Shown here piece after piece: positions 1 through 64,000 of a stretch of 64,000 nt of DNA (the first letter of the stretch is position 1; every line of letters begins with the position of its first letter). Both the position numbers and the translations under genes were made by a program. The DNA comes from Candidatus Omnitrophota bacterium (GTDB taxonomy: Bacteria > Omnitrophota > Gorgyraeia > Gygaellales > JAQTUX01). The notes below the pieces were generated by a model. That model worked only from the letters and a program-made list of their open reading frames with translations, searched no databases and was not told the origin of the DNA. The stretch is from assembly GCA_028707125.1 (NCBI GenBank), contig JAQTUX010000001.1, positions 269,639 through 333,638 of the forward strand, written 5' to 3'.

Positions 1-2
1 TA

Positions 3-3000
3 GAGCTGTTTACCGACGACCCGGGGCTTTCAGGCGCGATAGGCGGCGGCGCGGCTACGCAGGAAAGCAGCGGCATCTATCCTCCGGGCCAGGGCTGGAA
101 CACCAACGGCAGCCAGGCAACGGTTACGATGTACACCACAGGCACATACGCGTCAACCGCTCCCCAAAACCGTTCGTATAAGGTGCAGATAGATACGGCA
201 GGCAATACATTTTCCTGGTGGTATATGGACGATACCACCAACTGGACGAATACCGTCGGCGGCAGCGCAGTGGCAATGTCCACCAATTCCGCGGGCACTG
301 ACTTAAACGCCGGGGTCAAGGTGTATTTCAGCGCGGCATCAGGCACTGCCAACGACAGCTGGTATTTCTCCGCCTCAAACGGGACCGCCTATGGCGGGTA
401 TGATTCCTATGCCCAGACAGCCGCCTATACCGCGGGCGAAACAAGGATTTACAAGGACGGGGACCCGTTTTCTCCATATTACAACAAGATGGTATTCCAG
501 AGCGGGGCGACCAAGGTTACCCTTGACCAGCTGGCAGGCACTGTCGCCACCAACGCCACCATCTATAATCCCGCTATTGTCGGCGCCAACTCAGGCGGGC
601 TTACGATGTACAGTTCGGGAAGCTATACCGGTTCCGAGAGCCGCGCGTATCAGGTAAAGATCTCTTCGCAGGGTGTTGCCGGCACAAGCTCTGATAAGTT
701 CCAGTTTAAATACGGCGTCAATGACTGGGGCCCGGTAGGCGGCACAAGCATAACCGGCTCGCAGCAGTCCTTAGGCGACGGTATTTTTATCAGTTTTTCC
801 GAGAGCAACTACACTAACGACGGCACGATCACAGGCGGCAGCTCCTCAAATCCCGACCAGTGGAGCTTTAACGTTGTCGCCGGCTCAACCTCTACCAGCG
901 CCGGCGGCTGGACGGATTCTGGTACAGATGTGTACAGCTCCGCGGTAACCGACAATGTCGCCATTGGTACCACTGTTCCCGGCGGATACAAGTTGAATGT
1001 CAGCGGCACAGCCAACGCCACCACCTTGACAGAAGGCACAAACGCCGTGCCCAACGCAACCGACCACCTCGGCTTCTTTGCCGCAACCACCTCAGCGCAG
1101 CTTGCCGGAGTGCTATCGGATGAAACCGGCTCAGGTGGTGTCGCAGTATTCGCCACATCCCCTACAATCGCCACTCCCATTATTTCAACCTCTGCCACAG
1201 TTCCTCTGGTTATAGGCGGCAGCGCGACCACCAGCGATCTTTCCCTTCAGACCACTTCAGCCGCTGGTGAGGCAGGCGCGGATATGCATTTCCTCGTCGG
1301 CAATAACGGACAGACAGAGGCGATGACCATACTTAATTCCGGCTACGTGGGCATCGGCTCAACTGTCCCCACAGCAGCCCTGGACATAAACGGCAATATC
1401 CAGGTCTCTGGTACCATCACCGGCACCGTTGCCACAGCAGGCGGCTGGACAGACGCGGGCACATCTATGTATCCGACCAATGTGGACGATAACGTGGCCA
1501 TAGGCACAACAGACCCCGGCTCCTACGACTTGAATGTCGCGGGCACAGCCAATATGGGCACTCTATCCATAGGCGGCACTGCAGTCACAGCCAGCGCGAC
1601 AGAACTCAACTTCGTTGACGGGGTAACATCAGCCATTCAGACACAGCTTGATTCAAAGAGCGCGGCAAGCGACACACTTACTGGTTTAGTCCAGTCCACT
1701 GCCGCGGGCACAAGCTACATTACGGGCGGCTCTGTCGGCATCGGGACGACGAGTCCTCAATATTTGCTTGATGTAGACAAATCAGCCACAGGAAACTATA
1801 TTGCTCATATAAAGAATAGCGGGACTGCATCTTACGGGCTTTTTATAGAAGCCGGGACTGATACGGGTGATTATATTGTGAGCGTGGCAAGTAAGACAGG
1901 AAGTAACAAATTTGTAATAAGGGGTGACGGCAACGTCGGTATCGGCACGGTTGCACCAACCGCGCTATTGGACGTCAACGGCACTGCCAATGTTAACACG
2001 CTTTCAATAGGCGACACTACGATCACCCCCACGGCAGCAGAGCTCAACTTCGTAGACGGGGTAACATCAGCCATCCAGACACAGCTTGACGCAAAGGTGG
2101 GCACAAGCACCGCCTTCATAGGCGACGTCACCGGCGCCTACAACGCCACAGTTGTCGGCAACGACTCCCACGACCACACTGCCTCTACCATCTCCGGCCT
2201 GGGCGTCTCTGACTTCACTTCAGCCGCTATCTCCCAGTGGACCAATGACTCCAACTTCATCACCGCGGCAAGCACCATCACAGGGCTCATCCAGTCCACA
2301 GCCGCAGGCACCTCCTACATCACAGGCGGGAGCGTTGGGATAGGCACAGCAGTGCCGGGTGGTAAACTTGATATTTACGCTGACCAAAGCACCGAATACG
2401 CGTTGGTGGCGAGAAACACCGCCGACGCCAACCAGATTACGCATGCCTTTGACGCCAGCGCCGGCAATGCCCTTTTTAGATTGTGGGATGTTAATGGAGG
2501 TTTGAATGTTAATCTAGCTGCCAGTGGAAACAGCTATCTTAACGGCGGCAACGTCGGCATCGGGACGGCAGTGCCGGGTAGCGCATTAGAGGTCCAGGGA
2601 AATGTAACGCTTAACGACCGTTTGATTATGAGCGGTGATAGTATTGGCGCAACTGTTGATACAGCATACAACACGATTAAGGGCGCCATAGGGCCAACTA
2701 TAAACGGCCTAACATTAACCGGGGCATTAGTAGATTCTAACTTTTCAGACGATAATGCAAATATTACAAATGTGTATGGGTTAAAAATAGCAACTGCGGT
2801 TACGGGTCAGTATACTACAACTAATGCCTATGGATTATATGTAGACCAACCCACAGGTGCTACAAATAATTATGGCGCATATATAAACGGCAACCTCATT
2901 GTCTCCGGCACCATCACAGGAACAGTTGCCGCGGCCGGCGGCTGGACAGACGCGGGCACATCTCTCTACAACACCGAGCTGACTGACAAGGTAGGCATAG

Positions 3001-6000
3001 GCACTGCCACTCCTTCCCAGCTCCTGGACGTCAACGGCATTGCTAATGTGAACACGCTCTCCATAGGCGATACCACCGTTACATCCACTGCGGCAGAATT
3101 GAACATATTAGACGGCGTAACAGCCACCGCAACCGAGCTCAACTATGTTGACGGCGTAACATCAGCCATACAAACACAGCTGAACGCCAAGGTAGGTACA
3201 GCCACTTCATTCTCAGGAGACGTGACCGGCGCCTACAACGCCACAGTTGTCGGCAACGACTCCCACGACCACACCGCCTCAACCATCTCAGGGTTAGGCG
3301 TCTCTGACTTCACTTCAGCCGCCATCTCCCAGTGGACCAATGACTCCAACTTCATCACCGCTGCCTCTACCATCACTGGACTGATCCAGTCCACAGCCGC
3401 AGGCACAAGTTACATCACAGGCGGGGATGTAGGCATCGGGACTGCAGTGCCGGGAGAGAAACTTCATGTTTACAAAGAAAGTTTAACTGATAATAGTCAG
3501 GCAAAATTACTCAAGTTAGAAGGGAAGTTTAATGATGCTAGCATAGATAGCGATGATGTAATAGGAATTTCAGTAAAGGCGGTTAACTCTAGTGGGGGAT
3601 CCGGAGAGAATATGATTATTGGTGGCTCATGGGGAGGATCAGCGGTCAATACTTTATTAGCAGTAGATGGCGGCAACGTCGGCATCGGGACGACGGTGCC
3701 CGCGGCGAAATTGCATGTCTCGGCCCCGGCGGTTATTGCCGGCGGGTTTTATTCGGTCGCGGCAAATGACGCTGACGCGGATATCTGGGGTATTTCAACG
3801 ACCTATTATCCATCTCATGGAACAGCAGCCAACCAGTGGGGTATCAAGTGGCAGTCCACGCCGAACGCATTCTCTTTTGTGGGGAATGGCAGCGAGAAAT
3901 TAAACATCGATGTGGATACGGCAGGGCATATTTCGATGGTCGTGAACGGCGGCAACGTCGGCATCGGCTCAGCCGTGCCAGTTGCGAAACTTGATGTTGT
4001 CGGGACTGCCGAAGTGGACGGCCTCTCCATAGGCGGTACAGCAGTCACTCCCACCGCGGCTGAACTCAACTACGTTGACGGCGTAACCTCTGCCATACAG
4101 ACACAGCTTGACGCCAAGGTAGGCACAGCCACTTCGTTCTCAGGCGACGTGACCGGCGCCTACAACGCCACAGTTGTCGGCAACGACTCCCACGACCACA
4201 CTACCTCTACCATATCAGGGCTGGGTGTTGCTGACTTCTCCTCAGCCAACATCTCCCAGTGGACCAATGACTCCGGATATTTCAATACCAGTAACGACGG
4301 CGCAGGCAGCGGTTTGGACGCGGATATGGTGGATGGGTTGCATCCTACGCAATTCTTCAACGCCCACGGTCAGAATCACGGCACATATACGGACTTCAAT
4401 ACGCCTACAGATTTTGGATTTAGATACATTGTGGGTACCACAAACGGCCCTGGCATAGCCGGCGCAAGCCAATACTATAATCTTGGCATAGGGTTAGGTA
4501 ATGATTATGCCTATACAAGTTACGCTATGCAACTGGCGATTCCGAGAAACTTAAGCACTCCATATATATCTGTGAGATATAGAGAGAATGGAGCTTGGGG
4601 GTCGTGGTATAAGATTTATGCCGGATATGCTGATACCGCGGCCGCGCTTTCCAGCATGAACATCAGTCAGTTTACCAATAATTCCGGTTACTTTAATACT
4701 AGTAATGACGGCGCGGGAAGCGGCCTGGATGCTGACCTGCTGGACGGCCAAAGCAGCGCTTATTATATGACTGCCGCAACCGACAATTGGGTGAATACGA
4801 CCGGGGACACGATGAGCGGGAATCTGTATTTCAATAATTATGGGCTGGGAGTCATCGGCACCTATAGTGATATAAGATATCAGGGCGTATTTGCCATGGG
4901 CGATGCTTATAAGCTCGCTCTGGACGGTACGACATCAGGGACTTTATATGGCATTGCCTGGACCCATAGCAATATCGGAGGCCAATCCAAGGCGGGGTTA
5001 AGTCATCAGGCATTGTTTATGACAAATGGCGTGACTCAGACAGCAATAGGAACGGGTATATGGACGCTTGGCGGCTATACGCAAAGCGGGACAAGCACGA
5101 ATGCTTTTATGGGCAGCGTCGGCATCGGCACAGTGGCGCCGGGAGCGAAGCTGCATGTGACAAGCGCCAATACCGGAGCAGGGTTGTTGAGGTTGGATAA
5201 TACCGGTGGTTCAGCCGGGGATGTAAACGGGGTAGATTTTTATCATAATAACGGAACGTATTTACAGGCGTTTATACGCGATGAGATTCTGAGCAGCTGG
5301 CCCACGAAATTACATTTCGGCGTTGCCTCAACGAGCAACAACGCCGCGACAAAGATGACCATACAGGGGTCAAACGGCTACGTGGGCATCGGCACAGTGA
5401 GCCCGGCGGCGCATCTTCAGGTCGGCACAGGCACTCCCGGCTCTGCCACAGGCGCGGGCGACCTGTATGTGGCAAGCGACCTCGAGGTTGATTCCACCGC
5501 CTATCTTGACCTGGACGCGCGGGTAGGCCGCGACTTTATCGGCACAGCCGCCACTTCGTATATGTATATGACCGGCACGCTCACGGTTGACCTGGACAAC
5601 GACAACAATGGTACGGACAAGTTTTCTATAAGGGACGGCGGCAATACCGAGATATTCTACGTGAATGAAGATAACGGAGGCGGAGGCAATGTTGTGGCAA
5701 AGGGAGTCACCGAAGGCTCATACATAGGGTTATTCAAGGGCTTGGGTTCGCTTCCGGGCTACGGCTCCAGCCGTTATCCGACGCTGAAGACGGATTACTC
5801 CTACTTGTATTTCTCCGTTGCCGGCGCGTACTCCGCGTATATGGGCTCTAACGGCGTCCTGACCGCCCAATCCAGCCGCGAGAAGAAGGAGAACTTTAAG
5901 GAGCTTGACTTTGATAATGTCCTGGCAAAGATTGATAAAATGCCGGTTATGGAGTGGAACTACAAGAACGAAGAAGATTCCATAAAGCACATCGGCCCGT

Positions 6001-6179
6001 TTGCCGAGGATTTCCACGCGCTTTTCGGACTGAACGGCACCGATAATACAATGATCGGCCACAGCGACCCTCCGGGCGTTGCCCTCGCCGGCGTAAAAGG
6101 GCTGTATAGGAAGGTGAAGGAGCAGGAGAGGGTGATTGAAGAGCTGGAGACAAGGATAGCGGCGTTGGAGAAGAAGTAA
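3..6179 (+). CDS. Giant Thr/Gly/Ser-rich tail-fibre-like surface fibre protein, 5' end cut by the window edge
   Basis: The frame of the 129..6179 ORF stays open back to nt 3 (ELFTDDPGLSGAIGGGAATQESSGIYPPGQGWNTNGSQATVT then MYTTG). The module 'TMYxxGxY...R.Y.V.I' occurs at the first Met and again ~160 aa later, so the true start is probably upstream. Many copies of G(N/S)VGIGTxxPxxxLxV, ELN(F/Y)VDGVTSAIQTQL and GLDADxxDG motifs, as seen in phage tail-fibre-like proteins. I found no Cys in the 2016 aa shown. Confidence 0.85.
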   Translation, partial: ELFTDDPGLSGAIGGGAATQESSGIYPPGQGWNTNGSQATVTMYTTGTYASTAPQNRSYKVQIDTAGNTFSWWYMDDTTNWTNTVGGSAVAMSTNSAGTDLNAGVKVYFSAASGTANDSWYFSASNGTAYGGYDSYAQTAAYTAGETRIYKDGDPFSPYYNKMVFQSGATKVTLDQLAGTVATNATIYNPAIVGANSGGLTMYSSGSYTGSESRAYQVKISSQGVAGTSSDKFQFKYGVNDWGPVGGTSITGSQQSLGDGIFISFSESNYTNDGTITGGSSSNPDQWSFNVVAGSTSTSAGGWTDSGTDVYSSAVTDNVAIGTTVPGGYKLNVSGTANATTLTEGTNAVPNATDHLGFFAATTSAQLAGVLSDETGSGGVAVFATSPTIATPIISTSATVPLVIGGSATTSDLSLQTTSAAGEAGADMHFLVGNNGQTEAMTILNSGYVGIGSTVPTAALDINGNIQVSGTITGTVATAGGWTDAGTSMYPTNVDDNVAIGTTDPGSYDLNVAGTANMGTLSIGGTAVTASATELNFVDGVTSAIQTQLDSKSAASDTLTGLVQSTAAGTSYITGGSVGIGTTSPQYLLDVDKSATGNYIAHIKNSGTASYGLFIEAGTDTGDYIVSVASKTGSNKFVIRGDGNVGIGTVAPTALLDVNGTANVNTLSIGDTTITPTAAELNFVDGVTSAIQTQLDAKVGTSTAFIGDVTGAYNATVVGNDSHDHTASTISGLGVSDFTSAAISQWTNDSNFITAASTITGLIQSTAAGTSYITGGSVGIGTAVPGGKLDIYADQSTEYALVARNTADANQITHAFDASAGNALFRLWDVNGGLNVNLAASGNSYLNGGNVGIGTAVPGSALEVQGNVTLNDRLIMSGDSIGATVDTAYNTIKGAIGPTINGLTLTGALVDSNFSDDNANITNVYGLKIATAVTGQYTTTNAYGLYVDQPTGATNNYGAYINGNLIVSGTITGTVAAAGGWTDAGTSLYNTELTDKVGIGTATPSQLLDVNGIANVNTLSIGDTTVTSTAAELNILDGVTATATELNYVDGVTSAIQTQLNAKVGTATSFSGDVTGAYNATVVGNDSHDHTASTISGLGVSDFTSAAISQWTNDSNFITAASTITGLIQSTAAGTSYITGGDVGIGTAVPGEKLHVYKESLTDNSQAKLLKLEGKFNDASIDSDDVIGISVKAVNSSGGSGENMIIGGSWGGSAVNTLLAVDGGNVGIGTTVPAAKLHVSAPAVIAGGFYSVAANDADADIWGISTTYYPSHGTAANQWGIKWQSTPNAFSFVGNGSEKLNIDVDTAGHISMVVNGGNVGIGSAVPVAKLDVVGTAEVDGLSIGGTAVTPTAAELNYVDGVTSAIQTQLDAKVGTATSFSGDVTGAYNATVVGNDSHDHTTSTISGLGVADFSSANISQWTNDSGYFNTSNDGAGSGLDADMVDGLHPTQFFNAHGQNHGTYTDFNTPTDFGFRYIVGTTNGPGIAGASQYYNLGIGLGNDYAYTSYAMQLAIPRNLSTPYISVRYRENGAWGSWYKIYAGYADTAAALSSMNISQFTNNSGYFNTSNDGAGSGLDADLLDGQSSAYYMTAATDNWVNTTGDTMSGNLYFNNYGLGVIGTYSDIRYQGVFAMGDAYKLALDGTTSGTLYGIAWTHSNIGGQSKAGLSHQALFMTNGVTQTAIGTGIWTLGGYTQSGTSTNAFMGSVGIGTVAPGAKLHVTSANTGAGLLRLDNTGGSAGDVNGVDFYHNNGTYLQAFIRDEILSSWPTKLHFGVASTSNNAATKMTIQGSNGYVGIGTVSPAAHLQVGTGTPGSATGAGDLYVASDLEVDSTAYLDLDARVGRDFIGTAATSYMYMTGTLTVDLDNDNNGTDKFSIRDGGNTEIFYVNEDNGGGGNVVAKGVTEGSYIGLFKGLGSLPGYGSSRYPTLKTDYSYLYFSVAGAYSAYMGSNGVLTAQSSREKKENFKELDFDNVLAKIDKMPVMEWNYKNEEDSIKHIGPFAEDFHALFGLNGTDNTMIGHSDPPGVALAGVKGLYRKVKEQERVIEELETRIAALEKK
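2035..2345. repeat. Intragenic direct repeat copy A (~310 bp) in the fibre gene
   Basis: Encodes AAELNFVDGVTSAIQTQLDAKVGT..FIGDVTGAYNATVVGNDSHDHTASTISGLGVSDFTSAAISQWTNDSNFITAASTITGLIQSTAAGTSYITGG. The 48-nt run ccggcgcctacaacgccacagttgtcggcaacgactcccacgaccaca at 2131-2178 is identical in copies B and C. Confidence 0.9.
3135..3440. repeat. Intragenic direct repeat copy B
   Basis: Near-identical protein block (ELNYVDGVTSAIQTQLNAKVGTATSFSGDVTGAYNATVVGNDSHDHTAST...GLIQSTAAGTSYITGG). The identical 48-nt run lies at 3226-3273. Confidence 0.9.
4060..4270. repeat. Intragenic direct repeat copy C (shorter)
   Basis: ELNYVDGVTSAIQTQLDAKVGTATSFSGDVTGAYNATVVGNDSHDHTTSTISGLGVADFSSANISQWTNDS. The identical 48-nt run lies at 4153-4200. 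A more diverged partial copy is at ~1600-1740. Confidence 0.85.
5871..6176 (+). other. C-terminal intramolecular chaperone / autoproteolysis domain (peptidase S74, endosialidase-tailspike type)
   Basis: SSREKKENFKELDFDNVLAKIDKMPVMEWNYKNEEDSIKHIGPFAEDFHALFGL...GVALAGVKGLYRKVKEQERVIEELETRIAALEKK. It has the S-x-x-x-K-x-N start, the W.Y..E....H.G.IAQ-like core and a terminal coiled coil typical of this domain. Confidence 0.8.
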
Positions 6180-6187
6180 GACCAAAA

Positions 6188-6308
6188 GCGTATATCAGAT
6201 TATCAGTGTGTCAGTTAGAGTTTATCAGTTTATCAGAATATCAGAGAGAATGACCAATGTCCAATTTACCAATGACGAATGAAATCACAATGACTCAAAT
6301 CCCAAATA
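6188..6308. repeat. Left arm of a long imperfect inverted repeat built from TATCAG units
   Basis: Five TATCAG units (6193, 6201, 6223, 6231, 6239). 6188-6198 gcgtatatcag is the exact reverse complement of 6759-6769, and 6269-6283 ccaatgacgaatgaa is the exact reverse complement of 6677-6691. Confidence 0.8.
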
Positions 6309-6655
6309 GAAAGTATGATTTGCGGGAGAGAACTGCTAAATTTGGAGAAAACATAGTTAATTTCGCGAAGAGCATACCTGAAAATAGTGTGAATAGGCCA
6401 TTAATAAGTCAGCTAGTAAGGGCAGGTACGAGCGTAGGAGCTAATTATTGTGAAGCAGACGATGCCTCAACAAGGAAGGACTTCTTTTACAAAATTGGGA
6501 CCTGTAGGAGAGAATCAAAAGAGTCTAAGCATTGGCTTAGGATGATAACGACTGCTGTGCCTTCTTTGAAGGCTGAAGCCGAACTGTTCTTAAACGAGGC
6601 TCAAGAGTTAAATTTGATATTTTCCGCCATTATTAATAGGGCCGGAAAACGTTAA
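6257..6655 (+). CDS. Four-helix-bundle protein ('23S rRNA intervening-sequence protein' family); the true start may be the ATG at 6290
   Basis: YDLRERTAKFGENIVNFAKSIPENSVNRPLISQLVRAGTSVGANYCEADDASTRKDFFYKIGTCRRESKESKHWLRMI matches the family hallmarks (..QL.RA.TS.GAN..E......KDF..K......E..E...WL). The first 11 codons of the track ORF lie inside the left repeat arm. The region is visibly more AT-rich than its neighbours. Confidence 0.85.
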   Translation: MSNLPMTNEITMTQIPNRKYDLRERTAKFGENIVNFAKSIPENSVNRPLISQLVRAGTSVGANYCEADDASTRKDFFYKIGTCRRESKESKHWLRMITTAVPSLKAEAELFLNEAQELNLIFSAIINRAGKR

Positions 6656-6769
6656 TTGGGTATTGGGATTTGGACATTCATTCGTCATTGGGATTTGGTA
6701 ATTGTGGCTTAAGCTGATATACCGTTCTCTGATGTTCTCTAACTGATAAACTGATGTTCTGATATACGC
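6656..6769. repeat. Right arm of the inverted repeat (CTGATA units)
   Basis: ttcattcgtcattgg (6677-6691) and ctgatatacgc (6759-6769) pair perfectly with the left arm. The ~70-nt stretches between them are collinear and partly complementary (attgggattt / aaatcccaaat, ctaactga, ctgataaactga). Confidence 0.8.
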
Positions 6770-6846
6770 AGTTAACCCTGATAACCTTTACTTATCCGTA
6801 ACCATAACCGATAAACGTAACCCAATACCCGTTCCCTCCCTAGATT

Positions 6847-6874
6847 TTCATTGTAAAAGCCGCGAAAATATGAT
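6847..6874 (+). promoter_or_regulatory. Candidate sigma70-like promoter for the long operon
   Basis: TTCATT (6847-6852), 16 nt spacer, TATGAT (6869-6874), followed by TATAAA; ~60 nt upstream of the first operon gene. The promoter consensus of this organism is unknown. Confidence 0.25.
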
Positions 6875-6932
6875 ATAAAATCAGTTATACACCGAGTCCC
6901 GAGCCCTCCCAGCAGGAGACAATTAATACAAG

Positions 6933-7709
6933 ATGTCCGGTTATTTTCTGAGGCTAATCAAGGCGCGGCATATTCTGCGAAGCATGGTCCTGAAGAACTT
7001 GAAGGACAAATATGTCGGCTCAACACTGGGTATCTTCTGGGCGGTGATAAACCCCCTGTTGATCATGTCGGCCGTATCCTTTGTTTTCACTCAGGTGATG
7101 CAAACCCCGATACGGCGCTACCCGCTGCTGGTATTAAGCGCCTACCTTCCCTGGAATTTCTTCGTTAACTCCGCCACTGAAAGCGCCGCCTGCATAAGGC
7201 AGAATCAAGGCATACTCTCTCAATACACCATCCCCCGCGAGGCCATACCCGTATCAGTCGCGCTCGCCGATTTCCTGAACTTTTTATTCGGATTCGCGGC
7301 GATGCTGCCGATATTCATCTTCATGAACAGGGGGGCCGCGGGATGCCTGTGGCTGCTGCCTTTGGTAATGGCCCTGCATCTGGCATTCACCGTCGGGATC
7401 TCCTTATTGTTCAGCATCATCAATATATATTTCAGGGATTTTTCCCAGCTCCTGGGAGTGGGAATGCTGTTCTGGTTCTGGGTCACGCCGGTCTTCTACA
7501 CCCTGGAGATGATGCCTGCCGGCCTTCGCGGGGCATTCCTGGCCAACCCCGCCACATGCTATACGGTTATTTACAGGGAATTATTATATAACGGCCGCTG
7601 CGGCGGCATATCCATGTGGGTATTGGCCGTTATCTTCGCTTTGGCGAGTTTGGCGGGTGGATACATCTTATTTGCCGCCAAAGAAAAGGATATCCTCAAG
7701 CATATTTAG
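6933..7709 (+). CDS. wzm: ABC-2 type polysaccharide/polyol-phosphate export permease (Wzm/TagG-like)
   Basis: 258 aa with ~6 hydrophobic segments. The N-terminal LKNLKDKYVGSTLGIFWAVINPLL motif is typical of ABC-2 permeases. It sits immediately upstream of the cognate ATPase. Confidence 0.85.
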   Translation: MSGYFLRLIKARHILRSMVLKNLKDKYVGSTLGIFWAVINPLLIMSAVSFVFTQVMQTPIRRYPLLVLSAYLPWNFFVNSATESAACIRQNQGILSQYTIPREAIPVSVALADFLNFLFGFAAMLPIFIFMNRGAAGCLWLLPLVMALHLAFTVGISLLFSIINIYFRDFSQLLGVGMLFWFWVTPVFYTLEMMPAGLRGAFLANPATCYTVIYRELLYNGRCGGISMWVLAVIFALASLAGGYILFAAKEKDILKHI

Positions 7710-10421
7710 ATGATAACGCTGGAAGACGTTTGGCTGAAATACAGGATAGCGTTCAAGGAAGGCGCGAGGGCCGTTTGCGAGGATTTCTGGGCGCTTAAGG
7801 GCATAGACCTGAATGTCGGCAAGGGAGAGTGTTTCGCGGTCATCGGAGAGAACGGCTCAGGCAAGACCACGCTCCTGAGGGTGATCAGCGGCATGCTAAT
7901 GCCTGACAAGGGCAGGGTGCGCCTGGGAGGAAGGGTCGCCGGGCTTATGGAGATACAGGCCGGTTTCCATCCTGAACTGACCGGCAGGGAGAATATCTAC
8001 AATATCTCGGCGCTTTCAGGCCTGAGCGCCGATGAGACAGGCGCCTGTTACGCGGACATGGTTGAGTTTGCCGCCATCGGCAGGTTCATCAACGCCCCGG
8101 TAAAGACATACTCCCAGGGCATGCTTGTGCGCCTTGCCTTTGCCATAGCCATACACGCGCGCACCGACATATTGCTGGTTGACGACATATTCGCGGTAGG
8201 CGATATTTATGCCCGGCGCAAGTGCATTAATAAGATGTTTGAGCTGAAGGATAAGGGCCTGACCATTATTTTTGTTTCTCATGACCTGGATATTGCCAGG
8301 CGGCTGTGTAAAAGAGGCGTGCTGCTCAGGGAAGGCAGGGTTATCAGGGCCGGTTCAATAGACGGACTCGTCAGTTATTATCTTGAGACGGTAGGCAATA
8401 AGGAAGGTATAGCCCTGCTGCAAAAAGGGCGGCTGGCAATTATTTTTAATAACGGCAAGCTGATCATCAGGTGGAACGACTCCGCTCTTACCAAGGGCGC
8501 GGCCGGGCATACGGTGATGAGCTCTTCGGGCAGGACATATCAGTCAGATACCGCCTCCTGGATTATCCGGCAGCCGGCGGCAGCCGATGAGATCGTTGCC
8601 GTAGGCAGGTGGCCGGATATGCCGGCTGAGCTTATCTGGAAGATACGCTGCCGCGGCGAAAAGGAATTCAGCTGGGATGTAACTCTGCAGGCGCGCGCAC
8701 AGGCCCGGATAGAGGATTACACGGCCAGATTGATCCTGACCGACGAATACGAGGGCTGGTTTACATCGCAGGAGGAATACGTTTTTCCGGAGGCGTTCCT
8801 GCATGAGAACGAATGGCAGAGCCGCCGGATAGACGATCATCTTAACTGGCTGATAGGGTTAAAGACGGGAGCCGATAGCGGCGAAGGCCTGCCAACGCTT
8901 GTTTTAGACAGCTCAGGCGCGGATAAACAGGGCGCCTGCCAGATCGGCAATACCGGCATTGAGGCCTCTGCCAGAGGTATTCAGTTCAATTACGTTAATC
9001 CGGAACCAGAGCATGCCGCGGGCAGCTATAAGTTTTTTTCAACCGGCGTGAAGTTATTTGAGGAGCGGGACAGGCAGGATTTTGAATGTTATATGGCGCG
9101 GGCAAGGCAGGCCGGCAGGCGCAGGATCATCAGCCGCGGCCCGCTCGCCCTGTGTTGCGGGCAGCGCAAAATAGAGATTTTCCTGCGGGATGCGCTTTTA
9201 AGCAGCGGCGCGGGGCTGGATACGAAATTCATCTGGCAGGGCCGTACCTACAGCGCCGCCGGAGGTAACTGGTCCGTAGAAAAAGAAGGAGATAATTATC
9301 TTGTAGTTAATATCTTTTGGGGGCCCGAAGCGCCTTTTTTCCAGGTATGGAGAATGGAACTGCGGGATGAGTCCGCCATTTTCTGGCAGGCGGATATGGA
9401 AATAAGAGATGGGCTGGAGATCAGGAACAGGCAGGTTGAGCTTTTTCTCAGCGGCCGATATGACAGGTGGTTTACGCCTTCGGAAAACGGCGACTTTGGG
9501 GCAGTGGAAAAAAAAGGCAACACAGTCATACTAAGTAAATACATAAACGATTTTTCCGGCGTAGAACAGTCCTGCCTTATGCCGGCGGTTACCTTCGCCA
9601 ATCAAGACGGCCGCGCCAGAGTGTCGTATATTTCCCGGGGCCAGGACAAGGAATTAAATACGAAGCTGCATTATCTGGAGATAGATCCCGCCGCTGACGC
9701 GGCGCTTGAAGCAGGCAGGCACGCCTTTTTTAAGGGGGCCATAAGGATAGCGCCCAGGCAGGGACAAAAAGGCGTTGACGCGGTTGTCAATAATAACGGC
9801 GCGGCCGCGGCGATAAATTTTAACGGCGTTTCTCTGGATTTCAGGCACGGCAGGATGCGTCTTTTCTATGAAGGCGTTGAATTGACAAAAGGGCTGGGCC
9901 TTTACTCTGCGGTTTTGCATGAAGGCAACTGGCATGATTCTTCGCAGGGACTATGGAAGGTCGAGGCCTCGGACAGGGAAAGGTTCGTCGCCGTGGGCCG
10001 CTGGCCGTGGCTGCCTGTCAGGCAGGAATGGGAAGTAACGCTATTGGATGGCCGCGATATCATCTGGCGCATAACCAGGGATACCCGGGACGGCTTTGAT
10101 CCCGACAAGGAGCAGGTTAACCTGATGCTGTCGGATAATTACCGGGAGTGGTTTGTCCGGGAAAGGGCGCGGGGAAGGTTTCCCGAAGAGTTTGCCGAGC
10201 ATACCCGCGGCGGGTTCTGGGAGCGGTTATGGTCGGCGGCAGCGCAGTCGCCGGTCGGCGCCAAAGGGCCTGGGCTGCCGTCTGTCCTCCTGGACTGTTC
10301 AGAGAGCCCGGTTCCCGGCCGCCTGTGCATTGAGAACACGGACGCGTTATTCAAGGCCAGGGTCCTGCAGTGCGAATCGGCGCAGCAAAAACATTTTAGC
10401 GGAAAGATAAAGATATGCTGA
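7710..10421 (+). CDS. wzt: ABC exporter ATP-binding protein (Wzt/TagH-like) with a ~670-aa C-terminal extension made of three copies of an unassigned module
   Basis: Walker A GENGSGKTT, signature-like YSQGMLVRLAFA, Walker B ILLVDDIFAVGD, H-loop VSHD within aa 1-230. The ATG abuts the stop of the permease gene. The extension (nt ~8400-10418) has three ~200-aa repeats at ~8415-9075, ~9125-9760 and ~9805-10418. Confidence 0.9.
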   Translation: MITLEDVWLKYRIAFKEGARAVCEDFWALKGIDLNVGKGECFAVIGENGSGKTTLLRVISGMLMPDKGRVRLGGRVAGLMEIQAGFHPELTGRENIYNISALSGLSADETGACYADMVEFAAIGRFINAPVKTYSQGMLVRLAFAIAIHARTDILLVDDIFAVGDIYARRKCINKMFELKDKGLTIIFVSHDLDIARRLCKRGVLLREGRVIRAGSIDGLVSYYLETVGNKEGIALLQKGRLAIIFNNGKLIIRWNDSALTKGAAGHTVMSSSGRTYQSDTASWIIRQPAAADEIVAVGRWPDMPAELIWKIRCRGEKEFSWDVTLQARAQARIEDYTARLILTDEYEGWFTSQEEYVFPEAFLHENEWQSRRIDDHLNWLIGLKTGADSGEGLPTLVLDSSGADKQGACQIGNTGIEASARGIQFNYVNPEPEHAAGSYKFFSTGVKLFEERDRQDFECYMARARQAGRRRIISRGPLALCCGQRKIEIFLRDALLSSGAGLDTKFIWQGRTYSAAGGNWSVEKEGDNYLVVNIFWGPEAPFFQVWRMELRDESAIFWQADMEIRDGLEIRNRQVELFLSGRYDRWFTPSENGDFGAVEKKGNTVILSKYINDFSGVEQSCLMPAVTFANQDGRARVSYISRGQDKELNTKLHYLEIDPAADAALEAGRHAFFKGAIRIAPRQGQKGVDAVVNNNGAAAAINFNGVSLDFRHGRMRLFYEGVELTKGLGLYSAVLHEGNWHDSSQGLWKVEASDRERFVAVGRWPWLPVRQEWEVTLLDGRDIIWRITRDTRDGFDPDKEQVNLMLSDNYREWFVRERARGRFPEEFAEHTRGGFWERLWSAAAQSPVGAKGPGLPSVLLDCSESPVPGRLCIENTDALFKARVLQCESAQQKHFSGKIKIC

Positions 10422-13400
10422 AGGGCCTTTTATTTAATAACAGGAACAGGCGCGCGATAGAACGCGCCGGCATAAAAATAGATATTGATGAAGAGCGCCG
10501 CTTCAGGATCTACCATAACGGCAGCGAGCTCAGCAAGCTGCAGGGCATGCGCGTCTGTTTGTTTTCAGAGGGCAGATGGCACTATTTTCCCGCCAAAGAC
10601 AGTATCTTGAAGATAAGCAGGCCCGATGAAACCAGTTTTAGTTTGCGGCTTTACAATAGAACGCTGCCTGTTGTCCTGCATTGGGGAATGGAGCTGGGTG
10701 AGGGCAGCCGGTTGAAATGGAGCGTGGAATTAGAGCTAAAGGGGCCCATACGGCTGGATGCCGTGAAGGCCGTAGTGCTCCTCAGCCGTTCCTATAAAAG
10801 CTGGTTCTCTTATTCCGGCGCTAAAGAGGGCCTGTTCGCTGATAGCGCCGGAGAATTCCGGCAGGAGATCGGTATTGCCGATTCTGATTTTTTAAGCATT
10901 GGCGCGGACAGGCCGGAAATTGCCACGCTGCTGTTAAGGGCGGTTGATTCGCCTTTAAATGTTTCTTTGTGTAACACGGATGATCTGTCTTCCTCGCGTG
11001 AAGTTGATCTCTGCTGCAACGGGCAGAAGGAATTTTATGCCCCCGGCAGGCACTCTTGTTTTCAGGCGGTTATTGAACTCTGCGGGGATAAGTCCGCAGT
11101 AGAAAATATCATTCAGGATGTAAAAGGCAGAAAGAGGCGCGAAGAAGAAGAGGCGCTGCGTAAAAAGGAAGAGGAGCGCCTGGCGGAAGAAGAACAGCGC
11201 CGGCTAGAGGAAGAACGCCTGCGCCAGGAGGAACAAAGGCGCCTGGAAGAAGAGCGCCGAAAACAGGAAGAGCTCAAGCGCCTGGAAGAAGAGCGCCTGA
11301 GAATTGAGCGCGCGCGGGACCGGCAGCGGCGCACGCTTGAGGCGGGTGATTTCAGGATTTATTTTGACTACAATAACCGTTTCCATTTCTACCACAGGAA
11401 TGAGGAGTTTACCAAGGCGCATGGCCTGCATACGGGTATATTTTCAGAGGGCCGCTGGTATGGTTCGGCGGATTCAGAGGCCGCTATAGAGAATAGTGAG
11501 CCGGGTAGATTAAGGATCAATTTCAGGCACAGACATCTGCCCGTTATTCAATCCTGGGACCTGCGGTTAGATTCCGCGGGAGTAATCAGGTGGAGCGTTG
11601 ATATGCGGCTTGAGCAGCCGTTAAGGATAGAGCGCAGGAACGCCTGCCTGTTTTTGTCCCGCGCCTATGACAGGTGGCTTGCGCCTCCGGACGCGGGGGC
11701 GTTCCCCGCGGCATTCGGCCTGCAATGGCAGATGGCCAGCCCTTCGGAGAGCAGGCCGGGCTTTATAGGGCTGACGTCCGGGATGAAGCAGCTGCCGGGC
11801 ATAACATTAAAGGGCTCCGAAGACGGCGGCCGCCTGGCTGTTCATAACGCGGATATGGATGTCTCATCCCGCGTCCTTGAGGAGCGTTTTGAAGAGCGCG
11901 TAGAGTTTTACAAGGCAGGCGATTACTCTTTCTCGCGGGCGGTCATCCGGCTTTATAATGATAACGCGGCCATCGAGGGCGCGTTCAAAGAGGCGGAAGA
12001 AAAAGAGAACGCGCTCAGAGAGTTGCGCAAAGAGCGGCTGAGGCGCGCCGCCGGGCTAAGGCAGGGGAGAAAAGAATTTGAGGGGCTGCGCCTGCGCCCC
12101 GCGGCCTCGCGCGTCGTTATTTACGGCGATTCCCAGGGCCTGCACGATAAGATCAGCGGCGAGGCAGGCGGTTTTAACAGGGCCGTAGCGTGCATTAAGG
12201 CAGAAAGCGGCACAGCCGCGGTAGGTATCTCACGGTTTAATTTCTTCAAGATCCATGAGGTCGTCCAGTTCATCTCTACTTTGAGGAACGCGCGGATCGA
12301 TACGCGCCCTGTCTGCCTGCCGCTGTTTCCGGCAAGCGGTATTTACTCCAGTTTTCTTAATTACATAAAGGAGATCAAATCTCTCGTCGCAGGAAAGGGC
12401 ATCGAACTTTTCTTAAAAGACGTTGATCTGCTCAAACTCCTGCAGGCTGTGTCTTCGCAGTCCAATAGAGATAACGAGAGGGACCTGCTGCGGCTTCTGG
12501 GGCTGATAGCCGAGCATCCCTTTATCGGGCCGCAGACGCTGGTCCTCGACACAACGCATAAATGCAATACAAACTGCGCCCATTGCTGGATACACAACCC
12601 CCGCAGCAAGACGCCCCCCGCCGTGCTCGAATCAAAGATGGACGACCGCCTGTACAGGAAGATCATTGACGACGCGGCAGCCATTTTGAGCGACGAGGTC
12701 ATAATACAGGGCGACGGAGAGCCGCTTCTGGACGACCGCTTTATCGAGATGGCGCGTTACGCCAGGGACAAGGGGTTAAAGGTCCTGTTCTTTACCAACG
12801 GCATACTCCTGGATGAGGCGACGGCTAAATGCCTGATAGACCTGGAGGTCAATGAGATATTCTGCAGCCTGCCCGCCGGGACCGACCTGACCTACAGCTG
12901 GATAAATTCGCGGCAGTCAAAAGACACCTTCCACAGGATCGTCGGCAATCTGAAAAACCTGATCTCCCTGAGGAACGGCTCGGGCAGGCCCCTGCCGCTT
13001 TTGCAGATGACCCACGTGATACACAATATGAATTGCCATGAGATCGAGCAGATGTCCGCTGTTGACGCGGACATAGGCGCGGACAGGGCACGCTTCTACC
13101 TGGCCCGCCTTGACGAGAACATCGCGCATTTAAAGATACTATCTTCACAGGTAGAGGCGCTAAAGGCATCCCTGCGGAAGGCCGCCGCGTTGCTTAAAGA
13201 AAGCAAAATAGACCTGCAGGACAATATTTTTTTCCAGCTGGACAATTATCAGCCGGAGACCGGTTACTGGTCGCAGGGCCGTTTTCTTGAAACGGGCTGC
13301 CCGGTGGGGTGGTTTTTCGCGCTGATATTGGCTGGAGGAGAATTGAGCATGTGCTGCCATATGCGGGTGGTCGGGCGCCTGGGGGAAAGATCGCTGAGGG

Positions 13401-13588
13401 AGGCGTGGAATTCCCGGGAATACAACGATTACAGGGTCAAGGCCAAACATATGCGGGACAATATGGACGCGCGTTTCTCAAACGGCGTCAAGCTTTACGA
13501 TGATTTCTGCAATCATTGCGATACGCATCAGGTGATCTTAAGGATAAACGGCCTGCTGGAGCGATACGGGCTGAAGAAATTCTTATAA
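10415..13588 (+). CDS. Multidomain radical-SAM protein: two copies of the Wzt-extension module, an E/R coiled coil, a linker domain and a C-terminal rSAM/SPASM-like catalytic domain
   Basis: CX3CX2C at 12563-12586 (HKCNTNCAHCW), GDGEPLL, and C-terminal Cys motifs GELSMCC...CNHCDTH. The modules lie at ~10472-11085 and ~11336-11965. The gene overlaps the wzt stop by 7 nt. Confidence 0.8.
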   Translation: MLKGLLFNNRNRRAIERAGIKIDIDEERRFRIYHNGSELSKLQGMRVCLFSEGRWHYFPAKDSILKISRPDETSFSLRLYNRTLPVVLHWGMELGEGSRLKWSVELELKGPIRLDAVKAVVLLSRSYKSWFSYSGAKEGLFADSAGEFRQEIGIADSDFLSIGADRPEIATLLLRAVDSPLNVSLCNTDDLSSSREVDLCCNGQKEFYAPGRHSCFQAVIELCGDKSAVENIIQDVKGRKRREEEEALRKKEEERLAEEEQRRLEEERLRQEEQRRLEEERRKQEELKRLEEERLRIERARDRQRRTLEAGDFRIYFDYNNRFHFYHRNEEFTKAHGLHTGIFSEGRWYGSADSEAAIENSEPGRLRINFRHRHLPVIQSWDLRLDSAGVIRWSVDMRLEQPLRIERRNACLFLSRAYDRWLAPPDAGAFPAAFGLQWQMASPSESRPGFIGLTSGMKQLPGITLKGSEDGGRLAVHNADMDVSSRVLEERFEERVEFYKAGDYSFSRAVIRLYNDNAAIEGAFKEAEEKENALRELRKERLRRAAGLRQGRKEFEGLRLRPAASRVVIYGDSQGLHDKISGEAGGFNRAVACIKAESGTAAVGISRFNFFKIHEVVQFISTLRNARIDTRPVCLPLFPASGIYSSFLNYIKEIKSLVAGKGIELFLKDVDLLKLLQAVSSQSNRDNERDLLRLLGLIAEHPFIGPQTLVLDTTHKCNTNCAHCWIHNPRSKTPPAVLESKMDDRLYRKIIDDAAAILSDEVIIQGDGEPLLDDRFIEMARYARDKGLKVLFFTNGILLDEATAKCLIDLEVNEIFCSLPAGTDLTYSWINSRQSKDTFHRIVGNLKNLISLRNGSGRPLPLLQMTHVIHNMNCHEIEQMSAVDADIGADRARFYLARLDENIAHLKILSSQVEALKASLRKAAALLKESKIDLQDNIFFQLDNYQPETGYWSQGRFLETGCPVGWFFALILAGGELSMCCHMRVVGRLGERSLREAWNSREYNDYRVKAKHMRDNMDARFSNGVKLYDDFCNHCDTHQVILRINGLLERYGLKKFL
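11125..11335 (+). other. Highly charged E/R/K/L heptad-like coiled-coil segment (~70 aa)
   Basis: RKRREEEEALRKKEEERLAEEEQRRLEEERLRQEEQRRLEEERRKQEELKRLEEERLRIERARDRQRR, with internal repeats of (E)EQRRLEEER(L/R)R. Confidence 0.8.
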
Positions 13589-13593
13589 AAGAT

Positions 13594-15798
13594 ATGAAGA
13601 TATCATTGGTAAATCTGCCCTGGAGGAGTTTTGGCAGGGAGGGGGTGAGGGCTGGTTCCCGCTGGCCGCATTTGAAGGCCCGCTCGGAGAAAGAATATCT
13701 GCCTTTCCCCTTTTTTCTCGCCTACGCGGCGGCGCTGCTTAAAAAGAACGGATTTAACGCGCGGCTCATTGACGCCATCGCCAGCGGCCTGTCTTACAGG
13801 CGGTTTTCGCGCCGGATGCGCTCCAGCCGCCCCGACATCCTGGTCTGCGAGACGTCCACGGTGACCCTCAAGCATGACTTGCGGGTCCTGAAGGGCCTGG
13901 GGAGCAAGGCGGAGATCATCCTTTGCGGCCCGGATGTCAATATCCGCCGGCCGGATTTTCTCAGGGAGAACGGATTTATAAAATATGTGCTGTCCGGAGA
14001 ATATGAATTTACGCTCCTTGAACTGCTGCAGCATCTTGATGAGGGCCGCGGCCTTGATGAGGTAAAGGGGATCATATACCGCTCTAACGGCGGCGTGAAG
14101 ATCAATCCCGCGCGGCCCCTGGTTGACCTGGACCGCCTGCCCTGGCCTCTGCGCGAAGGCCTGCCGATGTCGCGTTACAACGATGCCCCGGGAGACATAC
14201 CCATACCGTCGGTGCAGATGATGGCCTCACGCGGCTGCCCGTTTCGCTGCAAGTTCTGCCTCTGGCCGCAGGTGATGTATCAGGGCAGCCATTACAGGGC
14301 CAGGAGCGTCGTGGACGTCGTTGATGAAATGGAATACCTGGTCAGGAATTCGGGATACAGGTCGGTCTATTTTGACGACGATACCTTTAACTGCGGCAAA
14401 GAAAGGATGCTCGGCCTCTGCGCTGAGATCAAGAAGAGGGGCCTGAATATCTTCTGGGCGATAATGGCAAGGGCCGACCTGATGGATGAGGAGATCCTGG
14501 TGAATATGAAAGAGGCGGGGTTGTTTGCCGTCAAATACGGCGTGGAATCCGCCGATAACTCCCTGTTGGACAATATCAATAAGGGTATGTCGCTTGAAAA
14601 AACAGAGGCCGTCATCAAGATGACCAGGGCGCTGGGCATCAAGACCCACCTGACCTTTACCCTGGGCCTTCCGGGAGAGACCAGGCAGACCATAAAAAAG
14701 ACGGTTGATTTCGCCTTAAAGGCCGATCCGGAATCGCTTCAGTTTTCCCTGGCTACGCCGTTTCCGGGAACGGAGTTCTACAGGGAGATGAAGGAGAACG
14801 GCCGGATAATCTCCGCTGATTGGGCAAGATACGATGGAAGCCGCAGCAGCGCGCTCGCCTATGACGATCTCTCCGCGGGCGAGCTTGAGCGCGCCATGAG
14901 GTCGGCTTACAGGCGGTGGGCAATGCACCGTTTGAAAAGGGCCCGTTTTGACCGATTGGGGCTAAAGGCGTATTGCCGCTATTCCCTTGTCAATTCAATA
15001 AATAGCAACGGAATTGTCATGACCGCTTATAAGGTTTCGCGGTTTGCTTTCAGGTACGCGCTTATGCACGTGAGGGAGGCGTTGGTGTCCTCGCCCCGTA
15101 AGATTGAAAACATCGCGCGGGAAAAGGGGTTGAAACTGGGAAGGATGTCCCTGGTCCCGGACGGCCGCGGCCTGAGTTTGTTCTGGGGCGGCCTCAAGTT
15201 GACCCGCGGACGCGGATTTTACAGCTTTCTAAATTTTGAAGGCGCGGATAACGGCAGCGACGGCGCGCTTAAATGGGACACGCAGAGGCCGGACGCGGGC
15301 AGCATTATATTGAGGCGCCTGTATGACGGCGCCGGCATTGAGGAGATATGGAAGATAACCGCGCTGGATGAAAAGCAGATCGGCTGGGACGTGGATATTG
15401 AAATAAAAAAAGAGACGGGTGTGCGGCAGGAAGATATCGGCCTGGCGCTTACGCGCAAATACCGCAAGTGGATAGAAGAATGGGGCGAGGGCAGGTTTCC
15501 CCCTTTGAACGATTACCGCGAAGTTGAGCTCAGGAACGCGCGCAGCGCCGTTGTCGGCGTAAGGGGCAGGAGGGCATTGAGGAATACTCTGCCCACGGTC
15601 CTGCTTGACCTGTCCGCCGGCAATAACGGTTTTCTCCCGTCGGTAGGGAACTCGGCAGAAGGGCATCACGGCCGCCTGCTCGGGGTCAGGCTCGCGCGAG
15701 GGGCCCGCGTCCGCAGATACGCCGCCGGAAGGCACAGGTTGTTGTCGGCCAGGATAAAGATAGTGGAAGAGGATTTCGCGAAGGGCGGGCGAAGATGA
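13594..15798 (+). CDS. B12-binding-domain (class B-like) radical-SAM protein with one C-terminal copy of the Wzt-extension module
   Basis: The ATG at 13594 (MKISLVNLPW) is preferred to the track start at 13516, which overlaps the upstream gene. Rossmann-like N-terminal domain (DILVCETST...IILCGPD...VLSGEYE), ASRGCPFRCKFCLWP, and a module at ~15150-15790 (LSLFWGGLKLTRGRGFY...LPTVLLDLS). Confidence 0.85.
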   Translation: MKISLVNLPWRSFGREGVRAGSRWPHLKARSEKEYLPFPFFLAYAAALLKKNGFNARLIDAIASGLSYRRFSRRMRSSRPDILVCETSTVTLKHDLRVLKGLGSKAEIILCGPDVNIRRPDFLRENGFIKYVLSGEYEFTLLELLQHLDEGRGLDEVKGIIYRSNGGVKINPARPLVDLDRLPWPLREGLPMSRYNDAPGDIPIPSVQMMASRGCPFRCKFCLWPQVMYQGSHYRARSVVDVVDEMEYLVRNSGYRSVYFDDDTFNCGKERMLGLCAEIKKRGLNIFWAIMARADLMDEEILVNMKEAGLFAVKYGVESADNSLLDNINKGMSLEKTEAVIKMTRALGIKTHLTFTLGLPGETRQTIKKTVDFALKADPESLQFSLATPFPGTEFYREMKENGRIISADWARYDGSRSSALAYDDLSAGELERAMRSAYRRWAMHRLKRARFDRLGLKAYCRYSLVNSINSNGIVMTAYKVSRFAFRYALMHVREALVSSPRKIENIAREKGLKLGRMSLVPDGRGLSLFWGGLKLTRGRGFYSFLNFEGADNGSDGALKWDTQRPDAGSIILRRLYDGAGIEEIWKITALDEKQIGWDVDIEIKKETGVRQEDIGLALTRKYRKWIEEWGEGRFPPLNDYREVELRNARSAVVGVRGRRALRNTLPTVLLDLSAGNNGFLPSVGNSAEGHHGRLLGVRLARGARVRRYAAGRHRLLSARIKIVEEDFAKGGRR

Positions 15799-17114
15799 AG
15801 AGCGGCTCACGCTGGGTGAAGTTCAGGGATAGGCTGAAAAACAGCGGCCTGAAGGATACGCTGAGGACGGCTATGCTGGAATTGAGGCCCGGGCGTTTTT
15901 TCGGGGATTATCTTGATGTGCTGGGGGTGCTGGACGGGCTGCACGCTTATAAAGGCCCGGAGTTCGCCCAGATAGACCTTACCAACGACTGTAATAATAA
16001 TTGTATCGGCTGCTGGTGCAATTCGCCGCTTCTCGGAGACAAAAGGATAAGGTCCGGTGATAAAAGGCGGACACTGTCCCTTAAAAGCGTGCTGAAACTT
16101 CTTGATGAGTTGTCCGCCATGGCCACGCGCCATATTTATTATGCCGGCGGCGGCGAACCGTTCATGCACCCCGATATTATGGAGATACTCAGATACACAA
16201 AGCGGAAAGGGTTTGTCTGTTACGTAAATACCAATTTTACCCTGCTTGACGAAGAGAAGATAAGGAAGATCGTAGATTTGAAGGTTGATCATCTGACCGT
16301 GAGTGTCTGGGCGGCAACGCCTGAGGCCTACTGCTTCACGCACCCCAACAAGGAGGGGGCGGATTTTCTGAGGATAAAGGAGATGCTTTCGCTGCTTAAC
16401 CGGATCAAGCGCGGATACCCGGTAGTCAAACTATACAATGTGATCTTCAATATGAATTACCATGAGCTTTCCGCCATGGTGGATCTTGCCGCGGACACGA
16501 ATTCAGAGGCGGTTGAATTCACGGTCATCGATACCATCCCCGGCAGGACGGATAAGTTGTTGTTGAACCCCCAAGAGCGCAGCGCGTTGTTGGAGGAATG
16601 CAGGAAGATTGAACAGCGCAGCGCGAACGCGCATCTTCGGCCGCGGCCGCAGATAATGAATTTGCGGCAGTTCGCGCGCCGGATCGAAAACGCGGCCTCC
16701 TCAAGCGCCGAATATGATTCAGATGTGATCGGCAGCATGCCTTGCTACGCCGGATGGGCGTTCACGAGGATACTGGCCGACGGCAGCGTGAATTCCTGCC
16801 TGAAATCCCACCGTTTCCCCGTGGGCAATATCCGCCAGGAGAGCTTCAAGAAGATATGGAACGACAGGCGCCAGAGGTATTTCAGAAGGAAGGCCTACCA
16901 TCTGGATAGATCGGACCCCTTTTTCAAGATCATAGGCAACGACCCTGATTCGGCAATGGGCTGCTATAAAAGCTGCGATAATCTCGGACATAACATGGAG
17001 ATGCACGGCAAGATGTCCGCTTTGAGCGCCCGCCAAAGAAGATGGCTTGAACGCGCGGCAGGGATCATGAAGTCAGGGCGCAGATATTACTACGGAATGG
17101 CCGGAGGTAAATAA
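15795..17114 (+). CDS. Radical-SAM/SPASM-like protein, 'CxxxCxxCW' subfamily
   Basis: DLTNDCNNNCIGCWC, GGGEPFMH, C-terminal CYAGW...DGSVNSC...PVGNIR...CYKSCDN. Homologous to the catalytic halves of 10415..13588 and 39966..41636. ATGA start/stop overlap. Confidence 0.85.
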   Translation: MKSGSRWVKFRDRLKNSGLKDTLRTAMLELRPGRFFGDYLDVLGVLDGLHAYKGPEFAQIDLTNDCNNNCIGCWCNSPLLGDKRIRSGDKRRTLSLKSVLKLLDELSAMATRHIYYAGGGEPFMHPDIMEILRYTKRKGFVCYVNTNFTLLDEEKIRKIVDLKVDHLTVSVWAATPEAYCFTHPNKEGADFLRIKEMLSLLNRIKRGYPVVKLYNVIFNMNYHELSAMVDLAADTNSEAVEFTVIDTIPGRTDKLLLNPQERSALLEECRKIEQRSANAHLRPRPQIMNLRQFARRIENAASSSAEYDSDVIGSMPCYAGWAFTRILADGSVNSCLKSHRFPVGNIRQESFKKIWNDRRQRYFRRKAYHLDRSDPFFKIIGNDPDSAMGCYKSCDNLGHNMEMHGKMSALSARQRRWLERAAGIMKSGRRYYYGMAGGK

Positions 17115-18169
17115 TGGAAAAGCTGAAGCCCGGGTTCTGCTGCCCCGGGATAACCGATGACTGCATGCTGCGCTGCCGGATGTGCGACAAATGGAAGGCG
17201 GACAAGAACACCTACGGCAGGCCGCGCCCCACGCTCGAAGAGTGGAAGAGGGCGGCCACGCAGCTCAGGGAGCTGGTGGACGAGGGATTTGAGATAGATA
17301 TTGGTGGAGGAGAAGCCCTGCTGGTGGACTGGCTCTGGAGTTTTGTGCGGCATTGCGCGGACAGCGGTTTCAGGGCGACCATAGCCAGCAACGGATACCT
17401 GGTTGACGAGGAGATGGCCAGGAAGATCGCCGGCTCCGGGCTTTCCAGCATCATCTTTTCTTTGGACAGCTTGGACCACCGGGTCCATGATTATTGGCGC
17501 GGCAGGCAGGGCGTCTATGACCGGGTGATGCGGGCTATTGAGAATGTGGCGCGCTTTGCCCCTGATGTGCACATAGGCATTTGCAGCATCATAATGGAAA
17601 ATACCCTGGCAGGAATGGTCAAGCTGGCTAAATGGGTAAACAAGGACCCGCGGCTTAAATCGGCCTATTATATGGTGCCGATGCAGCCCAACAATACTTA
17701 CTGGGGCAAGGATGGTTTTGATAAATACTGGTTTAAGTCAAAGGAATACGGATTCTATTGGCCGCAGAATACCGCTAAGGTATTAAAGGTCATAGATGAG
17801 CTTATCCGCAGGCGCCGGGCAGGAGAGTTGATCGGGAATACCGTTGTCCAGCTTGAGGCCTATAAGAATTATCTGGCGCATCCGGAGCGTTTCGTGAAAA
17901 CCGCCCCCTGTAATCTTGACCGCGCCCTGCACATCAGTTCTGTGGGAGATATATTTTTATGTTATAACTGGCCGTCCCTGGGCAACATCAGGAATAAGGA
18001 AGACGACCTGCGCGAGATCTGGTTCTCGGAAAAGGCCGAGGCAGCAAGAAAGAATATCAGGGAATGCAGGGAAAACTGTCATTTCCTGTTGAACTGTTTC
18101 TTTGAAGGGGATTACCCCTTTACCACGGTGGATGAACATAAGCAGGCGTCAATTTTAGAAAAGACATGA
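17114..18169 (+). CDS. SPASM/twitch-type radical-SAM paralog P1
   Basis: FCCPGITDDCMLRCRMCDKW (C-x7-CX3CX2C-xxW), GGGEAL, SNGYLVDEEMARKIAGSGL, SLDSLDHRVHDYWRG, PCNLDRALHISSVGDIFLC (C-x11-G-x4-C), SLGNIR, CRENCHFLLNCFFEGD. Confidence 0.85.
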   Translation: MEKLKPGFCCPGITDDCMLRCRMCDKWKADKNTYGRPRPTLEEWKRAATQLRELVDEGFEIDIGGGEALLVDWLWSFVRHCADSGFRATIASNGYLVDEEMARKIAGSGLSSIIFSLDSLDHRVHDYWRGRQGVYDRVMRAIENVARFAPDVHIGICSIIMENTLAGMVKLAKWVNKDPRLKSAYYMVPMQPNNTYWGKDGFDKYWFKSKEYGFYWPQNTAKVLKVIDELIRRRRAGELIGNTVVQLEAYKNYLAHPERFVKTAPCNLDRALHISSVGDIFLCYNWPSLGNIRNKEDDLREIWFSEKAEAARKNIRECRENCHFLLNCFFEGDYPFTTVDEHKQASILEKT

Positions 18170-19176
18170 TCGTGAAGCCGAAATTCTGCTGCGTGGCGGC
18201 TACGGATTACTGTATGCTGCGCTGTAAAATGTGCAATAAATGGCAGGAGAGGTCCCCCCGGCCCGACGAGGTCCCTTCCCTGGATGAGTGGAAGAACTTT
18301 ATCGCCGCTTTCAGGGAGCTGGTGGACGAGGGTTTTGAGATGGATTTCGGCGGCGGCGAGGCGTTGTCGCTGCCGGGCATCCTGGAACTTGTAAAATTCG
18401 CCAAGGGCAGGGGCTTCCGTACCACCCTTGCCTCCAATGGCTATCTTATAGATAAAGAGATGTCCAGAAGGATAGCCGACTCCGGCCTTGATGCGGTCAG
18501 CCTGTCTCTGGACAGCCCTTATCCTGAAGTCCACGATAAGATGCGCGGCGTAGAAGGTGTTTATCAGCGCGTAATGGCCGCGCTGGATAATCTCTCTTTA
18601 TATTCCCCTTCAACCAGAAAGGGCCTTTGCTGCATAATTATGAATGAAAATATGGACAGTTTGATACGGCTGGCTGATATGGCTGATAAAGACCCCCGCG
18701 TTGACTGGCTTTATTTTATGTCGGTGGTCCAGCCCAATTACAGCGGCCCGCTGGACAGCGCCTGGCGCGATGAATACAGCTATCTTTGGCCGCGGGATAC
18801 CAGGCGGCTGCAAGACATAATAGATGAGTTGATACGCAGGAAGGCTGACGGCTCAAAGGTGAGCAACCGGCCCGAGCACCTGCGCGCCTACAAGGCCTAT
18901 TTCGCCGACCCAAAGACGTTTGTGAACAAGGCGAAGTGTATCGTGGGCGGGGCGGCGATAAGTGTGAATACCTACGGCTTCATTCAGCTTTGTTTTTTCA
19001 TGGATTTTATCGGCAACATCAGGAAGGATGATATCCGCAAACTCTGGTATTCTCAGGGCGCGGAGTCGGTAAGAGGCAAGGTAGGCGCCTGCAAGGCCAA
19101 TTGCCATCTGCTTCTTAATTGCTGTTATATAGAAGACGATCCCGAGTTATATTCCGTAAATAATGAAAGCCGTTAG
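18166..19176 (+). CDS. SPASM/twitch-type radical-SAM paralog P2 (closest to P1)
   Basis: FCCVAATDYCMLRCKMCNKW, GGGEAL, SNGYLIDKEMSRRIADSGL, KCIVGGAAISVNTYGFIQLC, IGNIR, CKANCHLLLNCCYIEDD. Shares a ~35-nt near-identical stretch with P1 (agggagctggtggacgaggg.tttgagat.gat). Confidence 0.85.
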   Translation: MIVKPKFCCVAATDYCMLRCKMCNKWQERSPRPDEVPSLDEWKNFIAAFRELVDEGFEMDFGGGEALSLPGILELVKFAKGRGFRTTLASNGYLIDKEMSRRIADSGLDAVSLSLDSPYPEVHDKMRGVEGVYQRVMAALDNLSLYSPSTRKGLCCIIMNENMDSLIRLADMADKDPRVDWLYFMSVVQPNYSGPLDSAWRDEYSYLWPRDTRRLQDIIDELIRRKADGSKVSNRPEHLRAYKAYFADPKTFVNKAKCIVGGAAISVNTYGFIQLCFFMDFIGNIRKDDIRKLWYSQGAESVRGKVGACKANCHLLLNCCYIEDDPELYSVNNESR

Positions 19177-20449
19177 ATTCTGGCTTGTGTCGCTATTTGC
19201 CGCCGCCGTATTGCTGGAGGCGGTATTAAGGGTTTCCGGGTCCGCGTATGCCGGGGCTCATTGGTTGAGGCAGGGCCTGTCAAGAGGCAGCCAGGGCAGG
19301 CCTTTTACCGTACTTTGCCTTGGTGATTCTTTTACCTTCGGCGTAGGCGCCGCCGCCAAAGACAGCTATCCGGCGCAATTGCAGCGGATGCTGCAGGGCA
19401 ACGGAGAGAAAGGATTCCTGATAATTAACGGCGGACGGCTGGCGAATACTTCTTCTCTGCTCCTGGAAAATCTGCGCTCCGACCTGGATACTTACAGGCC
19501 GGACTTGCTGGTGATCATGGTCGGCTGTAATAATTATTGGAATCTCCGCGGCAGCAGCTATTTCCATCTCAAGGGCGAAGGCGCGGGATTCCGGCAGAAA
19601 CTGGACAGCGTAATGAGCAACCTGCGTTTCTACCAGGCATGTAAGATAGGTTATTTGAATCTGAAGTCAAGATTGAATAACCGGCGCAGGCAGCCGGATA
19701 TTGCCGGCGTCCCCGATATGAAGGCGCGGCGGATAGACCCTGACGCTGACCGGCTGGTGGTGGAAGCGCAGAAGCTATACGAAACAGGCGAGTACGCGCT
19801 TTCAAGAGAAAAGTTGGACGAGGCGCTGGCGAGGGACGAATTCAGCCACCGCGCCCATTTCTTGTCGGCCATGCTGCTGAATATAGAAGGCAATGATACG
19901 GCGGCAAGGGATGAGCTCTGGCGGTCTCTTCAGGCGGCCAGGGAAACCGGCGAATGGGACGGCGGTTTCTTTTGCAATATTATTAATATTTGTTTACGGA
20001 TTGAGAAAGACATCCCCGCGCAGCGAAGGCAGTTGTCAAAGATGAGGGAGTTCGCGGCGCTGCACGCGCCGCCCGATAAGAAACAGGATATCCTTTCGCT
20101 CTTGGACGCGAAGGCAGGGCTGTTGGATGATAATAGCGATATGTATGAGGTCGCGAGGTTTGATATCGGACGGGTCGCCGGCCTGGCAAGGCAGCGTGGC
20201 TGCGCGGTCATACTCCAGACATACCCGGCAAAAAGCGATCTGAATTCAATGTTAAGACGGGTGAGCAAAGAATACGGCCTTGTTCTGGCAGATAATGAAT
20301 TATTCTTTGAAGAGAGAGGCAGAGAAGGCCCGTTAGGGGATCTTTTCGTGGCTGACGGCCACTGTTCAGCTGCCGGGTATAATTTGATCGCCGCAAACGT
20401 CTACGCGGCATTAGCCGATAATGGCTATATCAAAAATGCGAAAAGATAA
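19163..20449 (+). CDS. Membrane-anchored SGNH/GDSL-like hydrolase or acyl-esterase with an inserted TPR-like helical region (SGNH-TPR 1)
   Basis: N-terminal anchor MKAVRFWLVSLFAAAVLL. Block I VLCLGDSFTFGVG, block II INGGRLANTS, block III LLVIMVGCNNYWN, block V FVADGHCSAAGYNLIA. A ~200-aa helical insert sits between blocks III and V. Confidence 0.7.
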   Translation: MKAVRFWLVSLFAAAVLLEAVLRVSGSAYAGAHWLRQGLSRGSQGRPFTVLCLGDSFTFGVGAAAKDSYPAQLQRMLQGNGEKGFLIINGGRLANTSSLLLENLRSDLDTYRPDLLVIMVGCNNYWNLRGSSYFHLKGEGAGFRQKLDSVMSNLRFYQACKIGYLNLKSRLNNRRRQPDIAGVPDMKARRIDPDADRLVVEAQKLYETGEYALSREKLDEALARDEFSHRAHFLSAMLLNIEGNDTAARDELWRSLQAARETGEWDGGFFCNIINICLRIEKDIPAQRRQLSKMREFAALHAPPDKKQDILSLLDAKAGLLDDNSDMYEVARFDIGRVAGLARQRGCAVILQTYPAKSDLNSMLRRVSKEYGLVLADNELFFEERGREGPLGDLFVADGHCSAAGYNLIAANVYAALADNGYIKNAKR

Positions 20450-21443
20450 TACCGCCTGCGTTCCACGTTATTGCTGCTGGGTGATAAATTACCGCTGTAT
20501 GCTCAGGTGCAAGATGTGCCATATCTGGAATACCGATTATGATCCGGCGCAGGAAACGACCATGGAGCAGAAGAAGCGGCTGGTGAGCTCGTTGAAGGGC
20601 GTGGTGGAGCCGGGTTTTGAATTTCATCTTTCAGGGGGCGAGCCCTTGATCAGCGAAGGCATACTGGAGCTGGTGGATTTTATCGCCGATCAGGGCTATA
20701 AGACAAACCTGGTTACCAACGCCTTCCTCATTGACGAGAGAATGGCGCGGGATATTGCCGCGTCTTCTCTGGGGACCCTGACCATTTCCCTGGACGGGAT
20801 AAAAGCCGAGACGCACGATTTTATCAGGGGCGTAAACGGCAGTTACGAGAGGATAATGAAGGCGATCGGATATGTTGATAAATTCAGGAAAGGCGATGCG
20901 CCGCGCATTTCTATCCTGACCACAATTATGGAGCGCAATATTGATGAGCTTTTGCGATTAGCGGATTGGGTGCAGAGCGACAGGCGGCTGGAGATGATCA
21001 GCTTTCAGGCCATAACCCAGCCGTTCTGCGAGGAGGCGGATCAGGCCTGGTTTACAAGGGAGAAAAACCGCGCGCTCTGGCCGCAGGACGCGGAAAAGAC
21101 AGCGGCCGTTATGGATAAATTGGAGCAGCTGAAGCGGCAGGGCCGCAAGATCGGCAACCACCCGGACCACTTCCGCCATTTCGGGGAATATTTCAGATCG
21201 CCCGATACGTTCTTGAAGAAGATAAAATGCAACCTCGGCGATTATGAGTTCCACATTGACCCATACGGCAAGGTCTTCTTCTGTTGCCTGGTTGAACCCA
21301 TCGGCAATATCAAGTCAGACGATACGGCGAATATCTGGTTTACTCCCAATACCGCCAGGATCAGGCAGGAGGTTTATAACTGCCGTCGTAATTGCCATAT
21401 CATGATCAACTGTTTCTATGAAGAAGAGAAATCCGCTGCTTGA
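20421..21443 (+). CDS. SPASM/twitch-type radical-SAM paralog P3
   Basis: YCCWVINYRCMLRCKMCHIW, SGGEPL, SLDGIKAETHDFIRG, KCNLGDYEFHIDPYGKVFFC, PIGNIK, CRRNCHIMINCFYEEE. Confidence 0.85.
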   Translation: MAISKMRKDNTACVPRYCCWVINYRCMLRCKMCHIWNTDYDPAQETTMEQKKRLVSSLKGVVEPGFEFHLSGGEPLISEGILELVDFIADQGYKTNLVTNAFLIDERMARDIAASSLGTLTISLDGIKAETHDFIRGVNGSYERIMKAIGYVDKFRKGDAPRISILTTIMERNIDELLRLADWVQSDRRLEMISFQAITQPFCEEADQAWFTREKNRALWPQDAEKTAAVMDKLEQLKRQGRKIGNHPDHFRHFGEYFRSPDTFLKKIKCNLGDYEFHIDPYGKVFFCCLVEPIGNIKSDDTANIWFTPNTARIRQEVYNCRRNCHIMINCFYEEEKSAA

Positions 21444-22488
21444 TTTATTATTTCCGGGAAAGATGAGGCCTGCTCCGGCATTCTGCCTTCTGGTCGTCTC
21501 CAAGGCATGCACGTTCAGATGCAAGATGTGCAATATGTGGAAGAGCGCTGGGCGCAAGATAGACAGGAAGGAGCTTACGCTTGATGAGATAAAGGGCTTT
21601 GTGGATGACCTGAGGAATGTCACCACCGAGCCGATATTTATCCACCTCATCGGAGGCGAGGCGTTGTTGAGGAAAGACCTGATGGAGATCATCGCCTACA
21701 TCAGGAAAAGGGGATTCAACGCCTCTATCACGACAAACGGATATTATATAGACGAGGAGATGGCCGGGAGGATCGTGGCCTCGGGCCTTACCGGCATATT
21801 CCTATCCCTGGACGGTTATAAGGAACAGACCCATGATTATCTCCGCGGAGTTGAAGGCAGCTACAAAAAGGTGATGGATGCCATAGAGCTGCTGGACCGG
21901 TATCGCGGGACCGATAAGTCCAACCGGCTGAGTATAGGGATCACCACGACGTTGATGAATAGAAATCTGGATGAGGCGCTTGATCTGGAGCGATGGGCAA
22001 ACGCCAACGACAAGATAAACGATTTTTTCATCAACGCCTGCCTGCAGCCGTTTGACTGCGACGGCTATGAGCGCGACTGGTATAAGAACAGCAAGAACAG
22101 CGATGTCTGGCCGCAGGATATAGCTAATGCCTGCGATGTCCTGGAAGAGTTGGCGCTGCTTAAGGAAAAAGGGCATAAGATCTGCAACCCCCCTGAACAG
22201 CTGCGCCTGGTAAAGGAGTACTTCCGCAATCCCTACAGGTTCATTCACGACAGCCGGCTGAAATGCCCGAGGGGAGACCTGGCGCCGGAGATAAACGCCT
22301 ACGGAGACATAAATATGTGTTTTTATATGGAGCCGCTCGCCAACATCAGGGACAGGAAATTTTCCGAGGTCTGGTCTTCCCGGATGATGGATAAGGCCAG
22401 AGAAGAGATCAACAGCTGCAAAAAGGACTGCGATATCGTAGTCAACTGTTTCTACAAAATAGAGAATATAGCCGATAGCCGTGCTTAA
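21418..22488 (+). CDS. SPASM/twitch-type radical-SAM paralog P4
   Basis: FCLLVVSKACTFRCKMCNMW, IGGEAL, SLDGYKEQTHDYLRG, KCPRGDLAPEINAYGDINMC, PLANIR, CKKDCDIVVNCFYK. Confidence 0.85.
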   Translation: MKKRNPLLDLLFPGKMRPAPAFCLLVVSKACTFRCKMCNMWKSAGRKIDRKELTLDEIKGFVDDLRNVTTEPIFIHLIGGEALLRKDLMEIIAYIRKRGFNASITTNGYYIDEEMAGRIVASGLTGIFLSLDGYKEQTHDYLRGVEGSYKKVMDAIELLDRYRGTDKSNRLSIGITTTLMNRNLDEALDLERWANANDKINDFFINACLQPFDCDGYERDWYKNSKNSDVWPQDIANACDVLEELALLKEKGHKICNPPEQLRLVKEYFRNPYRFIHDSRLKCPRGDLAPEINAYGDINMCFYMEPLANIRDRKFSEVWSSRMMDKAREEINSCKKDCDIVVNCFYKIENIADSRA

Positions 22489-23479
22489 TAAGAAAGAGAA
22501 AATAGCCGCGCCAAGGACCTGCCTTCTGACGGTCACCAACCAATGCTGCCTGCGCTGCCGTATGTGCCGGCTTTGGAAGCTGGATACCATAAAAGACGAA
22601 GTAAACATTGAGGATTGCCGAAAATTCGTTGATGCGCTAGGCGGCTTCGGCCCGGGCCCCATGGAGGTGCACCTTATCGGCGGAGAGGCGCTGACCAAAA
22701 ATGGCATATTTGATCTTATCCGGCATATCAGCGCCAAAGGGTGGCGCACTGTAATGACCTCTTCAGGATATACCATAGACGAGCCGACAGCGCGGGCGCT
22801 GGTTGAGGCGGGCTTAAGCATGTTGAACTTGTCGCTGGAGAGTATGGATCCTTCGGTCCACGACCACTTAAGGGGGCAGGGCGGTTGTTTCAGCCGCCTT
22901 ATGGAGGCGATCCGGCATCTGGGCAGGCATAAGAATGATTCTTTTAAGCTGGGCATTAATTCCGTTATTTCCGCGGCCAATCTGGAAGATATCGCTGAGT
23001 TAGCAGAGTGGGTGCAGGGTAACGACATCCTGGATTCCATTTATTTTATGGCGGTTATGCGGCCTTTCGGCTCAGGGGCGGATTGGGATTGGTTTAAGCA
23101 GGAGGAATACCGCCATTTGTGGCCTTCAGACCCGGCAGGCGCAGGTCGCGTTCTGGACCGGCTTATCCGTTTAAAGGAAGGCGGCTCCTCTAAAATAGAA
23201 AATCCCGCCGGACAGCTGGAGTCGTTTAAGTCATATTTCCGCGACCCGTCCCATTTTATAAGATCCAACCGCTGCAATGTTTCGGAACAGGCGGTTAACG
23301 TCAACGCAGTAGGCGATATGTATATCTGTTTCTTCATGGAAAAACTCGGCAATATCAGGACCGACAACGTCGTTGAACTCTGGTATTCGGAAAAGGCCGA
23401 TGAGATACGCAGAAAGATGCGCGCCTGCAGGAGCAACTGCGAGCTGGTAGTGAACTGCTATTATGAAAATGAGCGTTAA
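22481..23479 (+). CDS. SPASM/twitch-type radical-SAM paralog P5 (GTG start)
   Basis: TCLLTVTNQCCLRCRMCRLW, IGGEAL, SLESMDPSVHDHLRG, RCNVSEQAVNVNAVGDMYIC, KLGNIR, CRSNCELVVNCYYENE. Confidence 0.85.
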   Translation: MLNKKEKIAAPRTCLLTVTNQCCLRCRMCRLWKLDTIKDEVNIEDCRKFVDALGGFGPGPMEVHLIGGEALTKNGIFDLIRHISAKGWRTVMTSSGYTIDEPTARALVEAGLSMLNLSLESMDPSVHDHLRGQGGCFSRLMEAIRHLGRHKNDSFKLGINSVISAANLEDIAELAEWVQGNDILDSIYFMAVMRPFGSGADWDWFKQEEYRHLWPSDPAGAGRVLDRLIRLKEGGSSKIENPAGQLESFKSYFRDPSHFIRSNRCNVSEQAVNVNAVGDMYICFFMEKLGNIRTDNVVELWYSEKADEIRRKMRACRSNCELVVNCYYENER

Positions 23480-24455
23480 AAAACCGGATTCCTGCTCCAT
23501 AGTCCTTCTTACAAATTGTCTCCTGAAGTGCAGGATGTGCCGGATGTGGAAGTCAACTGATGATCCGATGCGGGTCTCCACACAGCAGTGGAAGGCGTTT
23601 ATAAGTTCGCTTGACGGCCTGCTGGGAGGCCCGCGGGAACTTGTTTTCAGCGGAGGCGAGCCGCTGCTCAGGAAGGACATCCTGGAACTGATCAGGTTCG
23701 GGACGGACAAGGGCTTTAAGACGCTTATGCCTTCCAACGGCTATCTTATAGACGGGGATATGGCAAGGCGCATAGCCGATTCCGGCCTGAAAGAGATATT
23801 TATCTCGCTGGACAGCGTTGATCATGAAACGCACGACTTTTTAAGGGGCGTTGACGGCGCGCACAAAAGGGCGATGTCGGCATTTGACAATCTGCGCAAG
23901 CACTGCCCCGGCCTGAAAATAGGGATAATAACGGTGATATCGGGGCGCAATTATGCCGAAGTTGCCGGGGTGGCCAGATGGGTAAAGGATACCGGTTTTA
24001 TAAGCGGCGTATATTTTCAGGCCGTCGCAAAGCCGTTTTTTGCCACGTTAGGCGATGATTGGTACAGGCAGGAGCCCTACGCGTTACTCTGGCCCGGGGA
24101 TACCGCGAAGATGCTTTCCGCCATCGACGAGCTTATAGCGATGAGAAAATCGGGTTTTCCCATCCATAATTTCCCGCTTCAGCTGGAGATATTCAAGGCG
24201 TATTTTCAGGACCCGCAGAAACGCGCCAGAAGGTCAAGGTGTTATGCCGGCGACTATGTGGTCAATCTTAATCCCGCGGGAGACATATCTCTGTGCTGCT
24301 TTATGGAGCCGTTGGGCAATATAAGCAGCGACGACATCGGAGAGTTATGGTTTTCCCAAAAGGCGCAGGGTATGAGGCAGAGGATGCGTGAATGCGATGT
24401 CAATTGCAATAACATGGTAAATTGTTTCTTTAAAGAAGACGAGGAGGCCGGATGA
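23463..24455 (+). CDS. SPASM/twitch-type radical-SAM paralog P6
   Basis: SCSIVLLTNCLLKCRMCRMW, SGGEPL, SLDSVDHETHDFLRG, RCYAGDYVVNLNPAGDISLC, PLGNIS, CDVNCNNMVNCFFKEDEE. Confidence 0.85.
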   Translation: MKMSVKKPDSCSIVLLTNCLLKCRMCRMWKSTDDPMRVSTQQWKAFISSLDGLLGGPRELVFSGGEPLLRKDILELIRFGTDKGFKTLMPSNGYLIDGDMARRIADSGLKEIFISLDSVDHETHDFLRGVDGAHKRAMSAFDNLRKHCPGLKIGIITVISGRNYAEVAGVARWVKDTGFISGVYFQAVAKPFFATLGDDWYRQEPYALLWPGDTAKMLSAIDELIAMRKSGFPIHNFPLQLEIFKAYFQDPQKRARRSRCYAGDYVVNLNPAGDISLCCFMEPLGNISSDDIGELWFSQKAQGMRQRMRECDVNCNNMVNCFFKEDEEAG

Positions 24456-25522
24456 AGCCGGGCAGCAGGGATTCTTTTTTCAGCCGGCTTAAGGAGCGGA
24501 TAGAAAAGACCGGCTCAGGAACGGGCAAGCCGTTTTTCTGCGACTTATTGATCTCGGAAAAATGCAATTCCCGCTGCAGGACATGTTATTTCTGGAAGAA
24601 TGGCATAGAGGAGCGTTTGACGCTTGAGGAATGCAAGGGCTTTATCAGCGGCTTGAGCGGCCTGGCGGCGGCGCCTTTTGAGATAAACCTGGGAGGCGGC
24701 GAACCGCTGTTGAATGAAGGCATTCTGGAGCTGGTTAAGCATTGCCGCCGGCTTGGTTTGCAGCCGACAATATCCACTAACGCGATGTTGATAGACGGAG
24801 ATATGGCCAGAAGGTTGTCGGAGAGCGGGCTGCACAGATTAAGCCTGTCCTTAAAGGGATTTAGTGAAAAGACGCACGATTTTCTCACTGGCGTAGACGG
24901 CTCATACCGTAAGTTTATGGCCGCGCTTGAACACCTGAGGCGGTATTGGCGGGGCAAGGATCTAAATATCCATACAATTATATTGGAACAGAATCTTGAT
25001 GAAATAATCGGGCTTACGGAATGGGTAAATAAAGACGATCTTTTTACCGGCATAGCTTTCCAGGCGCTTTCCCAGCCCTTCCGCACTGATCAGGTTGATA
25101 ACTGGCATACAGGCGGTGAATACAGCTATCTCTGGCCCGGGGACAGCCATAAAGTCAATTCCGTGTTAGACGCGTTAGTAGAATTTAAGTCGTCGGGTTA
25201 CCGCATCCTGAACCCGCTGCCTCAACTGCTGATCTATAAGAGGTATTATCAGGATCCCGGGGCATTCGCCCGGGTGCACCGTTGTAATTCCGGTGATTAT
25301 ATTTTTAATGTCAACGTGCTGGGGCTGGTGCATCTTTGCTGCTTTATGCAGCCCATCGGAAATATAAATAAGAGCGATATTAAGGCGATATGGCATTCCA
25401 GAGAGGCGGCCTCAACAAGAGAGGCGATGCATAACTGCCAGAAGAGCTGTAACAACATCTTGAACTGTTATTTTCAGGAAGAAGGCGATGAAGGCGCGGG
25501 AAGCGACGCTGAAAAGCTGTGA
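24452..25522 (+). CDS. SPASM/twitch-type radical-SAM paralog P7
   Basis: FCDLLISEKCNSRCRTCYFW, GGGEPL, SLKGFSEKTHDFLTG, RCNSGDYIFNVNVLGLVHLC, PIGNIN, CQKSCNNILNCYFQEEGDE. Confidence 0.85.
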   Translation: MKPGSRDSFFSRLKERIEKTGSGTGKPFFCDLLISEKCNSRCRTCYFWKNGIEERLTLEECKGFISGLSGLAAAPFEINLGGGEPLLNEGILELVKHCRRLGLQPTISTNAMLIDGDMARRLSESGLHRLSLSLKGFSEKTHDFLTGVDGSYRKFMAALEHLRRYWRGKDLNIHTIILEQNLDEIIGLTEWVNKDDLFTGIAFQALSQPFRTDQVDNWHTGGEYSYLWPGDSHKVNSVLDALVEFKSSGYRILNPLPQLLIYKRYYQDPGAFARVHRCNSGDYIFNVNVLGLVHLCCFMQPIGNINKSDIKAIWHSREAASTREAMHNCQKSCNNILNCYFQEEGDEGAGSDAEKL

Positions 25523-26531
25523 TCTGATACTTACGCATTGCTGCAACTTGCGGTGCAAGATGTGCTATTTATGGGACCGCCGTGAGTACGGCAATAAAGA
25601 AGGGCAGTTGGGCTTAGAAGAGTGGAAACGTTTCATCGATGCCCTTGTCCCCTTTTCCGGAAAGGAGCCGATACGCCTGCATTTCGGGGGCGGTGAGCCA
25701 TTTTTGAAAAAAGGTATTTTAGGCCTTGTAAAACACAGCAGCCGGAGGGGATTTACCACGATGACCACCTCCAACGGGTTCCTGCTTGATAAGGGAATGG
25801 CGCGTAAAATAGCCGATTCGGGGTTGTCGCATATAACCCTGTCTTTAGACAGCATGGATGAGCGGGTCCATGACTATATACGCGGGACCAGGGGCAGCCA
25901 TTCCAGGGTCTTGAGGGCGATCGATGTGCTTAGCAGGCAACGCGGGCGCCCGACTATCGGGATAAATTGCATAATTTCGGACATAACACTGGATAGCGTC
26001 ATCCCTATGGCGGAATGGGCCATCAATGACGACAGGATTTCCGGCATTATATTCCAGGCGGTTGTCCAGCCGTATGAGACGGCGCCCGATGAGGCCTGGT
26101 ATGAACAGGAGAGGTTCGGGGAGCTTTGGCCTCGTGACGGCGGGAAGGTCGGCTCTGTGCTTGAAAAGCTTATCGCTTTAAAGATCCGGGCGCGCGCGGA
26201 TAGAGGCATAGGCGGGGGCGACGGCGATAAGATAAGCAATCCCGTATCCCAGATATCCGCTTTCGCAGAGTATTTCCGCCATCCACGGGAGTTTATACAC
26301 AACAGGCCCTGTCCGCTGGATAGTTCTTCGCTGCTTGTGAATTGGTCCGGGGAGCTGCATTTATGCGGAATGCTGCAGCCGGTGGGCAACGTCAGGCGCC
26401 TTGACCTGAAAGATATTTTGTTCTCAGGGGCGGCCTCGGAAAGGCGGGAGGAGATAAGGTCATGCCGCAGGGGCTGCAATAATAAGGTCAATTGTTTTTT
26501 TAAAGAGGCCGTTGCCGATGATGGAAATTAA
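25488..26531 (+). CDS. SPASM/twitch-type radical-SAM paralog P8
   Basis: SCDLILTHCCNLRCKMCYLW, GGGEPF, SLDSMDERVHDYIRG, PCPLDSSSLLVNWSGELHLC, PVGNVR, CRRGCNNKVNCFFKE. Confidence 0.85.
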   Translation: MKAREATLKSCDLILTHCCNLRCKMCYLWDRREYGNKEGQLGLEEWKRFIDALVPFSGKEPIRLHFGGGEPFLKKGILGLVKHSSRRGFTTMTTSNGFLLDKGMARKIADSGLSHITLSLDSMDERVHDYIRGTRGSHSRVLRAIDVLSRQRGRPTIGINCIISDITLDSVIPMAEWAINDDRISGIIFQAVVQPYETAPDEAWYEQERFGELWPRDGGKVGSVLEKLIALKIRARADRGIGGGDGDKISNPVSQISAFAEYFRHPREFIHNRPCPLDSSSLLVNWSGELHLCGMLQPVGNVRRLDLKDILFSGAASERREEIRSCRRGCNNKVNCFFKEAVADDGN

Positions 26532-27498
26532 AAAACCGATATTCTGCGATATAGGGATCACCGAAAGATGCATGTTCAGGTGCAGGATGTGCAGGTTCTG
26601 GGAGACAGCGGAGAACAGGCCGGAGCTCTCAGGCCGGCAGTGGATAGAGTTTATAGGGTCGCTTAAGGAATCCTGGGGAAACGATATCAGATTGCATTTT
26701 GCCGGAGGGGAGCCGTTATTAAAGGATGGTTTTCTGGATATATTGGACTTCGCCAATGATGCCGGCTTCAGGACTTTTATCGTGACCAATGGCTTTCTTA
26801 TGGATGAGAACATCGCCGGCCGGCTAACGCGTTCCGGCACGGAAGGCATCACGATCTCTCTGGATAGCCTGGACGCGCAAACACATGACTTCCTGAGGGG
26901 CACCAGAGGGGCCCATAGGCAGGCAATAACGGCGATCGGCCATTTAAGGGAAAAAGGCGCCAAAGGCATAACCGTACTCGCGGTGATCATGGGCTATAAT
27001 CTCGGCCATATAATAGAGCTTGCCGATTGGGCGCAGGCCAATGAGCATATAAGCTCCATATATTTCCAGGCGATATCGCAGCCCATTGCCACGGCTAAAG
27101 ACAGCCGGTGGTATGAGAAGGAAGAATTCAGCTGTCTCTGGCCCGGCGACCTGGCGCGCCTTGACTCCGTGATCGAGCGGCTGGCAGATTATAAAAGACG
27201 GGGGTATAAGATATCCAATTCAATAAGCCAATTGGAGATGTTCAAAACATATTTCCGGCAGCCTGAGAGGTTGTTTGAAGGCATGGTGTGCACACAGGGC
27301 GACTACGTGATCTATATCCGCCCCGGGGGCGATGTCCTGCTTTGCGGCTCTATGGCCCCCATCGGGAATGTGAGAGAAAACAGTATAAAAGACCTTTGGG
27401 ATTCCCCTGAGGCTTCCTTGAGGAGGGAGCAGATCCACAATTGCCAGGAGGCCTGCCTTAACGTGATAAATTGTTTCGTAGACAAAGATCTGCCTTAG
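26512..27498 (+). CDS. SPASM/twitch-type radical-SAM paralog P9
   Basis: FCDIGITERCMFRCRMCRFW, AGGEPL, SLDSLDAQTHDFLRG, VCTQGDYVIYIRPGGDVLLC, PIGNVR, CQEACLNVINCFVDKD. Confidence 0.85.
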   Translation: MPMMEIKKPIFCDIGITERCMFRCRMCRFWETAENRPELSGRQWIEFIGSLKESWGNDIRLHFAGGEPLLKDGFLDILDFANDAGFRTFIVTNGFLMDENIAGRLTRSGTEGITISLDSLDAQTHDFLRGTRGAHRQAITAIGHLREKGAKGITVLAVIMGYNLGHIIELADWAQANEHISSIYFQAISQPIATAKDSRWYEKEEFSCLWPGDLARLDSVIERLADYKRRGYKISNSISQLEMFKTYFRQPERLFEGMVCTQGDYVIYIRPGGDVLLCGSMAPIGNVRENSIKDLWDSPEASLRREQIHNCQEACLNVINCFVDKDLP

Positions 27499-28494
27499 TT
27501 GATTATGCGCGCCGCTTACGATAGACCGCGTTTTTGCGACCTCGTCGTCACGGAGAACTGCATGTTGAGATGCCGGATGTGCAGGATGTGGCAGAGCAGG
27601 GCCGGAGGCGATGAGCTGCCCGTCGACGCATGGAAAGGGTTTATCGATTCCTTCGCGGATTTCGCGGGCGGCAATGCCCAGGTGCAGTTTGTCGGGGGAG
27701 AGCCGCTGCTTAAAAACGGGATAACAGGCCTTATCAGCCATGCCCGCAGCAGGGGGCTGGCAACCACCATGACCACCAATGCCTATCTTTTAGACGGGAA
27801 GGCATCCGGTGATATCGCGCTTTCAGGGTTGGGCACGCTGGTCCTGTCGCTGGACAGCCTGAAGGCGCAGGTCCACGATTTTCTGCGGGGACAGGCAGGC
27901 GTCTACGCGAGGGTAATGGCGGCACTGGATTTCTTCAGCAGGCACAAGGATGATCGCCCCCGCCTGCATATAGTCACCACCATAATGCAGCCGGATTTAG
28001 ACGGTGTCCTGGAGCTTGCCGAATGGGCAGAGGCCAACAGGGCGATAGACGCCATAAGTTTTCAGGCGGTGATGCAGCCATTTTTCATGCCGCCGGATGA
28101 TGCCTGGCATGAGAGAGAAGAGTTTGCCTTATTATGGCCGAAGGATGCGGAAAAAATTGACGAGGTCATGGACGGGCTTATACGCCGTAAACGTTCCGGT
28201 TTTAAGATAACCAACCCCGCGGCGCAGTTTGAGGTTTTCCGGTCTTATTTCAAAGACCCCCGGAGATTTGTGAAGGCCTCAAGATGCAATCTGGGGTATG
28301 ACTCGCTGACGGTGAATACGGCAGGCGGCATATTCCTGTGTAATTCAATGGAGCCCATAGGGAATATACGCGACGGGGCGGATATCGCGGAGTTATGGCA
28401 TTCAGAGAAGGCCGAACTCGTAAGGAAGCAGATCGGCGACTGCCGCCGCAACTGCAAGCTTATGATCAACTGTTTTTTTGACGATGAAGGATAA
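27499..28494 (+). CDS. SPASM/twitch-type radical-SAM paralog P10 (TTG start at 27499, or ATG at 27505)
   Basis: FCDLVVTENCMLRCRMCRMW, VGGEPL, SLDSLKAQVHDFLRG, RCNLGYDSLTVNTAGGIFLC, PIGNIR, CRRNCKLMINCFFDDE. Confidence 0.85.
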   Translation: MIMRAAYDRPRFCDLVVTENCMLRCRMCRMWQSRAGGDELPVDAWKGFIDSFADFAGGNAQVQFVGGEPLLKNGITGLISHARSRGLATTMTTNAYLLDGKASGDIALSGLGTLVLSLDSLKAQVHDFLRGQAGVYARVMAALDFFSRHKDDRPRLHIVTTIMQPDLDGVLELAEWAEANRAIDAISFQAVMQPFFMPPDDAWHEREEFALLWPKDAEKIDEVMDGLIRRKRSGFKITNPAAQFEVFRSYFKDPRRFVKASRCNLGYDSLTVNTAGGIFLCNSMEPIGNIRDGADIAELWHSEKAELVRKQIGDCRRNCKLMINCFFDDEG

Positions 28495-30640
28495 TACCGA
28501 CGAATTCCAGCTGCACAAATTGATCCAGGCCCATCTTCAGGCCGGGGAATACGGCCCGGCCAGGGAGGCCTGCCGCCGGCTCTTGAAGATCAGGCCCTCA
28601 AGCATAGCCGCGCACCAGGAACTGGGCAACATACATCTTGAGGAAGGCGATCCTGCCGGGTCAATAAAATATTTCCGGAAGTCCCTGCGGCTGTGCGCGC
28701 GGCAGGGCGGCGGGGACGGGCCGTTAAATGTTTATATAAGGGAATCATATATCAATATGGGCCGGGCATATCTATCGATGAAAAAGTACGGCCGGGCGGT
28801 CAAGATGTTGAAGAAGGCGCTTGAATTAGCGCCGCGGGAGGAGAGGATATACAGATTCCTCGCCTCGGCATACCTTGAGGCGAAAGATTATGATGCGGCG
28901 GTAGATACCGCAGCCGGCCGTTTCAAATCCGCGGGAAAGATCAAGGCCTGCCAGGCGCAGGCCCGGATAAAGATGCTGCGCATCCCCAATTTTTACGGGC
29001 CCGATATCTTTTCCACGGAGATGAATTCCATTATGCTGCCGCCTCTGGCGCTGGGGAATATTGTCTCTTATGTCAGATCACGGGGGATCCCTATGGACCA
29101 GGACGATCTGCATATAAAAATACATCACGATAATTATTTCGGCGGCGGAGAGGAAAAGATAGACGAAGAGGTCTTCTTTGACGCCTCCAGGGTGGCCGGA
29201 TACGCCGGGGGAAACAGCGATCCGCTGATAGAAGGGATCATGGAAAGGGTATGCCGCAAAACCGGCATTGAAGGATACAGGATAATCCTTTTTTCTTTAG
29301 ACAGCTGTTCCATGAACGACAGCCATGCCTTGTTCGCCGTCTGCCTGGCAAGGTATCTAAAGAAGGTCTATGGCCCGATAATAATTTTAGGCGGGCTGAA
29401 TTATTTCCTGGACTTAACGCGCAAGATCGGCTGCCCGCGTTCGGACATAGATCATATAATAGGCAATGAAGGGGAGGAGGTTGTGGCAGAGTTGCTGGCT
29501 TCCTTATTGGATAACAAGGCATATTCAGGCACGGGCAGACAGGAGGGCGAGGGGGCCATTTATTCCCTGAAGGTCCCCGCTCCGGTAATGCCGGATTTTG
29601 AGGGGCTGCCCATTGACAAGTACCGCTATCGCGGCCTAAGGAGCGATTATTGCCCGGACGATGCGTTGAGCCGGGAAATAAAAGAATTCAACGATTCCCG
29701 GACATTGCTTCTGCCTTTCAGGTTCATAAAGGGCTGCACCAATAAATGTATATTTTGCGCCAGCTCCGCCGGCGGGCTGATCCATGTGGCGCCGCCCGCG
29801 GTCGCGGCCGAATGGCTCAAGCAGCTTCAGGAAAGATACGACCCGACAGGGTACCTTTTTCTTAACGATACTTTAAATATCTCCAAGAAATACGTTGACC
29901 GGTTTTGCGAAGAGGTGATAAAAAGAAAGATCGGGGCCCGCTGGTCTGATTGCGCGCGGGTGGACCGGCTGGATAAAGAATCCATATACAAAATGGCTGA
30001 AGCAGGATGCGTGCGGCTGGTATTCGGGATGGAGACCGCCAGCAGGCGGCTGCTGAAATATATCAATAAAGAAATAGACCTGGCCCAGCTGGAAAAGGCG
30101 CTTTACTGGGCTGACAAGGCCGGCATCTGGACAGGGGTGGAGATAATCAGCGGCCTGCCTTATGAGAAGGAAAGAGATGTCGAAGAGACGATCTCTTTCC
30201 TAAAACGCAACAGAGAGCATATTGACGCCTTTTACTATAACGCCTTTAATATAAAGGACACCTCCGCCATACGAGCGCACCCTGAAAAATACGGCATAAC
30301 CAATATATTTGAGCTATCCAGTTACGAAGAAGGGTTTTCCACATTTGTCAAATACGGCTTTGATGAAACGGGCGGACTGAAGTGGCCGGAGAAGAGGAGG
30401 CAGGTGGTCTCCAGTTTTAATAAGGTCATAGATGCCTTGGGGAGGCCTCCTTTTCCGGAACACGAATATGAAAGTTTTCTATTTTTCCTCTATTCCAAGT
30501 ACGCCGACAAGAGGGCCATAAGGGACATCTTTTATTCTGTAGGCAGGCACAAGAACGCATGCCTTGAGCTTTTCAGGAAGGCGAAGAGGAACGATCGGCA
30601 GCCCGGGCAAGCAGCCGAGAGGACACTGGTTTATGGTTGA
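28478..30640 (+). CDS. TPR + B12-binding-like domain + radical-SAM protein (class B-like, subfamily member 1 of 3)
   Basis: N-terminal TPR-like helices (aa ~10-150), then LPPLALGNIVSYVRSRGIPMDQDDL, IIILGG...IIGNEGEEVVAELL, FIKGCTNKCIFCASS, VFGMETAS. Paralogous to 34348..36402 and 36383..37993. Confidence 0.8.
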   Translation: MTMKDNTDEFQLHKLIQAHLQAGEYGPAREACRRLLKIRPSSIAAHQELGNIHLEEGDPAGSIKYFRKSLRLCARQGGGDGPLNVYIRESYINMGRAYLSMKKYGRAVKMLKKALELAPREERIYRFLASAYLEAKDYDAAVDTAAGRFKSAGKIKACQAQARIKMLRIPNFYGPDIFSTEMNSIMLPPLALGNIVSYVRSRGIPMDQDDLHIKIHHDNYFGGGEEKIDEEVFFDASRVAGYAGGNSDPLIEGIMERVCRKTGIEGYRIILFSLDSCSMNDSHALFAVCLARYLKKVYGPIIILGGLNYFLDLTRKIGCPRSDIDHIIGNEGEEVVAELLASLLDNKAYSGTGRQEGEGAIYSLKVPAPVMPDFEGLPIDKYRYRGLRSDYCPDDALSREIKEFNDSRTLLLPFRFIKGCTNKCIFCASSAGGLIHVAPPAVAAEWLKQLQERYDPTGYLFLNDTLNISKKYVDRFCEEVIKRKIGARWSDCARVDRLDKESIYKMAEAGCVRLVFGMETASRRLLKYINKEIDLAQLEKALYWADKAGIWTGVEIISGLPYEKERDVEETISFLKRNREHIDAFYYNAFNIKDTSAIRAHPEKYGITNIFELSSYEEGFSTFVKYGFDETGGLKWPEKRRQVVSSFNKVIDALGRPPFPEHEYESFLFFLYSKYADKRAIRDIFYSVGRHKNACLELFRKAKRNDRQPGQAAERTLVYG

Positions 30641-32054
30641 CGGCAATAACGAGACAGGGATCCTTCTGGTGCAGTCCCCGCCCTGGGGCGTTTATGCCCC
30701 GCCGCTGGGGATCGCCTACCTTTCCGCTTTTCTTAGGTCCGGCAGGCCGGGCGCGATGATATACGACTTGAATATGGAGATATTCCGCGGCTGTCCCGAA
30801 CGGATCAGGGCAAAATGGGATACGGGAGATTTTGAGTTCTGGGCATCCGGAAAGGCGGCGCAGGAGTTACGGGGGTCATTGGACGGGCTGGCGGAGGGGA
30901 TAATTTCTTACGGCGCCTCCGTGATCGGGTTTTCCGCAACTTTTGCCTCCGCGCCGTTTCTGAACGCGTTTATCCCCATGCTCAGGAAAAAGTCGGACAG
31001 GAAGTTGACGATCATAGTCGGCGGCGGCGGCGCCAGCTATGCCCAGACACGGTCGTTATTTACCGACGGCACGATCGATTATTTTGTGATCGGAGAAGGA
31101 GAGCGCGTTTTATCCGATTTGTTGGCTGAGATACGCGGGGGCGGCTTTAACAGCGCTCCGGCGGGTTGCATAAGCTGGAAGGATGTATCCGGCAGCCACG
31201 CCGTCTGTATAGCGGCGGACAAAAACAATACCGATATCAACACAATACCGTTTCCTACCTTTGAGGAATTTGACTTGAGTTATTACACTCAGGACGACCT
31301 TATCCCGCTCATAACCAGCCGCGGCTGCATACGTAATTGTATCTTCTGCTGCGATTCACCGCTGAAGAGGCCTTATCGCTGCCGCCGGCCGCGGGCGGTA
31401 GCGGATGAGATGGCTTATCATGTGAAGCGATACAAAAGAAAAAGATTTGAATTCAGCGACCTGTTGATAAACGGAGACCTGGGCTTCCTGGATGAGCTCT
31501 GCGACTGCCTGATCGCCATGGATATGGGAGTCGCCTGGGGCGGCCAGGCGACCATCAGAAGAGATATGGGCCGCGGCTTGTTGGGTAAAATGAAGGCAGC
31601 CGGCTGCGGAGGGTTGACATTCGGTGTTGAAAGTTGCTCCGACAGGGTGCTGGAGCTGATAGGCAAGGGCGTCAGCGCCGCGGACATCCGCAGGGGCCTG
31701 GCGCGGGCAAAGGATTCCGGCATGCAGGTAGAGATAAACCTTATCGTCGGCTTTCCCGGGGAGGCAGAGGAAGATATTGATGAGACGATAGATTTCATAA
31801 GGAAGAACGCGCCGTCCATTGATAAGATAAACAGCCTGAATATCTGCACCATAGGCCCCGGCACGCATATTTATGAGCATCTTCAGGACTATAATATAGA
31901 TAAGGATATGATAACGGACTGGTATGCCTGGTTCACCAGGGATATGTCCAATACGCTTGAGGTGAGGATGGCAAGGCACCGCCGGATATTATCGCTTTGT
32001 TCGGAATTGAACCTCGCGCCCGCCTGGCAGAATGTGAAAAAGAGCGATGTTTAA
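30633..32054 (+). CDS. B12-binding-domain radical-SAM protein
   Basis: The ATG at 30633 (MVDGNNETGILLVQSPPWGVYAPPLGIAYL) overlaps the upstream stop by 8 nt and is preferred to the track start at 30564. VIGFSATF...IIVGGGGASY...FVIGEGERVLSDLL, TSRGCIRNCIFCCDS, TFGVESCS. Confidence 0.85.
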   Translation: MVDGNNETGILLVQSPPWGVYAPPLGIAYLSAFLRSGRPGAMIYDLNMEIFRGCPERIRAKWDTGDFEFWASGKAAQELRGSLDGLAEGIISYGASVIGFSATFASAPFLNAFIPMLRKKSDRKLTIIVGGGGASYAQTRSLFTDGTIDYFVIGEGERVLSDLLAEIRGGGFNSAPAGCISWKDVSGSHAVCIAADKNNTDINTIPFPTFEEFDLSYYTQDDLIPLITSRGCIRNCIFCCDSPLKRPYRCRRPRAVADEMAYHVKRYKRKRFEFSDLLINGDLGFLDELCDCLIAMDMGVAWGGQATIRRDMGRGLLGKMKAAGCGGLTFGVESCSDRVLELIGKGVSAADIRRGLARAKDSGMQVEINLIVGFPGEAEEDIDETIDFIRKNAPSIDKINSLNICTIGPGTHIYEHLQDYNIDKDMITDWYAWFTRDMSNTLEVRMARHRRILSLCSELNLAPAWQNVKKSDV

Positions 32055-33357
32055 AAAGGCGCTTTCTTTTATATTTATCACGCTCTCTACCATCTTTTTA
32101 TTAGAGGCAGGCCTTAGATCCGGCGGATACCTTGTTCTGAAGTTTAACCCGCCCTCGCAAAGCGGCCGCCTGAAACAAGGGGGAGAAACAGTCATTCTTT
32201 GTTTGGGGGATTCTTTTACCTTCGGAGTAGGCGCCGCCTATCAGGATAGCTATCCGCGGCAGCTGGAAGGCATGCTTAAGGAGAGGTTCCCCCGGAAGTC
32301 CATCAAGGTTTATAATCTGGGTATCCCCGGGAGTAATTCCTCGCAGCTTGAGAGCGGGCTTCAACGGGATATCGATAAATACCATCCGGACCTGGTAATA
32401 GTCATGTCCGGACGCAATGATATCTGGAATATGGCCGGAGCCGGCAGGCCGGTTTTTTTACTGAGCGGATCGCGTTTATATAAATTGATAAAGGCCGCGC
32501 AGGCAAATATAGCGGCCAAGATGAGAAAGATTGAGGAAAATGAACGCGCCTTAGCGCCGAGAAAGGCGCCGCCGGAGGCAAGCCGGTTGATTACGCAGGG
32601 CCATGACTTGAAGGAGCAAGGAAGGTATGATCTGGCGAAGGAGTGTTTTCTTGAGGCGCTGCGTATCGACCCGGGCAATCCCGACGCCAACCGGCAACTG
32701 GGCACTATTTATAGAGAGGGGGCGGAATACGAGCTGGCTGAGAAGTGTTTGACTGAAGCGGTGAGGCAGGGTTATGGCGGGGATGGGAATATCTATGTGG
32801 AATTGGGTATGGTCCACAGGATACAGAACAGGCCCGGGTTGGTCCGGGAGGAGTTAAGGCGGGCATTGGTGGACCCGCGCGCGGCAGCGCTTGCCTTTAT
32901 TGAATTTCAGCAGACCTGTGCCGACAGCAGCGAGTTTTATAAAGAGATGGAGGCCTTCAGCGCGGGGCTTAAGGACAGGGGGAGTCGCAGGATGATCAAG
33001 GCCATGATAGCATTGCACAGGGACAAAGAGGCGATAGCGGCAATAATGCGCGATAACTTCCTGAAGATATATAAGGCCTGCAGGGATAACGGTGTCGGGC
33101 TGATATTGCAGACATATCCGGAAACGGAGAACGTAGCGGAAGGTGTAAGGCATATAGCCGATAGATACGATATCCCCACGGTGGACAACCATCTGGTATT
33201 TGAGAAAGAATTGAATGGCCGCGATAGAAGGGAGTTTTTTGTAAGCGATGACCATTGCAATGCCGAGGGGTACCGGCTTATCGCGGAGGGCGTATACGAG
33301 GCCATGATCAGGGAAGGGATGATTGATGATACCGTCGCCATCGCCGCAAAAAATTAA
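32047..33357 (+). CDS. Membrane-anchored SGNH-TPR paralog 2
   Basis: Anchor ALSFIFITLSTIFLLEAGL. VILCLGDSFTFGVGA, LGIPGSNSS, LVIVMSGRNDIWN, FVSDDHCNAEGYRLIA. The TPR-like insert contains ...YDLAKECFLEALRIDPGNPDANRQLGTIY.... Confidence 0.7.
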   Translation: MFKKALSFIFITLSTIFLLEAGLRSGGYLVLKFNPPSQSGRLKQGGETVILCLGDSFTFGVGAAYQDSYPRQLEGMLKERFPRKSIKVYNLGIPGSNSSQLESGLQRDIDKYHPDLVIVMSGRNDIWNMAGAGRPVFLLSGSRLYKLIKAAQANIAAKMRKIEENERALAPRKAPPEASRLITQGHDLKEQGRYDLAKECFLEALRIDPGNPDANRQLGTIYREGAEYELAEKCLTEAVRQGYGGDGNIYVELGMVHRIQNRPGLVREELRRALVDPRAAALAFIEFQQTCADSSEFYKEMEAFSAGLKDRGSRRMIKAMIALHRDKEAIAAIMRDNFLKIYKACRDNGVGLILQTYPETENVAEGVRHIADRYDIPTVDNHLVFEKELNGRDRREFFVSDDHCNAEGYRLIAEGVYEAMIREGMIDDTVAIAAKN

Positions 33358-34357
33358 CGAGCCAAAGAGTTGCGTCATACTGCTCACTCTTGGATGCGTT
33401 CTAAGATGCAGGATGTGCCATCTCTGGAAGAACGACGAGGCAGGGATAAAAAAGCCCGGCCTGCAGGACTGGAAGGATTTTATTTCTTCCATAAACAGGC
33501 CGCGGGATCCCGAATTTACGGTCATATTCGGCGGAGGAGAGCCGATGCTGTTTCCCGATACCCTGATAGAGTTGATCCGCTTCTGCCGCGCAAGAGGATT
33601 CAGGACCTCTCTGGCGACAAGCGGATATTTCATAGATGAAGCAATGGCTAAACGCCTGGCAGATTCAGGGTTAAACTATATAGCCCTTACTTTATACAGT
33701 TTAAATGAAAAGACCCATAATTTTTTGCGCGGTATGCCCGACAGCTATGACAAGCTCATACGGGCGATCGGCTATCTTGCCGGACAGCGCGCCTCTCTCG
33801 AAACAGCCATAGACACCGTGATCATGGCGCCTAATCTGGGAGAGGTCTTAGAATTGGCGGATTGGGTAAAGGGCGACGGAAGGATATCTTCCGTTTTCTT
33901 CCAGTCGGTTGTGCAGCCGTTCCATACGCCGGCGCTGGAAGAGTGGTATAAGTCAGGGGAATACGGATTCTTATGGCCAAAGGACGCCGCTCAGGTGGAT
34001 TCCGTCATTGACGGATTGATAGAAAGGAAGGAGCGCCTGGGGGAGGGAAGGGGCAGGATCAATAATCCCGTTTCGCAGCTTAAACTTTTCAAGGCCTATT
34101 TCAGGGACCCGCGCAAGTTTATAAAACGTTACTCCTGCAACGTTATTAATGACAGCGCCTTTACCGTGTCTCCCGACGGAGGAGTGAATCTTTGCCCGTA
34201 TATGAAGCCCATCGGCAATATACGCGGCGGCTCCCTGCGCGATATCTGGCATTCGCAGGAGGCGCTGGCCAGGCGGGATGATATAGCGCGGTGTAAAAAG
34301 AACTGCCACCACATAATCAATTGCTGGTATGAGGAAGAAAAGGCGGTATGTGCTTAG
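33323..34357 (+). CDS. SPASM/twitch-type radical-SAM paralog P11
   Basis: SCVILLTLGCVLRCRMCHLW, GGGEPM, TLYSLNEKTHNFLRG, SCNVINDSAFTVSPDGGVNLC, PIGNIR, CKKNCHHIINCWYEEE. Confidence 0.85.
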   Translation: MMIPSPSPQKINEPKSCVILLTLGCVLRCRMCHLWKNDEAGIKKPGLQDWKDFISSINRPRDPEFTVIFGGGEPMLFPDTLIELIRFCRARGFRTSLATSGYFIDEAMAKRLADSGLNYIALTLYSLNEKTHNFLRGMPDSYDKLIRAIGYLAGQRASLETAIDTVIMAPNLGEVLELADWVKGDGRISSVFFQSVVQPFHTPALEEWYKSGEYGFLWPKDAAQVDSVIDGLIERKERLGEGRGRINNPVSQLKLFKAYFRDPRKFIKRYSCNVINDSAFTVSPDGGVNLCPYMKPIGNIRGGSLRDIWHSQEALARRDDIARCKKNCHHIINCWYEEEKAVCA

Positions 34358-36402
34358 ATAGTGAAAACGGCCATATAATATCCGGCAACCGGTATCTGGA
34401 CAGAAAGAAATACAGCCGGGCGCTGGAAGAATTCAATAAGGCGCTGGATGCTGACCCGCGCAACGAATACGCCTATCAGGGGCTGGGGCATCTATATCTG
34501 CAGCAGGGAAAATATGAGCAGGCATTAGAGGCATTCCGGAAGGGGCTGCGGATCAACAGCCGGAATCAGTATATACATCAGGGTTTAGGGTATATATACC
34601 TGGAACAGGGCTCATATGATGCTGCAGAGCGGGAGTTTGAGGTGACCCTGCGGCTGGGCGGAGATAATATGTTCGCCCGTAGGATGCTGGGATATATCTA
34701 TAAGAGAAAGGGAAAGGACGAGGCGGCGGCGTCGGAATTCATAAAGGCGACGGAATTATATCTGGGAAGAGAGGAAAATAATAAAAGGCCGGCTTCGGGA
34801 GACGGCCGCCGGGATTGGAAGGTCAAGCTGTTAAGGATGCCCGGCTTTCCCGACGAAAATGATATCGGCGGCAGGCAGCTGAATTACTGCCTGCTACCGC
34901 CTCTGGCGCTGGGCTGCCTTACCGGTTTTCTGAGGCAGAACGGGTTTGATATCGATCAGGATGACCTGAACATAAAGATCCATTACGATAATAAATATTG
35001 CGATGACGCCGGAGATAAGGTAGATATCTCCGTTTTTTACGATGAGGGCAGGATACTGAGGTGGCTGCGGGAAGGAGGAGACGGGTATTTAGATTCGGTT
35101 ATGGAGGCAGTCGGGCGCAAGACAGGGTTGAGCGGATACCCGGTCGTCTTATTGTCGCTGCCCGCGTTTTTCAATAATTCCGGCTGTCTTATGTTCACCC
35201 TGGCGCTGGCAAGATTCCTCAAGAATAGACACAATCCCGTCCTGGTTTTAGGGGGAGCCAATCAATCGGTTGAATTGTTGAGCAAGTATGACAGGCGTGA
35301 CATAGATTTTGTGATCTACGGTGACGGAGAGGTGGCGCTGCTTGAACTACTTGGGGCCATAAGACAGGATGCCGACCCCGGGGAGTGCCTGTATTCCTGC
35401 GTTAAAGAAGAGGGCAGGTTTATGGCAACAGAGGTCCATCCTCCGCTTAAGCCGGATTTTTCCGGACTGCCCATGGACAAATACAGGCATGAGGGGACGC
35501 TGCTTCTTTTGTTTAAGTTTATCAAGGGATGCGCCCATGAATGCGTTTTCTGCCCTGAATCCACAAACAGACTGGTTTATGTTTTGAAGCCGGAGAAGGC
35601 AGCCGGTTATTTAAAAGAGCTTCAGGAAAAATACAACCCCACAGGATTTTTCTTCTTAAGCGATACCATAAATATCTCCAGGGGTTTCCTTAATGAGTTT
35701 TGTGATGAGATAATCGGCAGCGGAACGGACATACTCTGGACCGACAGCGCGCGCGCGGACAACCTGGACAGGGATACGCTTTTTAAGATGCGCCGCGCCG
35801 GATGCATACGCCTGGTCTTCGGCATGGAGACGGCCAGCCCGGGATTGTTGAGGTATGTGGACAAGCGCATCAGTTTAAGGCGGCTGGAAGATGTATTGAG
35901 ATGGGCTGATGAGGCCGGGATATGGACGGGGGTGGAGATAATCTGCGGCCTGCCGCACGAGAAAGAAAGAGATGTTGACGAGACGGTATCCTTTTTGAAC
36001 AGGAACAAGGAGTTTATAAACAGCGCGTATTTTAATCAATTCGGCCTCAGGGACGGCAGCGTGCTTATGCGCAGCCCGGAAAGGTTCGGGATTGAAAATA
36101 TAAAAGAGATATGCCAATACGCGGACGGGGAATTTACCTATTTTCATAAATACGGATACGACGAGACAGGCGGCCTTCAATGGCAGGAAAAGAAGAGGCA
36201 GATCATTGCCGCGCATAAAAAGCTCATTAATAATACCTGCTGGCAGAGCGCCTTTCCCATCTATGAGTTTGAGCATGTTTTGTTTTCGCTTTATTCCAGG
36301 TTCGCTGATAAAAAGGCGGTTTCCGGCATATTCAATGAGATGCTGAAAGAGAGGAATTATCAGAGGCAACAATCTACAGACCATGCCAAAGCGCGGTATT
36401 AA
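34348..36402 (+). CDS. TPR + B12-binding-like + radical-SAM protein (subfamily member 2 of 3)
   Basis: TPR repeats (YSRALEEFNKALDADPRNEYAYQGLGHLYLQQGKYEQALEAFRKGLRIN...), LPPLALGCLTGFLRQNGFDIDQDDL, FIKGCAHECVFCPES, VFGMETAS. Confidence 0.8.
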   Translation: MCLDSENGHIISGNRYLDRKKYSRALEEFNKALDADPRNEYAYQGLGHLYLQQGKYEQALEAFRKGLRINSRNQYIHQGLGYIYLEQGSYDAAEREFEVTLRLGGDNMFARRMLGYIYKRKGKDEAAASEFIKATELYLGREENNKRPASGDGRRDWKVKLLRMPGFPDENDIGGRQLNYCLLPPLALGCLTGFLRQNGFDIDQDDLNIKIHYDNKYCDDAGDKVDISVFYDEGRILRWLREGGDGYLDSVMEAVGRKTGLSGYPVVLLSLPAFFNNSGCLMFTLALARFLKNRHNPVLVLGGANQSVELLSKYDRRDIDFVIYGDGEVALLELLGAIRQDADPGECLYSCVKEEGRFMATEVHPPLKPDFSGLPMDKYRHEGTLLLLFKFIKGCAHECVFCPESTNRLVYVLKPEKAAGYLKELQEKYNPTGFFFLSDTINISRGFLNEFCDEIIGSGTDILWTDSARADNLDRDTLFKMRRAGCIRLVFGMETASPGLLRYVDKRISLRRLEDVLRWADEAGIWTGVEIICGLPHEKERDVDETVSFLNRNKEFINSAYFNQFGLRDGSVLMRSPERFGIENIKEICQYADGEFTYFHKYGYDETGGLQWQEKKRQIIAAHKKLINNTCWQSAFPIYEFEHVLFSLYSRFADKKAVSGIFNEMLKERNYQRQQSTDHAKARY

Positions 36403-37993
36403 AGTCATAAGATTGCCCGGTTTTTTCAAGAAGCGGCAATTCTCTTCAGGGCCGAATTGCTGCCTGATACCTCCTTTGGGACTGGGGCTTATCAGCGCGC
36501 ACCTTCGCTCCAAAGATATGCCGGTAGAGCAGGCGGATCTCAATATTGAGATCCATCACAATAATTACTATTCCGATTCAGCCGCGGACAAGATTGATAC
36601 CGAGGTATTTTTTGACCTGCCGCGCGTAGAGAGATACGCGCTTGGCGGCAGCGATCAATATATAGATTCTATTATGGACAGGGCAGCCGGTAAGGCCGGG
36701 GTGGGCCAGGGGCAGTTTATGCTTCTTTCTCTGCCGGACAATATCGAGAATGAAACAAACCTTTCTTTCGCGCTGGCCTTTACGCGTTTTATCAAAGACC
36801 GATACGGCACCATAAACATATTGGGCGGGCAGGGGCCGTGGCTGGGCCATATGCGTTCCCGGTATGGCTGCCGAAATATAGATCATATCCTGCGCGGCGA
36901 CGGCGAATACCTTCTTGACCGGATTTTTGACGCGCCGGAAGCGGGCCCCGCGTTCTCCGGCGGGCCGTATCTGTCGGTTGAAGACGGCGGCAAGGTGATA
37001 ACTTCAAATAAGATATGCAGGCCGATCAAACCCGATTTCTCCGGCCTGCCCATGGACAAATACAGGTCCAGGCAGGAGGTGCTGGAGCATCCGCGGGAGC
37101 TTGGGGGTTTAATGGATGAATTCCAGAAAAATGGGGCGTTGCTTTTGCCGTACAGGTTTATCAGGGGATGCCCCTTTGAGTGCATCTTTTGTGTTTCCTC
37201 AACCCAGAGTTTAAGCCACGCGCTTTCTCCGGCGGAGATCGCCGGGCACCTGGAGTCCATGCAGGAACAATACCGGCCGGACGGGTTCTTCTTTTTGAAC
37301 GATACCATAAATATATCCAGGAAGTTCATAAATGAATTGTGCGATGAGATATTAAACCGCGGGCTTAAGGTCTTGTGGAGCGACTGCGCCAGGGCGGACA
37401 ACCTGGACAGGGACACGCTTTTTAAGATGCGCCGCGCCGGATGCATACGCCTGATCTTCGGGATGGAGACGGCCAGCCCCCGTTTGCTGAAGTACATAAA
37501 TAAACGGGTGGACCTGGCGCAGCTGGAGAACGTCCTGCGCTGGTCTGATGAGGCCGGCATCTGGACCGGGGTTGAGGTGATCTGCGGTTTCCCCCACGAG
37601 CGGGAGGAAGACATACGGGCCACGATCTCGTTCCTGAATAAAAATGAGGAATATATCAACCGCGTGTACCTGAATCATTTTGACCTGAGGCAGGGCAGCA
37701 TGCTTTACGATTCTCCCCGGAAATACGGCCTGAAGCGGGTCATTGAAGTCAATCAATGCACGCAGAGGGATTTCAGCAGTTATGTTCAGTTTGGCTTTGA
37801 CGAAGACGGGGGGCTGGCCTGGGAAGAAAAAGAGAGGCAGATGGAGCGTTCCCTGGGAATGGTCCGGGACAGCTGCGCGCGGGGCTCGAGGTTTTTTACA
37901 GACGAGCATCTTTTATTTTTTCTTTATTCCAGGTTCAGCGATAAGGAGAGGATAAGATCCATTTATCTCAAGATCCTCAAACAGGAGGGGTGA
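36383..37993 (+). CDS. B12-binding-like + radical-SAM protein (subfamily member 3 of 3, lacks the TPR head)
   Basis: IPPLGLGLISAHLRSKDMPVEQADL, FIRGCPFECIFCVSS, IFGMETAS. The 86-nt patch 37394-37479 differs at only 3 positions from 35755-35840 in the preceding gene. Confidence 0.8.
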   Translation: MPKRGIKVIRLPGFFKKRQFSSGPNCCLIPPLGLGLISAHLRSKDMPVEQADLNIEIHHNNYYSDSAADKIDTEVFFDLPRVERYALGGSDQYIDSIMDRAAGKAGVGQGQFMLLSLPDNIENETNLSFALAFTRFIKDRYGTINILGGQGPWLGHMRSRYGCRNIDHILRGDGEYLLDRIFDAPEAGPAFSGGPYLSVEDGGKVITSNKICRPIKPDFSGLPMDKYRSRQEVLEHPRELGGLMDEFQKNGALLLPYRFIRGCPFECIFCVSSTQSLSHALSPAEIAGHLESMQEQYRPDGFFFLNDTINISRKFINELCDEILNRGLKVLWSDCARADNLDRDTLFKMRRAGCIRLIFGMETASPRLLKYINKRVDLAQLENVLRWSDEAGIWTGVEVICGFPHEREEDIRATISFLNKNEEYINRVYLNHFDLRQGSMLYDSPRKYGLKRVIEVNQCTQRDFSSYVQFGFDEDGGLAWEEKERQMERSLGMVRDSCARGSRFFTDEHLLFFLYSRFSDKERIRSIYLKILKQEG

Positions 37994-38991
37994 TGGCCGC
38001 TGGCAATCCCCGTTTTTGCGATATCGTGGTCTCCAACCGGTGCCTGCTCAGGTGCAGGATGTGCAAGTCCTGGCAGTGCGGGCCTCAATCAAACGAGATT
38101 ACTCTTTCGGAGGCAAAGCGGTTCGTAGAGGGGCTTTCCGAATTTGTCAAGGAGCCCCTGGAAATAAACGTGATGGGCGGAGAGCCGTTATGGAAGGATT
38201 GGTGCCTGGACCTCTGCGCCTTTATTTCCAAAAAGGGCTTCAGGTCCATAATTTCCACAAATGCCTACCTTATAGACGAAGATATGGCAAGGCGCATAGC
38301 GGATTCGGGGTTGAACGTGCTGGCGATCTCGCTGGAAAGCCTGAATCCGGCGACGCATAATTTCTTAAGGGGCAGGGAAGATGTATTCTCCAGGGTGATG
38401 AAGGGCATAGAGAACATCCGCAGGTTCTGCGGCCCGGACCTGACAGTCACCATCCTCACCATAATAATGGAGAGGAATTTAAGCGAGATAATCGAGCTGA
38501 CGGAATGGGTGAACAGCGACAGGTTGTTCCAGAACATCTCTTTTCTGGCACTGCTGGAAACAGGCCTGGTAGAGGACAGGAATGGATGGTTCAGAAGCCC
38601 GGTGTACAAGGAGCTTTGGCCGCAGGACACGGAGAAGCTTTACCGCCTCATAGATGAATTAAAGGAGAAAAGAACGCGGGGTTACAAGATCTGGAATCCG
38701 CTTTCGCAGCTGGACGCGTTCAAAGATTATTATACCGAGCCGGAGCGGTTTATGAGAGAGACGCAATACCGCGTTCATGATTATATAATAGATTTAGATG
38801 AGAACGGCATTATCTACCTTAGCGGAGAGGCCCTGGGCAACATCAGGGATGATAATGTGCGGGGACTCTGGTTTTCAGATAAGGCGCAGGCGATCAGGGA
38901 GAAGATCGATGCGCGCGGCCCGGGGAAGAGGTGCTGCGTTATTAACTTTGTCTGCGCCTTCCCGCAGGACAGTGAATATGCCAAACGATAA
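37990..38991 (+). CDS. Radical-SAM paralog P12, with divergent C-terminal Cys motifs
   Basis: FCDIVVSNRCLLRCRMCKSW and MGGEPL are intact. The C-x11/12-G-x4-C pair is replaced (YRVHDYIIDLDENGIIYLS) and the CxxxCxxxxxC tail is replaced by GKRCCVINFVC. Confidence 0.8.
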   Translation: MMAAGNPRFCDIVVSNRCLLRCRMCKSWQCGPQSNEITLSEAKRFVEGLSEFVKEPLEINVMGGEPLWKDWCLDLCAFISKKGFRSIISTNAYLIDEDMARRIADSGLNVLAISLESLNPATHNFLRGREDVFSRVMKGIENIRRFCGPDLTVTILTIIMERNLSEIIELTEWVNSDRLFQNISFLALLETGLVEDRNGWFRSPVYKELWPQDTEKLYRLIDELKEKRTRGYKIWNPLSQLDAFKDYYTEPERFMRETQYRVHDYIIDLDENGIIYLSGEALGNIRDDNVRGLWFSDKAQAIREKIDARGPGKRCCVINFVCAFPQDSEYAKR

Positions 38992-39961
38992 ATCCCATAT
39001 GATTGGAAGGCCGAAATTCTGCGTTATAGAGGTATCGCATAGATGCATGTTCCGCTGCAAGATGTGCAACTACGGAGTATCCGCGCCCGAGCCGGAGGTC
39101 AGCGTCGGAGAACTGATAGGATACGTATCGTCATTCAAGGATTTTGTGAACACGCCTTTTGAGATAAACATCTCCGGCGGAGAGCCGCTTTTAAAAGAGG
39201 GCGCGCTGGAATTGCTGGGGTTCATCAGCGGCCTGGGATTTAACAGCTCCATGGCCACCAACGCCTATTTGATCAACAGGGAAAACGCCAGGCGCCTGGC
39301 GGATTCAGGGGTGGGGGTTGTCCCCATATCCTTGGACAGTTTAGATGGGCGCGTCCACGACTACCTTAGAGGAAAGGATGGGGCGCATAAGAACGCCATG
39401 GATGCCTTAAATTATTTTATGGAATACAGGGGCAGATTGAGGGGGGTGGTTATCCAGTCGATCATCATGGAGCCGACGCTGGATGGGCTGGTGGAGCTTG
39501 CCGGATGGGCCGATCAAAGGGACATCTCGGTATCATTTATGGCGGTAATGCGGCCGAATATGGTCCCTGTTGATTTAAGATGGCATGAAAGAGAGGAGTT
39601 CAGCTTTCTCTGGCCGAAGGATACCGCTAAAGCGCATTCCGTCATTGATAAGCTGATAGAAATGAAACAGTCGGGCTGCCGCGTAGATACGCCTGTCGGC
39701 CAGTTGAGGCGTTTTAAGTCGTATTTCGCCGATCCGCTTCAGTTCGTAAGAAAGGCCAGCTGCGGCCTGGGCGAGGATATCGTCCATATAAATAACAAGG
39801 GCGACATTTACCTTTGCTGCGAGATGGAACCGATCGGTAACGTAAAAGACGCCGATATACGCTATACCTGGTTTTCGCCGAAAGCCGCGCGGGTCAGGCG
39901 GGAGATAAAAAAATGCCGGAGAAATTGCGCGGAGATGATAAACTGCTATCGGGAGGAGTGA
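38978..39961 (+). CDS. SPASM/twitch-type radical-SAM paralog P13
   Basis: The ATG at 38978 (MPNDKSHMIGRPKFCVIEVSHRCMFRCKMCNYG) is preferred to the track start at 38798, whose Arg-rich extension overlaps P12. SGGEPL, SLDSLDGRVHDYLRG, SCGLGEDIVHINNKGDIYLC, PIGNVK, CRRNCAEMINCYREE. Confidence 0.8.
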   Translation: MPNDKSHMIGRPKFCVIEVSHRCMFRCKMCNYGVSAPEPEVSVGELIGYVSSFKDFVNTPFEINISGGEPLLKEGALELLGFISGLGFNSSMATNAYLINRENARRLADSGVGVVPISLDSLDGRVHDYLRGKDGAHKNAMDALNYFMEYRGRLRGVVIQSIIMEPTLDGLVELAGWADQRDISVSFMAVMRPNMVPVDLRWHEREEFSFLWPKDTAKAHSVIDKLIEMKQSGCRVDTPVGQLRRFKSYFADPLQFVRKASCGLGEDIVHINNKGDIYLCCEMEPIGNVKDADIRYTWFSPKAARVRREIKKCRRNCAEMINCYREE

Positions 39962-39965
39962 CGGC

Positions 39966-41636
39966 GTGAAGGCGGGGAAAATAAGCATTTTTTATAAAGA
40001 GCTAAGAAGCGCCTGCCCCAGGAATATAAAGGGGGTTTTCCGCAACCCGGGAAAGCTGCTGCGGTATGCCAGGGCATTTTTTAATTATGATATGGGGGCC
40101 GACGATAAGAACATGCGGCCTATGGATACGGCCAACGCATGCTGTTTATTCGGGGACTTTGAAGAGCTGCACGACAGGATCGCTGGCAGAGAAGGCGGCT
40201 ACAAAGATAAGATATCGAGCATCGGGTCCGCCTTGAGCCGGAAACAACCAGTGAAGATAAGCGTGGGGATATCGCGTTATAACTTCGGGCGGCTGCATAA
40301 GGTCTGCGAGCATGGAATGGCGCTTTTGGGAGAGAAGGCGGATCTATCAGGGATCGGTCTTGAGGTCTTTCCCGTCAAGGACCTGCCGCAGAATTTCATC
40401 GCTTATATTGAGGCATTGAAGCAGCGCCTTGACCCGCAAAAAATAGAACTCGTTGTCCACGACAATGAGTTGATGGATATCCTCAAGACCGTGGGGCTGC
40501 ACGCGCGGGTAAACGACGAGCGGGAGAAGGACCTCCTGCGGCTTCTGGGGGTCATAAGCGAACAGGTATTTATCGGGCCGCAGACGATCGTCTTTGATCC
40601 CTATCACAGGTGCAATACCAGATGTAAACATTGCTGGGTGCATACGCCCGGGGTCAGCCATCCCGAGGAGTTCCTTGACCGCAAATTTGATTTTGAGATA
40701 TTCAAGCGGATTATAGACGATGCTTCGGAGATGAAGGTGGACGGCATCATCCTGCAGGGTGACGGCGAACCGCTGATATACGACAAGTTCATGCCCATGC
40801 TCAGATACGCCAAGTCCAGGGACCTGGGTGTCCTGTTTTTTACCAACGGCATCCTCCTTGATAAGGAAAAATCAAAAGAGGTGATAGACCTGGGGGTCAA
40901 TGAGATATACTGCAGCTTTCCCGCCGGGACAGCCGTTACCTACGAAAAGATATCCTCTGTGCAGCCGGCGGAAACATTTTATAAGGTCCGGGATAACCTC
41001 AAGAGCTTTATGTCGTTAAGAAGGGGGATGAATAAACCGCATCCGCGGCTTATCATCAGCCACGTAATACATAATATGAATTATCATGAATTGACGGAGA
41101 TGGCCGGGATGGACGCCGATATAGCGCCCGACGCGGTCAGGTTCTACCTTATAAGGCTGGACGTGATGAACAGGTTCCTCCAGCTTGAGCCCCGTCAGAT
41201 AGAGGAGATAAAAAGGCAGGTGCCGGAGATCTCCAGGATCTTGAAAGAAAAGAACATAGAGTTCGTGGATAATTTCGGTTTCCAGCTGAACAATTATGAT
41301 GAAAAGACCGGCGCCTGGTCCAAGGATTTCTTCCTGAGGCACGGCTGCAATATCGGCTGGTATTTCAACCTTATACCGGCGAGATACGATATGAGCTTCT
41401 GCTGCCACCTGCGGACCGTGGGATACGTTGACAGGCAGTCATTCAAGGATATCTGGAACTCGGTGGATTACTGGCGCTGGAGAAGGCAGGCGAAATATTT
41501 AAAAGACAATAAATACGCGAAATTCGCCAACGGGCAGGTTCTTTATGACGAACATTGCGACCATTGCGATAATCACCAGACGATAATAAGGAATTTACGG
41601 GAGATCAGGAAGTATGGTCTGGATAAATACTATTAA
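39966..41636 (+). CDS. Radical-SAM/SPASM-like protein, 'CxxxCxxCW' subfamily; paralog of aa ~590-1057 of the 10415..13588 protein (GTG start)
   Basis: GISRYNFGRLHKV...EKDLLRLLGVISEQVFIGPQTIVFDPYHRCNTRCKHCWVHTP aligns with GISRFNFFKIHEV...ERDLLRLLGLIAEHPFIGPQTLVLDTTHKCNTNCAHCWIHNP. GDGEPLIY, and the C-terminal CNIGW...MSFCCHLR...CDHCDNHQ. Confidence 0.85.
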   Translation: MKAGKISIFYKELRSACPRNIKGVFRNPGKLLRYARAFFNYDMGADDKNMRPMDTANACCLFGDFEELHDRIAGREGGYKDKISSIGSALSRKQPVKISVGISRYNFGRLHKVCEHGMALLGEKADLSGIGLEVFPVKDLPQNFIAYIEALKQRLDPQKIELVVHDNELMDILKTVGLHARVNDEREKDLLRLLGVISEQVFIGPQTIVFDPYHRCNTRCKHCWVHTPGVSHPEEFLDRKFDFEIFKRIIDDASEMKVDGIILQGDGEPLIYDKFMPMLRYAKSRDLGVLFFTNGILLDKEKSKEVIDLGVNEIYCSFPAGTAVTYEKISSVQPAETFYKVRDNLKSFMSLRRGMNKPHPRLIISHVIHNMNYHELTEMAGMDADIAPDAVRFYLIRLDVMNRFLQLEPRQIEEIKRQVPEISRILKEKNIEFVDNFGFQLNNYDEKTGAWSKDFFLRHGCNIGWYFNLIPARYDMSFCCHLRTVGYVDRQSFKDIWNSVDYWRWRRQAKYLKDNKYAKFANGQVLYDEHCDHCDNHQTIIRNLREIRKYGLDKYY

Positions 41637-42825
41637 TTCAATGCGCCGATCTAAGGAAAGAGCCGCCTCAATAGCCTTCGGCATAGTGTTGTTTTTTCTG
41701 CTCCTTGAGCTTGGCATGCGCGCGGGAGCGGCCCTGCTGGCGTATTCGCAGGAACACAGGAACATAGTTTCCTTAAGGCAGAAACATACCTGCCGCATCG
41801 TCTGCCTTGGAGAGTCCACGACAGCCGGAGGGATGTATTCTTATCCGGCGCGGCTGGAAGAAGTCCTGAACAACGCCGGCATAGGCAGGGAATTCAGCGT
41901 GATAAATAAGGGCGTAGTTGGGATAGATACATCGGGAATACTGGCTGGTTTAGACGGCGTCCTTGATAAATATGAGCCGGATATAGTGATCGCGATGATG
42001 GGGGCAAACGATGAGCGGCCGCACCTGCTCTTTCATGTTGATTCCGGTTCGACGATAGTGGATCTTCTCGCCGGCTTAAAGACCGTTAAGCTGGCAAGAA
42101 TGCTTTGGTTTAATATCAATAGCAGGATCAGGCCGCCGCGGGCCATAAGGTCCGCCACGGAAAACAGCACGGTATATTTTGACCTGGGCCAGTTTTACAG
42201 GGACCGCAGGGAATATGTGAAGGCGGAGGAGATGTTCAGGGCCGCCGCGCAGGAGAATACGGCTGATTACAGGCCCTATTTTGAGCTGGGCTGCCTCTAT
42301 AAGAAAAGAGGGGATTTTTCCGGAGCGGCGGGGATGTTCAAGAGGGCGATAGAATTGGAGCCGGACAATGACAGGGCCTACAGAGGCATCCTGGCCATAT
42401 ATAATGAATTATCCCTTTATGGAGACGGAAAGGAATACCTTGCCTTGCTGTTGGAAATGAAAAAGAGGCACTATCGACCTTCGGCTATCATTACTCTGAC
42501 GCCCAATAACTACCGTAAATTGAAGGAGGCCCTGGAGAAGAGAGGGATACTGTTGGTCTGCGCGCAATACCCGATGCGCAGCATCGAGCCGCTGGAGGAG
42601 ATATTCGGCTCCGGGGAGGGCGTGATCCTTGTTGATAATGAAAAGATATTTAAGGACGCGGTCCGATCGGGAGGTTATGACAGGTATTTTACCGATACCT
42701 TTGGCGGTGACTTCGGGCACTGCACGGCAGAGGGTAACCTGCTTCTGGCGAAGAACATAGCTGATGTGATCATGGCCAGGGTGTTTGATAAAAATGGCCG
42801 GCTCGCTTATCGCAAAACCCATTGA
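41614..42825 (+). CDS. Membrane-anchored SGNH-TPR paralog 3 (GES nucleophile variant)
   Basis: Anchor IAFGIVLFFLLLELGM. RIVCLGESTTAGG, IVIAMMGANDE, GGDFGHCTAEGNLLLA. TPR-like insert (YVKAEEMFRAAAQENTADYRPYFELGCLYKKRGDFSGAAGMFKRAIELEPDN). Confidence 0.65.
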   Translation: MVWINTINSMRRSKERAASIAFGIVLFFLLLELGMRAGAALLAYSQEHRNIVSLRQKHTCRIVCLGESTTAGGMYSYPARLEEVLNNAGIGREFSVINKGVVGIDTSGILAGLDGVLDKYEPDIVIAMMGANDERPHLLFHVDSGSTIVDLLAGLKTVKLARMLWFNINSRIRPPRAIRSATENSTVYFDLGQFYRDRREYVKAEEMFRAAAQENTADYRPYFELGCLYKKRGDFSGAAGMFKRAIELEPDNDRAYRGILAIYNELSLYGDGKEYLALLLEMKKRHYRPSAIITLTPNNYRKLKEALEKRGILLVCAQYPMRSIEPLEEIFGSGEGVILVDNEKIFKDAVRSGGYDRYFTDTFGGDFGHCTAEGNLLLAKNIADVIMARVFDKNGRLAYRKTH

Positions 42826-42874
42826 CAGGGACAGCGGCCGCTATAGAATAAAATATACGTAGCAGAAAGGAAGG

Positions 42875-42982
42875 ATGCGTTTTATACTGACGGTATTATT
42901 AACGATCGCGGCTTTGGGCATGGATTGTTTCCTGTGGCTGCTTAAGAGGATCAAAAAAATATGCGTTTTCCCCGGGGGGTAA
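42875..42982 (+). CDS. Candidate 35-aa hydrophobic micro-protein (not in the ORF track)
   Basis: ATG at 42875 preceded by gaaaggaagg. Translation is MRFILTVLLTIAALGMDCFLWLLKRIKKICVFPGG, and the TAA at 42980-42982 ends 1 nt before the GT4 start. It has one predicted TM helix followed by a basic patch. This is the only sizeable intergenic gap inside the operon. Confidence 0.3.
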   Translation: MRFILTVLLTIAALGMDCFLWLLKRIKKICVFPGG

Positions 42983-42983
42983 G

Positions 42984-44177
42984 ATGAACATCCTGATGGT
43001 CCATCCTCATGATCTGTTCTCGGCGTCCGAACCTTGGACCATACGCATTGTTTCCATCGCCAGGGAATTTGTTAAAAGCGGCCACGGGGTAAAGCTGGTA
43101 TATTTTCCGCTGGAATGGGAAGGCCGTAGGCCGCGTAAACTTGGCCCCCATATTGACTGCTATCCCTTTTGCCGCAGGTCCGGCCCGCATATTTTAGCCG
43201 CCAATACCCTGCGCCTGTCAAAGTTAGCGGCCTGGGCGGATATCGTGCATTTTCAGAAGTGCTTCCATCAAGCGTCTATCCCCAGCATTATCGCGGCCCT
43301 GTTGAATAACAAGCCGCTTCATTATGATTGGGATGATTGGGAGGCCAAGATCTATGAGATCTCCACGCGGCCGGGTTTCTTAAGCTGCCTCATCCGGAAT
43401 TTCCTGGGTGCCCTTGAGGCATTTATCCCGCGGATAGTTGATACGGTGTCCGTTGCCAGCCGTAGATTAGAAATAGAGTGCAGGCGCCTGGGGGTAGGGC
43501 CGGACAGGATATTTGAGGCCCATGTCGGCGCAGATATTGACAGGTTCCGCCCCGATATTTCGGGTTCGGCGGTAAGGCGGCGCTATAATATAGGCAAGCC
43601 GCTTGTTTTGTATCTCGGCCAGCTTCACGGCGGCCAGTATGCCGAACTGTTCATCAGGTCCGCGGCAAAGATAACCCGCGGTTCCGGCCAGGACGCCGTG
43701 TTCATGATAGCGGGCGACGGATACCGGCGGCGGGAATTGGAAGAGCTCAGCCGCGGCCTGCGGCTTAACGGAAGCATGATCTTTACCGGGCCGGTCCCCC
43801 ATAGCGATGTCCCCGAATACATCGCCGCCTCCGACATATGCGTCGCCTGCTTTGAGAAGAACGACGTTACCTTGTGCAAGAGCCCTCTTAAGATAGCCGA
43901 ATATATGGCTTCGGGAAAGGCGATAGTCACCAGCGATGTGGGAGAGGCGCCGCGCATGGTAGGGCAGGCGGGGTTGATCACGGCCCCGGGAGACCCTGAT
44001 TCGTTAGCCGAGGGGATATTAAAGCTTCTGAGGCGGGAGGGTCTAAGGAAAGAGATGGCTTCGCGCAGCCGCCTGAGGGCGGAAGAGAAGTATAATTGGG
44101 CTGTAACGGCAGCGAATCTGATGCGGGCATACGGGAAGGCGGCGCGGATAAAAGGCCGCAAGGGAGGAAGGTCCTGA
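42984..44177 (+). CDS. Glycosyltransferase, GT4 family (GT-B, group 1)
   Basis: MNILMVHPHD...IRIVSIAREFVKSGHGVKLV, and C-terminal FMIAGDG...PLKIAEYMASGKAIVTSDVGE (EX7E-like region). Confidence 0.8.
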   Translation: MNILMVHPHDLFSASEPWTIRIVSIAREFVKSGHGVKLVYFPLEWEGRRPRKLGPHIDCYPFCRRSGPHILAANTLRLSKLAAWADIVHFQKCFHQASIPSIIAALLNNKPLHYDWDDWEAKIYEISTRPGFLSCLIRNFLGALEAFIPRIVDTVSVASRRLEIECRRLGVGPDRIFEAHVGADIDRFRPDISGSAVRRRYNIGKPLVLYLGQLHGGQYAELFIRSAAKITRGSGQDAVFMIAGDGYRRRELEELSRGLRLNGSMIFTGPVPHSDVPEYIAASDICVACFEKNDVTLCKSPLKIAEYMASGKAIVTSDVGEAPRMVGQAGLITAPGDPDSLAEGILKLLRREGLRKEMASRSRLRAEEKYNWAVTAANLMRAYGKAARIKGRKGGRS

Positions 44178-44179
44178 CA

Positions 44180-46561
44180 ATGAATACTACCGTTAAAACG
44201 CGGAGGCCGGCGGAAAGGATCATTTTCGCGGCCATCCTGCTTCTTATAATAACCGTGCCTTTGATCTTCAGCGGCAAAACCAGCCAGATATACGGGCTTA
44301 TCAAGATCGCCGCCATGGAATTCCTGCTTATCCTGCTTACGGGCCTTTGGGTCTTTAAGATGAACCGCAGGGGGGATTTTAAGATCATTTTTACTCCGGC
44401 AGGTATACCTTTGTTGATCTTCTCCCTTATTTGCGCGTTATCACTTTTGCGCGCCATAAATCTGCGGGAAGGGATAGTGCATCTGGCGCAGGTTTTATCT
44501 TACGTCGCCCTTTTCTTCATAGTAGTAAATAATATTGAATCTAAAAAAGAGGTCTCGCTGATAGTTAACGCCGCGATCTTGACGGCATTTTTGAGTTGTA
44601 TCTACAGCATGTACCGCGACCAGGGCCCTTATCTGTTTACCGCCATACGCCAGACATATATATCTACCTTCGGCCATCCGGTATTCTTCGCTCAGTTCCT
44701 GGGGCTTGTCGCGCCTGTGTGCCTGGCGGTTTTTCTGCAGAGCAAAAGCCTCCGGTCCAAACTATGCAGCGGCATCGCCCTGGCCACGCTCTTCTTCTTT
44801 TTATTATTGACCAAGGCAAGGGGGGCGTGGCTTGGCCTCATATGCGCCTCGCTTGTTGTCATTTTCATCCCGGCGGTTATGCATAAAGAGCGCAGATATA
44901 GATTCTTCCGCTTCATCCCCTGGAAAAGCATAGGCATATTCCTTCTTTGCCTTTTACTGCTTTTTTCCGGCCTGTCCGTATTCGCCCATTTCCGCGTCTG
45001 GCATAAGGAGATGGTAGAGCGTTTTTATTCGGCATTCAGCCTTTCCCATGTAACCAACGTAATGCGCGTTGAGGTATGGAAGAATACCTGGCAGATGATC
45101 ATGGGCAGCCGTTTATCAGGGGTGGGCGCGGGGAATTTTCCCGTTATTTATCCTGCTTACCGCAGCGTGGCCGAGATCTCGATCACGCCGGAAGGCAGGA
45201 CGTATTTAAGCGCCCATAACGATTACCTGCAGGTCCTGGCTGAGACGGGGATATTCGGCCTGGCCTGTTTTATGTTCATTATTTATTCTTTATTCAGAAT
45301 GGGCATATCTGTCCTGAAGAAGACCGGGGACAGGGACCTGTATTATATAACTCTGGGTATCCTGGGCGCGATCAGCGTGATCCTCGTGTACGCGCTTTTT
45401 AACCCTTCTTTTCAGATCCCTTCCACGGGAATGATATTCTGGCTTTGGGCGGGGTTGCTCGGCGTATTATACAAGAAGGAGTGCCTGTCCGCGCGCGAAG
45501 AGGCAGCTCCGAAGCCGAAGGGCCCTCTGGCCCAAAGCGCGATACTGGCGGTTACCTCAGCCGCGGCCATATATCTGGCCGCGCTGCTGATCAGGCATTT
45601 TGCCGCCGACTTATATTTTACCAAGGCAAGAGCATATAGAGAATCGGGGAGAGGGCTGGAGGCGATAAGTATCCTGGAAAGGTCCGCCCTGCTTTATCCC
45701 GGTAATTACGAAGCATATTTTTTGCTGGGGAACTATTACCAGGAACTGGAAAGGTTTAATGAGGCGTTCGCCCAGTATGAGGCCGCCCTGGAATTGCATC
45801 CGTACCAACCGATCGTTTTTAATAATCTGGGGACGGTATATTTTAAGACAGGGCAGTATCAGAAATCTGCCGTGGCCTTTAACAGGGCGGTAGACCTTAA
45901 TCCCCGCTACTTCGGGGCGTATTACAATCTTTATCTGGCCTATAACGCGATGGGGCAGCAGGAGAAGGCCCAGGAGTGCATACGCCTGATCTATGAGTTA
46001 AAGCCCGATTTCCTGGGCGGGATGTATATGGATCAGGAACAGTATGATGCCGCGATCGTGGCCTATGCCGCGGCTATTGAGAAGGATCCCGGAAATTACG
46101 GAGCGCATTTTAATCTGGGCCTGACCTATAAGATGAAGGGCCTGGATGATGAAGCGGCCGATGAATTCAGGAAGGCGATCGCGCTTAAGCCGGACCACGT
46201 GGGGGCTTACCGCAATCTGGGATTTCTGTTGTTTAAGAGTTTCAAAAGATATGATGAGGCAATAGAGATCCATAAGAAGCTGCTGGCCTTGGTGCCGGTG
46301 GATATAGAAGGCCACCTGAACCTCGGCCTGCTGTATACGGAGTCGGGAGATCACGCGCTCGCGGAACAGGAATTCAGGAAAATAATCGGGCTTAATCCTT
46401 ATTACGGCAAGGCCCATACCGCGCTGGCGGCGCTGTACCGCAGGCGGAATGATTTAGACGCTGCGGTCAGGGCGCTCAAGGAGGCGCTGGCGATAAGCCC
46501 GGAATCCTCCGAAATAAAAGTGATGCTGAACGATATTTATAAAGAAAAATTAATGCGGTAG
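44180..46561 (+). CDS. O-antigen-ligase/polymerase-like (Wzy_C) polytopic membrane protein with C-terminal TPR domain
   Basis: The ATG at 44180 (MNTTVKTRRP) lies 3 nt after the upstream stop and is preferred to the track start at 44096. More than 10 hydrophobic segments, the Wzy_C hallmark SAHNDYLQVLAETGIFGL, and ~8 TPR repeats over aa ~500-790. Confidence 0.8.
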   Translation: MNTTVKTRRPAERIIFAAILLLIITVPLIFSGKTSQIYGLIKIAAMEFLLILLTGLWVFKMNRRGDFKIIFTPAGIPLLIFSLICALSLLRAINLREGIVHLAQVLSYVALFFIVVNNIESKKEVSLIVNAAILTAFLSCIYSMYRDQGPYLFTAIRQTYISTFGHPVFFAQFLGLVAPVCLAVFLQSKSLRSKLCSGIALATLFFFLLLTKARGAWLGLICASLVVIFIPAVMHKERRYRFFRFIPWKSIGIFLLCLLLLFSGLSVFAHFRVWHKEMVERFYSAFSLSHVTNVMRVEVWKNTWQMIMGSRLSGVGAGNFPVIYPAYRSVAEISITPEGRTYLSAHNDYLQVLAETGIFGLACFMFIIYSLFRMGISVLKKTGDRDLYYITLGILGAISVILVYALFNPSFQIPSTGMIFWLWAGLLGVLYKKECLSAREEAAPKPKGPLAQSAILAVTSAAAIYLAALLIRHFAADLYFTKARAYRESGRGLEAISILERSALLYPGNYEAYFLLGNYYQELERFNEAFAQYEAALELHPYQPIVFNNLGTVYFKTGQYQKSAVAFNRAVDLNPRYFGAYYNLYLAYNAMGQQEKAQECIRLIYELKPDFLGGMYMDQEQYDAAIVAYAAAIEKDPGNYGAHFNLGLTYKMKGLDDEAADEFRKAIALKPDHVGAYRNLGFLLFKSFKRYDEAIEIHKKLLALVPVDIEGHLNLGLLYTESGDHALAEQEFRKIIGLNPYYGKAHTALAALYRRRNDLDAAVRALKEALAISPESSEIKVMLNDIYKEKLMR

Positions 46562-46567
46562 GTCGAT

Positions 46568-47398
46568 ATGTGCGTGAGCGTATATATCCCCGCGTACAAC
46601 GCGCAGGGCAGCATAGAAAAGAGCGTCAGGTCCATATTGAGCCAGTCCTGCCCCATAGATGAGATAATGGTCATAGACGACGGCTCCACCGACCGGACAG
46701 CGCAGATCGCCGCCGGCCTCGGCGTAAAGGTGATCCGCCATAGCCGGAACAGGGGGATCGCGGCGTCCCGTAATACCGCCCTCAAGGCCGTAAAGAGCGA
46801 GTTTGCCGCCTCCATAGACGCGGATTGCGTCGCCGAGAGCCGTTGGCTGGAGAAATGCCTGCGCCATTTTAACGACCCCGGCATCGCCGGCGTGGGAGGG
46901 GCAATGGCAGAGAGCGGGCGTTCTCTGCCGGACAGGTGGCGGGCGGTAAACCTGCGGCAAAACAATTGGAAAGGCGCTGACAGCGCGGTCCCTTTTCTTG
47001 CCGGCTGCAATACCGTGTACAGAAGAAGGGCGCTGTTGGATGCGGGGTTGTTCGACGAGAGGTTCAGGTCGCATCATGAGGACAGCGATATGGGCCGGCG
47101 CCTGCGCGAGAAAGGGGCTGTTTTACGTTATCTGCCGCATGCCATGGTCACGCATATAAAGGAAGATACGCTTTATTCGGTGATGAGGTCATGCTGGGGG
47201 TTCAGGCATAAGGCGGCGCCGCAGACATTGGCGGCGTTTACCGGAGATATCCTTGCCGATTGCAGGCATTACGTTTCAATTGTGCTCAGGGATGTCCGGA
47301 ACAGGGAATTGCGCCTTTTGCCGATAGACCTTGCATATTTATTTTTTCAGGCGTATTTTTCAATGAAATATTTCGCGCGGCAAGGCCGCATTAAATAA
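46568..47398 (+). CDS. Glycosyltransferase family 2
   Basis: VSVYIPAYNAQGSIEKSVRSILSQSCPIDEIMVIDDGSTDRT, with a DAD motif (SIDADCV). Confidence 0.85.
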   Translation: MCVSVYIPAYNAQGSIEKSVRSILSQSCPIDEIMVIDDGSTDRTAQIAAGLGVKVIRHSRNRGIAASRNTALKAVKSEFAASIDADCVAESRWLEKCLRHFNDPGIAGVGGAMAESGRSLPDRWRAVNLRQNNWKGADSAVPFLAGCNTVYRRRALLDAGLFDERFRSHHEDSDMGRRLREKGAVLRYLPHAMVTHIKEDTLYSVMRSCWGFRHKAAPQTLAAFTGDILADCRHYVSIVLRDVRNRELRLLPIDLAYLFFQAYFSMKYFARQGRIK

Positions 47399-48378
47399 TG
47401 ACAGCCAAACCGTTAGTGTCTTTATTGATCGTCAATTACAACGGGCGGCAGCTTCTTCCCGCTTTATTTTCTTCCATTGAGCGCCTTGATTATCCCCGGG
47501 AAAGGCTGGAGGTTATTTTTGTGGACGATAATTCAAGCGACGCATCGGTCGCCTTTCTGCGCGATAAATACCCCGGCATAAAAATAATCGAGAACAGGAA
47601 GAAGCTGGGCCCGGCCGGAGCAAGGAACGCGGGCATGCTTCGGGCGCGGGGAGAGTTTGTGGCCACGCTGGATAACGATGTGGTCCTTGACCCTGGCTGG
47701 CTGAAGCCGCTGGTGGAATTCATGCAAGGCGACGCGAACACGGGGGCCTGCGCTTCAAAACTGCTTTTTTATGACGATAAAGAGGTCATCAACGGAGCCG
47801 GAGGCATCGTGAACATATACGGCGACGGGATGGACAGAGGCATATTCCAGAAGGATTCAGGCCAGTATGATAAGCCCGAGCGGGTATTCTTTGCCTGTTC
47901 CGCGGCAATGCTGCTGCGCAGGAGCGTTATTGAGCGGATCGGCCTCTTTGACGGGGATTATTTTTATCTATATGAAGACCTGGATTATTGCTGGAGGATA
48001 AACCTGGCGGGATCCAAGGTCGTCTATGTCCCTTCCGCGGCCGCATACCACGGGTTTTCCCGGACGATGAAAAGGGATACCCTGCGGGTAAAATACCTCC
48101 TTGAGAAAAACCGGCTTACGACGCTCCTGAAAAATTACAGCTTATGGACGCTGGCGCGCCTTTCCGCGGGGCTGTTAAGGCACAGGTTTAGAAAGGCGTC
48201 TCTGCCCAGGGAGGGAGGGCATCCGGCCCTGGTCCTGTTCGCCGTCGGTTTAACCGCCTGGCTGTGGAATATCGCCAACGCGGGGCGGATCATTAAAAAG
48301 CGCTTATGGGTACAACGGCATGTGAGGAAGATAGGCGATCGCGAGATCGCCCGTCTAATGTGCGATGGAGCGATTTAA
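47398..48378 (+). CDS. Glycosyltransferase family 2 (rhamnosyl/galactosyl-transferase-like)
   Basis: VSLLIVNYNGRQLLPALFSSIERLDYPRERLEVIFVDDNSSDAS, GPAGARNAG, LDNDVVL, EDLDYCWR. Confidence 0.85.
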   Translation: MTAKPLVSLLIVNYNGRQLLPALFSSIERLDYPRERLEVIFVDDNSSDASVAFLRDKYPGIKIIENRKKLGPAGARNAGMLRARGEFVATLDNDVVLDPGWLKPLVEFMQGDANTGACASKLLFYDDKEVINGAGGIVNIYGDGMDRGIFQKDSGQYDKPERVFFACSAAMLLRRSVIERIGLFDGDYFYLYEDLDYCWRINLAGSKVVYVPSAAAYHGFSRTMKRDTLRVKYLLEKNRLTTLLKNYSLWTLARLSAGLLRHRFRKASLPREGGHPALVLFAVGLTAWLWNIANAGRIIKKRLWVQRHVRKIGDREIARLMCDGAI

Positions 48379-49492
48379 GGACATAAAAGTAGCGATAGTC
48401 CACGATTATTTAAATCAATACGGCGGCGCGGAAAGATGCCTGGAGATATTCCACCGGCTGTTTCCCCGCGCCCCGGTATTTACGCTGTTATACGACAAAG
48501 ACGCGCTTCCTCAATACAGGGATTGGGATATCAGGACGTCTTTTATCCAGGGCATCCCTTTTGCCGGGCGTTCATACAGGAATTTTATGTGGCTTTTTCC
48601 GCTGGCGATGAGGCGCCTTGACTTGAAGGGGTTTGACCTTATCTTGAGCAGTACTCACGCCTGGGGCAAGGGCATAAGGACAGGGCAGGGCAGCTGCCAC
48701 ATCTGTTTTTGCCTTACCCCCATAAGGTATTTCTGGGATCTATATGATGAGTACAGGCGCAATTACCACTTTAGCCCGCTTATGCGCCTGAGCCTGCCCT
48801 TGTTTGTCAACTCTATCCGCAGATGGGACCTTAAAATGTCGCGGCAGGTAGATTATTTTATCGCTATATCCAAGGTGGTATCCGGCAGGATACGCAGGTT
48901 CTATGCGAGAGAGTCATCTGTAATATACCCTTCTATTGACACCTCTTTTTTTTCCCCCTCCAACACCGGCGCAGACGGCGGCTATTATTTAAGCGTGTGC
49001 CGCCTGAAGGAATACAAGCGCGTGGACCTGATAGTAGAGGCGTTCAACCGCCTGAAATTGCCGCTGAAGGTCGCGGGCAGCGGGGAAATGGCCGCGAGAT
49101 TAAAAAGGAACGCCGGGCCCAATATAGAGTTTGTGGGCCCGGTGTACGGCAACGGCCTGCGCGATCTTTATCAGGGCTGCCGGGCGCTGGTCTTCGCCGC
49201 CAATGAGGACTTTGGGCTGGTGCCGCTTGAGGCCCAGGCCTGCGGACGGCCTGTGATCGCCTTTGCCGGGGGCGGGGCGCTGGAGACGGTTATTGAAGGG
49301 GTGACGGGCACGTTTTTCCGGGAGCAGGACGCGCGGTCGTTGATAGAGGCGGTTACCAGGTTCCAGCGGATGAGATTTGATGCCGCCGCGATACGCCGGA
49401 ATGCCGCGCGTTTTGACAACGCCAGATTTGAGACGGAATTCCTGGATTTTGTATATAAGCGGTACGAAGAATTCAACAGGGCAAAGGCATAG
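48365..49492 (+). CDS. Glycosyltransferase, GT4 family
   Basis: IKVAIVHDYLNQYGGAERCLE, EDFGLVPLEAQACGRPVIAFAGGGALETV. Confidence 0.8.
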   Translation: MERFKDIKVAIVHDYLNQYGGAERCLEIFHRLFPRAPVFTLLYDKDALPQYRDWDIRTSFIQGIPFAGRSYRNFMWLFPLAMRRLDLKGFDLILSSTHAWGKGIRTGQGSCHICFCLTPIRYFWDLYDEYRRNYHFSPLMRLSLPLFVNSIRRWDLKMSRQVDYFIAISKVVSGRIRRFYARESSVIYPSIDTSFFSPSNTGADGGYYLSVCRLKEYKRVDLIVEAFNRLKLPLKVAGSGEMAARLKRNAGPNIEFVGPVYGNGLRDLYQGCRALVFAANEDFGLVPLEAQACGRPVIAFAGGGALETVIEGVTGTFFREQDARSLIEAVTRFQRMRFDAAAIRRNAARFDNARFETEFLDFVYKRYEEFNRAKA

Positions 49493-49494
49493 CG

Positions 49495-50121
49495 ATGCGA
49501 AGGCCATATCTATTGATCAAAAGATCCGCCGATATAATCGCCGCCTCAGTGCTCCTGTTGCTGTTTTCCCCGTTATTTATAATACTGGGCCTGTTGATCG
49601 GCATGGATTCCGGCGCCCCTGTTTTTTTCAGGCAGACGAGGATAGGCAGGAACGGACGGAGGTTTAACATCTATAAATTCAGGACAATGCGCGAAGGCGC
49701 GGACAGATCGCAGGATCAATATGCCGATCTTAATGAATGGCCGCGGCCTTTATTCAAGGTCCGCAATGACCCGCGCCTTACCCGCATAGGCGCGCTCTTG
49801 CGCGACACGAATTTAGACGAGCTGCCGCAGCTGCTCAATGTTTTAAAGGGCGATATGAGCCTTATCGGGCCCCGCCCCTTTCAGGCAAACGAGGTGGATC
49901 TTTCCGACCGGCGGCAGCGCGGGCGCCTGGAGATCCTGCCCGGCATGGTCTCGCTGTGGCACGTGTCGGGCCAATACAGGCAGGGTATGAGTTTTGACGA
50001 GTGGATGGAGAGCGACCTGCGCTACGCAAGGGATATTTCTTTGTTTCTGGACGCGCAGATCCTGTTGAGGACTATCAGGATGTTAGGCCGGCACATTATT
50101 TTGAAGTTTTCCCTACGCTGA
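49495..50121 (+). CDS. Small monotopic phosphoglycosyl transferase (bacterial sugar transferase family, PglC/WbaP C-terminal type) that initiates on polyprenyl phosphate
   Basis: [67 protein letters not shown]. Confidence 0.9.
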
Positions 50122-50134
50122 TAATCAACACATT

Positions 50135-51283
50135 ATGATAAGCAGGGCTTGGAAGGTATTTTTATTGCTGTTGGGCGTAAAGGCCCTTACTCTAGGGCAG
50201 AAATGCGTCATCCCCGCCGTATACGCGATGGAGAAGATCCATCTTAGCAAGCCCGGAGAACGCAAGGTCCTTTCATCCGATGTTGCCGTAGTCAAAGGCA
50301 TGGATATAGGCGCCTTGACCAGGCGCGCGATAGACCTGATCGGCGGCATGAAGTCAATAGTCAGGAAGGGGGACAAGGTCTTCATAAAACCGAATTATGT
50401 CACAGGGGGCCTCGACGGGCACGACCCCGTGGCTGCAGGCGAGATAGCCCACCCGGCTGTGGTGGCGGCGGTTGCCGAGGAATGCGTAAAGGCGGGGGCC
50501 AGAGAGGTGGTCATCGGAGAATGGGTTGAGCGGCCGGTAGCGATAAACTTCGGCGGCAGGGAGGGCAGGGAAGGGGCGCAGGTAAAGCACAGGATAGACC
50601 TGCTGAACAAGAAATACGGGAATAAGATCTATCTTGTCAATCTGATGAACCGCACTTCGTATTTCAAGTATGTGCCTTCGCAGACCTCGCTCAGGTTCTT
50701 AGCCATACCTAACCTGGTCGCCGAGGCAGATGTGATTATTTCGATACCTTCCCTGAAGACGCATCATAAACCCTGCCCGGTCAGCTTGGGGATGAAGAAT
50801 TTTATGGGGATCATGCCTTCCATCTTTTACGGCGAGCCGCGCAGGAAACTCCATGAGGCGGGCGTACACCAGATCATCGTAGATATCAATAATGCGCTTA
50901 AACCTGACCTGGTTGTTGTTGACGGCAGCTTCGGCATGGAAGGCAGAGGGGCTTCTGTTTTTCTGGGAGGGGAACCGGTTGACGTCAGCAAGCGCATCGG
51001 AGGATACCTTGTGATCGCGGGCACGGATCCAGTTGCCACCGATGCCACGGCAACGCGTATTATATCCAGAAACTGGACGCCTGTTCCGGAAGCCGGCGTG
51101 CTGGGCGCGCCCTGGTATGTGCATCATATCAGGATGGCCCATGAACAGGGGTTAGGCAACATAGGCGCCGATCTCATAAATATCAAAGGGGACACTTCTC
51201 TGGAAGGCGTATCCATGAATTGGAAACAGTCGGATGACGGGGTGTATCCGGAAAGGCCGGGCGATAAATATGAAGCGTGGTAG
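50135..51283 (+). CDS. DUF362-like protein with N-terminal signal/anchor
   Basis: VFIKPNYV...SLKTHHKPCPVSLGMKNFMG...VVDGSFGMEG resembles the DUF362 pattern (IKPN / LKTH / DG..gmeG). Function unknown. Confidence 0.55.
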   Translation: MISRAWKVFLLLLGVKALTLGQKCVIPAVYAMEKIHLSKPGERKVLSSDVAVVKGMDIGALTRRAIDLIGGMKSIVRKGDKVFIKPNYVTGGLDGHDPVAAGEIAHPAVVAAVAEECVKAGAREVVIGEWVERPVAINFGGREGREGAQVKHRIDLLNKKYGNKIYLVNLMNRTSYFKYVPSQTSLRFLAIPNLVAEADVIISIPSLKTHHKPCPVSLGMKNFMGIMPSIFYGEPRRKLHEAGVHQIIVDINNALKPDLVVVDGSFGMEGRGASVFLGGEPVDVSKRIGGYLVIAGTDPVATDATATRIISRNWTPVPEAGVLGAPWYVHHIRMAHEQGLGNIGADLINIKGDTSLEGVSMNWKQSDDGVYPERPGDKYEAW

Positions 51284-52211
51284 AAGGGCCGGACTGGCCG
51301 TTCTTTTCGCGGCCGCCCTGTCCAATTGCCTTGTTTTCGCCGGCGATCGCGGGTTGGTCAGGCATGCCGTTGAGGCAAAGGGGGGCTGGGAAAGGGGGAT
51401 AGTCTTAAAAAGGGCGGTGTTGTTGACGGATAAGAACAACGCCGGCGCTGCCATAGATTTTGAAGTGCCTGTTGACGGAGATTATCAGCTTTACGCTTAT
51501 GTTTATCACAACTGGAGGAAGTATACGCCGTTCATTCATTTTGAAGCGCGGGATGCGGCAGGGGTTTTGCATGCCGGCTATATGTTTTTTGAGCATTGCT
51601 GGTATCTGGACAAAAGCCAGCCGGGCAGATGGCTGATGCATTCTCCCAACGCCATGCCGTTTTGGCGGCTGCCTAAGGGCAGGCTTTCCTTGCGTTTCCG
51701 GGCTACGGGCAGGGATTCCATGTGGGATCAGGATGATTCCGGAATGGAAGGCGTCATTGCTTTGGAGACATTGATATTGGTCCCGGTATCGGACGGCTTC
51801 TCCGCAAGCCCCATGGACCCGGAGTTCTTGCAGGGAGGGGCGCGGGATATGGTATATTCTGAAGACCACGGAACAGGGATAGCCGTGATCTCAGAAAACA
51901 AAGTTTCTTATCGGGGGATCAAGCTCCCGGTATCGGGAAACTACGCGGCGCTGTTCTCGCTCTATTCGCAGGGGCCCTATAAGCTTGAGGTGTCGTTCAG
52001 CAAAGGCGGAGTTGATCGGAACTTTATCATTGAAGATCAGGCCGCTTCATCTTTATGGCGAAACGCGGTCTCCGGCCAGTTTTATATCGAGGCCGGAGAT
52101 TATACCGTGGGGTTAAGAGATATGTCCGGATCAGCTGCCGGTAATGGAATGGCGGTCGACTACTTTATTCTTATGCCGTTGCCGAAGGAGGCGCATGGAG
52201 AGTTTGAATGA
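51270..52211 (+). CDS. Secreted protein of unknown function with two beta-sandwich-like (carbohydrate-binding-module-like) halves
   Basis: The ATG at 51270 gives the signal peptide MKRGRRAGLAVLFAAALSNCLVFAGD. Each half carries a G(D/N)Y..(L/A).....Y motif and ends in ...LILVPV / ...FILMPLP. No recognisable catalytic motif. Confidence 0.4.
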   Translation: MKRGRRAGLAVLFAAALSNCLVFAGDRGLVRHAVEAKGGWERGIVLKRAVLLTDKNNAGAAIDFEVPVDGDYQLYAYVYHNWRKYTPFIHFEARDAAGVLHAGYMFFEHCWYLDKSQPGRWLMHSPNAMPFWRLPKGRLSLRFRATGRDSMWDQDDSGMEGVIALETLILVPVSDGFSASPMDPEFLQGGARDMVYSEDHGTGIAVISENKVSYRGIKLPVSGNYAALFSLYSQGPYKLEVSFSKGGVDRNFIIEDQAASSLWRNAVSGQFYIEAGDYTVGLRDMSGSAAGNGMAVDYFILMPLPKEAHGEFE

Positions 52212-53067
52212 CCAGATCAGATCCATAAAGAAGCGTATGCGGGCAGTACCAGGTTTAGTTATAGATAACTTTGGCCTGTCTTCGCATCTTGGGAAGCGGC
52301 TTTCCCCGGGATGCCGCGCCTGCAAGGAGAACAAGTGGACGACCGTCTTTATCGGCAAGGCCTGTAATTGTTCATGCTATTTCTGCCCTCAGCCGCATAA
52401 AAAGCCGGCCCTGGGAAGCAGGGAAGATAATGACGGTATGATCAGCACAAGTTTCTCAAGGGAATCTTTTGAGCATCTTTTAGTTAAGCTGAAGAACGCG
52501 GCCCATAACGGCTCCATACGCGCGGTGGGATACTCCGGAGGCGACCCCCTTCTTTATGCCGAAAGGATTATTTATTTTGCCGGAGAATTAAACGACTCCG
52601 CCCCATCTTTATATCAATATATTGAAACCAATGCCAGATCGCTGAACAAGAAAATGGCAGGGGAACTTCGCGGCGCCGGCATCAAAGAAATACGCTTTAA
52701 TCTTGCCGCCACGGATTATTCTCCGTCGATAATAAAGAAGATGAAATACGCGAGGAAGGCCATGCCTTTTCTGACGGTTATCCTTCCGGCGTTAAGGCAG
52801 ACGCCAAAAATGATCGCGAGGCATATCGGAGAATTTATTGACATCGGGGTAGACCAGATCACTTTATGCGAGATGGTCGTCAACAGCAACAATGAACGCT
52901 ATTTCAAAGGCGAGTCCTTTTACAGTATGGGTAATGAAGAAAGGTATCCGATTTTCAGCAGGCATGTGATATACGACGTTATGAGCACCGCCGCTAAAGA
53001 GAAGTGGCCAATTACCATTAACGAATGCTCCGCCTTGAATCATCAGAAACCCGGCCCGCTGTTCTAA
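52195..53067 (+). CDS. Small radical-SAM protein (activase-like)
   Basis: The ATG at 52195 (MESLNDQIRS) is preferred to the track start at 52144. VFIGKACNCSCYFCPQP (CX3CX2C), YSGGDPLLY. Confidence 0.65.
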   Translation: MESLNDQIRSIKKRMRAVPGLVIDNFGLSSHLGKRLSPGCRACKENKWTTVFIGKACNCSCYFCPQPHKKPALGSREDNDGMISTSFSRESFEHLLVKLKNAAHNGSIRAVGYSGGDPLLYAERIIYFAGELNDSAPSLYQYIETNARSLNKKMAGELRGAGIKEIRFNLAATDYSPSIIKKMKYARKAMPFLTVILPALRQTPKMIARHIGEFIDIGVDQITLCEMVVNSNNERYFKGESFYSMGNEERYPIFSRHVIYDVMSTAAKEKWPITINECSALNHQKPGPLF

Positions 53068-53085
53068 GGGCCCGACAGGACTAAC

Positions 53086-54105
53086 GTGATACAGATCAAG
53101 CCAGAGCGGATAAAACGGCTGCGCGCGACGCTAGACGATATTTCTTACGATGTTATAAGCAGAGATGTCGGAGAGGCAGCGGCACACCGGCTTCCGGAAA
53201 AGATCAAGGTATTTATCGATCTTTTTGTTTTGGGTTCAAGTATCAAGCCGCCCTTGGTAAAAAAGGCCCTGGGAAGACAGTCCTTTGAGGATCTGTCGCG
53301 CCTTGGCCTTATCAGCTCTGATAAAGAGCGCGTAAAGCCCAAATACAGGATAAGGTCGTTTAATAATTATTACTTTTTATATGAAAAAGGCAGCAACAGG
53401 CATATAGATTTCGTGTACCTGGATCAGGATTCTTTTCATCTGGCTGAAAACCTTCCCTATAATTTCAAAGCTAAAAACGCGCTTGACCTGTGCACGGGAA
53501 GCGGCATACAGGCGGTCCTTTTATCAAAAACAGCCGAACGCGTCACCGCGGTTGAACTGTCTTCCAGAACCGCGGAGGTGGCGCGGTTTAATATCATATT
53601 GAACGGGCTTTCAAAGAAAGTATCGGTATTGCAGGGTGACATATACGCCCCCGTGGGCAGGCGCAGGTTCGACCTTATCGTTTCCAACCCGCCCTTTATG
53701 CCTGTGCCCGACAATATAACCTATCCGCTTTGCGGCAGGGGAGGAGAAGACGGGCTGCTGGTCAGCCGAAGGATAATCGACTCGTTGGACAAACATTTGA
53801 CCAGAAAAGGCCTGGCGGTCTTCTTAAGCATTACCTTTGGCGACAGATACGCCCCGTTTATCCTTAAGAACCTTGAATCTGCCGCCAAGAGGGATGATTT
53901 TGACGTTGACCTCATTTTATTCAGGCGCACCCCAAAACACTCCGAGATATCGGGAAGGGCGGCCACCTTGCGTAAAGATAACGGCGTAAACCCGCTGGAT
54001 GAGATGAGGCGGATCTACAAACAGGCGGGCGCTGACCACATTTACGTGTATCTTGTGAAGATTAAAAGGGGCAGCGGCTCTGTGAGGGTCATAGACCTAT
54101 GTTGA
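53086..54105 (+). CDS. Class I SAM-dependent methyltransferase with NPPF motif (HemK/PrmC/MTS-like)
   Basis: ALDLCTGSGIQAVLL (motif I), VTAVELS, FDLIVSNPPFMPVP (motif IV). GTG start. Confidence 0.8.
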   Translation: MIQIKPERIKRLRATLDDISYDVISRDVGEAAAHRLPEKIKVFIDLFVLGSSIKPPLVKKALGRQSFEDLSRLGLISSDKERVKPKYRIRSFNNYYFLYEKGSNRHIDFVYLDQDSFHLAENLPYNFKAKNALDLCTGSGIQAVLLSKTAERVTAVELSSRTAEVARFNIILNGLSKKVSVLQGDIYAPVGRRRFDLIVSNPPFMPVPDNITYPLCGRGGEDGLLVSRRIIDSLDKHLTRKGLAVFLSITFGDRYAPFILKNLESAAKRDDFDVDLILFRRTPKHSEISGRAATLRKDNGVNPLDEMRRIYKQAGADHIYVYLVKIKRGSGSVRVIDLC

Positions 54106-54153
54106 AAGTCCTTATGCTTCAGTTATCCGTAACCGGCAGCGTTGTTTGATTAA

Positions 54154-55731
54154 ATGAATAAGGTACCCTATACAAAATCAATGTTCATCAAAGACATGCT
54201 TTTAAGCCGGAGAAAGCTGGCGGTTTATATCCATATACCGTTTTGCCGGCGCAAATGCGCGTATTGTTATTTCTTTTCGCGCGCCGGATCAACCCTGTCC
54301 GAACGAGACAGCTATATCCGAAAGGTATGCGATGAGCTGCGCATTTACAGCGAGGTATTCCGGAGGCGGCGCGACAGCATAGCGGCGGTGTACATAGGGG
54401 GCGGCAGTCCTTCTTTGCTTAATAAGAGGCAATTGAGATCCCTGTTGTCCTGCATAGATGAGGTTATAAGGCCGGCAGAATTCCCTTCCGTTAAACAGCT
54501 CACTGTGGAGGTGAACCCCGAGATGTTCGCGCGGCGGGAATGTGAGGAAAAACTGGCTATAATGAAGTCGTATTCGGTCAACCGCCTTAGTTTTGGCGTC
54601 CAGGCCTTTAACAATGCCGTGCTCAGAAAGAATGGGTGCATTCACCGCCTGTCGCATATATACAATGCGGTCAATAAGGCAACGCTTAACGGATTCAGTT
54701 ACAATATTGACCTGATGTTCGGCCTGCCGGGAAGCGATTTTGGGTCGTGCATTGATACCATATTTTCCGCGATAGGCATACTGCCGCCCCATATTCAGCT
54801 CAACGCCCCCATTCATTACGTGCGCGGCAACAGGCCGTCCGGCCGCGTGCTTAGCCCCGTAGCGCAGGGCCTGCTGGCCATGATCGCCAGGATACTGTTG
54901 TTGAAGCTGCGTTATGGCCATAGCCCGTACCGTTATTTAACAGAGCTTTCGTTAAAGCGCGATGACCTGAATGTATTTTCGCATCTCCAATGGACGGGGT
55001 CTTCAGACGTGATAGGGATCGGTTCTTCCGCGCGGTCAGTGTATATTAAACGCAATATTATCGCGCGGAATACGGCCGATACCCGCAAGTATTGCATGAG
55101 CGATAGGGAATTTACTTTTGACAAGGCGAACTTCAATTATAAGCGGCTGCTGAAGCAGGGAGTTATAGAAGAATTCTTTAAGGAGAGATTGATAAAACCG
55201 CCCCTGCCCCTGCGCCGTTGCGGCAAGGTTATTATACGCAAAAAGAGCGCGGCCTATGTTCTGGCAGTTTTAAAAGGCATAGAAAGCGAGGTCAACGGCT
55301 TAAGTGACGCGGCATTTTTCCATTACCGTCAGGCCATGGATATTATACCCGGTAATTCTCTCGCGTACTTTTGTATGGCTGACCTGTTCCTGCTCGAAGG
55401 CAGGCCCGGCCCGGCCCTGGAATATATCAGCGGCTTTCCCCTGAATAATAACAGCGCGCGGATGCTTTCAATCCTGTTCTTGCTGGCGAAGAATGCCGGA
55501 GAGGAAAGATGCGTAAGGATACTGGCAAAGAAACTAAAGGATGACGGGGTGGAAATTAACGGGCTGGATATAAGGCATTATCACTATGCAGGCCTTCGCC
55601 CTCCGATAAAGCGCATGCGCCGGCTATTTAAGGAGTGCAGAGCGCTGGCGCGGATGTGCGGGATGACATTAGATTTTAAAGATCCCCTTAAAAGGGAGCA
55701 TGAGGGATTAAAACTTATTAAATCATTATGA
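54154..55731 (+). CDS. HemN/HemW-like radical-SAM protein (class C methylase-like fold) with C-terminal helical/TPR-like extension
   Basis: LAVYIHIPFCRRKCAYCYFFS, VYIGGGSPSLL, RLSFGVQAFN. C-terminal ~170 aa are helical (AAFFHYRQAMDIIPGNSLAYFCMADLFLLEGRPGPALEY). Confidence 0.8.
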   Translation: MNKVPYTKSMFIKDMLLSRRKLAVYIHIPFCRRKCAYCYFFSRAGSTLSERDSYIRKVCDELRIYSEVFRRRRDSIAAVYIGGGSPSLLNKRQLRSLLSCIDEVIRPAEFPSVKQLTVEVNPEMFARRECEEKLAIMKSYSVNRLSFGVQAFNNAVLRKNGCIHRLSHIYNAVNKATLNGFSYNIDLMFGLPGSDFGSCIDTIFSAIGILPPHIQLNAPIHYVRGNRPSGRVLSPVAQGLLAMIARILLLKLRYGHSPYRYLTELSLKRDDLNVFSHLQWTGSSDVIGIGSSARSVYIKRNIIARNTADTRKYCMSDREFTFDKANFNYKRLLKQGVIEEFFKERLIKPPLPLRRCGKVIIRKKSAAYVLAVLKGIESEVNGLSDAAFFHYRQAMDIIPGNSLAYFCMADLFLLEGRPGPALEYISGFPLNNNSARMLSILFLLAKNAGEERCVRILAKKLKDDGVEINGLDIRHYHYAGLRPPIKRMRRLFKECRALARMCGMTLDFKDPLKREHEGLKLIKSL

Positions 55732-57464
55732 GGGCCAATTCAAATAACCTGATACTTGCCTCCGCGCTGATATTGGTCGTTATCGTCCGTTTTCAAGGTT
55801 TGGGCAGCGGGCTTCCTTTTCAGTTTGTCAGGGGCGAACCCATAGGCTTTACGGCAGCGCGCGTGCGGGGGCTGGATATAAAGTCAATGCGGGGCCGGTA
55901 TCCCAATTTCCTGCCGATAAGCATAAAGATCGCCGAAGGCGTATTGAGCTATCTAAAGCTGGATAAGCCGATCCTCGCCGCTTATGGACTTTCGCCCCGG
56001 GAAGAAAAAACGTCATTTTTCCTTTCTCAGATAATCTGCCGTTTTTATTCGGCTTTGTTCGGGATAATGGGGATCATCGCTGTATTTCTATTTTCTAAAC
56101 GGTATTTGTCATACACCGTGGGGCTCATTGCCGCGTTTCTGCTTTGCGTTCACCCGCTCCACTTTTTTTACTCCCATTTTGACACGCCCCATATCACGCA
56201 GTCATTTTTTATAATCCTGACCGCCTTTGCCGGATATAACGCGCTGCGAAGAATGAGTGTTGTTAACTTTCTGGCACTCGGCCTGGTTTCCGGCCTGACG
56301 GCTTCAACGCTGCAAAACGGCCTTCTGACATTACCCTTTTTCTGCTGGTTGTTTTTTTATTCTCAGAAGGGCAGGGCCTTTTCCGGGAAGGATTGGCGCC
56401 TTCTTTTTGCAGCGCTGGCGGCCTTCGGCTTATGCGCCCGCATGGTGGGTTATTCATCCGCGTCCACAGGGGGAGATTCGCTTCGTTTCGGTTTTCTCAC
56501 GAGCCCGGATATGCCGGCAATCGTCTTGAATAACGCGCACGAGATATTTTTAAGGGAGTTTGGATTCAAAGGGTTCCGGTTTATGGGATACATCTTGATG
56601 CGCACAAGCCCGGTTATGCTGCTGTTCGCCGTTTTCGGCGGCGTTATGATATTGCTTGACAAAAAAAGGCTTAAGTCGTATCTGCCTTTATTTGTGCTTT
56701 ATGGTCTGTTCATATTCGCTCACGGGACATATAATATGACCACAGAGCGTTATTTTACCGAACCGCTGCCGCTTATGGCGTTGTTGGCGGCGGAGACGGT
56801 CATATTTTTAAAAGAGCGGATAGTCCAGCGTTTCCCCATGAGGCGCGGATGGCTGGCGGCGTCTGTGCTGGTGGTTTTTATCGCTGCCCCCATGTGCCTT
56901 AGGGATGCCGGCATAAATAATTTCCTGAAAAGCAAGAGCACATATACGTTGCTATACGAATGGATGGTGGATCAACGACGGTCATTCGAAGGCAAAAGGG
57001 TGCTTTTTCTGACGAATGTCGGCATGCAGAATGAATCCCTGTTCTTTAAGGCGGCAGACATTATTTTTACCCACAGTAATGTATTTTCCGGAGACAGGCA
57101 AGGTCTGCTTAAGGCGGCTGCCGGGCAAAAGATAGATTATATTATTACTTCAGAATCGTCGTGTTCCTTGCAGCTGCGTGAGGGGGCCTTTCAGCTTCTG
57201 CCGGAGTTTCCTGGATTCGCCAAAATGATAAAGACATTTAACCCCTTAAGGAAGGCGCCTGTTTCAGCCGTGCCCATTCTTGAGGAATGCAGGCAGCTCG
57301 CCTATGAGGAGCGGCTTTACGGCGTGACATTGAAGCAGGATTATTTGTGCTCGGCGATGTTTTTTAGCGCCCTGAGCTATAATATGCACCTGTATTACAG
57401 GCACGCGGAGCGCCCCGGGCCGATGCTTGCCGTGTACAGGGTAACAGCGGAAGATAATGATTAA
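55728..57464 (+). CDS. Polytopic membrane protein, possible GT-C (ArnT/PMT-like) glycosyltransferase
   Basis: ~11 hydrophobic segments followed by a ~200-aa soluble C-terminal domain. The N-terminal loop IVRFQGLGSGLPFQFVRGEPIGF loosely resembles the first-loop acidic motif of GT39/GT83 enzymes. Weak call. Confidence 0.35.
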   Translation: MRANSNNLILASALILVVIVRFQGLGSGLPFQFVRGEPIGFTAARVRGLDIKSMRGRYPNFLPISIKIAEGVLSYLKLDKPILAAYGLSPREEKTSFFLSQIICRFYSALFGIMGIIAVFLFSKRYLSYTVGLIAAFLLCVHPLHFFYSHFDTPHITQSFFIILTAFAGYNALRRMSVVNFLALGLVSGLTASTLQNGLLTLPFFCWLFFYSQKGRAFSGKDWRLLFAALAAFGLCARMVGYSSASTGGDSLRFGFLTSPDMPAIVLNNAHEIFLREFGFKGFRFMGYILMRTSPVMLLFAVFGGVMILLDKKRLKSYLPLFVLYGLFIFAHGTYNMTTERYFTEPLPLMALLAAETVIFLKERIVQRFPMRRGWLAASVLVVFIAAPMCLRDAGINNFLKSKSTYTLLYEWMVDQRRSFEGKRVLFLTNVGMQNESLFFKAADIIFTHSNVFSGDRQGLLKAAAGQKIDYIITSESSCSLQLREGAFQLLPEFPGFAKMIKTFNPLRKAPVSAVPILEECRQLAYEERLYGVTLKQDYLCSAMFFSALSYNMHLYYRHAERPGPMLAVYRVTAEDND

Positions 57465-58497
57465 GATCACAGCGCCGTTTAACAGCAGGGATGAAGTGAA
57501 GATAATGGCCGGATACGGGGCGGATGAGCTTTACTGCGGCTATCTTGCGCCTGAGTGGGCCAGGCATTATTCAAACCTTGAATTTGAAAGAAAAGGGGGG
57601 GTGGAAAGCAATTTTACGGATTTGGACGAACTTAATAAATCGGTTGAGCTGGCGCACCGCTATAATATCCCTGTTTTTCTCGCCTTGAACGGGCTTTACG
57701 TAAGACATCAATATCCGCTCCTTTTGAAGATTATCGATAAACTCAGGCAGATTGATTTTGACGCCTTTATAGTCGCGGATATGGGCCTGATATTAACGCT
57801 GGTTGAGCGCGATATCGGCAAAAAGCTCCACATATCCACGGGAGGCACGGTATTCAATACGGACGCGGTGGGTTTCTACCGCAGGTTCTCTCCGGAGCGC
57901 GTCATTTTAGACCGTCAGCTTACAATCCGGCAGATCAGCGGACTGGTCAAGAGAAACCCGGGCGTGGATTTTGAGGCCTTCATTTTCAGTACGATCTGCG
58001 TTCACATAGACGGGTTTTGTACATTTATGCATTCATACGGCGCAAACAGGGAAGAAAGTATCGCGCACTGCTCAGGGCTGGATCCAAAGCTGTATTTCGC
58101 CACAACATACGATCCCGAGGCTTTTGAGGATGCCTGCTCTTTGCGCTACGCCGTTAAAGTTTATGAACAAGGTAGGGCGGCCAGCCGCAAAAATAATGTA
58201 ATGCCCGCTTTTTATAAACGTCAGATGGACGGTATGGCCTGCGGGATATGCGCGATGTACGACCTGAATAAGGCGGGGGTAAGGGCGGTCAAGGTGGTGG
58301 GAAGGCAGGTTGGCCGTATAAGACGGTTGAAGAGCGTGGAATTCGTCGCGCGGGCGCGCGCCTTATTGGATGCGGATCCCGCTATTAAACGGAAAGAATT
58401 TATTCGGCGCTGTAAAGATATGTATCGCGAAGTTTGGGAATATAAAGGCCGGTGCAAAGGGAACAACTGCTATCATCCTTCTTTTGCGCGCGATTAA
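57457..58497 (+). CDS. Peptidase-U32-family protein (UbiU/TrhP/RlhA-like)
   Basis: ITAPFNSRDEVKIMAGYGADELYCGY, LDELNKSVELAHRYNIPVFLALNG, FDAFIVADMGL, and Cys cluster candidates CVHIDGFCTF...HCSG...MACGICAMY. Confidence 0.7.
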   Translation: MIKITAPFNSRDEVKIMAGYGADELYCGYLAPEWARHYSNLEFERKGGVESNFTDLDELNKSVELAHRYNIPVFLALNGLYVRHQYPLLLKIIDKLRQIDFDAFIVADMGLILTLVERDIGKKLHISTGGTVFNTDAVGFYRRFSPERVILDRQLTIRQISGLVKRNPGVDFEAFIFSTICVHIDGFCTFMHSYGANREESIAHCSGLDPKLYFATTYDPEAFEDACSLRYAVKVYEQGRAASRKNNVMPAFYKRQMDGMACGICAMYDLNKAGVRAVKVVGRQVGRIRRLKSVEFVARARALLDADPAIKRKEFIRRCKDMYREVWEYKGRCKGNNCYHPSFARD

Positions 58498-58515
58498 AAC
58501 AAAGGGAACATCCGG

Positions 58516-59382
58516 ATGGAAAAAGCGGTTTATATAGCGGATAAAAGGCGGCTGAAGAGTTTGAAGAAGGGCGCGGCCACAAGGATCTATTTCGGGGCTG
58601 AGTTCTGCGAGCGGCTTATCCCTTCCATTGGGGAGTGCAGGGAGGTTATTTCCCGGGCGCGCGATAAAGGCATGGATTTCTCGCTGGTCACTCCTTATGT
58701 GACCGACACAGGTATCAGCCGCCTAAGGTGTTTATTCGATCTTATGTCCTGCCTGGATGTGCCCGTTGAGGTGATAGTGAATGATTGGGGTGTTTTGGGC
58801 CGGTTGCGTAATGAATATACCGGACTTGTGCCTGTTCTGGGGCGTCTTTTGACCAAGCAGAAGAGGGGGCCGCGCATAAGGCGGCTGCTGGAAAGGCGCC
58901 TTCCTTCAAAGATCATCCGGCCGAAAGAGCCGTCGCGGCAGGGCGCAATGATTATTGTCGCCGAGAAACTTCCTCCGGATACCGATTTTTATTACCGCGG
59001 TTCCAGTGTCACGAGCGTGCCCGTAATCCATAAATTTCTTAAAGAAAATAACGTATACAGGATCGAGATTGATAACCTTCTGCAGGGTATTTATCTGGAG
59101 ATGGAGAATTCAGGCATTTCGGTGTCCGTCTATACGCCCTACGCGTATATATCGACTACGATGTTCTGCCCTACTGTCGGCTGCGAACGGAAGAAAAAGC
59201 CGTTTTTAAGGGTGCGCCCCTGCGTGAAAGAATGCCGCAGGTACACATTCCGCCTGAGGCATAAAAGCATGCCGGAAGATATCATTTTAAAAGGGAACAC
59301 GCAATTTTACAAAAACGGCCTCGGCTCGATCAGAAAATTAGAGCAGGCAGGTATAGATCGTATAGTGTATCAGCAATTGTAA
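58516..59382 (+). CDS. Second, shorter U32-like protein (UbiV-like partner candidate)
   Basis: GAATRIYFGAEFCERLIP, ARDKGMDFSLVTPYVTD, VEVIVNDWGVL, C-terminal Cys MFCPTVGCE...RPCVKEC. 288 aa, directly downstream of the 346-aa U32 gene. Confidence 0.5.
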   Translation: MEKAVYIADKRRLKSLKKGAATRIYFGAEFCERLIPSIGECREVISRARDKGMDFSLVTPYVTDTGISRLRCLFDLMSCLDVPVEVIVNDWGVLGRLRNEYTGLVPVLGRLLTKQKRGPRIRRLLERRLPSKIIRPKEPSRQGAMIIVAEKLPPDTDFYYRGSSVTSVPVIHKFLKENNVYRIEIDNLLQGIYLEMENSGISVSVYTPYAYISTTMFCPTVGCERKKKPFLRVRPCVKECRRYTFRLRHKSMPEDIILKGNTQFYKNGLGSIRKLEQAGIDRIVYQQL

Positions 59383-59397
59383 TTTAAGGGTGGGGTT

Positions 59398-60798
59398 GTG
59401 ATCGTGACACGGATCAAACATAAGTTTTTCCTGATGTTCGGTGCTGTTTTAGTTTTCCTGCTCATGCTTGAGGTCGTATTTCGCATAGCGGGATTCATTC
59501 TGCTGTCGTTTCAGGAGAGGGATAACCCGGTTTTGCTGGATAAACAGGAGGAGCTCCGTATTGTGTGCCTGGGAGAGTCCACCACCGCCTTCGGCGGCAG
59601 GGATTCTTATCCTTATCAATTGCAGGAGGTCCTGAGCGCCAGGATCCCCGGGGTTAAATTCAAGGTCATCAACAAAGGCGTTGCCGGAGTTGATACGGCG
59701 TTTTTCCTTTCCAAACTTGATGAGAATTTGGCCAGATATAAGCCCGATATGGTCATTACGATGTTGGGGACCAACCAGAATGATAATTCAATGAAATTTG
59801 AGGAAACACTGAGATTCAGGATAAAGCTGCTGGTGTATGAAATCAAGGTCTATAAGATGGTACGCCTGCTTTTTGACAGGATGAGGGTTAAATCCCGCAA
59901 CCGCATCTACGATAGAATGTATATGCCGCCGAATGAGGCGGGCGCCGGAGTGGCCCCTGATAGCGACCGCGCATACACGGAGATGGGGTTTATGGAGAAA
60001 GAGCAGGGCCGCCGCATCAGGGCGCTGGGACATTTCAAAAAGGCGATCCGGATGAATCCTTCAAACAGCTGGGCGCGTGTCGGCCTGGCCATGGTTTATA
60101 AAGAGATGGGCAGATTGGATGAGGCAATAGGCGCGCTCAGGGCCGCTATAGAAATAAACCCTTTGAGCGAGGCAGGCAACAGGGAGCTGGCGTGGTGCCT
60201 AAAGAAACAAAAGAGGTATGATGAGGCGGGATCCATATATCAAAAGATCATTAAGGATATAAAACCGCAAAACGGCTTCCTGTATATGGAGGCGGGATTA
60301 TTTTATAAAGAGATGGGCAGGTACCCGGAGGCGATTTCCGCCTTTGAGCGCGGTTTTGAGCTTAACCCTGAGACGGAAAACTTCTACGGCGACCTCGCCT
60401 TTTGTTATGAGCAGGCCGGCAAAGACGACCTGGCAAAGAGGTGCTATAGTAAATTTAATAAGTCGCTTTACACAACTTATAACCCCGCCACGATCTACAA
60501 TTACAGGCAATTGCGTGACAGGATCCTGGCAAAAGGTATTTTGCTGGTTTGTATGCAATATCCGGTGCGTCCCGTGGAGCCGTTAAGGCGCATCCTTGAG
60601 GGGCGTGAAGTGGTCATCTTCGTTGATAACGAGCGGGTCTTCAAGATGGCGGTAGCCAGGGACGGCTATGAGGAGTATTTTTATGATAATTTCCGCGGCG
60701 ATTTCGGCCATTGTACCCGCAAGGGCAACCGGCTGCTTGCCGAAAACCTTGCCGGTGTGCTGGAAAGGGAATGTTTCCGGGAAAGGACGAAGATATGA
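59398..60798 (+). CDS. Membrane-anchored SGNH-TPR paralog 4 (GES variant, GTG start)
   Basis: Anchor FFLMFGAVLVFLLMLEVVF. RIVCLGESTTAFGG, MVITMLGTNQND, RGDFGHCTRKGNRLLA. Clear TPR repeats in the insert (AYTEMGFMEKEQGRRIRALGHFKKAIRMNPSNSWARVGLAMVYKEMGRLDEAIGALRAAIEINP). Confidence 0.7.
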   Translation: MIVTRIKHKFFLMFGAVLVFLLMLEVVFRIAGFILLSFQERDNPVLLDKQEELRIVCLGESTTAFGGRDSYPYQLQEVLSARIPGVKFKVINKGVAGVDTAFFLSKLDENLARYKPDMVITMLGTNQNDNSMKFEETLRFRIKLLVYEIKVYKMVRLLFDRMRVKSRNRIYDRMYMPPNEAGAGVAPDSDRAYTEMGFMEKEQGRRIRALGHFKKAIRMNPSNSWARVGLAMVYKEMGRLDEAIGALRAAIEINPLSEAGNRELAWCLKKQKRYDEAGSIYQKIIKDIKPQNGFLYMEAGLFYKEMGRYPEAISAFERGFELNPETENFYGDLAFCYEQAGKDDLAKRCYSKFNKSLYTTYNPATIYNYRQLRDRILAKGILLVCMQYPVRPVEPLRRILEGREVVIFVDNERVFKMAVARDGYEEYFYDNFRGDFGHCTRKGNRLLAENLAGVLERECFRERTKI

Positions 60799-61784
60799 AT
60801 GTCGGATTGACGAACAGGTGTAATTTCAACTGTCCGTTTTGTTTTGCCAGGGACGCCATGTCCATCAGCAGGGCGATGAAGCAAGACAATGAGATCAGCA
60901 TGGACAGTATAAACAAGGTAATAAGATTCCTTAAAAAGTCGGGGCAGGATACCTTTAATATGATAGGCGGCGAGCCCACGCTGCATTCCAGGTTCAGGGA
61001 TATTTACGAGAAGATCGAGAATGAAGGCCTTGCCGTGTCGGTTTTTTCCAATGGCCTGATGCGCGAGGGCATAGCAGAGTTCCTCAGAGAAAGAAAAGGC
61101 CTCAGATGCGTCCTCATTAATATCCTTGAGCCGAGGCATTACACCAAGGAATTATGGGGCACGCTCAACAGGGCCCTGTCTGTGCTCAAGGATAAGGCCG
61201 TCCTGAGTTTCAGGATATACGAAACGGCCTTCAGGATCGATTTTCTCATTCCTTTGATCGACCGCTACGGCCTTTGCAGGGCAGTGAACCTGGCGCCGGC
61301 CTGCCCCAGCCTGAAAAGAAAAAACGTGTTTTTGCAAATAGAAGACCATAAACGGGTTTCCGCGAAGCTTCTGCGTTATTCATACAGGTTCCGGCAGCAC
61401 CGGATAAAGTGGTATTCCGATAACGGATTTATATATTGCGCCTTTACGCGTGAGCAGCTTAAGGGGCTGTACGCAAACACAGGGTTTATCCCGGCTTGCG
61501 TATGCCGCGCGCCCGTAGAGGTGGCGCCGAATCTTACGGTATTCAGGTGTTTCGGCATGGCGGAAAAATCCGACAGGGATATGAAGCTGACAGATTTCAG
61601 CGACCTGGCTTCGCTTGAGTGGTTTTTTGATAAAAAAACCTTTGTCTTGAAACGCGCCGGATTAAAGGACGAATGTCTCTACTGCGGCGATATGGAAAAG
61701 GGCAATTGCGACGGCGGCTGCGCGGTGCATATTATCAGAAGATTTCCGGGTTATAAGACGGCATCGGCACTGTATAAACAATGA
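60795..61784 (+). CDS. Radical-SAM protein with C-terminal Cys-rich (SPASM-like) region, subfamily D member 1
   Basis: The ATG at 60795 (ATGA overlap) gives MNVGLTNRCNFNCPFCFA and is preferred to the track start at 60711. IGGEPTLHSRF, NLTVFRCFG, ECLYCGDMEKGNCDGGC. Confidence 0.8.
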   Translation: MNVGLTNRCNFNCPFCFARDAMSISRAMKQDNEISMDSINKVIRFLKKSGQDTFNMIGGEPTLHSRFRDIYEKIENEGLAVSVFSNGLMREGIAEFLRERKGLRCVLINILEPRHYTKELWGTLNRALSVLKDKAVLSFRIYETAFRIDFLIPLIDRYGLCRAVNLAPACPSLKRKNVFLQIEDHKRVSAKLLRYSYRFRQHRIKWYSDNGFIYCAFTREQLKGLYANTGFIPACVCRAPVEVAPNLTVFRCFGMAEKSDRDMKLTDFSDLASLEWFFDKKTFVLKRAGLKDECLYCGDMEKGNCDGGCAVHIIRRFPGYKTASALYKQ

Positions 61785-62890
61785 TCGGGATAAACGTAAA
61801 CATAAACAGTTATTGTGATCTTGATTGTCCATACTGTTTCGGCAAGGAGTATATGCGCAGCAGCGCTCATAGGCTTGCCAGAAGCGAGATGACGTTTAAC
61901 GGATTCAGGAAGGCCGTTGATTTCCTGAGGAGGGCCAGGGTGAATATCTGCAATATAGGCGGAGGCGAGCCCACCCTGCATCCGAGATTCATTCAATTCG
62001 CCGCCTACGCCCTTTCGCAGGGCTGTTTTCCGGTACAGGTTTATACGAACGGCTTATTTTCCGAACGCGTCCGAGGCGCGCTGACAGATATTAAAGATAA
62101 AAGAAGATTATTCTTTCTTTGGAATATCAATCATCCGAAGTCATATTCAAAAGACAACTGGAGGCGGCTCAATGAGAACTTAAGCGTTATCGCCGCTCTG
62201 GGCACCTCCAGTTTCGGGGTAAACTTATATAAGAGACGGCAGGACCTGGATTATGTTTATGAATTAGCGGATAGATATTCGCCTTTGCAGCTGCGTTTAT
62301 GCGTTGCCCATCCGTCCGGTCCCGGGGCGCGCAATCGGTTTGTGGCAACCGGCGAAAGCCCGGCTGTGATAAAGGACGCCATGAAACTGATAAGGGGCCT
62401 GCGGCGTCGAGGGATGAGGGTTATATTTGACTGCGGCATAGTGCCTTGCCTGTTGAGTGATAAGGACCTCGGCTTCCTCACCAGGCACGGCGTTCATTTA
62501 GGCGCCTGCCGCAACCTCGCCGTGATAGGGCCCGATCTGAGCGTCTTTAATTGTTTTCAGAACGACAGCGTTACGGACAGGAGGACTCTTGGAGATTTTT
62601 CTTCTCTTCAGGAGATAGAAAAGCATCTTTCTGAAATAAGGTCGCGATTCGATATGGTCTTTCTTTTCAAGGAATGCCTGCGCTGTCCGATGTCGTGCGA
62701 CCTCGGATGCCTGGCTGAAAGGAAGATGATCGCCGCTGACTATGCCGGCTCCTTGCGGCGTACGCTCAAGAGGAAAGGCGCTGATCCCGGAGCCGGCCCG
62801 GCGATCGGGATGTTCCATTCCGGGCAGGAGAAAGAAGCCGGGGCGTATATTTACGGCAGCTCTTCCAGGGGCATTAAGGCCGGCAGATGA
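61781..62890 (+). CDS. Radical-SAM protein, subfamily D member 2
   Basis: INVNINSYCDLDCPYCFG, GGGEPTLHPRF, DLSVFNCFQ, ECLRCPMSCDLGC. Paralog of the preceding gene. Confidence 0.8.
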   Translation: MIGINVNINSYCDLDCPYCFGKEYMRSSAHRLARSEMTFNGFRKAVDFLRRARVNICNIGGGEPTLHPRFIQFAAYALSQGCFPVQVYTNGLFSERVRGALTDIKDKRRLFFLWNINHPKSYSKDNWRRLNENLSVIAALGTSSFGVNLYKRRQDLDYVYELADRYSPLQLRLCVAHPSGPGARNRFVATGESPAVIKDAMKLIRGLRRRGMRVIFDCGIVPCLLSDKDLGFLTRHGVHLGACRNLAVIGPDLSVFNCFQNDSVTDRRTLGDFSSLQEIEKHLSEIRSRFDMVFLFKECLRCPMSCDLGCLAERKMIAADYAGSLRRTLKRKGADPGAGPAIGMFHSGQEKEAGAYIYGSSSRGIKAGR

Positions 62891-64000
62891 AGATGAAGCC
62901 CACATTCACGTTTATTTCCCTTTTCAATCAGCATGCCATCAGTTTAAGGCCGCTTTTGTCTGTCCTGGAAAACGCGGGATTCAGCACGAACGTTGTTTTC
63001 TTCAAGCGCAGGGAAGACCAGGGGCGTTTCACGCCTAAAGAGCTCGCCCTTCTTACGGCCGTGATTGATATGCTTAAGACCGATTACGTTATGATCTCGC
63101 TCGTCTCCGGGGCTTATCAGGCCGCCAAAGCAATATCCTTAAAGCTGCGGAAGGAAAAAAAGAGGCGGTTTATCGTCTGGGGCGGCGTGCATCCTACCCT
63201 GGCCCCTGAAGATTGCATTAGGTATGCCGATGCCGTGTGCATAGGGGAAGGTGAGGGGGCTGTCCTGGATCTGGCAAGGGAGTTTGCCACGGGCCCGTTA
63301 CGCAGAAAGACGATAAGAAACTTATGGGTCAGGGGCGGCGGAGACGGGGTCAAATGTAAGTTGCGCCCGCTTTGTGATCTAAACGCCATTCCGGCCTATA
63401 AACCCAGGGATAATATATACCTGATAAGCAACGACCGCATAGGCAGATATAGCGATGCCAGCGAACTGGTTATTATTTCAAGAGGATGCCCTTTTGAATG
63501 CGCCTTTTGCTGCAATGCGGCCGTCAGGGGTTTATACGGAAGGCCGAAGGGTTTTCACAGGGCGCTTACCGTTGAAAACGCGATCAAGGGCCTTTTAGAG
63601 ATGAAGTCCCGGGGGGTAAGGCGCCTTGTCTTCGTTGACCCGATATGGCCCTATAATGACATTGATATTATGAAGGAGTTTAAAAGGGATTATAAAAAGC
63701 ATGTCGGTCTCCCTTTTTCCTGCGCCGTGTACCCTACCATGGTAAACGAACATCTGGTGGAGGGGCTGGAGCAATGCGGCTGTAAGAGTTTATTTATGGG
63801 GATACAGAGCCCTTCGGAAGATGTGCGGCAGCTGTTCCGGCGGCCCTATTCCGATGACGCGGTCGTAAATGCCGCGCGCATTATCGATAAAAATAACATC
63901 ATCGGGATATACGATTTCATAGATAAGAACATATTTGAAGGGCCGGAGCATCTTTTGAGAAAGAAGCTGCTTATTGAGCGGCTGCCCGCCGGCTCCGTTA
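62887..64000 (+). CDS. B12-binding-domain radical-SAM protein, 3' end cut by the window (not in the ORF track)
   Basis: The ATG at 62887 overlaps the upstream TGA (ATGA). My translation MKMKPTFTFISLFNQHAISLRPLLSVLENAGF...FIVWGGVHPTLAPEDCIRYADAVCIGEGEGAVLDLA...VIISRGCPFECAFCCN...LFMGIQSPS stays open to nt 64000. Confidence 0.8.
   Translation, partial: MKMKPTFTFISLFNQHAISLRPLLSVLENAGFSTNVVFFKRREDQGRFTPKELALLTAVIDMLKTDYVMISLVSGAYQAAKAISLKLRKEKKRRFIVWGGVHPTLAPEDCIRYADAVCIGEGEGAVLDLAREFATGPLRRKTIRNLWVRGGGDGVKCKLRPLCDLNAIPAYKPRDNIYLISNDRIGRYSDASELVIISRGCPFECAFCCNAAVRGLYGRPKGFHRALTVENAIKGLLEMKSRGVRRLVFVDPIWPYNDIDIMKEFKRDYKKHVGLPFSCAVYPTMVNEHLVEGLEQCGCKSLFMGIQSPSEDVRQLFRRPYSDDAVVNAARIIDKNNIIGIYDFIDKNIFEGPEHLLRKKLLIERLPAGSV

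Follow-up and report, generated by a model that had tools for sequence, protein, structure and literature searches.

What does an uncultured bacterium do with 13 versions of one radical enzyme in a single operon? The 64-kb Omnitrophota window analyzed here (the whole stretch of DNA examined) raises this question, as it encodes 13 intact radical-SAM (rSAM)/SPASM paralogs of ~330 aa, P1 to P13, which are 30–44% identical in pairwise comparison (median 36%). P1 (17114..18169), P2 (18166..19176), P3 (20421..21443), P4 (21418..22488), P5 (22481..23479), P6 (23463..24455), P7 (24452..25522), P8 (25488..26531), P9 (26512..27498), and P10 (27499..28494) run head to tail across positions 17114–28494, interrupted only by an SGNH-TPR gene at 19163–20449. 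P11 (33323..34357), P12 (37990..38991), and P13 (38978..39961) lie farther along, and P13 overlaps the P12 stop. The original prediction had called these 13 open reading frames, and all are present on the + strand. It had not counted the 13 other rSAM genes that bring the window total to 26, in one + strand operon whose genes overlap one another. The near-identical DNA patches it described between P1 and P2 are limited to two short stretches, one of 52 nt (85%) and one of 75 nt (72%). The P1 sequence is the same as that of database protein P0007, which comes from an Omnitrophica MAG.

We then asked if the 13 proteins form one family. Pfam detects Radical_SAM in all 13 and SPASM in 12, the exception being P12. 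In the alignment, C9, C17, C21, and C24 are invariant (C-x7-C-x3-C-x2-C), and the GGE motif, H125, G130, W206, W216-P217, and C322/C328 are also invariant. A family profile built from the 13 copies was run on six-frame ORFs, and the scores were bimodal: complete members reached 250 bits or more, and 136 bits was the ceiling for complete rSAM/SPASM proteins of other kinds (R439-like); intermediate scores came from ORFs cut off at locus ends. The grouping is therefore not due to chance, which establishes a single SPASM/twitch-type subfamily as had been proposed. The seven motifs said to be common to all copies mostly held up, with exceptions: P2 has Met at the Trp column of the sixth motif, P1 reads YWPQN in place of LWP.D, and the fourth motif deviates in P5 and P11. 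The predicted terminal C-x3-C-x5-C is also present, and it differs from the canonical SPASM spacing.

The cysteine signature is retained in 96–100% of family members, and an extra Cys sits 7–8 residues ahead of the rSAM motif in ~96%. The conserved non-RS signature comprises six Cys, this N-terminal one included. Canonical SPASM/twitch enzymes (anSME, PqqE, SuiB, CteB, SkfB, and BtrN) instead have C-x2-C-x5-C-x3-C...C, lack the extra Cys, and belong to peptide or cofactor pathways; with five C-terminal Cys, the array family falls between twitch and full SPASM. P12 has lost three auxiliary-cluster cysteines (Y, S, and G instead), with its rSAM motif intact. Among eight P12 orthologs outside the window, four show the same Y-S-G loss, a fifth shows two of these substitutions, and the remaining three have the full set of nine cysteines. 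No NCBIfam model matched the family at or above its cutoff; the best matches, AhbD and NirJ2, were far below theirs. BlsE, the cytosylglucuronate decarboxylase of the blasticidin S pathway (PDB 7VOB), is 17% identical to the family, and the family reaches only 41 bits against the NCBIfam BlsE model (cutoff 400). Furthermore, BlsE serves a nucleoside antibiotic pathway and is present in a single copy, whereas the array family is multi-copy, sits in a polysaccharide export operon, and carries the six-Cys signature described above.

The array is a recurrent feature of the lineage and not peculiar to one genome. Of the 37 species-level assemblies sampled, at least 13 have arrays of 10–16 copies with the order P1 to P13 kept, and copy number between genomes ranges from 1 to 16. 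Orthologs are collinear, 1:1, and about 55–82% identical (69–80% for P2 and up to 82% for P4), against ~36% between paralogs. The orthogroups of most paralogs have bootstrap support: 94–100% for P2–P7, P9, and P10 (100% for P2–P6 and P9), 98 for P8 (a single assigned sequence plus one neighbor), 86 for P13, and 76% for P11. P1, the type found in low-copy loci, and P12 have no resolved clade (24% and 0%). The duplicates are thus demonstrably old, as originally predicted, with collinear 1:1 orthologs in many other Omnitrophota genomes. The copies also have a pN of 0.14–0.30 (0.14 for P12) against a saturated pS of 0.77–0.92. As estimated from these substitutions, selection on all 13 is purifying, and low pN, saturated pS, and the retained cysteines bear out the prediction that all are functionally kept.

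Such a spread in copy number could also suggest that the variants are interchangeable and make up a diversifying pool, which might serve surface-antigen variation or phage evasion, for instance, with no fixed working set. Polysaccharide cassettes are reported to be hypervariable regions in Omnitrophota (bioRxiv 10.64898/2026.06.07.730766), in keeping with this idea. However, order and 1:1 orthology are kept across species-level genomes, every copy is under purifying selection, there are no recent duplicates, recombination-type repeats, or invertase, and adjacent paralogs are fused into single proteins elsewhere. We therefore find a diversifying pool hardly credible.

These fusions join two or three family domains per polypeptide in at least nine loci, plus P0121–P0129; with the overlapping genes of the operon, they speak for paralogs that act jointly. 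In L016, L017, L019, and L024, P7 and another complete family domain form one protein, and that domain is P8-like in L017 and L024; the second domain of the L017 fusion is in fact the best ortholog of P8 (54% identical). In L006 and L019, a P12-like domain is followed by a second full family domain in a single ORF at the P12–P13 array position. We identified 37 positions that vary between orthogroups and are conserved within them, 16 of which lie on barrel strands or the SPASM hairpin. The barrel strands hold more of them than expected (Fisher p = 2e-6; P10 was the protein modeled), and the spacing there is i,i+2. In the predicted structure, the barrel-strand residues are consistent with substrate pockets that differ between orthogroups, and their enrichment supports the earlier suggestion that the copies are non-redundant.

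What these enzymes might act on is best approached through the neighboring genes, all on the + strand. A cassette conserved across Omnitrophota, Wzm-Wzt-R1057-B12a-R439-[array]-R556-GT1, begins with a Wzm-like ABC-2 permease (6933..7709; Pfam ABC2_membrane 1e-10; homologs in 11 related loci). It continues with a 903-aa Wzt/TagH-like ATPase (7710..10421); R1057 (10415..13588), with two mutarotase-like domains, a coiled coil, and rSAM/SPASM at aa 713–1013; the 760-aa HpnJ-like B12-binding rSAM protein B12a (13516..15798); and R439 (15795..17114), an rSAM/SPASM protein of a different subfamily found in 16 loci (median 59% identity) and conserved just 5' of P1. The gene interrupting the array encodes an SGNH/GDSL hydrolase-TPR protein with an N-terminal hydrophobic segment (Pfam Lipase_GDSL_2 5e-15, TPR_16); it has paralogs at 32047..33357 and 41614..42825. 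Between P10 and P12 lie a 720-aa TPR-rSAM gene (28478..30640; shared DNA patches D7–D9) paralogous to those at 34348 and 36383, a 496-aa B12-binding rSAM gene kept in 16 loci (30564..32054), a 684-aa TPR-rSAM gene (34348..36402), and a 536-aa class-B-like rSAM gene with no B12 domain detected (36383..37993; NCBIfam ApyD and PhpK matches below cutoff). R556 (39966..41636), an rSAM/SPASM protein and a paralog of the C-terminal half of R1057, marks the end of the conserved rSAM block; it occurs in 15 loci with 64% identity. A GT1-family (GT4-type) glycosyltransferase (42984..44177; Glyco_trans_1_4 3e-27) follows R556 in other genomes as well and is found in 10 loci at 58% identity. Directly 5' of it, a conserved 35-aa single-TM micro-ORF (42875..42982) has homologs in 11 further loci, where they occupy the equivalent place. 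Next come an O-antigen-ligase-like membrane protein with C-terminal TPR repeats (44096..46561; Wzy_C 1e-19) and a stretch, 46568..50121, that encodes two GT2 enzymes, one of the GT1 type, and an initiating phosphoglycosyl transferase (Bac_transf). The window also encodes a GT-C protein, and it has ~6–7 glycosyltransferases.

The operon context is thus that of an ABC-transporter (Wzm/Wzt) glycan pathway. Like ABC-dependent O-antigen and teichoic-acid pathways, the window has Wzm, a Wzt/TagH-like ATPase with a C-terminal extension, an initiating transferase, enzymes of the GT1 and GT2 types, and an O-antigen-ligase-like protein. WbdD-type coiled-coil terminators also occur in such pathways. Tailoring is different: 26 rSAM enzymes dominate it here, in place of SDR, aminotransferase, or SAM-methyltransferase chemistry. 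Where Wzt would have its carbohydrate-binding C-domain (Wzt_C), the window protein has a new ~210-aa galactose-mutarotase-like domain in three copies. The same domain occurs twice in R1057 (281 and 300 bits by domain HMM; BLASTP 2e-15 against the Wzt C-terminus), once in B12a (aa 539–752, 97 bits), and in a family-domain protein, P0127. The fold assignment comes from a moderate model (five sequences, pLDDT 74.7) and is no proof of sugar binding. Elsewhere, relatives with the family domain (244–295 bits) occur in one polypeptide with a GT2 glycosyltransferase (Pfam PF00535, 81–107 bits). These fusion proteins fall on a sister branch of the family, have no extra Cys near the N-terminus, and carry CxxxCxHC. 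One sits in a canonical O-antigen-type locus of a related Omnitrophota genome with a WecA-like GT4, Wzm, Wzt with a true Wzt_C, PMT_2, and GT1/GT2/GT4, where the GT2-coiled-coil-rSAM fusion adjoins Wzt.

The evidence therefore points to a glycan as the class of substrate, which the original prediction did not identify. We consider it roughly 60% probable that the 13 enzymes carry out site-specific radical tailoring of an exported surface glycan by a chemistry not yet identified. The paralogs would be cytoplasmic and would modify sugars of a cell-surface glycopolymer as it is assembled on the cytoplasmic face, probably while the nascent glycan is lipid-linked. Each would have its own substrate pocket and perform one site- or step-specific hydrogen-atom abstraction, which could lead to oxidation, epimerization, decarboxylation, deoxygenation, or C-C bond formation. 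B12-dependent and HemN-like rSAM methylases may act alongside them. The Wzm/Wzt transporter encoded at the operon head would then export the polymer, and the SGNH esterases and the O-antigen-ligase-like protein could work on it after export. Three points are inferences: that the enzymes act on the polymer and not on a precursor, that every copy works at a site of its own, and what kind of reaction they catalyze; with only 17% identity to BlsE and a failed BlsE model, we leave the reaction type open. Unfortunately, there is no biochemical datum for any member, and Pfam annotation finds no nucleotide-sugar synthesis genes in the window to hint at the sugars. A simple mapping of one enzyme per residue also fits poorly, as the paralogs outnumber the glycosyltransferases, and the original suggestion of one paralog for each position of a repeating substrate is still conjecture. 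Still, what the locus suggests is a sugar polymer at the cell surface that is remodeled by exceptionally many radical enzymes.

It is possible, though we doubt it, that the paralogs act earlier, in the manner of BlsE and DesII, with soluble nucleotide- or nucleoside-sugars as their substrates, and form a multi-step radical route to one or a few exotic activated sugars that ordinary glycosyltransferases polymerize. The proteins are compact (~330 aa) without a docking domain, the absence of conventional NDP-sugar modifying genes from the window means that another source of unusual sugars is needed, and the GT2 fusions are compatible with channeling of a modified donor. However, two rSAM enzymes and a family-domain protein share the mutarotase-like module with the exporter ATPase, which meets the finished polymer, and this suggests recognition at the polymer level. 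We also know of no sugar pathway that needs 13 sequential steps on a monosaccharide, and a copy number of 1 to 16 is easier to reconcile with optional decorations than with an obligatory linear pathway.

SPASM domains are chiefly known from peptide maturases, and the best PDB sequence match of the family is SkfB (3e-19). RiPP- or anSME-type maturation could target TPR proteins (TPR domains are fused to family member P0168), an unlinked precursor, or the 2016-aa product of a Ser/Thr/Gly-rich fiber gene upstream. That product contains no cysteines, and no homologs were found in related loci, several of which reach upstream of the Wzm gene. We judge a peptide or protein substrate improbable: family members have no RRE-type N-terminal extension or leader-binding domain, the window has no room for precursor genes and no precursor-like ORF, none is conserved in 59 loci, and both a leader peptidase and a peptide-type exporter are missing. 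The transporter is instead of the Wzm/Wzt polymer type, and the GT2 fusions and O-antigen-type locus indicate a glycan.

Membrane lipids are another known target of rSAM enzymes (Tes, Hbs, GrsA/B, and HpnJ), and here a hopanoid, an ether/tetraether-type lipid, or a glycolipid headgroup could be modified. HpnJ itself acts on a sugar moiety, which counts against this reading. The neighboring B12a is HpnJ-like at 272 bits (cutoff 578), and its score, like those of AhbD and NirJ2, is far under the family cutoff. Hbs derives from the AhbD/NirJ2 family that gives our best NCBIfam matches, and Hbs homologs are reported in Omnitrophota (bioRxiv 10.1101/2023.10.20.563219). We nevertheless regard a lipid substrate as very improbable, given no COG4001-like extension, no lipid-synthesis genes in the window, and a glycosyltransferase-rich Wzm/Wzt context that, with the GT2 fusions, favors a glycan.

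We found no curated family or paper that covers the 13-paralog family, in line with the prediction that it was undescribed, nor a described O-antigen cluster with such rSAM content; the subfamily was previously unnamed. The nearest parallel comes from groundwater Elusimicrobia, where up to 13 rSAM genes lie beside nitrogenase paralogs (bioRxiv 10.1101/765248). Like the window, these clusters place many rSAM genes, some fused to B12-binding domains, in one locus of an uncultured anaerobe with variable copy number. However, the Elusimicrobia proteins are various (some with B12-binding or HemN_C domains), associate with NifHDK-like proteins, and have a proposed tetrapyrrole or cofactor role (bioRxiv 10.1101/765248), whereas the 13 genes of the window are paralogs from a single subfamily and lie in an operon for glycan export.

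All thirteen of the paralogous ~330-aa radical SAM (rSAM)/SPASM genes called in the original prediction (P1-P13, hereafter the family) were found, intact and where they had been placed. The window is one gene train, on the + strand throughout. The first ten paralogs occupy positions 17114-18169 (P1), 18166-19176 (P2), 20421-21443 (P3), 21418-22488 (P4), 22481-23479 (P5), 23463-24455 (P6), 24452-25522 (P7), 25488-26531 (P8), 26512-27498 (P9), and 27499-28494 (P10). As had been described, this run is broken by a single gene, at 19163-20449, which encodes an SGNH/GDSL hydrolase-TPR protein (SGNH-TPR). P11 (33323-34357), P12 (37990-38991), and P13 (38978-39961) lie further on. The whole window has 26 rSAM genes, more than the 13 paralogs alone.

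The Pfam Radical_SAM model (PF04055) matches 13/13 members (best E-value 2.8e-23), and C17, C21, C24, and the GGE motif are invariant across the alignment of 13, as required of an rSAM enzyme. An AF2 model of P10 has a six-strand beta/alpha core with a pLDDT of 93. The SPASM model (PF13186 / TIGR04085) matches every member except P12 (12/13, best 1.5e-08), with P1 scoring 31.8 bits against a cutoff of 21.5. We built a profile from the 13 sequences, which gave complete members at least 250 bits vs at most 136 bits for other complete rSAM/SPASM proteins; intermediate scores belonged to ORFs truncated at locus ends. The similarity therefore exceeds generic rSAM motifs, and the claim of a single subfamily holds. 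Pairwise identity is 30-44% with a median of 36%, matching the earlier estimate by eye of old copies at roughly 30-40%. The motifs said to be common to all 13 were largely recovered in a MAFFT alignment (invariant C9, C17, C21, C24, GGE, H125, G130, W206, WP, and C322/C328), with exceptions in P1 and P2: the mid-protein Trp is absent from P2, and LWP.D reads YWPQN in P1. The DNA patches shared by P1 and P2, which had been called near-identical, amount to just 52 nt at 85% and 75 nt at 72%.

SPASM domains hold two auxiliary 4Fe-4S clusters, and those of the twitch subclass (BtrN, MoaA, SkfB) hold one. Twitch is a truncated SPASM in which just the hairpin Cys pair and one or two other ligands are kept. 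The full SPASM motif has seven Cys, C-x9-15-G-x4-C ... C-x2-C-x5-C-x3-C ... C (Haft and Basu 2011; Grell et al. 2015). The family carries the first half of this signature, as C-x12-13-G-x4-C, but its terminal C-x3-C-x5-C differs from the canonical C-x2-C-x5-C-x3-C. The full motif is not fulfilled, with the fourth and trailing Cys absent from most members. Outside the rSAM motif the family has five C-terminal Cys and one N-terminal Cys, and essentially all orthologs keep the resulting nine-Cys signature. In members without the N-terminal Cys, the neighbouring position is usually Cys (72% of such cases vs 38% otherwise). A Cys therefore stands at position 13 or 14 in ~96% of members.

P12 keeps the rSAM cluster motif and has lost three auxiliary-cluster Cys together (Y, S, and G instead), namely both hairpin Cys and the leading Cys of C-x3-C-x5-C; the other three remain. 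Outside the window, the same Y-S-G loss is seen in 4/8 P12 orthologs and two of the three changes in 1/8, while 3/8 have all nine Cys. The loss is a real, inherited variant. It hints at two separate auxiliary sites, without coordinates or biochemistry to support them: the pattern suggests that the three co-lost Cys would form one site and the N-terminal Cys with the last two another.

We compared the family with curated rSAM families. The fold resembles that of the cytosylglucuronate decarboxylase BlsE (TIGR04466, best family E-value 4.4e-19), but the family is not a member of it, as P1 scores 41.2 bits where at least 400 are needed. For the heme-pathway enzymes AhbD, NirJ, and NirJ2 (best E-values 2.5e-30 and 3.7e-30), P1 reaches 59 bits against at least 500 needed; no heme or siroheme genes were found in the window. 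Scores for the viperin and MoaA families were far under cutoffs, and the NCBIfam equivalog for anSME-like maturases was not reached. Judged by these scores, the family belongs to radical SAM and Pfam-SPASM but to none of the curated equivalogs checked. No describing paper was found either.

The same stretch of DNA was found in two Logan assemblies. When one genome per GTDB species was scanned with a pattern, 362 relatives were returned, the best 80 of which come from 59 loci in 37 assemblies and are almost all from Omnitrophota; a few carry the labels Planctomycetia, Patescibacteria, or Margulisiibacteriota. Counted as a lower bound, these 37 assemblies have 1 to 16 copies each (median 6), and 13 of them have at least 10. 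The array is thus a recurrent trait of the lineage and no peculiarity of the source genome. Among 1.84 billion cluster representatives, HMMER identified 1,965 proteins at E <= 1e-30, the best 150 all at or above 278 bits.

In the long arrays (L006, L008, L009, L010, L012, L014, L019, L024, and others) the genes are ordered P1-P2-P3-P4-P5-P6-P7-(P8)-P9-P10-P11-P12-P13, and each shares 55-82% identity with its counterpart in the window vs only 35-45% with any other paralog. In a bootstrapped neighbour-joining tree of 275 sequences, P2, P3, P4, P5, P6, and P9 form clades with 100% support, followed by P7 (96), P10 (94), P13 (86), and P11 (76). The P8 clade (98) comprises one assigned sequence and one neighbour only, and P1 (24%) and P12 (0%) are unresolved as clades. 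In comparisons with the best ortholog, pN is 0.14-0.30 vs a pS of 0.77-0.92 for all 13, including P12, whose pN of 0.14 indicates purifying selection. Because synonymous sites are saturated, we give no numeric dN/dS and can state only that pN is much lower than pS. The array is ancient, ordered, and lineage-wide. A "variable pool" of interchangeable copies is less well supported.

Between the 11 larger orthogroups, 37/326 alignment columns are conserved inside each group and yet show at least 5 different residues between groups. In the model, sixteen of these 37 fall on one of the six barrel strands or on the SPASM hairpin (Fisher p = 2e-6), with i,i+2 periodicity (14/16/18, 61/63/65, 90/92, 113/115, and 157/159), the pattern expected of side chains on a single strand face. 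We read them as putative inward-facing pocket residues, an orientation inferred without model coordinates. Neighbouring paralogs are also fused, with two full family domains per polypeptide, in at least 9 loci. In the P7 fusion of L017 and L024 the second domain is P8-like, and the two-domain ORFs of L006 and L019 sit where P12-P13 would be. Such fusions speak for joint action of the paralogs on a single substrate. Two or three family domains are also found in database proteins, including P0121 (1034 aa, three domains) and P0127 (Omnitrophota), an open-ended 819-aa ORF on a 2.5-kb contig in which family domains alternate with a galactose-mutarotase-like module. Very long proteins have been reported for Omnitrophota, and from the architecture of P0127 and P0121 rSAM modules may thus be part of them.

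The surroundings of the array point to a glycan. The conserved cassette runs from an ABC-2 permease (Wzm, 6933-7709) and a long, 903-aa ABC ATPase (Wzt, 7710-10421) through the rSAM/SPASM gene R1057 (10415-13588), an HpnJ-like B12-rSAM gene (13516-15798), and the rSAM/SPASM gene R439 (15795-17114) to the array, then R556 (a further rSAM/SPASM gene, 39966-41636) and GT1; TPR-rSAM, B12-rSAM, and SGNH-TPR genes are interspersed in the array. Downstream are a Wzy_C/TPR protein, two GT2, one GT1, an initiating Bac_transf, a GT-C (PMT_2), and more rSAM genes. ABC2_membrane, ABC_tran, Bac_transf (4.7e-60), GT1, GT2, and Wzy_C in one operon fulfil the definition of a Wzm/Wzt-type export locus. The best NCBIfam matches of the ATPase, TagH and galactan Wzt, are both under cutoff, and Wzt_C (PF14524) is absent: residues 240-903 match no Pfam model even at E = 1. 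The related locus L062 does have a true Wzt_C. The four SGNH-TPR paralogs are scattered in the operon (19163-20449, 32047-33357, 41614-42825, and 59398-60798); the two sequences that we read, those starting at 19163 and 41614, have an N-terminal hydrophobic segment, and the proteins presumably act on exported polymer.

Elsewhere the family domain itself is joined to glycosyltransferases. GT2 fusions of 718-1493 aa have an N-terminal GT2 (PF00535, 81-107 bits), a coiled coil, and a C-terminal family domain (244-295 bits), and most carry another rSAM/SPASM domain as well. One of them, P0146, lies in an Omnitrophota MAG behind a WecA-like GT4, a carbamoyltransferase, Wzm, Wzt with a genuine Wzt_C, and PMT_2; from the fusion onward come GT1 twice, GT2, GT4, and an rSAM/SPASM-GT4 fusion. 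This is a textbook glycan locus. We also noted, at 10001-13540 and 21904-23540 of L062 and in P0146, P0165, P0170, P0197, P0202, P0206, and P0212, proteins of other Omnitrophota in which GT2 is joined to a long coiled coil and a pair of rSAM/SPASM domains, and another combining rSAM/SPASM with GT4. The coiled coil of these multidomain proteins recalls the WbdD-type chain-length ruler/terminator of O-antigen systems.

The mutarotase-like module is a ~210-aa all-beta unit with a predicted galactose-mutarotase-like fold and no Pfam match. It occurs in the window three times at the C-terminus of Wzt, where the repeats replace the Wzt_C region, twice at the N-terminus of R1057, and as a single C-terminal copy in the HpnJ-like B12-rSAM protein. 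Across Omnitrophota loci it is found on these same three proteins, with up to five copies in Wzt, and in P0127 it adjoins the family domain. A homologous-protein search with five module repeats gave no match, and its occurrence is thus known from the fetched loci only. Together, the GT2 fusions, the P0146 locus, and the shared module are Rosetta-stone links that connect the family to glycan assembly. The shared module suggests a new way for Wzt exporters and tailoring enzymes to recognise the same polymer.

We favor polymer-level glycan tailoring by the paralogs, with a probability of roughly 0.6. The glycan would be assembled on a polyprenyl carrier at the cytoplasmic face, and each of the 13 paralogs, singly or in hetero-complexes (proposed because some paralogs are fused), would take a specific sugar hydrogen via a 5'-deoxyadenosyl radical, with the auxiliary cluster(s) serving in electron transfer or substrate ligation. 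B12- and HemN-type rSAM enzymes would add methyl groups; R1057 and the B12-rSAM would dock on the polymer through the mutarotase-like module, and Wzt would pick the finished product for export with that module. The SGNH-TPR and Wzy_C proteins would act after export. Sequence alone cannot tell whether the reaction is oxidation, epimerisation, decarboxylation, deoxygenation, or C-C coupling. Inside the glycan frame, the main alternative is that the paralogs act on NDP-sugar precursors, which we consider unlikely. Polymer-level tailoring can be taken further, tentatively, to one possible joint reading: a clade of Omnitrophota would make a surface glycopolymer and remodel its sugars with a dedicated radical "assembly line" of up to 16 site-specific SPASM-type paralogs, as hetero-complexes, together with B12-/HemN-type rSAM methylases. 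Its product would be glycan chemistry unseen in any polysaccharide (e.g., carbocyclic, cross-linked, or multiply deoxygenated and C-methylated residues), read on tailoring enzymes and Wzt by the mutarotase-like module, which would functionally replace the cap-binding Wzt_C domain.

Substrates other than glycans are less well supported. If the paralogs were RiPP-type maturases with a peptide substrate (sactisynthases, PqqE, SuiB, and the like), an RRE or leader-binding domain might be looked for, but none was found; the rSAM motif starts at residues 17-45 and the model has no extra domain. The array is without intergenic gaps, no leader peptidase was found, and no conserved precursor-like small ORF occurs in the 59 loci. 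The small-ORF search for precursors gave only a TM micro-ORF before GT1, an N-terminal helix-like ORF before P1, and gene fragments. The micro-ORF (42875-42982) encodes a 35-aa single-TM peptide, MRFILTVLLTIAALGMDCFLWLLKRIKKICVFPGG, and stops 1 nt ahead of the GT1 start codon. In 11 other loci the same position is taken by homologs with an I/VFPGG end, and the peptide may be a membrane anchor split off from the glycosyltransferase. A lipid substrate has against it that no lipid-synthesis genes were found. We also considered as substrate the 2016-aa fibre-like protein at 129-6179, which is Gly/Thr/Ala/Ser-rich and repetitive, ends in a Peptidase_S74 domain (endosialidase intramolecular chaperone), and has its frame open to the window start. 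It was rejected, as it is Cys-free and no related locus was found to have a homolog of it.

The array was not described in the literature that we found on Omnitrophota/OP3 rSAM or SPASM proteins, or on rSAM with O-antigen, Wzt, or polysaccharide, nor did we find there a polysaccharide locus of comparable rSAM content. The closest published parallel comes from Elusimicrobia, in which up to 13 rSAM genes adjoin nitrogenase paralogs (bioRxiv 10.1101/765248). That set is heterogeneous, with a proposed cofactor role, whereas the window has paralogs of one family. The novelty is the enlargement of rSAM sugar tailoring to a 13-paralog battery in a polysaccharide pathway. Sugar-acting radical SAM chemistry is familiar from single enzymes of antibiotic pathways, and we know of no case in which rSAM enzymes are the dominant tailoring logic of a cell-envelope polysaccharide. 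A conserved, ordered battery of at least 13 paralogs is a natural panel of closely related enzymes with different pockets, and hence a good system for asking how rSAM/SPASM enzymes encode site selectivity. The phylum Omnitrophota is widespread and mostly uncultured, with very small cells that may depend on a host; an unusual surface polymer is predicted for it, and surface structures are likely central to the lifestyle of such small cells. The observation behind the original prediction is confirmed, and its interpretation, that the copies are maintained for non-redundant functions, is supported. We extend it in three ways: to an ancient, ordered, lineage-wide array, to a Wzm/Wzt glycan pathway, and to a new shared mutarotase-like module.

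Several other features of the window deserve mention. Between the fibre gene and the glycan operon lies a small ORF (6257-6655) of the "23S rRNA intervening sequence protein" family (PF05635), and the 277-nt gap behind it is likely the operon start. Rfam identified no riboswitch or other RNA in the window. Three class-B-like rSAM paralogs (28478-30640, 34348-36402, and 36383-37993), two with N-terminal TPR repeats, share DNA patches of up to 89% over 119 nt; this trio was duplicated more recently than the P family. The window tail (50135-64000) encodes a DUF362 Fe-S protein, a 307-aa rSAM protein, a class-I methyltransferase, a HemN/HemW-like rSAM protein, a PMT_2 GT-C, and a U32-family protein. 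Further rSAM genes begin at 60711, 61781, and 62887, the last with a B12 domain and running off the window end.

Follow-up and report, generated by a model that had tools for sequence, protein, structure and literature searches.

The window, the whole 64,000-nucleotide stretch of DNA analyzed here, lies on a 1.26-Mb contig of "Ca. Omnitrophota" and contains four open reading frames (ORFs) on the forward (+) strand that encode proteins combining an SGNH domain with tetratricopeptide repeats (TPRs). Each is also an NCBI gene model: copy 1 (positions 19163 to 20449; 428 aa; MDD4909325.1), copy 2 (32047 to 33357; 436 aa; MDD4909336.1), copy 3 (41614 to 42825; 403 aa as an ORF; MDD4909343.1), and copy 4 (59398 to 60798; 466 aa with a GTG start; MDD4909358.1). 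The NCBI start of copy 3 is 41641, giving 394 aa instead of 403. Copies 1 and 2 are named "GDSL-type esterase/lipase family protein" by NCBI, and copies 3 and 4 are named "tetratricopeptide repeat protein." The locus also encodes an initiating sugar-phosphate transferase, GT2, GT4, Wzy_C-TPR, and GT-C enzymes, an ABC-2 exporter, and ∼26 radical SAM tailoring enzymes.

The architecture is most fully described for copy 1 (ORF, PF13472 match, NCBI model, and AF2 model). An N-terminal hydrophobic helix with a conserved LLE..LR motif (aa 2 to 36; 19166 to 19270), recognized by hydropathy, the AF2 helix, and conservation in the family, precedes the N-terminal SGNH half (aa 48 to 132; 19304 to 19558), in which Pfam, AF2, and motifs place strands β1 to β3 and blocks I to III. 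A helical, TPR-like insert follows (aa 133 to 337; 19559 to 20173), and the C-terminal SGNH half (aa 338 to 428; 20174 to 20446) contributes strands β4 and β5 and block V (D398-G-H400-C), as indicated by AF2, motifs, structure comparison, and the Pfam alignment obtained with the insert excised. Candidate catalytic residues are S56, G91, N123, D398, and H400. The same elements occur in the same order in copy 2 (helix, aa 5 to 23, 32059 to 32115; N-half, 32185 to 32445; insert, aa 134 to 340, 32446 to 33066; C-half, 33067 to 33354; key residues S56 and H403), copy 3 (helix, 41662 to 41718; N-half, 41788 to 42036; insert, aa 142 to 302, 42037 to 42519; C-half, 42520 to 42822; S68 and H369), and copy 4 (helix, 59425 to 59481; N-half, 59551 to 59802; insert, aa 136 to 371, 59803 to 60510; C-half, 60511 to 60795; S61 and H438).

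All four proteins exceed the gathering score of Lipase_GDSL_2 (PF13472; 32.9 bits), with 56.8, 75.8, 38.5, and 33.5 bits for copies 1 to 4, respectively, the margin for copy 4 being narrow; no NCBIfam model came near its cutoff for any of them. The SGNH block motifs listed in the initial annotation were all recovered. Block I reads CLGDS in copies 1 and 2 (the GDS clade) and CLGES in copies 3 and 4 (the GES clade), all four copies have the block II Gly and the G.N of block III, and block V reads DGHCSAAGY, DDHCNAEGY, DFGHCTAEGN, and DFGHCTRKGN in copies 1 to 4. The block V Asp forms the canonical DxxH (D-F-G-H) in copies 3 and 4 but lies at His-2 rather than the canonical His-3 in copies 1 (D-G-H) and 2 (D-D-H), and this acid position is N or E in some relatives.

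Several lines of evidence indicate that the two halves belong together. First, the AF2 model of copy 1 (pLDDT, 84.5; pTM, 0.72) has strands at residues 48 to 54, 85 to 89, and 115 to 119, helices at 133 to 344, and further strands at 348 to 352 and 374 to 376, i.e., a five-stranded α/β/α SGNH fold with all blocks. Second, once the insert was excised, PF13472 aligned in a single stretch over profile positions 1 to 177 (copy 1) or 1 to 178 (copy 2) of 178. Third, structure comparison returned carbohydrate esterases as neighbors, with 1YZF a top template, and low-rmsd superposition on real SGNH enzymes suggests that the catalytic Ser and His would be close in space. The spliced single sequence, compared with PDB sequences, aligned with known SGNH esterases over their N-half only (best E value, 1e−5). 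The possibility that the pieces fail to assemble into an SGNH fold thus found no support in the AF2 model, the excised-insert alignment, or the structure comparison. As modeled, the N- and C-terminal halves are shown to combine into a single, complete SGNH domain, in which the TPR array breaks into the fold immediately behind block III; strands 4 and 5 and the block V His follow the array.

The inserts measure 205, 207, 161, and 236 aa in copies 1 to 4, within the ∼150 to 250 aa proposed at the outset, and have Pfam TPR matches above threshold or a TPR-like fold. Pfam TPR_2, TPR_1, and TPR_8 exceed their cutoffs in copy 2, and copy 4 has several canonical TPRs (TPR_1, 76.5 bits, in three stretches). 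In copy 1, residues ∼125 to 185 form a low-confidence linker and helical hairpins occupy residues 193 to 344. A family profile searched against PDB sequences was swamped by TPR proteins. The insert is shown to be TPR.

The number of TPRs varies freely among relatives, unlike the catalytic residues. In 38 sequences, C52, G54, S56, T58, G91, G121, and H400 (copy 1 numbering) are invariant, and N123 and C401 are conserved in ≥90%. Block I and block V motifs are both retained in 233 of 256 unique relatives, in which the median Ser-to-His spacing is 420 aa; GES (199 sequences) outnumbers GDS (28) in block I, and DFGHC (181) is the commonest block V. The pair C52/C401 was considered as a clue to a disulfide and rejected: these are probably ordinary core residues, as C401 occupies the usual Pro/Leu site of H-P-[NST]-x-x-G-[YH] and C52 lies within strand 1. 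Because homologues show little or no variation at Ser, Gly, Asn, and His, the four proteins are probably enzymes rather than scaffolds, and they are predicted to be catalytically intact members of the Lipase_GDSL_2 type. The initial annotation had raised the use of SGNH domains as polymer-binding scaffolds, and the TPR region of TviD, discussed below, does have a scaffolding role. Nevertheless, conservation of the four catalytic residues over ∼250 relatives argues against such use, and it is highly improbable that these are dead proteins holding an assembly line together by their TPRs alone.

Homology among the copies is evident from BLASTP (147 bits between copies 1 and 2, 207 bits between copies 3 and 4, and 58 to 97 bits for cross-pairs, all well above chance) despite identities of only 22 to 35%. 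Together with the PF13472 matches, this bears out the earlier claim of one architecture common to all four. Segmental duplication of "radical SAM plus SGNH" units within the window was rejected as their origin, because the paralogues are old at this level of identity and the adjoining radical SAM genes form no corresponding pairs.

The four genes are not a one-off but belong to a large, uncharacterized family centered on Omnitrophota. The family comprises at least 1,564 clusters at 50% identity, and mapping of its distribution, which the initial annotation had proposed, gave 495 matches in GTDB species genomes, mostly Omnitrophota, in a scan that used a GES-clade alignment and is therefore biased toward that clade. 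It is often multicopy, with up to eight genes in tandem. The architecture was not found described in a literature search on Omnitrophota, SGNH, GDSL, TPR, and radical SAM themes that covered sources outside subscription journals, and a 2022 review of SGNH enzymes nowhere mentions TPR. The split SGNH-TPR design is real and appears to be undescribed; the description of it as unusual holds for the literature but not for the databases.

Which known SGNH systems do these proteins resemble? AlgX/AlgJ, PatA/PatB, and OafA/OatA are likewise SGNH-type enzymes, and theirs modify exported polysaccharides; all depend on a relay of the MBOAT or AT3 type, and AlgJ is anchored via an N-terminal helix. The kinship with these systems suggested by the initial annotation was not upheld. 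AlgX and AlgJ are circularly permuted, with the order H-S-G-N (PMC9487903), whereas all four copies have the order S-G-N-H. In alginate biosynthesis, AlgX forms a complex with AlgK, a TPR protein (PMC9734138). Membership of PatB/DUF459 was rejected on PF04311 scores of 14.5 to 20.2 bits against a gathering score of 27.2, and membership of OafA/OatA (SGNH_AT3), whose SGNH domains are fused to AT3, was rejected because there is no AT3 domain: each of the four proteins has one hydrophobic segment, and none of the 44 ORFs in the window has an AT3 or MBOAT Pfam match. Neisseria Ape1, a periplasmic peptidoglycan O-acetylesterase that is not known to carry the conserved N-terminal helix, also has an interrupted SGNH domain, presumably at a different point of the fold. 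Its insert is a carbohydrate-binding module, a β-sandwich rather than TPRs, within a GDSL-2 enzyme (PMC9487903). Other GDSL-2/CE3 carbohydrate acetylesterases (2VPT CtCes3-1, 1YZF, and 7DDY) are soluble, single-domain proteins of ∼200 aa with neither a TPR insert nor a membrane helix; most characterized members of GDSL-2 are acetylesterases acting on carbohydrates (PMC9487903).

The closest functional analogue is instead TviD, the Vi-antigen O-acetyltransferase of Salmonella Typhi, which by its description also combines an SGNH domain and TPRs in one polypeptide, is membrane associated, and works in capsule synthesis alongside an ABC-2-type exporter (PMC8760489). 1YZF is a top structural template for TviD and for the SGNH-TPR proteins alike, and the TPR of TviD recruits a GT4 glycosyltransferase, TviE, encoded next door (PMC8760489). 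The two nevertheless differ. The TPR is C terminal in TviD but separates block III from strand 4 here; the nucleophile is Cys (G-S-C) in TviD but Ser (G-D/E-S) here; and TviD associates with the membrane via C-terminal amphipathic helices, the SGNH-TPR proteins via the N-terminal helix.

Hydropathy finds exactly one hydrophobic segment in each of the four copies, at the N terminus, in agreement with the single transmembrane helix initially annotated. Its sequence is itself highly conserved across the family, with an E-x-G-L-R-x-G-G break inside a hydrophobic stretch of ∼30 aa, and no lipobox or additional transmembrane segment was found among 235 relatives. The initial annotation deduced from the positive-inside rule that the domain is outside the cytoplasm, but this was not established: the helix is positively charged on both sides (over 138 family members, K+R averages 2.34 before the helix and 2.75 after it), and the charge rule does not clearly settle its orientation, net charge favoring N-in in 61 sequences, being equal in 31, and reversed in 46. 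We roughly estimate that the periplasmic face, reached by a classical N-in signal anchor, is somewhat the more probable location and that the cytoplasmic face retains a substantial share.

The SGNH-TPR proteins could be TviD-like O-acyltransferases on the cytoplasmic face, held by a monotopic or reentrant anchor and using an acyl-CoA or acyl-ACP donor, that O-acylate an undecaprenyl-linked polymer before ABC-2 export while their TPRs recruit soluble radical SAM enzymes and glycosyltransferases. We consider this a real but lesser possibility. TviD acts before export by an ABC transporter (PMC8760489), and in the locus itself, ABC-2 and ABC ATPase genes come first, a GT4 gene follows copy 3, and the window has no MBOAT/AT3 relay. 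SGNH-TPR start and stop codons overlap with those of cytoplasmic radical SAM genes, some radical SAM enzymes of the locus also carry TPRs, and the slight excess of K+R on the C-terminal side, the break in the hydrophobic stretch, and three conserved cysteines in the GES clade all fit a cytoplasmic domain. Conversely, an N-terminal tail with two to four K/R residues and a first run of 20 hydrophobic residues ending in Arg would lead standard predictors to call a signal anchor with its N terminus inside and the domain outside, and AF2 gives a single continuous helix with no hairpin. The TPR position and nucleophile of TviD also count against the analogy, as does its lack of reported relatives beyond Vi systems, and the frequent neighbors PMT_2 and YfhO work on the outer face.

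Gene neighborhoods support a role in glycan tailoring. A conserved module around copy 2 (30564 to 37993, + strand) comprises genes for a B12-radical SAM enzyme, the SGNH-TPR protein, a radical SAM/SPASM enzyme, a TPR-radical SAM enzyme, and a radical SAM enzyme of ∼535 aa, and this gene order is repeated around a homologue (P0008) in another Omnitrophota genome (GCA_042572045.1). Neighbors of homologues include PMT_2, YfhO, DegT, sugar epimerase, GT2, sulfotransferases, carbamoyltransferase, and B12-radical SAM enzymes. The earlier observation that SGNH-TPR genes punctuate a radical SAM array describes the window well but is not a trait of the family, as radical SAM genes lie within 10 kb in 30 of 78 related loci (38%) and are recurrent rather than obligatory.

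Peptide-modifying systems, too, typically contain TPRs and radical SAM enzymes of the SPASM type, and the substrate therefore need not be a glycan. The radical SAM/SPASM array might modify a polypeptide, e.g., the 2,016-aa fiber protein whose giant gene heads the locus or an unrecognized precursor, with the TPR binding the polypeptide and the SGNH domain serving as an esterase, acyltransferase, or protease. In accordance with this, 14 small radical SAM/SPASM paralogues resemble NCBIfam peptide maturases, although with scores far below the curated cutoffs. We regard a peptide or protein substrate as unlikely: homologues elsewhere adjoin sugar-nucleotide and glycan-tailoring genes, often with no radical SAM gene nearby, the structural neighbors are carbohydrate esterases, and no precursor-peptide gene was noticed. 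Similarly improbable are enzymes directed at lipids, i.e., membrane-surface lipases, lysophospholipases, or GCAT-type phospholipid-dependent acyltransferases that remodel envelope lipids or draw on phospholipid as the donor for a periplasmic acceptor. Some sources label the family "lysophospholipase L1-like esterase," but these names are generic homology labels, and the weak NCBIfam TesA match reaches 25.8 bits against a cutoff of 270. The hydrophobic stretch beyond the conserved Arg could lie along the membrane surface with the active site nearby, and a phospholipid donor would solve the problem of the missing acyl relay; the neighborhoods, however, are glycan related and not lipid related.

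We tentatively favor, at somewhat short of even confidence, membrane-tethered SGNH enzymes that act on the surface glycan of the locus and use the TPR insert as a docking platform or clamp. Each enzyme would form an acyl-Ser intermediate and, on the sugar polymer or glycoconjugate made by the locus, would remove or transfer an O-linked acyl group, of which acetyl is the simplest candidate. The TPR array would sit beside the active site as a platform or clamp for partner enzymes or the polymer, the most likely role given that it exits the fold at the canonical site of the SGNH substrate specificity loop. The conserved Gly-rich helix would tether the enzyme to the membrane and might also hold it against a polytopic partner, and the four diverged copies would differ in partner or position specificity. 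The proposal in the initial annotation that the copies carry out several different acylation or deacylation steps is plausible. No other acyltransferase was recognizable within the window, and without an acyl relay there, a periplasmic transferase would have no donor and an esterase would have no in-locus source of esters.

A more speculative and rather doubtful extension is that the split SGNH-TPR protein is the acyl transfer arm of an undescribed, Omnitrophota-specific, radical-SAM-rich system for tailoring surface glycans or glycoproteins. The TPR clamp would feed the polymer or a partner, e.g., the recurrent B12-radical SAM neighbor, past the active site, the Gly-rich helix would dock on a polytopic partner, and lineage-specific expansion, to as many as eight tandem copies, would generate diversity of surface chemistry. 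Membrane phospholipid might be the acyl donor, making an MBOAT/AT3 relay dispensable.

SGNH enzymes determine how bacterial surface polymers are O-acylated and thereby govern resistance to lysozyme, phage, and immunity. To our knowledge, accessory domains within SGNH folds have otherwise been carbohydrate-binding modules; a TPR array placed beside the active site would couple catalysis to recognition of a partner or polymer differently, and this design has been kept across >1,500 sequence clusters of one phylum. Omnitrophota are ultrasmall and possibly host dependent, and we know of no cultured member. The label "tetratricopeptide repeat protein" on half of the four enzymes hides a large enzyme family, and this family is also a marker of glycan-tailoring islands in Omnitrophota genomes, the locus with ∼26 radical SAM genes analyzed here among them.

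The window is a single long gene array on the forward strand, and four of its ORFs, all on the + strand, encode proteins of a common layout, designated here SGNH-TPR copies 1 (19163-20449, 428 amino acids [aa]), 2 (32047-33357, 436 aa), 3 (41614-42825, 403 aa; the NCBI start lies nine codons later, at 41641), and 4 (59398-60798, 466 aa). NCBI annotates all four as genes on a 1.26-Mb “Candidatus Omnitrophota” MAG contig, naming two of them “GDSL-type esterase/lipase family protein” and the other two simply “tetratricopeptide repeat protein.” Each exceeds the gathering threshold of PF13472 (Lipase_GDSL_2), and the middle of each is matched by Pfam TPR families. The PF13472 match in copies 1, 2, and 4 is to the first half of the profile only (positions 1 to ∼88-99 of 178). 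SGNH block I reads CLGDS in copies 1 and 2 and CLGES in copies 3 and 4, the block II Gly and block III G.N are found in all, and block V lies at the far C terminus (DGHCSAAGY, DDHCNAEGY, DFGHCTAEGN, and DFGHCTRKGN in copies 1 to 4, respectively); the inserts between comprise 205, 207, 161, and 236 aa. The sole hydrophobic segment of each protein is at its N terminus. BLASTP scores are 147 bits for copies 1 and 2, 207 bits for copies 3 and 4, and 58 to 97 bits for cross-pairs. The shared architecture and motifs described in the initial annotation are thus borne out.

Score, motif order, and predicted fold place all four proteins in the SGNH superfamily (PF13472). An AlphaFold2 model of copy 1, built on a 38-sequence alignment (pLDDT, 84.5; pTM, 0.72), predicts a long N-terminal helix (residues 2 to 36), strands bearing blocks I to III (48-54, 85-89, and 115-119), a helical region (133-344), and two further strands (348-352 and 374-376), all before His400. 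Independently of the model, deletion of the insert in silico allows PF13472 to align in one stretch, covering positions 1-177 of 178 in copy 1 (E = 2e-15) and 1-178 in copy 2 (E = 7e-20). The C-terminal halves of copies 3 and 4 are too diverged for a Pfam match and are homologous to those of copies 1 and 2 via the family alignment. The proposal that the N- and C-terminal pieces assemble as one SGNH domain withstood both analyses, and the modeled fold would bring Ser and His into proximity. Because the two pieces together comprise only ∼175 residues, superposition on real SGNH enzymes must include both.

The residues C52, G54, S56, T58, G91, G121, and H400 (copy 1 numbering) are invariant in the 38-sequence alignment, which spans both clades of the family, and N123 and C401 are conserved in at least 90% of it. 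Recognizable block I and block V motifs occur in 233 of 256 nonidentical relatives; 199 have GES and 28 have GDS at block I, and the commonest block V is DFGHC (181 relatives). The acid residue is less certain: copies 3 and 4 have the canonical DxxH, and copies 1 and 2 have Asp at His-2. The spacing from Ser to His ranges from 211 to 783 aa (median, 420). This pattern of fixed catalytic residues and a freely varying number of TPRs is that of an active enzyme whose accessory module varies. The proteins appear to be such enzymes, and it is very improbable that they are dead scaffolds, the alternative initially offered.

The family comprises two clades. The GDS clade (copies 1 and 2) is small, with ∼20 full-length relatives, and the GES clade (copies 3 and 4) is large, with at least 799 matches at E < 1e-5, the top 120 all at E < 1e-97; named matches to the latter are almost all [quoted passage not shown] An exhaustive phmmer search, using only the 96-aa C-terminal half of copy 3 as the query, yielded 2,233 clusters (50% identity) with E ≤ 1e-3, 1,564 of them with E ≤ 1e-10; among the matches listed, fragments excepted, the match lies at the very C terminus of proteins of 390 to 870 aa. 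When GTDB species, each represented by one genome, were scanned for the family motif, 495 matches were confirmed. Omnitrophota is the label on ∼48 of the best 78 loci, the others including uncultured Planctomycetia (14), Elusimicrobia (8), and one “Patescibacteria group” MAG (3), MAG labels being coarse. Two or more copies are present in 25 of these 78 loci. An extreme lineage-specific expansion occurs in an Omnitrophota locus (L002; GCA_028711865.1, contig JAQTRK010000010.1, locus coordinates 1-16000), where eight tandem paralogues of 549 to 680 aa occupy ∼16 kb and are followed by a sulfatase-fold gene, PMT_2, B12-radical SAM, DegT, and one more SGNH-TPR gene. The suggestion that the design is unusual does not survive 1,564 clusters (E ≤ 1e-10) and 495 genome-scan matches; only its description is missing. 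NCBIfam has no model for the design, full-text literature searches found no description of a TPR-interrupted SGNH protein, and a 2022 review of SGNH carbohydrate enzymes reports insertions of CBMs only (e.g., Ape1) and never mentions TPR. The split design is common in its lineage, and SGNH-TPR is a large unnamed family of TPR-interrupted SGNH enzymes centered on Omnitrophota.

Membership in the PatB, OafA, and AlgJ/X families, which the initial annotation named, was rejected: PatB/DUF459 scores are subthreshold, AlgX/AlgJ are circularly permuted, and the AT3 domain of OafA/OatA is absent. Membership in the TviD family is also ruled out, as the nucleophile here is Ser and the TPR region is inserted. 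The nearest functional analogues are TviD and AlgX-AlgK, in which SGNH and TPR occur in cis and in trans, respectively, and Ape1, which has a domain inserted in the GDSL-2 fold. TviD, the O-acetyltransferase that combines SGNH and TPR regions, acts in the ABC-transporter-dependent Vi-antigen pathway of Salmonella Typhi, and its TPR region brings the neighboring GT4 polymerase to the membrane (PMC8760489).

The N-terminal element spans ∼30 hydrophobic aa (window positions 19166-19270 in copy 1) and is present in all four copies and ∼130 relatives, with conserved K-16, G-9, L-1, invariant E0, G+2, L+3, R+4 (96%), G+6, G+7, and F+8. Judged by sequence, it is far more conserved than expected of a passive anchor or signal peptide, which suggests that it has a specific partner within the membrane or is re-entrant. 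No lipobox or extra-TM variant occurs in the family relatives examined. The outside location initially assigned is supported by the basic N-tail and a hydrophobic run of 20 residues that terminates in Arg, normally an N-in signal anchor of periplasmic proteins, but the C flank is also basic (mean K+R of 2.75, versus 2.34 on the N side, in 138 sequences) and the charge bias is split, net charge favoring N-in in 61 of the 138, being equal in 31 and reversed in 46. A cytoplasmic enzyme with a monotopic anchor would accommodate the basic C flank and the conserved Gly-rich break in the element, the lack of an MBOAT/AT3 relay in the window, and the ABC-exporter context, and it has an experimentally characterized precedent in TviD (PMC8760489). 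Set against the signal-anchor features, this is a minority reading, and a periplasmic location is slightly favored over a cytoplasmic one.

The locus begins with a 2016-aa fiber protein (129-6179) with Gly/Thr/Ser-rich repeats (e.g., ELNFVDGVTSAIQTQL and GNVGIGT) and, like a phage tail fiber, a C-terminal Peptidase_S74 (endosialidase-type intramolecular chaperone) domain. A 132-aa ORF (6257-6655) matching Pfam 23S_rRNA_IVP, a four-helix-bundle protein (E = 1.5e-11), separates it from the ABC-2 permease gene. The window also encodes an ABC ATPase, GT4 and GT2 enzymes, an initiating Bac_transf sugar-phosphate transferase, a Wzy_C-TPR protein, a PMT_2 (GT-C) enzyme, a methyltransferase, and a U32-family protein. 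The Peptidase_U32-family gene and a following 288-aa Cys-rich ORF (CPTVGCERKKKPFLRVRPCVKEC), which has no Pfam match, lie directly upstream of copy 4 (57457-59382) and could be a candidate UbiU/UbiV-like oxygen-independent hydroxylase pair. A 325-aa ORF with a signal peptide-like N terminus and no Pfam family (51234-52211) lies between a DUF362 gene and a radical SAM gene.

The surrounding radical SAM array is a more striking feature of the window than the SGNH-TPR genes: ∼26 genes in 64 kb (10415-41636, 52144-55731, and 60711-64000), including 14 small paralogues (∼330 to 390 aa, 36 to 45% identity), most with a SPASM domain. Three large paralogues (28478, 34348, and 36383) are mutually related, the first two with N-terminal TPRs; those at 10415 and 39966 are a pair (43% identity), those at 30564 and in a cut-off ORF from 62887 are B12-binding types, and the array runs on past the window end. 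The 903-aa ABC ATPase (7710-10421), whose C-terminal 673 aa have no Pfam match, has a stretch of ∼200 to 230 aa in common with the radical SAM proteins at 10415-13588 and 13516-15798 (24 to 27% identity).

The order B12-radical SAM, SGNH-TPR (copy 2), radical SAM/SPASM, TPR-radical SAM, radical SAM is the same in another Omnitrophota genome. Other homologues adjoin PMT_2, YfhO, DegT, sugar epimerase, GT2, and carbamoyltransferase genes, sulfotransferases with APS kinase, sulfatase-fold proteins, and, repeatedly, a B12-radical SAM gene. Among the 78 loci, a radical SAM gene lies within 10 kb in 30 (B12 type in 20), at least three are present in 12, and 15 of 121 SGNH-TPR ORFs directly adjoin one. 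Judged by its neighborhoods, the family is a component of glycan-tailoring islands; the interleaving with radical SAM genes emphasized initially is recurrent but does not define the family.

In SGNH-TPR proteins, the SGNH catalytic apparatus is complete and is accompanied by a TPR array and a membrane element that is also conserved. The function first proposed is reasonable but overspecific as to location and family. SGNH enzymes form an acyl-Ser intermediate, which water resolves in an esterase and a sugar hydroxyl in a transferase (PMC9487903). The two outcomes are indistinguishable from sequence. The substrate would be an O-acyl, probably acetyl, substituent on the glycoconjugate made by the locus; activity directed at peptides is improbable, and activity directed at lipids equally so. 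In TesA and other SGNH enzymes, a substrate-gating loop lies right after block III. The TPR region exits the fold directly at this point and hence would sit beside the active-site cleft, where it may dock partners or polymer. The four old paralogues (22 to 35% identity) may differ in partner or position specificity.

Follow-up and report, generated by a model that had tools for sequence, protein, structure and literature searches.

Gene content and setting of the array

The window, that is, the whole stretch of 64,000 nt that was analysed, belongs to a Candidatus Omnitrophota genome and carries one co-directional gene array with about 25 uncharacterised radical SAM genes, which domain calls place in a surface-glycan locus of the Wzm/Wzt type. 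All genes described here lie on the forward strand. A Wzm-like ABC-2 permease and a Wzt-like ATPase that is extended by 650 aa at its C-terminus (6933-10421) are followed by the upstream part of the array, X1057, M760, X439, P1, P2, S1 and P3-P10 (10415-28494), all of which encode radical SAM proteins except S1. Downstream, the glycan-assembly part (42984-62890) contains two GT1 and two GT2 enzymes, Wzy_C-TPR, Bac_transf, DUF362 and a methyltransferase, together with PMT_2, Peptidase_U32, an SGNH-TPR gene (S4) and four further radical SAM genes. An ABC-2 permease/ATPase pair, an initiating transferase and glycosyltransferases are present in one locus, as is typical of a Wzm/Wzt export locus. 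Like O-antigen and capsule loci of this type, it combines adjoining permease and ATPase genes with a Bac_transf initiating transferase, GT1 and GT2 enzymes and a Wzy_C ligase-like protein; unlike them, it also houses about 25 radical SAM genes, and its Wzt extension has domains in common with two radical SAM enzymes. No description of so many radical SAM genes in a Wzm/Wzt-type glycan locus was found in the literature searched. Overall, the array families comprise thirteen BlsE-like radical SAM-SPASM paralogs (P), three class-B-like paralogs (A, B and C), HpnJ-like and other radical SAM proteins, SGNH-TPR hydrolases and a U32 protein; none of the radical SAM proteins that were scanned against NCBIfam reached a curated cutoff.

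The central segment (28478-42825) opens with gene A (28478-30640), which encodes a TPR protein with a class-B-like radical SAM domain (720 aa) and forms its own orthogroup with the marker VDRLDKDSIYKM. It is followed by M496 (30564-32054), a radical SAM protein with a B12-binding domain and orthologs of 53-64% identity at 15 loci; S2 (32047-33357), a fast-evolving SGNH/GDSL hydrolase with TPR whose best ortholog is 42% identical; and P11 (33323-34357), a radical SAM-SPASM paralog of 344 aa. Gene B (34348-36402; MDD4909338.1, 684 aa) again combines TPR with a class-B-like radical SAM domain and belongs to the B1 orthogroup (marker LWTDSAR), while gene C (36383-37993; MDD4909339.1, 536 aa) is class-B-like without TPR and has about 30 orthologs with 55-73% identity. 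The segment ends with the radical SAM paralog P12 (37990-38991), with orthologs up to 75%; the radical SAM-SPASM paralog P13 (38798-39961), whose true start is probably near 38999; X556 (39966-41636), a radical SAM-SPASM protein with an N-terminal extension, paralogous to the C-terminal half of the protein encoded at 10415 (43%) and with orthologs up to 68%; and S3 (41614-42825), a further SGNH/GDSL hydrolase with TPR. Domain searches agreed with the first-pass annotation on TPR plus radical SAM for A and B, radical SAM for C, B12-binding plus radical SAM for M496, SGNH-TPR for S2 and S3, and radical SAM-SPASM for P11, P13 and X556. The SPASM assignment of P12 did not hold: no SPASM domain was detectable in this protein, and its cysteine set is degenerate, several of the auxiliary-cluster (SPASM/twitch) cysteines present in P11, P13, X556 and P1 being missing.

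Genes A, B and C form one subfamily, as had been proposed, with 42-48% amino acid and 54-58% nucleotide identity among them and only about 27% amino acid identity to other B12-type radical SAM proteins, M496 included. The N-terminal motif attributed to all three is found in A and B, whereas C has IPPLGLG...EQADLNIEIHHNN instead. Pfam Radical_SAM was recognized in A, B and C, and the class B features, a CX3CX2C cluster motif and the barrel, are present; in C, C267 and C270 of this motif are invariant and C263 is at least 90% conserved. The predicted model of C (pLDDT 90.6) pairs a Rossmann-like domain at the N-terminus with a radical SAM barrel and resembles MgmA, TsrM, OxsB and AprD4 from end to end, although C is just 14-15% identical to these enzymes and AprD4 is the only solved relative detected by sequence search. 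AprD4 itself has been reported not to use cobalamin. A search at E ≤ 0.01 did not find the Pfam B12-binding domain (PF02310) in A, B or C, although it is listed for some of their homologs. The subfamily differs from these class B enzymes in the N-terminal TPR fusions of A and B and in that no NCBIfam model reaches its cutoff for any of the three. The fold of P11 is nearest to BlsE (TM 0.70/0.74, same size) despite about 18% identity, and P11 shares with small radical SAM-SPASM enzymes of the BlsE/DesII/anSME type the lack of an RRE peptide-recognition domain; however, thirteen distinct paralogs stand here in fixed order, one of them (P12) having lost SPASM cysteines, compared with one or two such enzymes in known pathways.

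Gene order and age of the array

The segment had been described as two cassettes with a repeating gene order. The longest common subsequence of the two is only two genes under strict family labels and three under the labels of the first-pass annotation, and in permutations such a match is expected by chance (P=0.88 and 0.44, respectively, at fixed position; about 1 anywhere in the array). DNA self-comparison of the window revealed no multi-gene diagonals. In addition, supposed counterparts are not each other's closest paralogs: within the window, S2 pairs with S1 (19163), S3 with S4 (59398) and not with S2, both P11 and P13 with P10 (44.5% in the case of P13), and C lies much nearer to A and B than to M496. 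The sole sister groups are A and B, while P11, P12, P13, S2, S3 and the M496/C pair have their closest relatives elsewhere. Chance-level collinearity together with these mismatched paralogs rules out recent segmental duplication and leaves no ground for a cassette-like segmental organisation.

An older event, in which a block of two class B radical SAM genes, an SGNH-TPR gene and a P gene was duplicated and later scrambled, would explain why the same families recur, why the sister orthogroups A and B both carry TPR, and why the DNA-level offsets from A to B (5795) and from P11 to P13 (5637) are similar. This scenario is nevertheless improbable, since P11 is no closer to P12 and P13 (34-35%) than to other P paralogs (39%), and the pairings of P13, C, S2 and S3, like the gene order itself, run against it.

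Comparison with other genomes gives a different picture of the recurring families. Other genomes show the order P..P-A-M496-S-P11-(B/C)-P12-P13-X556-GT1 again, position by position (loci L004, L014, L016/L036, L009, L007, L010 and L038), with variation in the B/C slot, which holds B only, C only, B-C or C-B. Every radical SAM gene tested between 13516 and 41636 has a best ortholog of 45-78% identity (52-78% without P8) versus 27-46% for its best paralog in the window, and the nearest orthologs are found in other Omnitrophota, often at the same position. Because separate orthologs of each paralog occur elsewhere in conserved order, the apparent cassettes are best read as recurrences of old families. 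The suggestion of an actively evolving array is likewise not borne out: A, B and C each represent an old orthogroup in many Omnitrophota, the gene order is conserved, and there is a single patch of homogenisation (see below), so that active expansion or homogenisation is rejected. On these comparisons, the array is ancient and syntenic, with an order kept across the phylum.

A near-identical patch shared by genes B and C

Positions 35755-35840 in B, with the codons for ADNLDRDTLFKMRRAGCIRLVFGMETASP, and 37394-37479 in C (residues 338-366) are identical at 83 of 86 nt, exactly as first noticed. Inside this patch is an exact run of 39 nt, longer than any other exact repeat in the window apart from those of the repeat gene at 129-6179. 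Identity between the two genes amounts to 58% (nucleotide) and 48% (amino acid) as a whole, and to about 70% in the flanks of the patch. Among 779 cross-orthogroup pairs, the pair of the window ranks first with 83/87 nt (next 72/87, mean 60, sd 4.7), about five standard deviations beyond the other 778. The equivalent segments of co-resident B/C pairs in other genomes share 62-70 of 87 nt, and when the best 87-nt segment was taken from each of 25 co-resident paralog pairs, the B/C pair of the window gave 83 and all other pairs 61-73. No further high-identity patches were found in the window or between co-resident paralogs of other loci.

Since the sequence derives from a metagenome-assembled genome, the two copies might have been homogenised by mis-assembly or by reads cross-mapped during consensus polishing. 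This is very improbable: B and C are both intact and in frame, each grouping with its own orthologs on either side of the patch; 3-4 differences remain between the copies, a type-specific Val/Ile codon among them; flanks of about 70% identity are too low for read cross-mapping; and a 39-mer collapsed in the de Bruijn graph would rearrange genes rather than edit bases.

In the model of C, the patch corresponds to a single alpha/beta unit within the radical SAM barrel, a helix (343-351) and a strand (354-362) with GMETAS at its end. The 28/29 amino acid identity is not peculiar to the B/C pair and is no evidence for conversion, because no other peptide of the family is as conserved as this one, which is near-invariant even in Elusimicrobia homologs that are only about 40% identical overall. 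Amino acid identity therefore carries no weight in the patch, and the informative sites are only about 26 synonymous ones. At synonymous-comparable codons, B and C are identical at 23/26 in the patch versus 101/211 in the rest of the pair. Genome codon usage predicts 9.6 matches (P=2.7e-8), and the most conservative null, site-specific preference reweighted by genome bias, predicts 12.5 (P=9e-6); the patch stood above chance under every null tried.

These figures bear on the chief alternative, which dispenses with recombination and invokes extreme purifying selection that keeps a SAM-binding peptide invariant, convergent codons in a GC-rich genome and site-specific synonymous constraint. In its favour, besides the near-invariance of the peptide, the GC3 of the source genome (0.61-0.66) is among the highest of the sampled members, a condition under which convergence in codon choice is greatest; at certain patch sites the codon is conserved throughout the family; the distant homolog L044:7299, from another, unrelated GC-rich genome, shares 14/17 patch codons with C; and the second-best co-resident window overall, A-B with 73/87 nt, comes from the same source genome. 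Codon-bias convergence does account for part of the patch signal. It falls short of the whole, as the conservative null indicates, and gene A, with the same genome and the same bias, shares just 9/16 patch codons with B and 10/15 with C.

Phylogenetic comparison points in the same direction. When quartets were formed with orthologs, the B and C copies of the window paired at 94% of informative sites in the patch, versus 31% elsewhere in the gene; the best quartet gave 8:1:0 in the patch versus 40:190:31 outside (Fisher 1.2e-5), with a median P of 6e-4 over 72 quartets. The same-genome share of informative sites is also raised in the patch of four control genomes (29-59% versus 14-20% in the rest), an observation in favour of the account without recombination. 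Outside the patch, either half of B, and likewise of C, has its nearest relatives among the orthologs of the same gene, so neither gene is a chimera; each protein forms a singleton 90% cluster. The copy in B carries residues typical of C: sites 9-10 of the patch are LF, as in 12 of 14 C-group members and in none of the 12 other B1-type orthologs, and site 6 is R, where 9 of 12 other B1-type orthologs have K. An account without recombination leaves these C-type residues (R, LF, R), mostly or wholly absent from other B1 orthologs, unexplained, and we regard it as unlikely, though the most serious of the alternatives. The copying direction is not clean, because the first patch residue of C is Ala, B-like and unlike the Val/Ile of its nearest C orthologs, which points the other way.

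Course of events and biological meaning

Gene conversion between the neighbours B and C, as initially proposed, is the likeliest origin of the patch, with moderate to strong support from sequence statistics, tree incongruence and donor-type residues; from the sequences compared, the patch is quite probably the trace of a single short conversion from C to B. Identity above background, synonymous excess, incongruence confined to the tract and donor-type residues were all found, as in ectopic conversion between tandem bacterial paralogs (short-tract, RecA/mismatch-repair mediated), which likewise leaves sharp-edged near-identity within saturated paralogs in adjoining, co-directional genes. The present case differs in its single, very short tract (about 60-87 nt) with already 3-4 differences, and in the location of that tract in the most constrained motif, which makes convergence a serious confounder. 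In contrast to classic concerted evolution and antigenic-variation cassettes, no repeated array-wide homogenisation is seen here; the conversion stands alone in an array that is otherwise stable.

Taken as a whole, the locus is likely explained by an ancient paralog array and one short B/C conversion, most likely from C to B. The recurring families are ancient paralogs, each with orthologs in conserved order in other Omnitrophota, and the B/C tract would have been homogenised once, by non-allelic gene conversion on a saturated background. The probable converted core in B, the likely recipient, would span about 60 nt (35755-35814, 59/60 nt identical to C, the likely donor), with apparent identity reaching 86-87 nt. 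Such a tract would cover the most conserved alpha/beta unit of the barrel, including helix, strand and GMETAS motif, where heteroduplex formation may have been easiest and exchange functionally neutral because B and C were already most alike there.

The patch is thus a small, ordinary case of ectopic gene conversion, whose chief value is methodological: near-identity in the most conserved motif of a family has to be assessed from synonymous sites and by comparison with orthologs, since most of the resemblance comes from peptide conservation and codon bias. Rejection of the cassette model weighs more, since it makes the large radical SAM paralog set a stable, ancient and non-redundant pathway rather than a rapidly duplicating array, from which it follows that one product undergoes about 25 separate radical reactions. 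The glycan-locus context of these genes, more interesting than the patch, suggests that the array may serve glycan tailoring. As a tentative view, rather less probable than not, about 25 distinct radical SAM enzymes in fixed order and a Wzm/Wzt assembly and export locus might constitute an undescribed, phylum-conserved "radical tailoring line" that yields, anaerobically, an exceptionally heavily C-modified surface glycoconjugate in Omnitrophota; the conversion patch would then be a by-product of two related enzymes being direct neighbours. Omnitrophota are ultra-small, often host-associated bacteria. If the product is indeed a surface glycan of these organisms, its pathway would rank with the most radical-SAM-intensive ones known and promise a wealth of new enzyme chemistry.

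Gene order and ancestry of the radical SAM array

About 25 radical SAM (rSAM) genes lie within one co-directional surface-glycan locus of the Wzm/Wzt type (window 6933-62890), on a 1.26-Mb contig of a Candidatus Omnitrophota MAG; all window genes are on the + strand and are close-packed or overlapping. The span from 28478 to 42825 begins with A (28478-30640, TPR and radical SAM), followed by M496 (30564-32054, B12-binding and radical SAM), S2 (32047-33357, SGNH hydrolase and TPR), P11 (33323-34357, rSAM-SPASM), B (34348-36402, TPR and radical SAM, NCBI MDD4909338.1), C (36383-37993, radical SAM without TPR, NCBI MDD4909339.1), P12 (37990-38991, radical SAM with undetectable SPASM), P13 (38798-39961, rSAM-SPASM), X556 (39966-41636, rSAM-SPASM) and S3 (41614-42825, SGNH and TPR). 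A, B and C are class-B-like paralogs, P1-P13 paralogs of the rSAM-SPASM type, and the M and X genes other large rSAMs. The 5' side of the span carries a Wzm/Wzt-like ABC-2 transporter pair, three further large rSAMs and P1-P10, and the 3' side carries GT1/GT2 glycosyltransferases, Wzy_C-TPR, Bac_transf, PMT_2, Peptidase_U32, a methyltransferase, DUF362 and four more rSAMs.

The first-pass annotation had read the gene order of this span as two repeating cassettes. The 24 genes of 10415-42825 carry the family labels X M X P P S P P P P P P P P T M S P T T P P X S. On these labels the two proposed cassettes have a longest common subsequence of 2 genes (3 when C is relabelled as in that annotation), and collinearity is at chance level (label permutation, P=0.88 and 0.44 at the cassette position and ~1 anywhere). 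Off-diagonal DNA matches within the span are confined to the conserved cores of A, B and C and to one 56-nt motif shared by P11 and P13. Nor are the cassette counterparts mutual closest relatives: S2 is closest to S1 and S3 to S4, P11 to P10, P6 and P9, P13 to P10, and X556 to the C-terminal half of X1057, while C resembles A and B far more than it does M496. Cassette-like organisation, and with it cassette duplication, is therefore not upheld.

A tree built without the near-identical patch of B and C resolved three orthogroups, A, B (with subgroups B1 and B2) and C, each consisting of the window gene and orthologs from many Omnitrophota. The window gene order recurs gene for gene in related loci such as L004, L016/L036, L014, L009, L007, L010 and L038; in particular, L004 reads P2 P3 P4 P5 P6 P7 P9 P10 M496 P11 C P12 X556 GT1 Wzy-TPR, and L016/L036 reads P5 P6 P7 P9 P10 A M496 P11 C B P12 P13 X556 GT1. 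For the rSAM genes tested in 13516-41636, the best ortholog elsewhere shows 52-78% identity versus 27-46% for the best in-window paralog, with the exception of P8 (25488-26531; 45 and 41%, respectively). Since orthologs are closer than paralogs and gene order is shared, the first-pass description of an actively evolving array is unsupported. Genomes do differ in whether they carry A, P8, P13 and the fast-evolving SGNH-TPR genes, and in the slot between P11 and P12, where B alone, C alone, B-C or C-B is found; at this slot, ancient paralogs are polymorphic both in presence/absence and in order.

The slot variation was seen in L004, L007, L009, L010, L014, L016/L036, L019 and L023. The B subtypes are distinguished by the motifs LWTDSAR...FGMETAS (B1) and LWSDCAR...FGIETAS (B2). 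P8 is the only P paralog without an ortholog of at least 50% identity in the sampled loci (best 45%, L023), and in most related loci P7 is followed directly by P9. Several SPASM/auxiliary-cluster cysteines found in every one of the other 12 P paralogs are missing from P12, and Pfam detected no SPASM domain in it; its orthologs nevertheless rank with the best-conserved P genes (best 75%), and P12 may be a functionally shifted member. An Elusimicrobia genome (GCA_020523885.1; L049, 7151-12604) carries a tandem pair of homologs, each TPR plus class-B-like rSAM, that are 68% identical overall and match at 78/87 nt in the patch; they lie among housekeeping genes, the rSAM array and glycan genes being absent there; the A/B/C family therefore also occurs outside the big locus.

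The near-identical patch of genes B and C

As first annotated, 35755-35840 in B and 37394-37479 in C differ at 3 of 86 nt, and 39 consecutive nt of the patch match exactly, which is longer than any other exact repeat of the window outside the repeat gene 129-6179. Gene-wide, B and C share 48% protein and 58% DNA identity, and their second-best 29-codon window reaches 77%. No stretch of the whole family is better conserved than the encoded peptide, ADNLDRDTLFKMRxAGCIRLxFGMETASP; it is almost unchanged in ~100 homologs, including Elusimicrobia proteins only ~40% identical overall, and for this reason its amino-acid identity is no evidence of conversion. In the confident model of C (pLDDT 90.6) the patch makes up a single alpha/beta unit of the radical SAM barrel, consisting of helix 343-351 and strand 354-362, whose end carries GMETAS. 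It aligns to the AprD4 segment ...AGCVGVEVGVESG..., and the analogy of other radical SAM enzymes makes it a probable SAM-contacting motif. A second B/C exact match, of 21 nt (35467-35487 and 37046-37066), encodes the conserved motif LPMDKYR; constraint and codon bias suffice for it without conversion, because A has most of the same codons.

The synonymous sites are more informative. Among comparable codons, 23/26 are identical between B and C in the patch versus 101/211 elsewhere, where 9.6 matches are expected under window codon usage (P=2.7e-8) and 12.5 under a conservative null combining family-wide, site-specific codon frequencies with the bias of this genome (P=9e-6, or ~5e-4 once corrected for roughly 50 windows and pairs). 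Across 72 family members drawn from 48 related loci, 68 of them distinct in sequence, the B-C pair (83/87) ranked at the top of 779 cross-orthogroup pairs (next 72, mean 60, sd 4.7); co-resident B/C pairs of other genomes scored 62-70 in the equivalent segment, and the best 87-nt window over 25 co-resident paralog pairs was 83 here and 61-73 in all others. In quartets of the window copies of B and C (W-B and W-C) with a B and a C ortholog, 94% of informative patch sites grouped the two window copies versus 31% outside the patch, the best quartet giving 8:1:0 and 40:190:31, respectively (Fisher 1.2e-5). A GENECONV-style permutation on the A/B/C alignment (24/25 polymorphic sites, 0/3000 permutations) was set aside, because the A-group motif is lineage-specific in every genome, which violates site exchangeability. 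The Elusimicrobia tandem pair was dropped as a control, its overall identity of 68% and unrelated context making it not comparable.

Several observations temper confidence in this signal. The GC3 of this genome (0.61-0.66) ranks among the highest in the sample, W-C has 14/17 codons in common with a distant homolog from a different GC-rich genome, and in four control genomes the same-genome signal is also raised in the patch (29-59% versus 14-20%). Family-wide preferred codons occur at several patch sites even in AT-rich genomes (Leu9 = CTT 25/44, Thr8 = ACG 17/33, Ala27 = GCC 35/48, Ser28 = AGC 46/64; counted in patch-homologous segments of 48 related loci, e.g. L014:8619-10202, L006:13861-15444 and L012:67-1659), which hints at synonymous constraint in the motif. 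Convergence therefore contributes, yet falls short of the observed level; paralog A, under the same bias in the same genome, shares only 9/16 patch codons with B and 10/15 with C. A nucleotide-level or RNA element was rejected, as the folds of the window copies do not improve on those of shuffled sequences (z=+1.3 and +0.8) and neither copy has an Rfam match. A chimeric assembly swap at the 39-nt repeat was excluded, the flanking halves of B and of C each being nearest to their own orthologs.

We thus regard gene conversion as the probable origin of the B/C patch, the one part of the first-pass interpretation that stands; it is a one-off event in a stable operon. The W-B patch reads R...TLF...RR, whereas sites 9-10 in all 12 other B1-type orthologs are IL, LL, IF, II, LI, LV or VF, and site 6 is K in 9/12 of them. 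LF occupies sites 9-10 in 12/14 C-group members, and L012, the nearest ortholog of C, also has R at sites 6 and 14. These C-type residues indicate that the W-B patch most likely derived from C. Site 21 remains type-specific in both copies (Val in B, Ile in C), which delimits a core of 35755-35814 (59/60 identical) as probably the converted tract; constraint and bias can account for the FGMETASP identity beyond it. The first residue of the W-C patch, Ala, is B-like, so that the exchange may have been patchy.

Glycan context and possible function of the array

None of the ten rSAM proteins scanned came near the curated cutoff of any NCBIfam model. C has a class-B architecture, with Foldseek matches to MgmA, TsrM, AprD4 and OxsB (TM 0.5-0.65), and P11 is nearest to BlsE (TM 0.70/0.74), then anSME, SkfB, SuiB and DesII. 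RiPP maturases are among the partial NCBIfam matches, which prompted a RiPP reading; we rank it lower, because P11 contains no RRE domain, the exporter belongs to the ABC-2 type rather than to the peptide exporters, the glycan toolkit of the locus is complete, and BlsE, AprD4 and DesII, the nearest relatives by structure or sequence, act on sugars. A lipid is a further candidate substrate. From the same toolkit, exporter and sugar-acting relatives we tentatively propose that many distinct radical reactions might tailor an undecaprenyl-linked or nucleotide-linked glycan before Wzm/Wzt export, and the TPR fusions may serve to arrange these enzymes on a shared partner.

The Wzt-like ATPase (7710-10421) has a 650-aa C-terminal extension, segments of which are 24-27% identical to the N-terminus of X1057 (10415-13588) and the C-terminus of M760 (13516-15798). 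These three regions and two unannotated ORFs had no match in Pfam or PDB sequence searches, and the extension could be a shared substrate-binding module linking the exporter with the tailoring enzymes. Directly 5' of the glycan locus, gene 129-6179 encodes a 2016-aa protein with a C-terminal Peptidase_S74 (endosialidase chaperone) domain and contains internal DNA repeats spaced ~1.1 kb and ~0.9 kb apart, which are 79-88% identical and include exact matches as long as 56 nt; the product resembles a tail-fibre-like surface protein. A promoter/terminator scan was at chance level overall; its top sigma-70-like match in 27-44.5 kb (11/12, 42822-42849) lies between S3 and GT1a, in the only real intergenic gap of that region, and may be an internal promoter.

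No published description of such an rSAM-rich glycan locus was found in the literature searched; one paper on radical SAM suites in Elusimicrobia deals with nitrogenase-paralog neighbourhoods, a different system. As an example of a known process, the B/C patch is unremarkable; what merits follow-up is the radical-SAM-rich glycan operon, conserved across the phylum.
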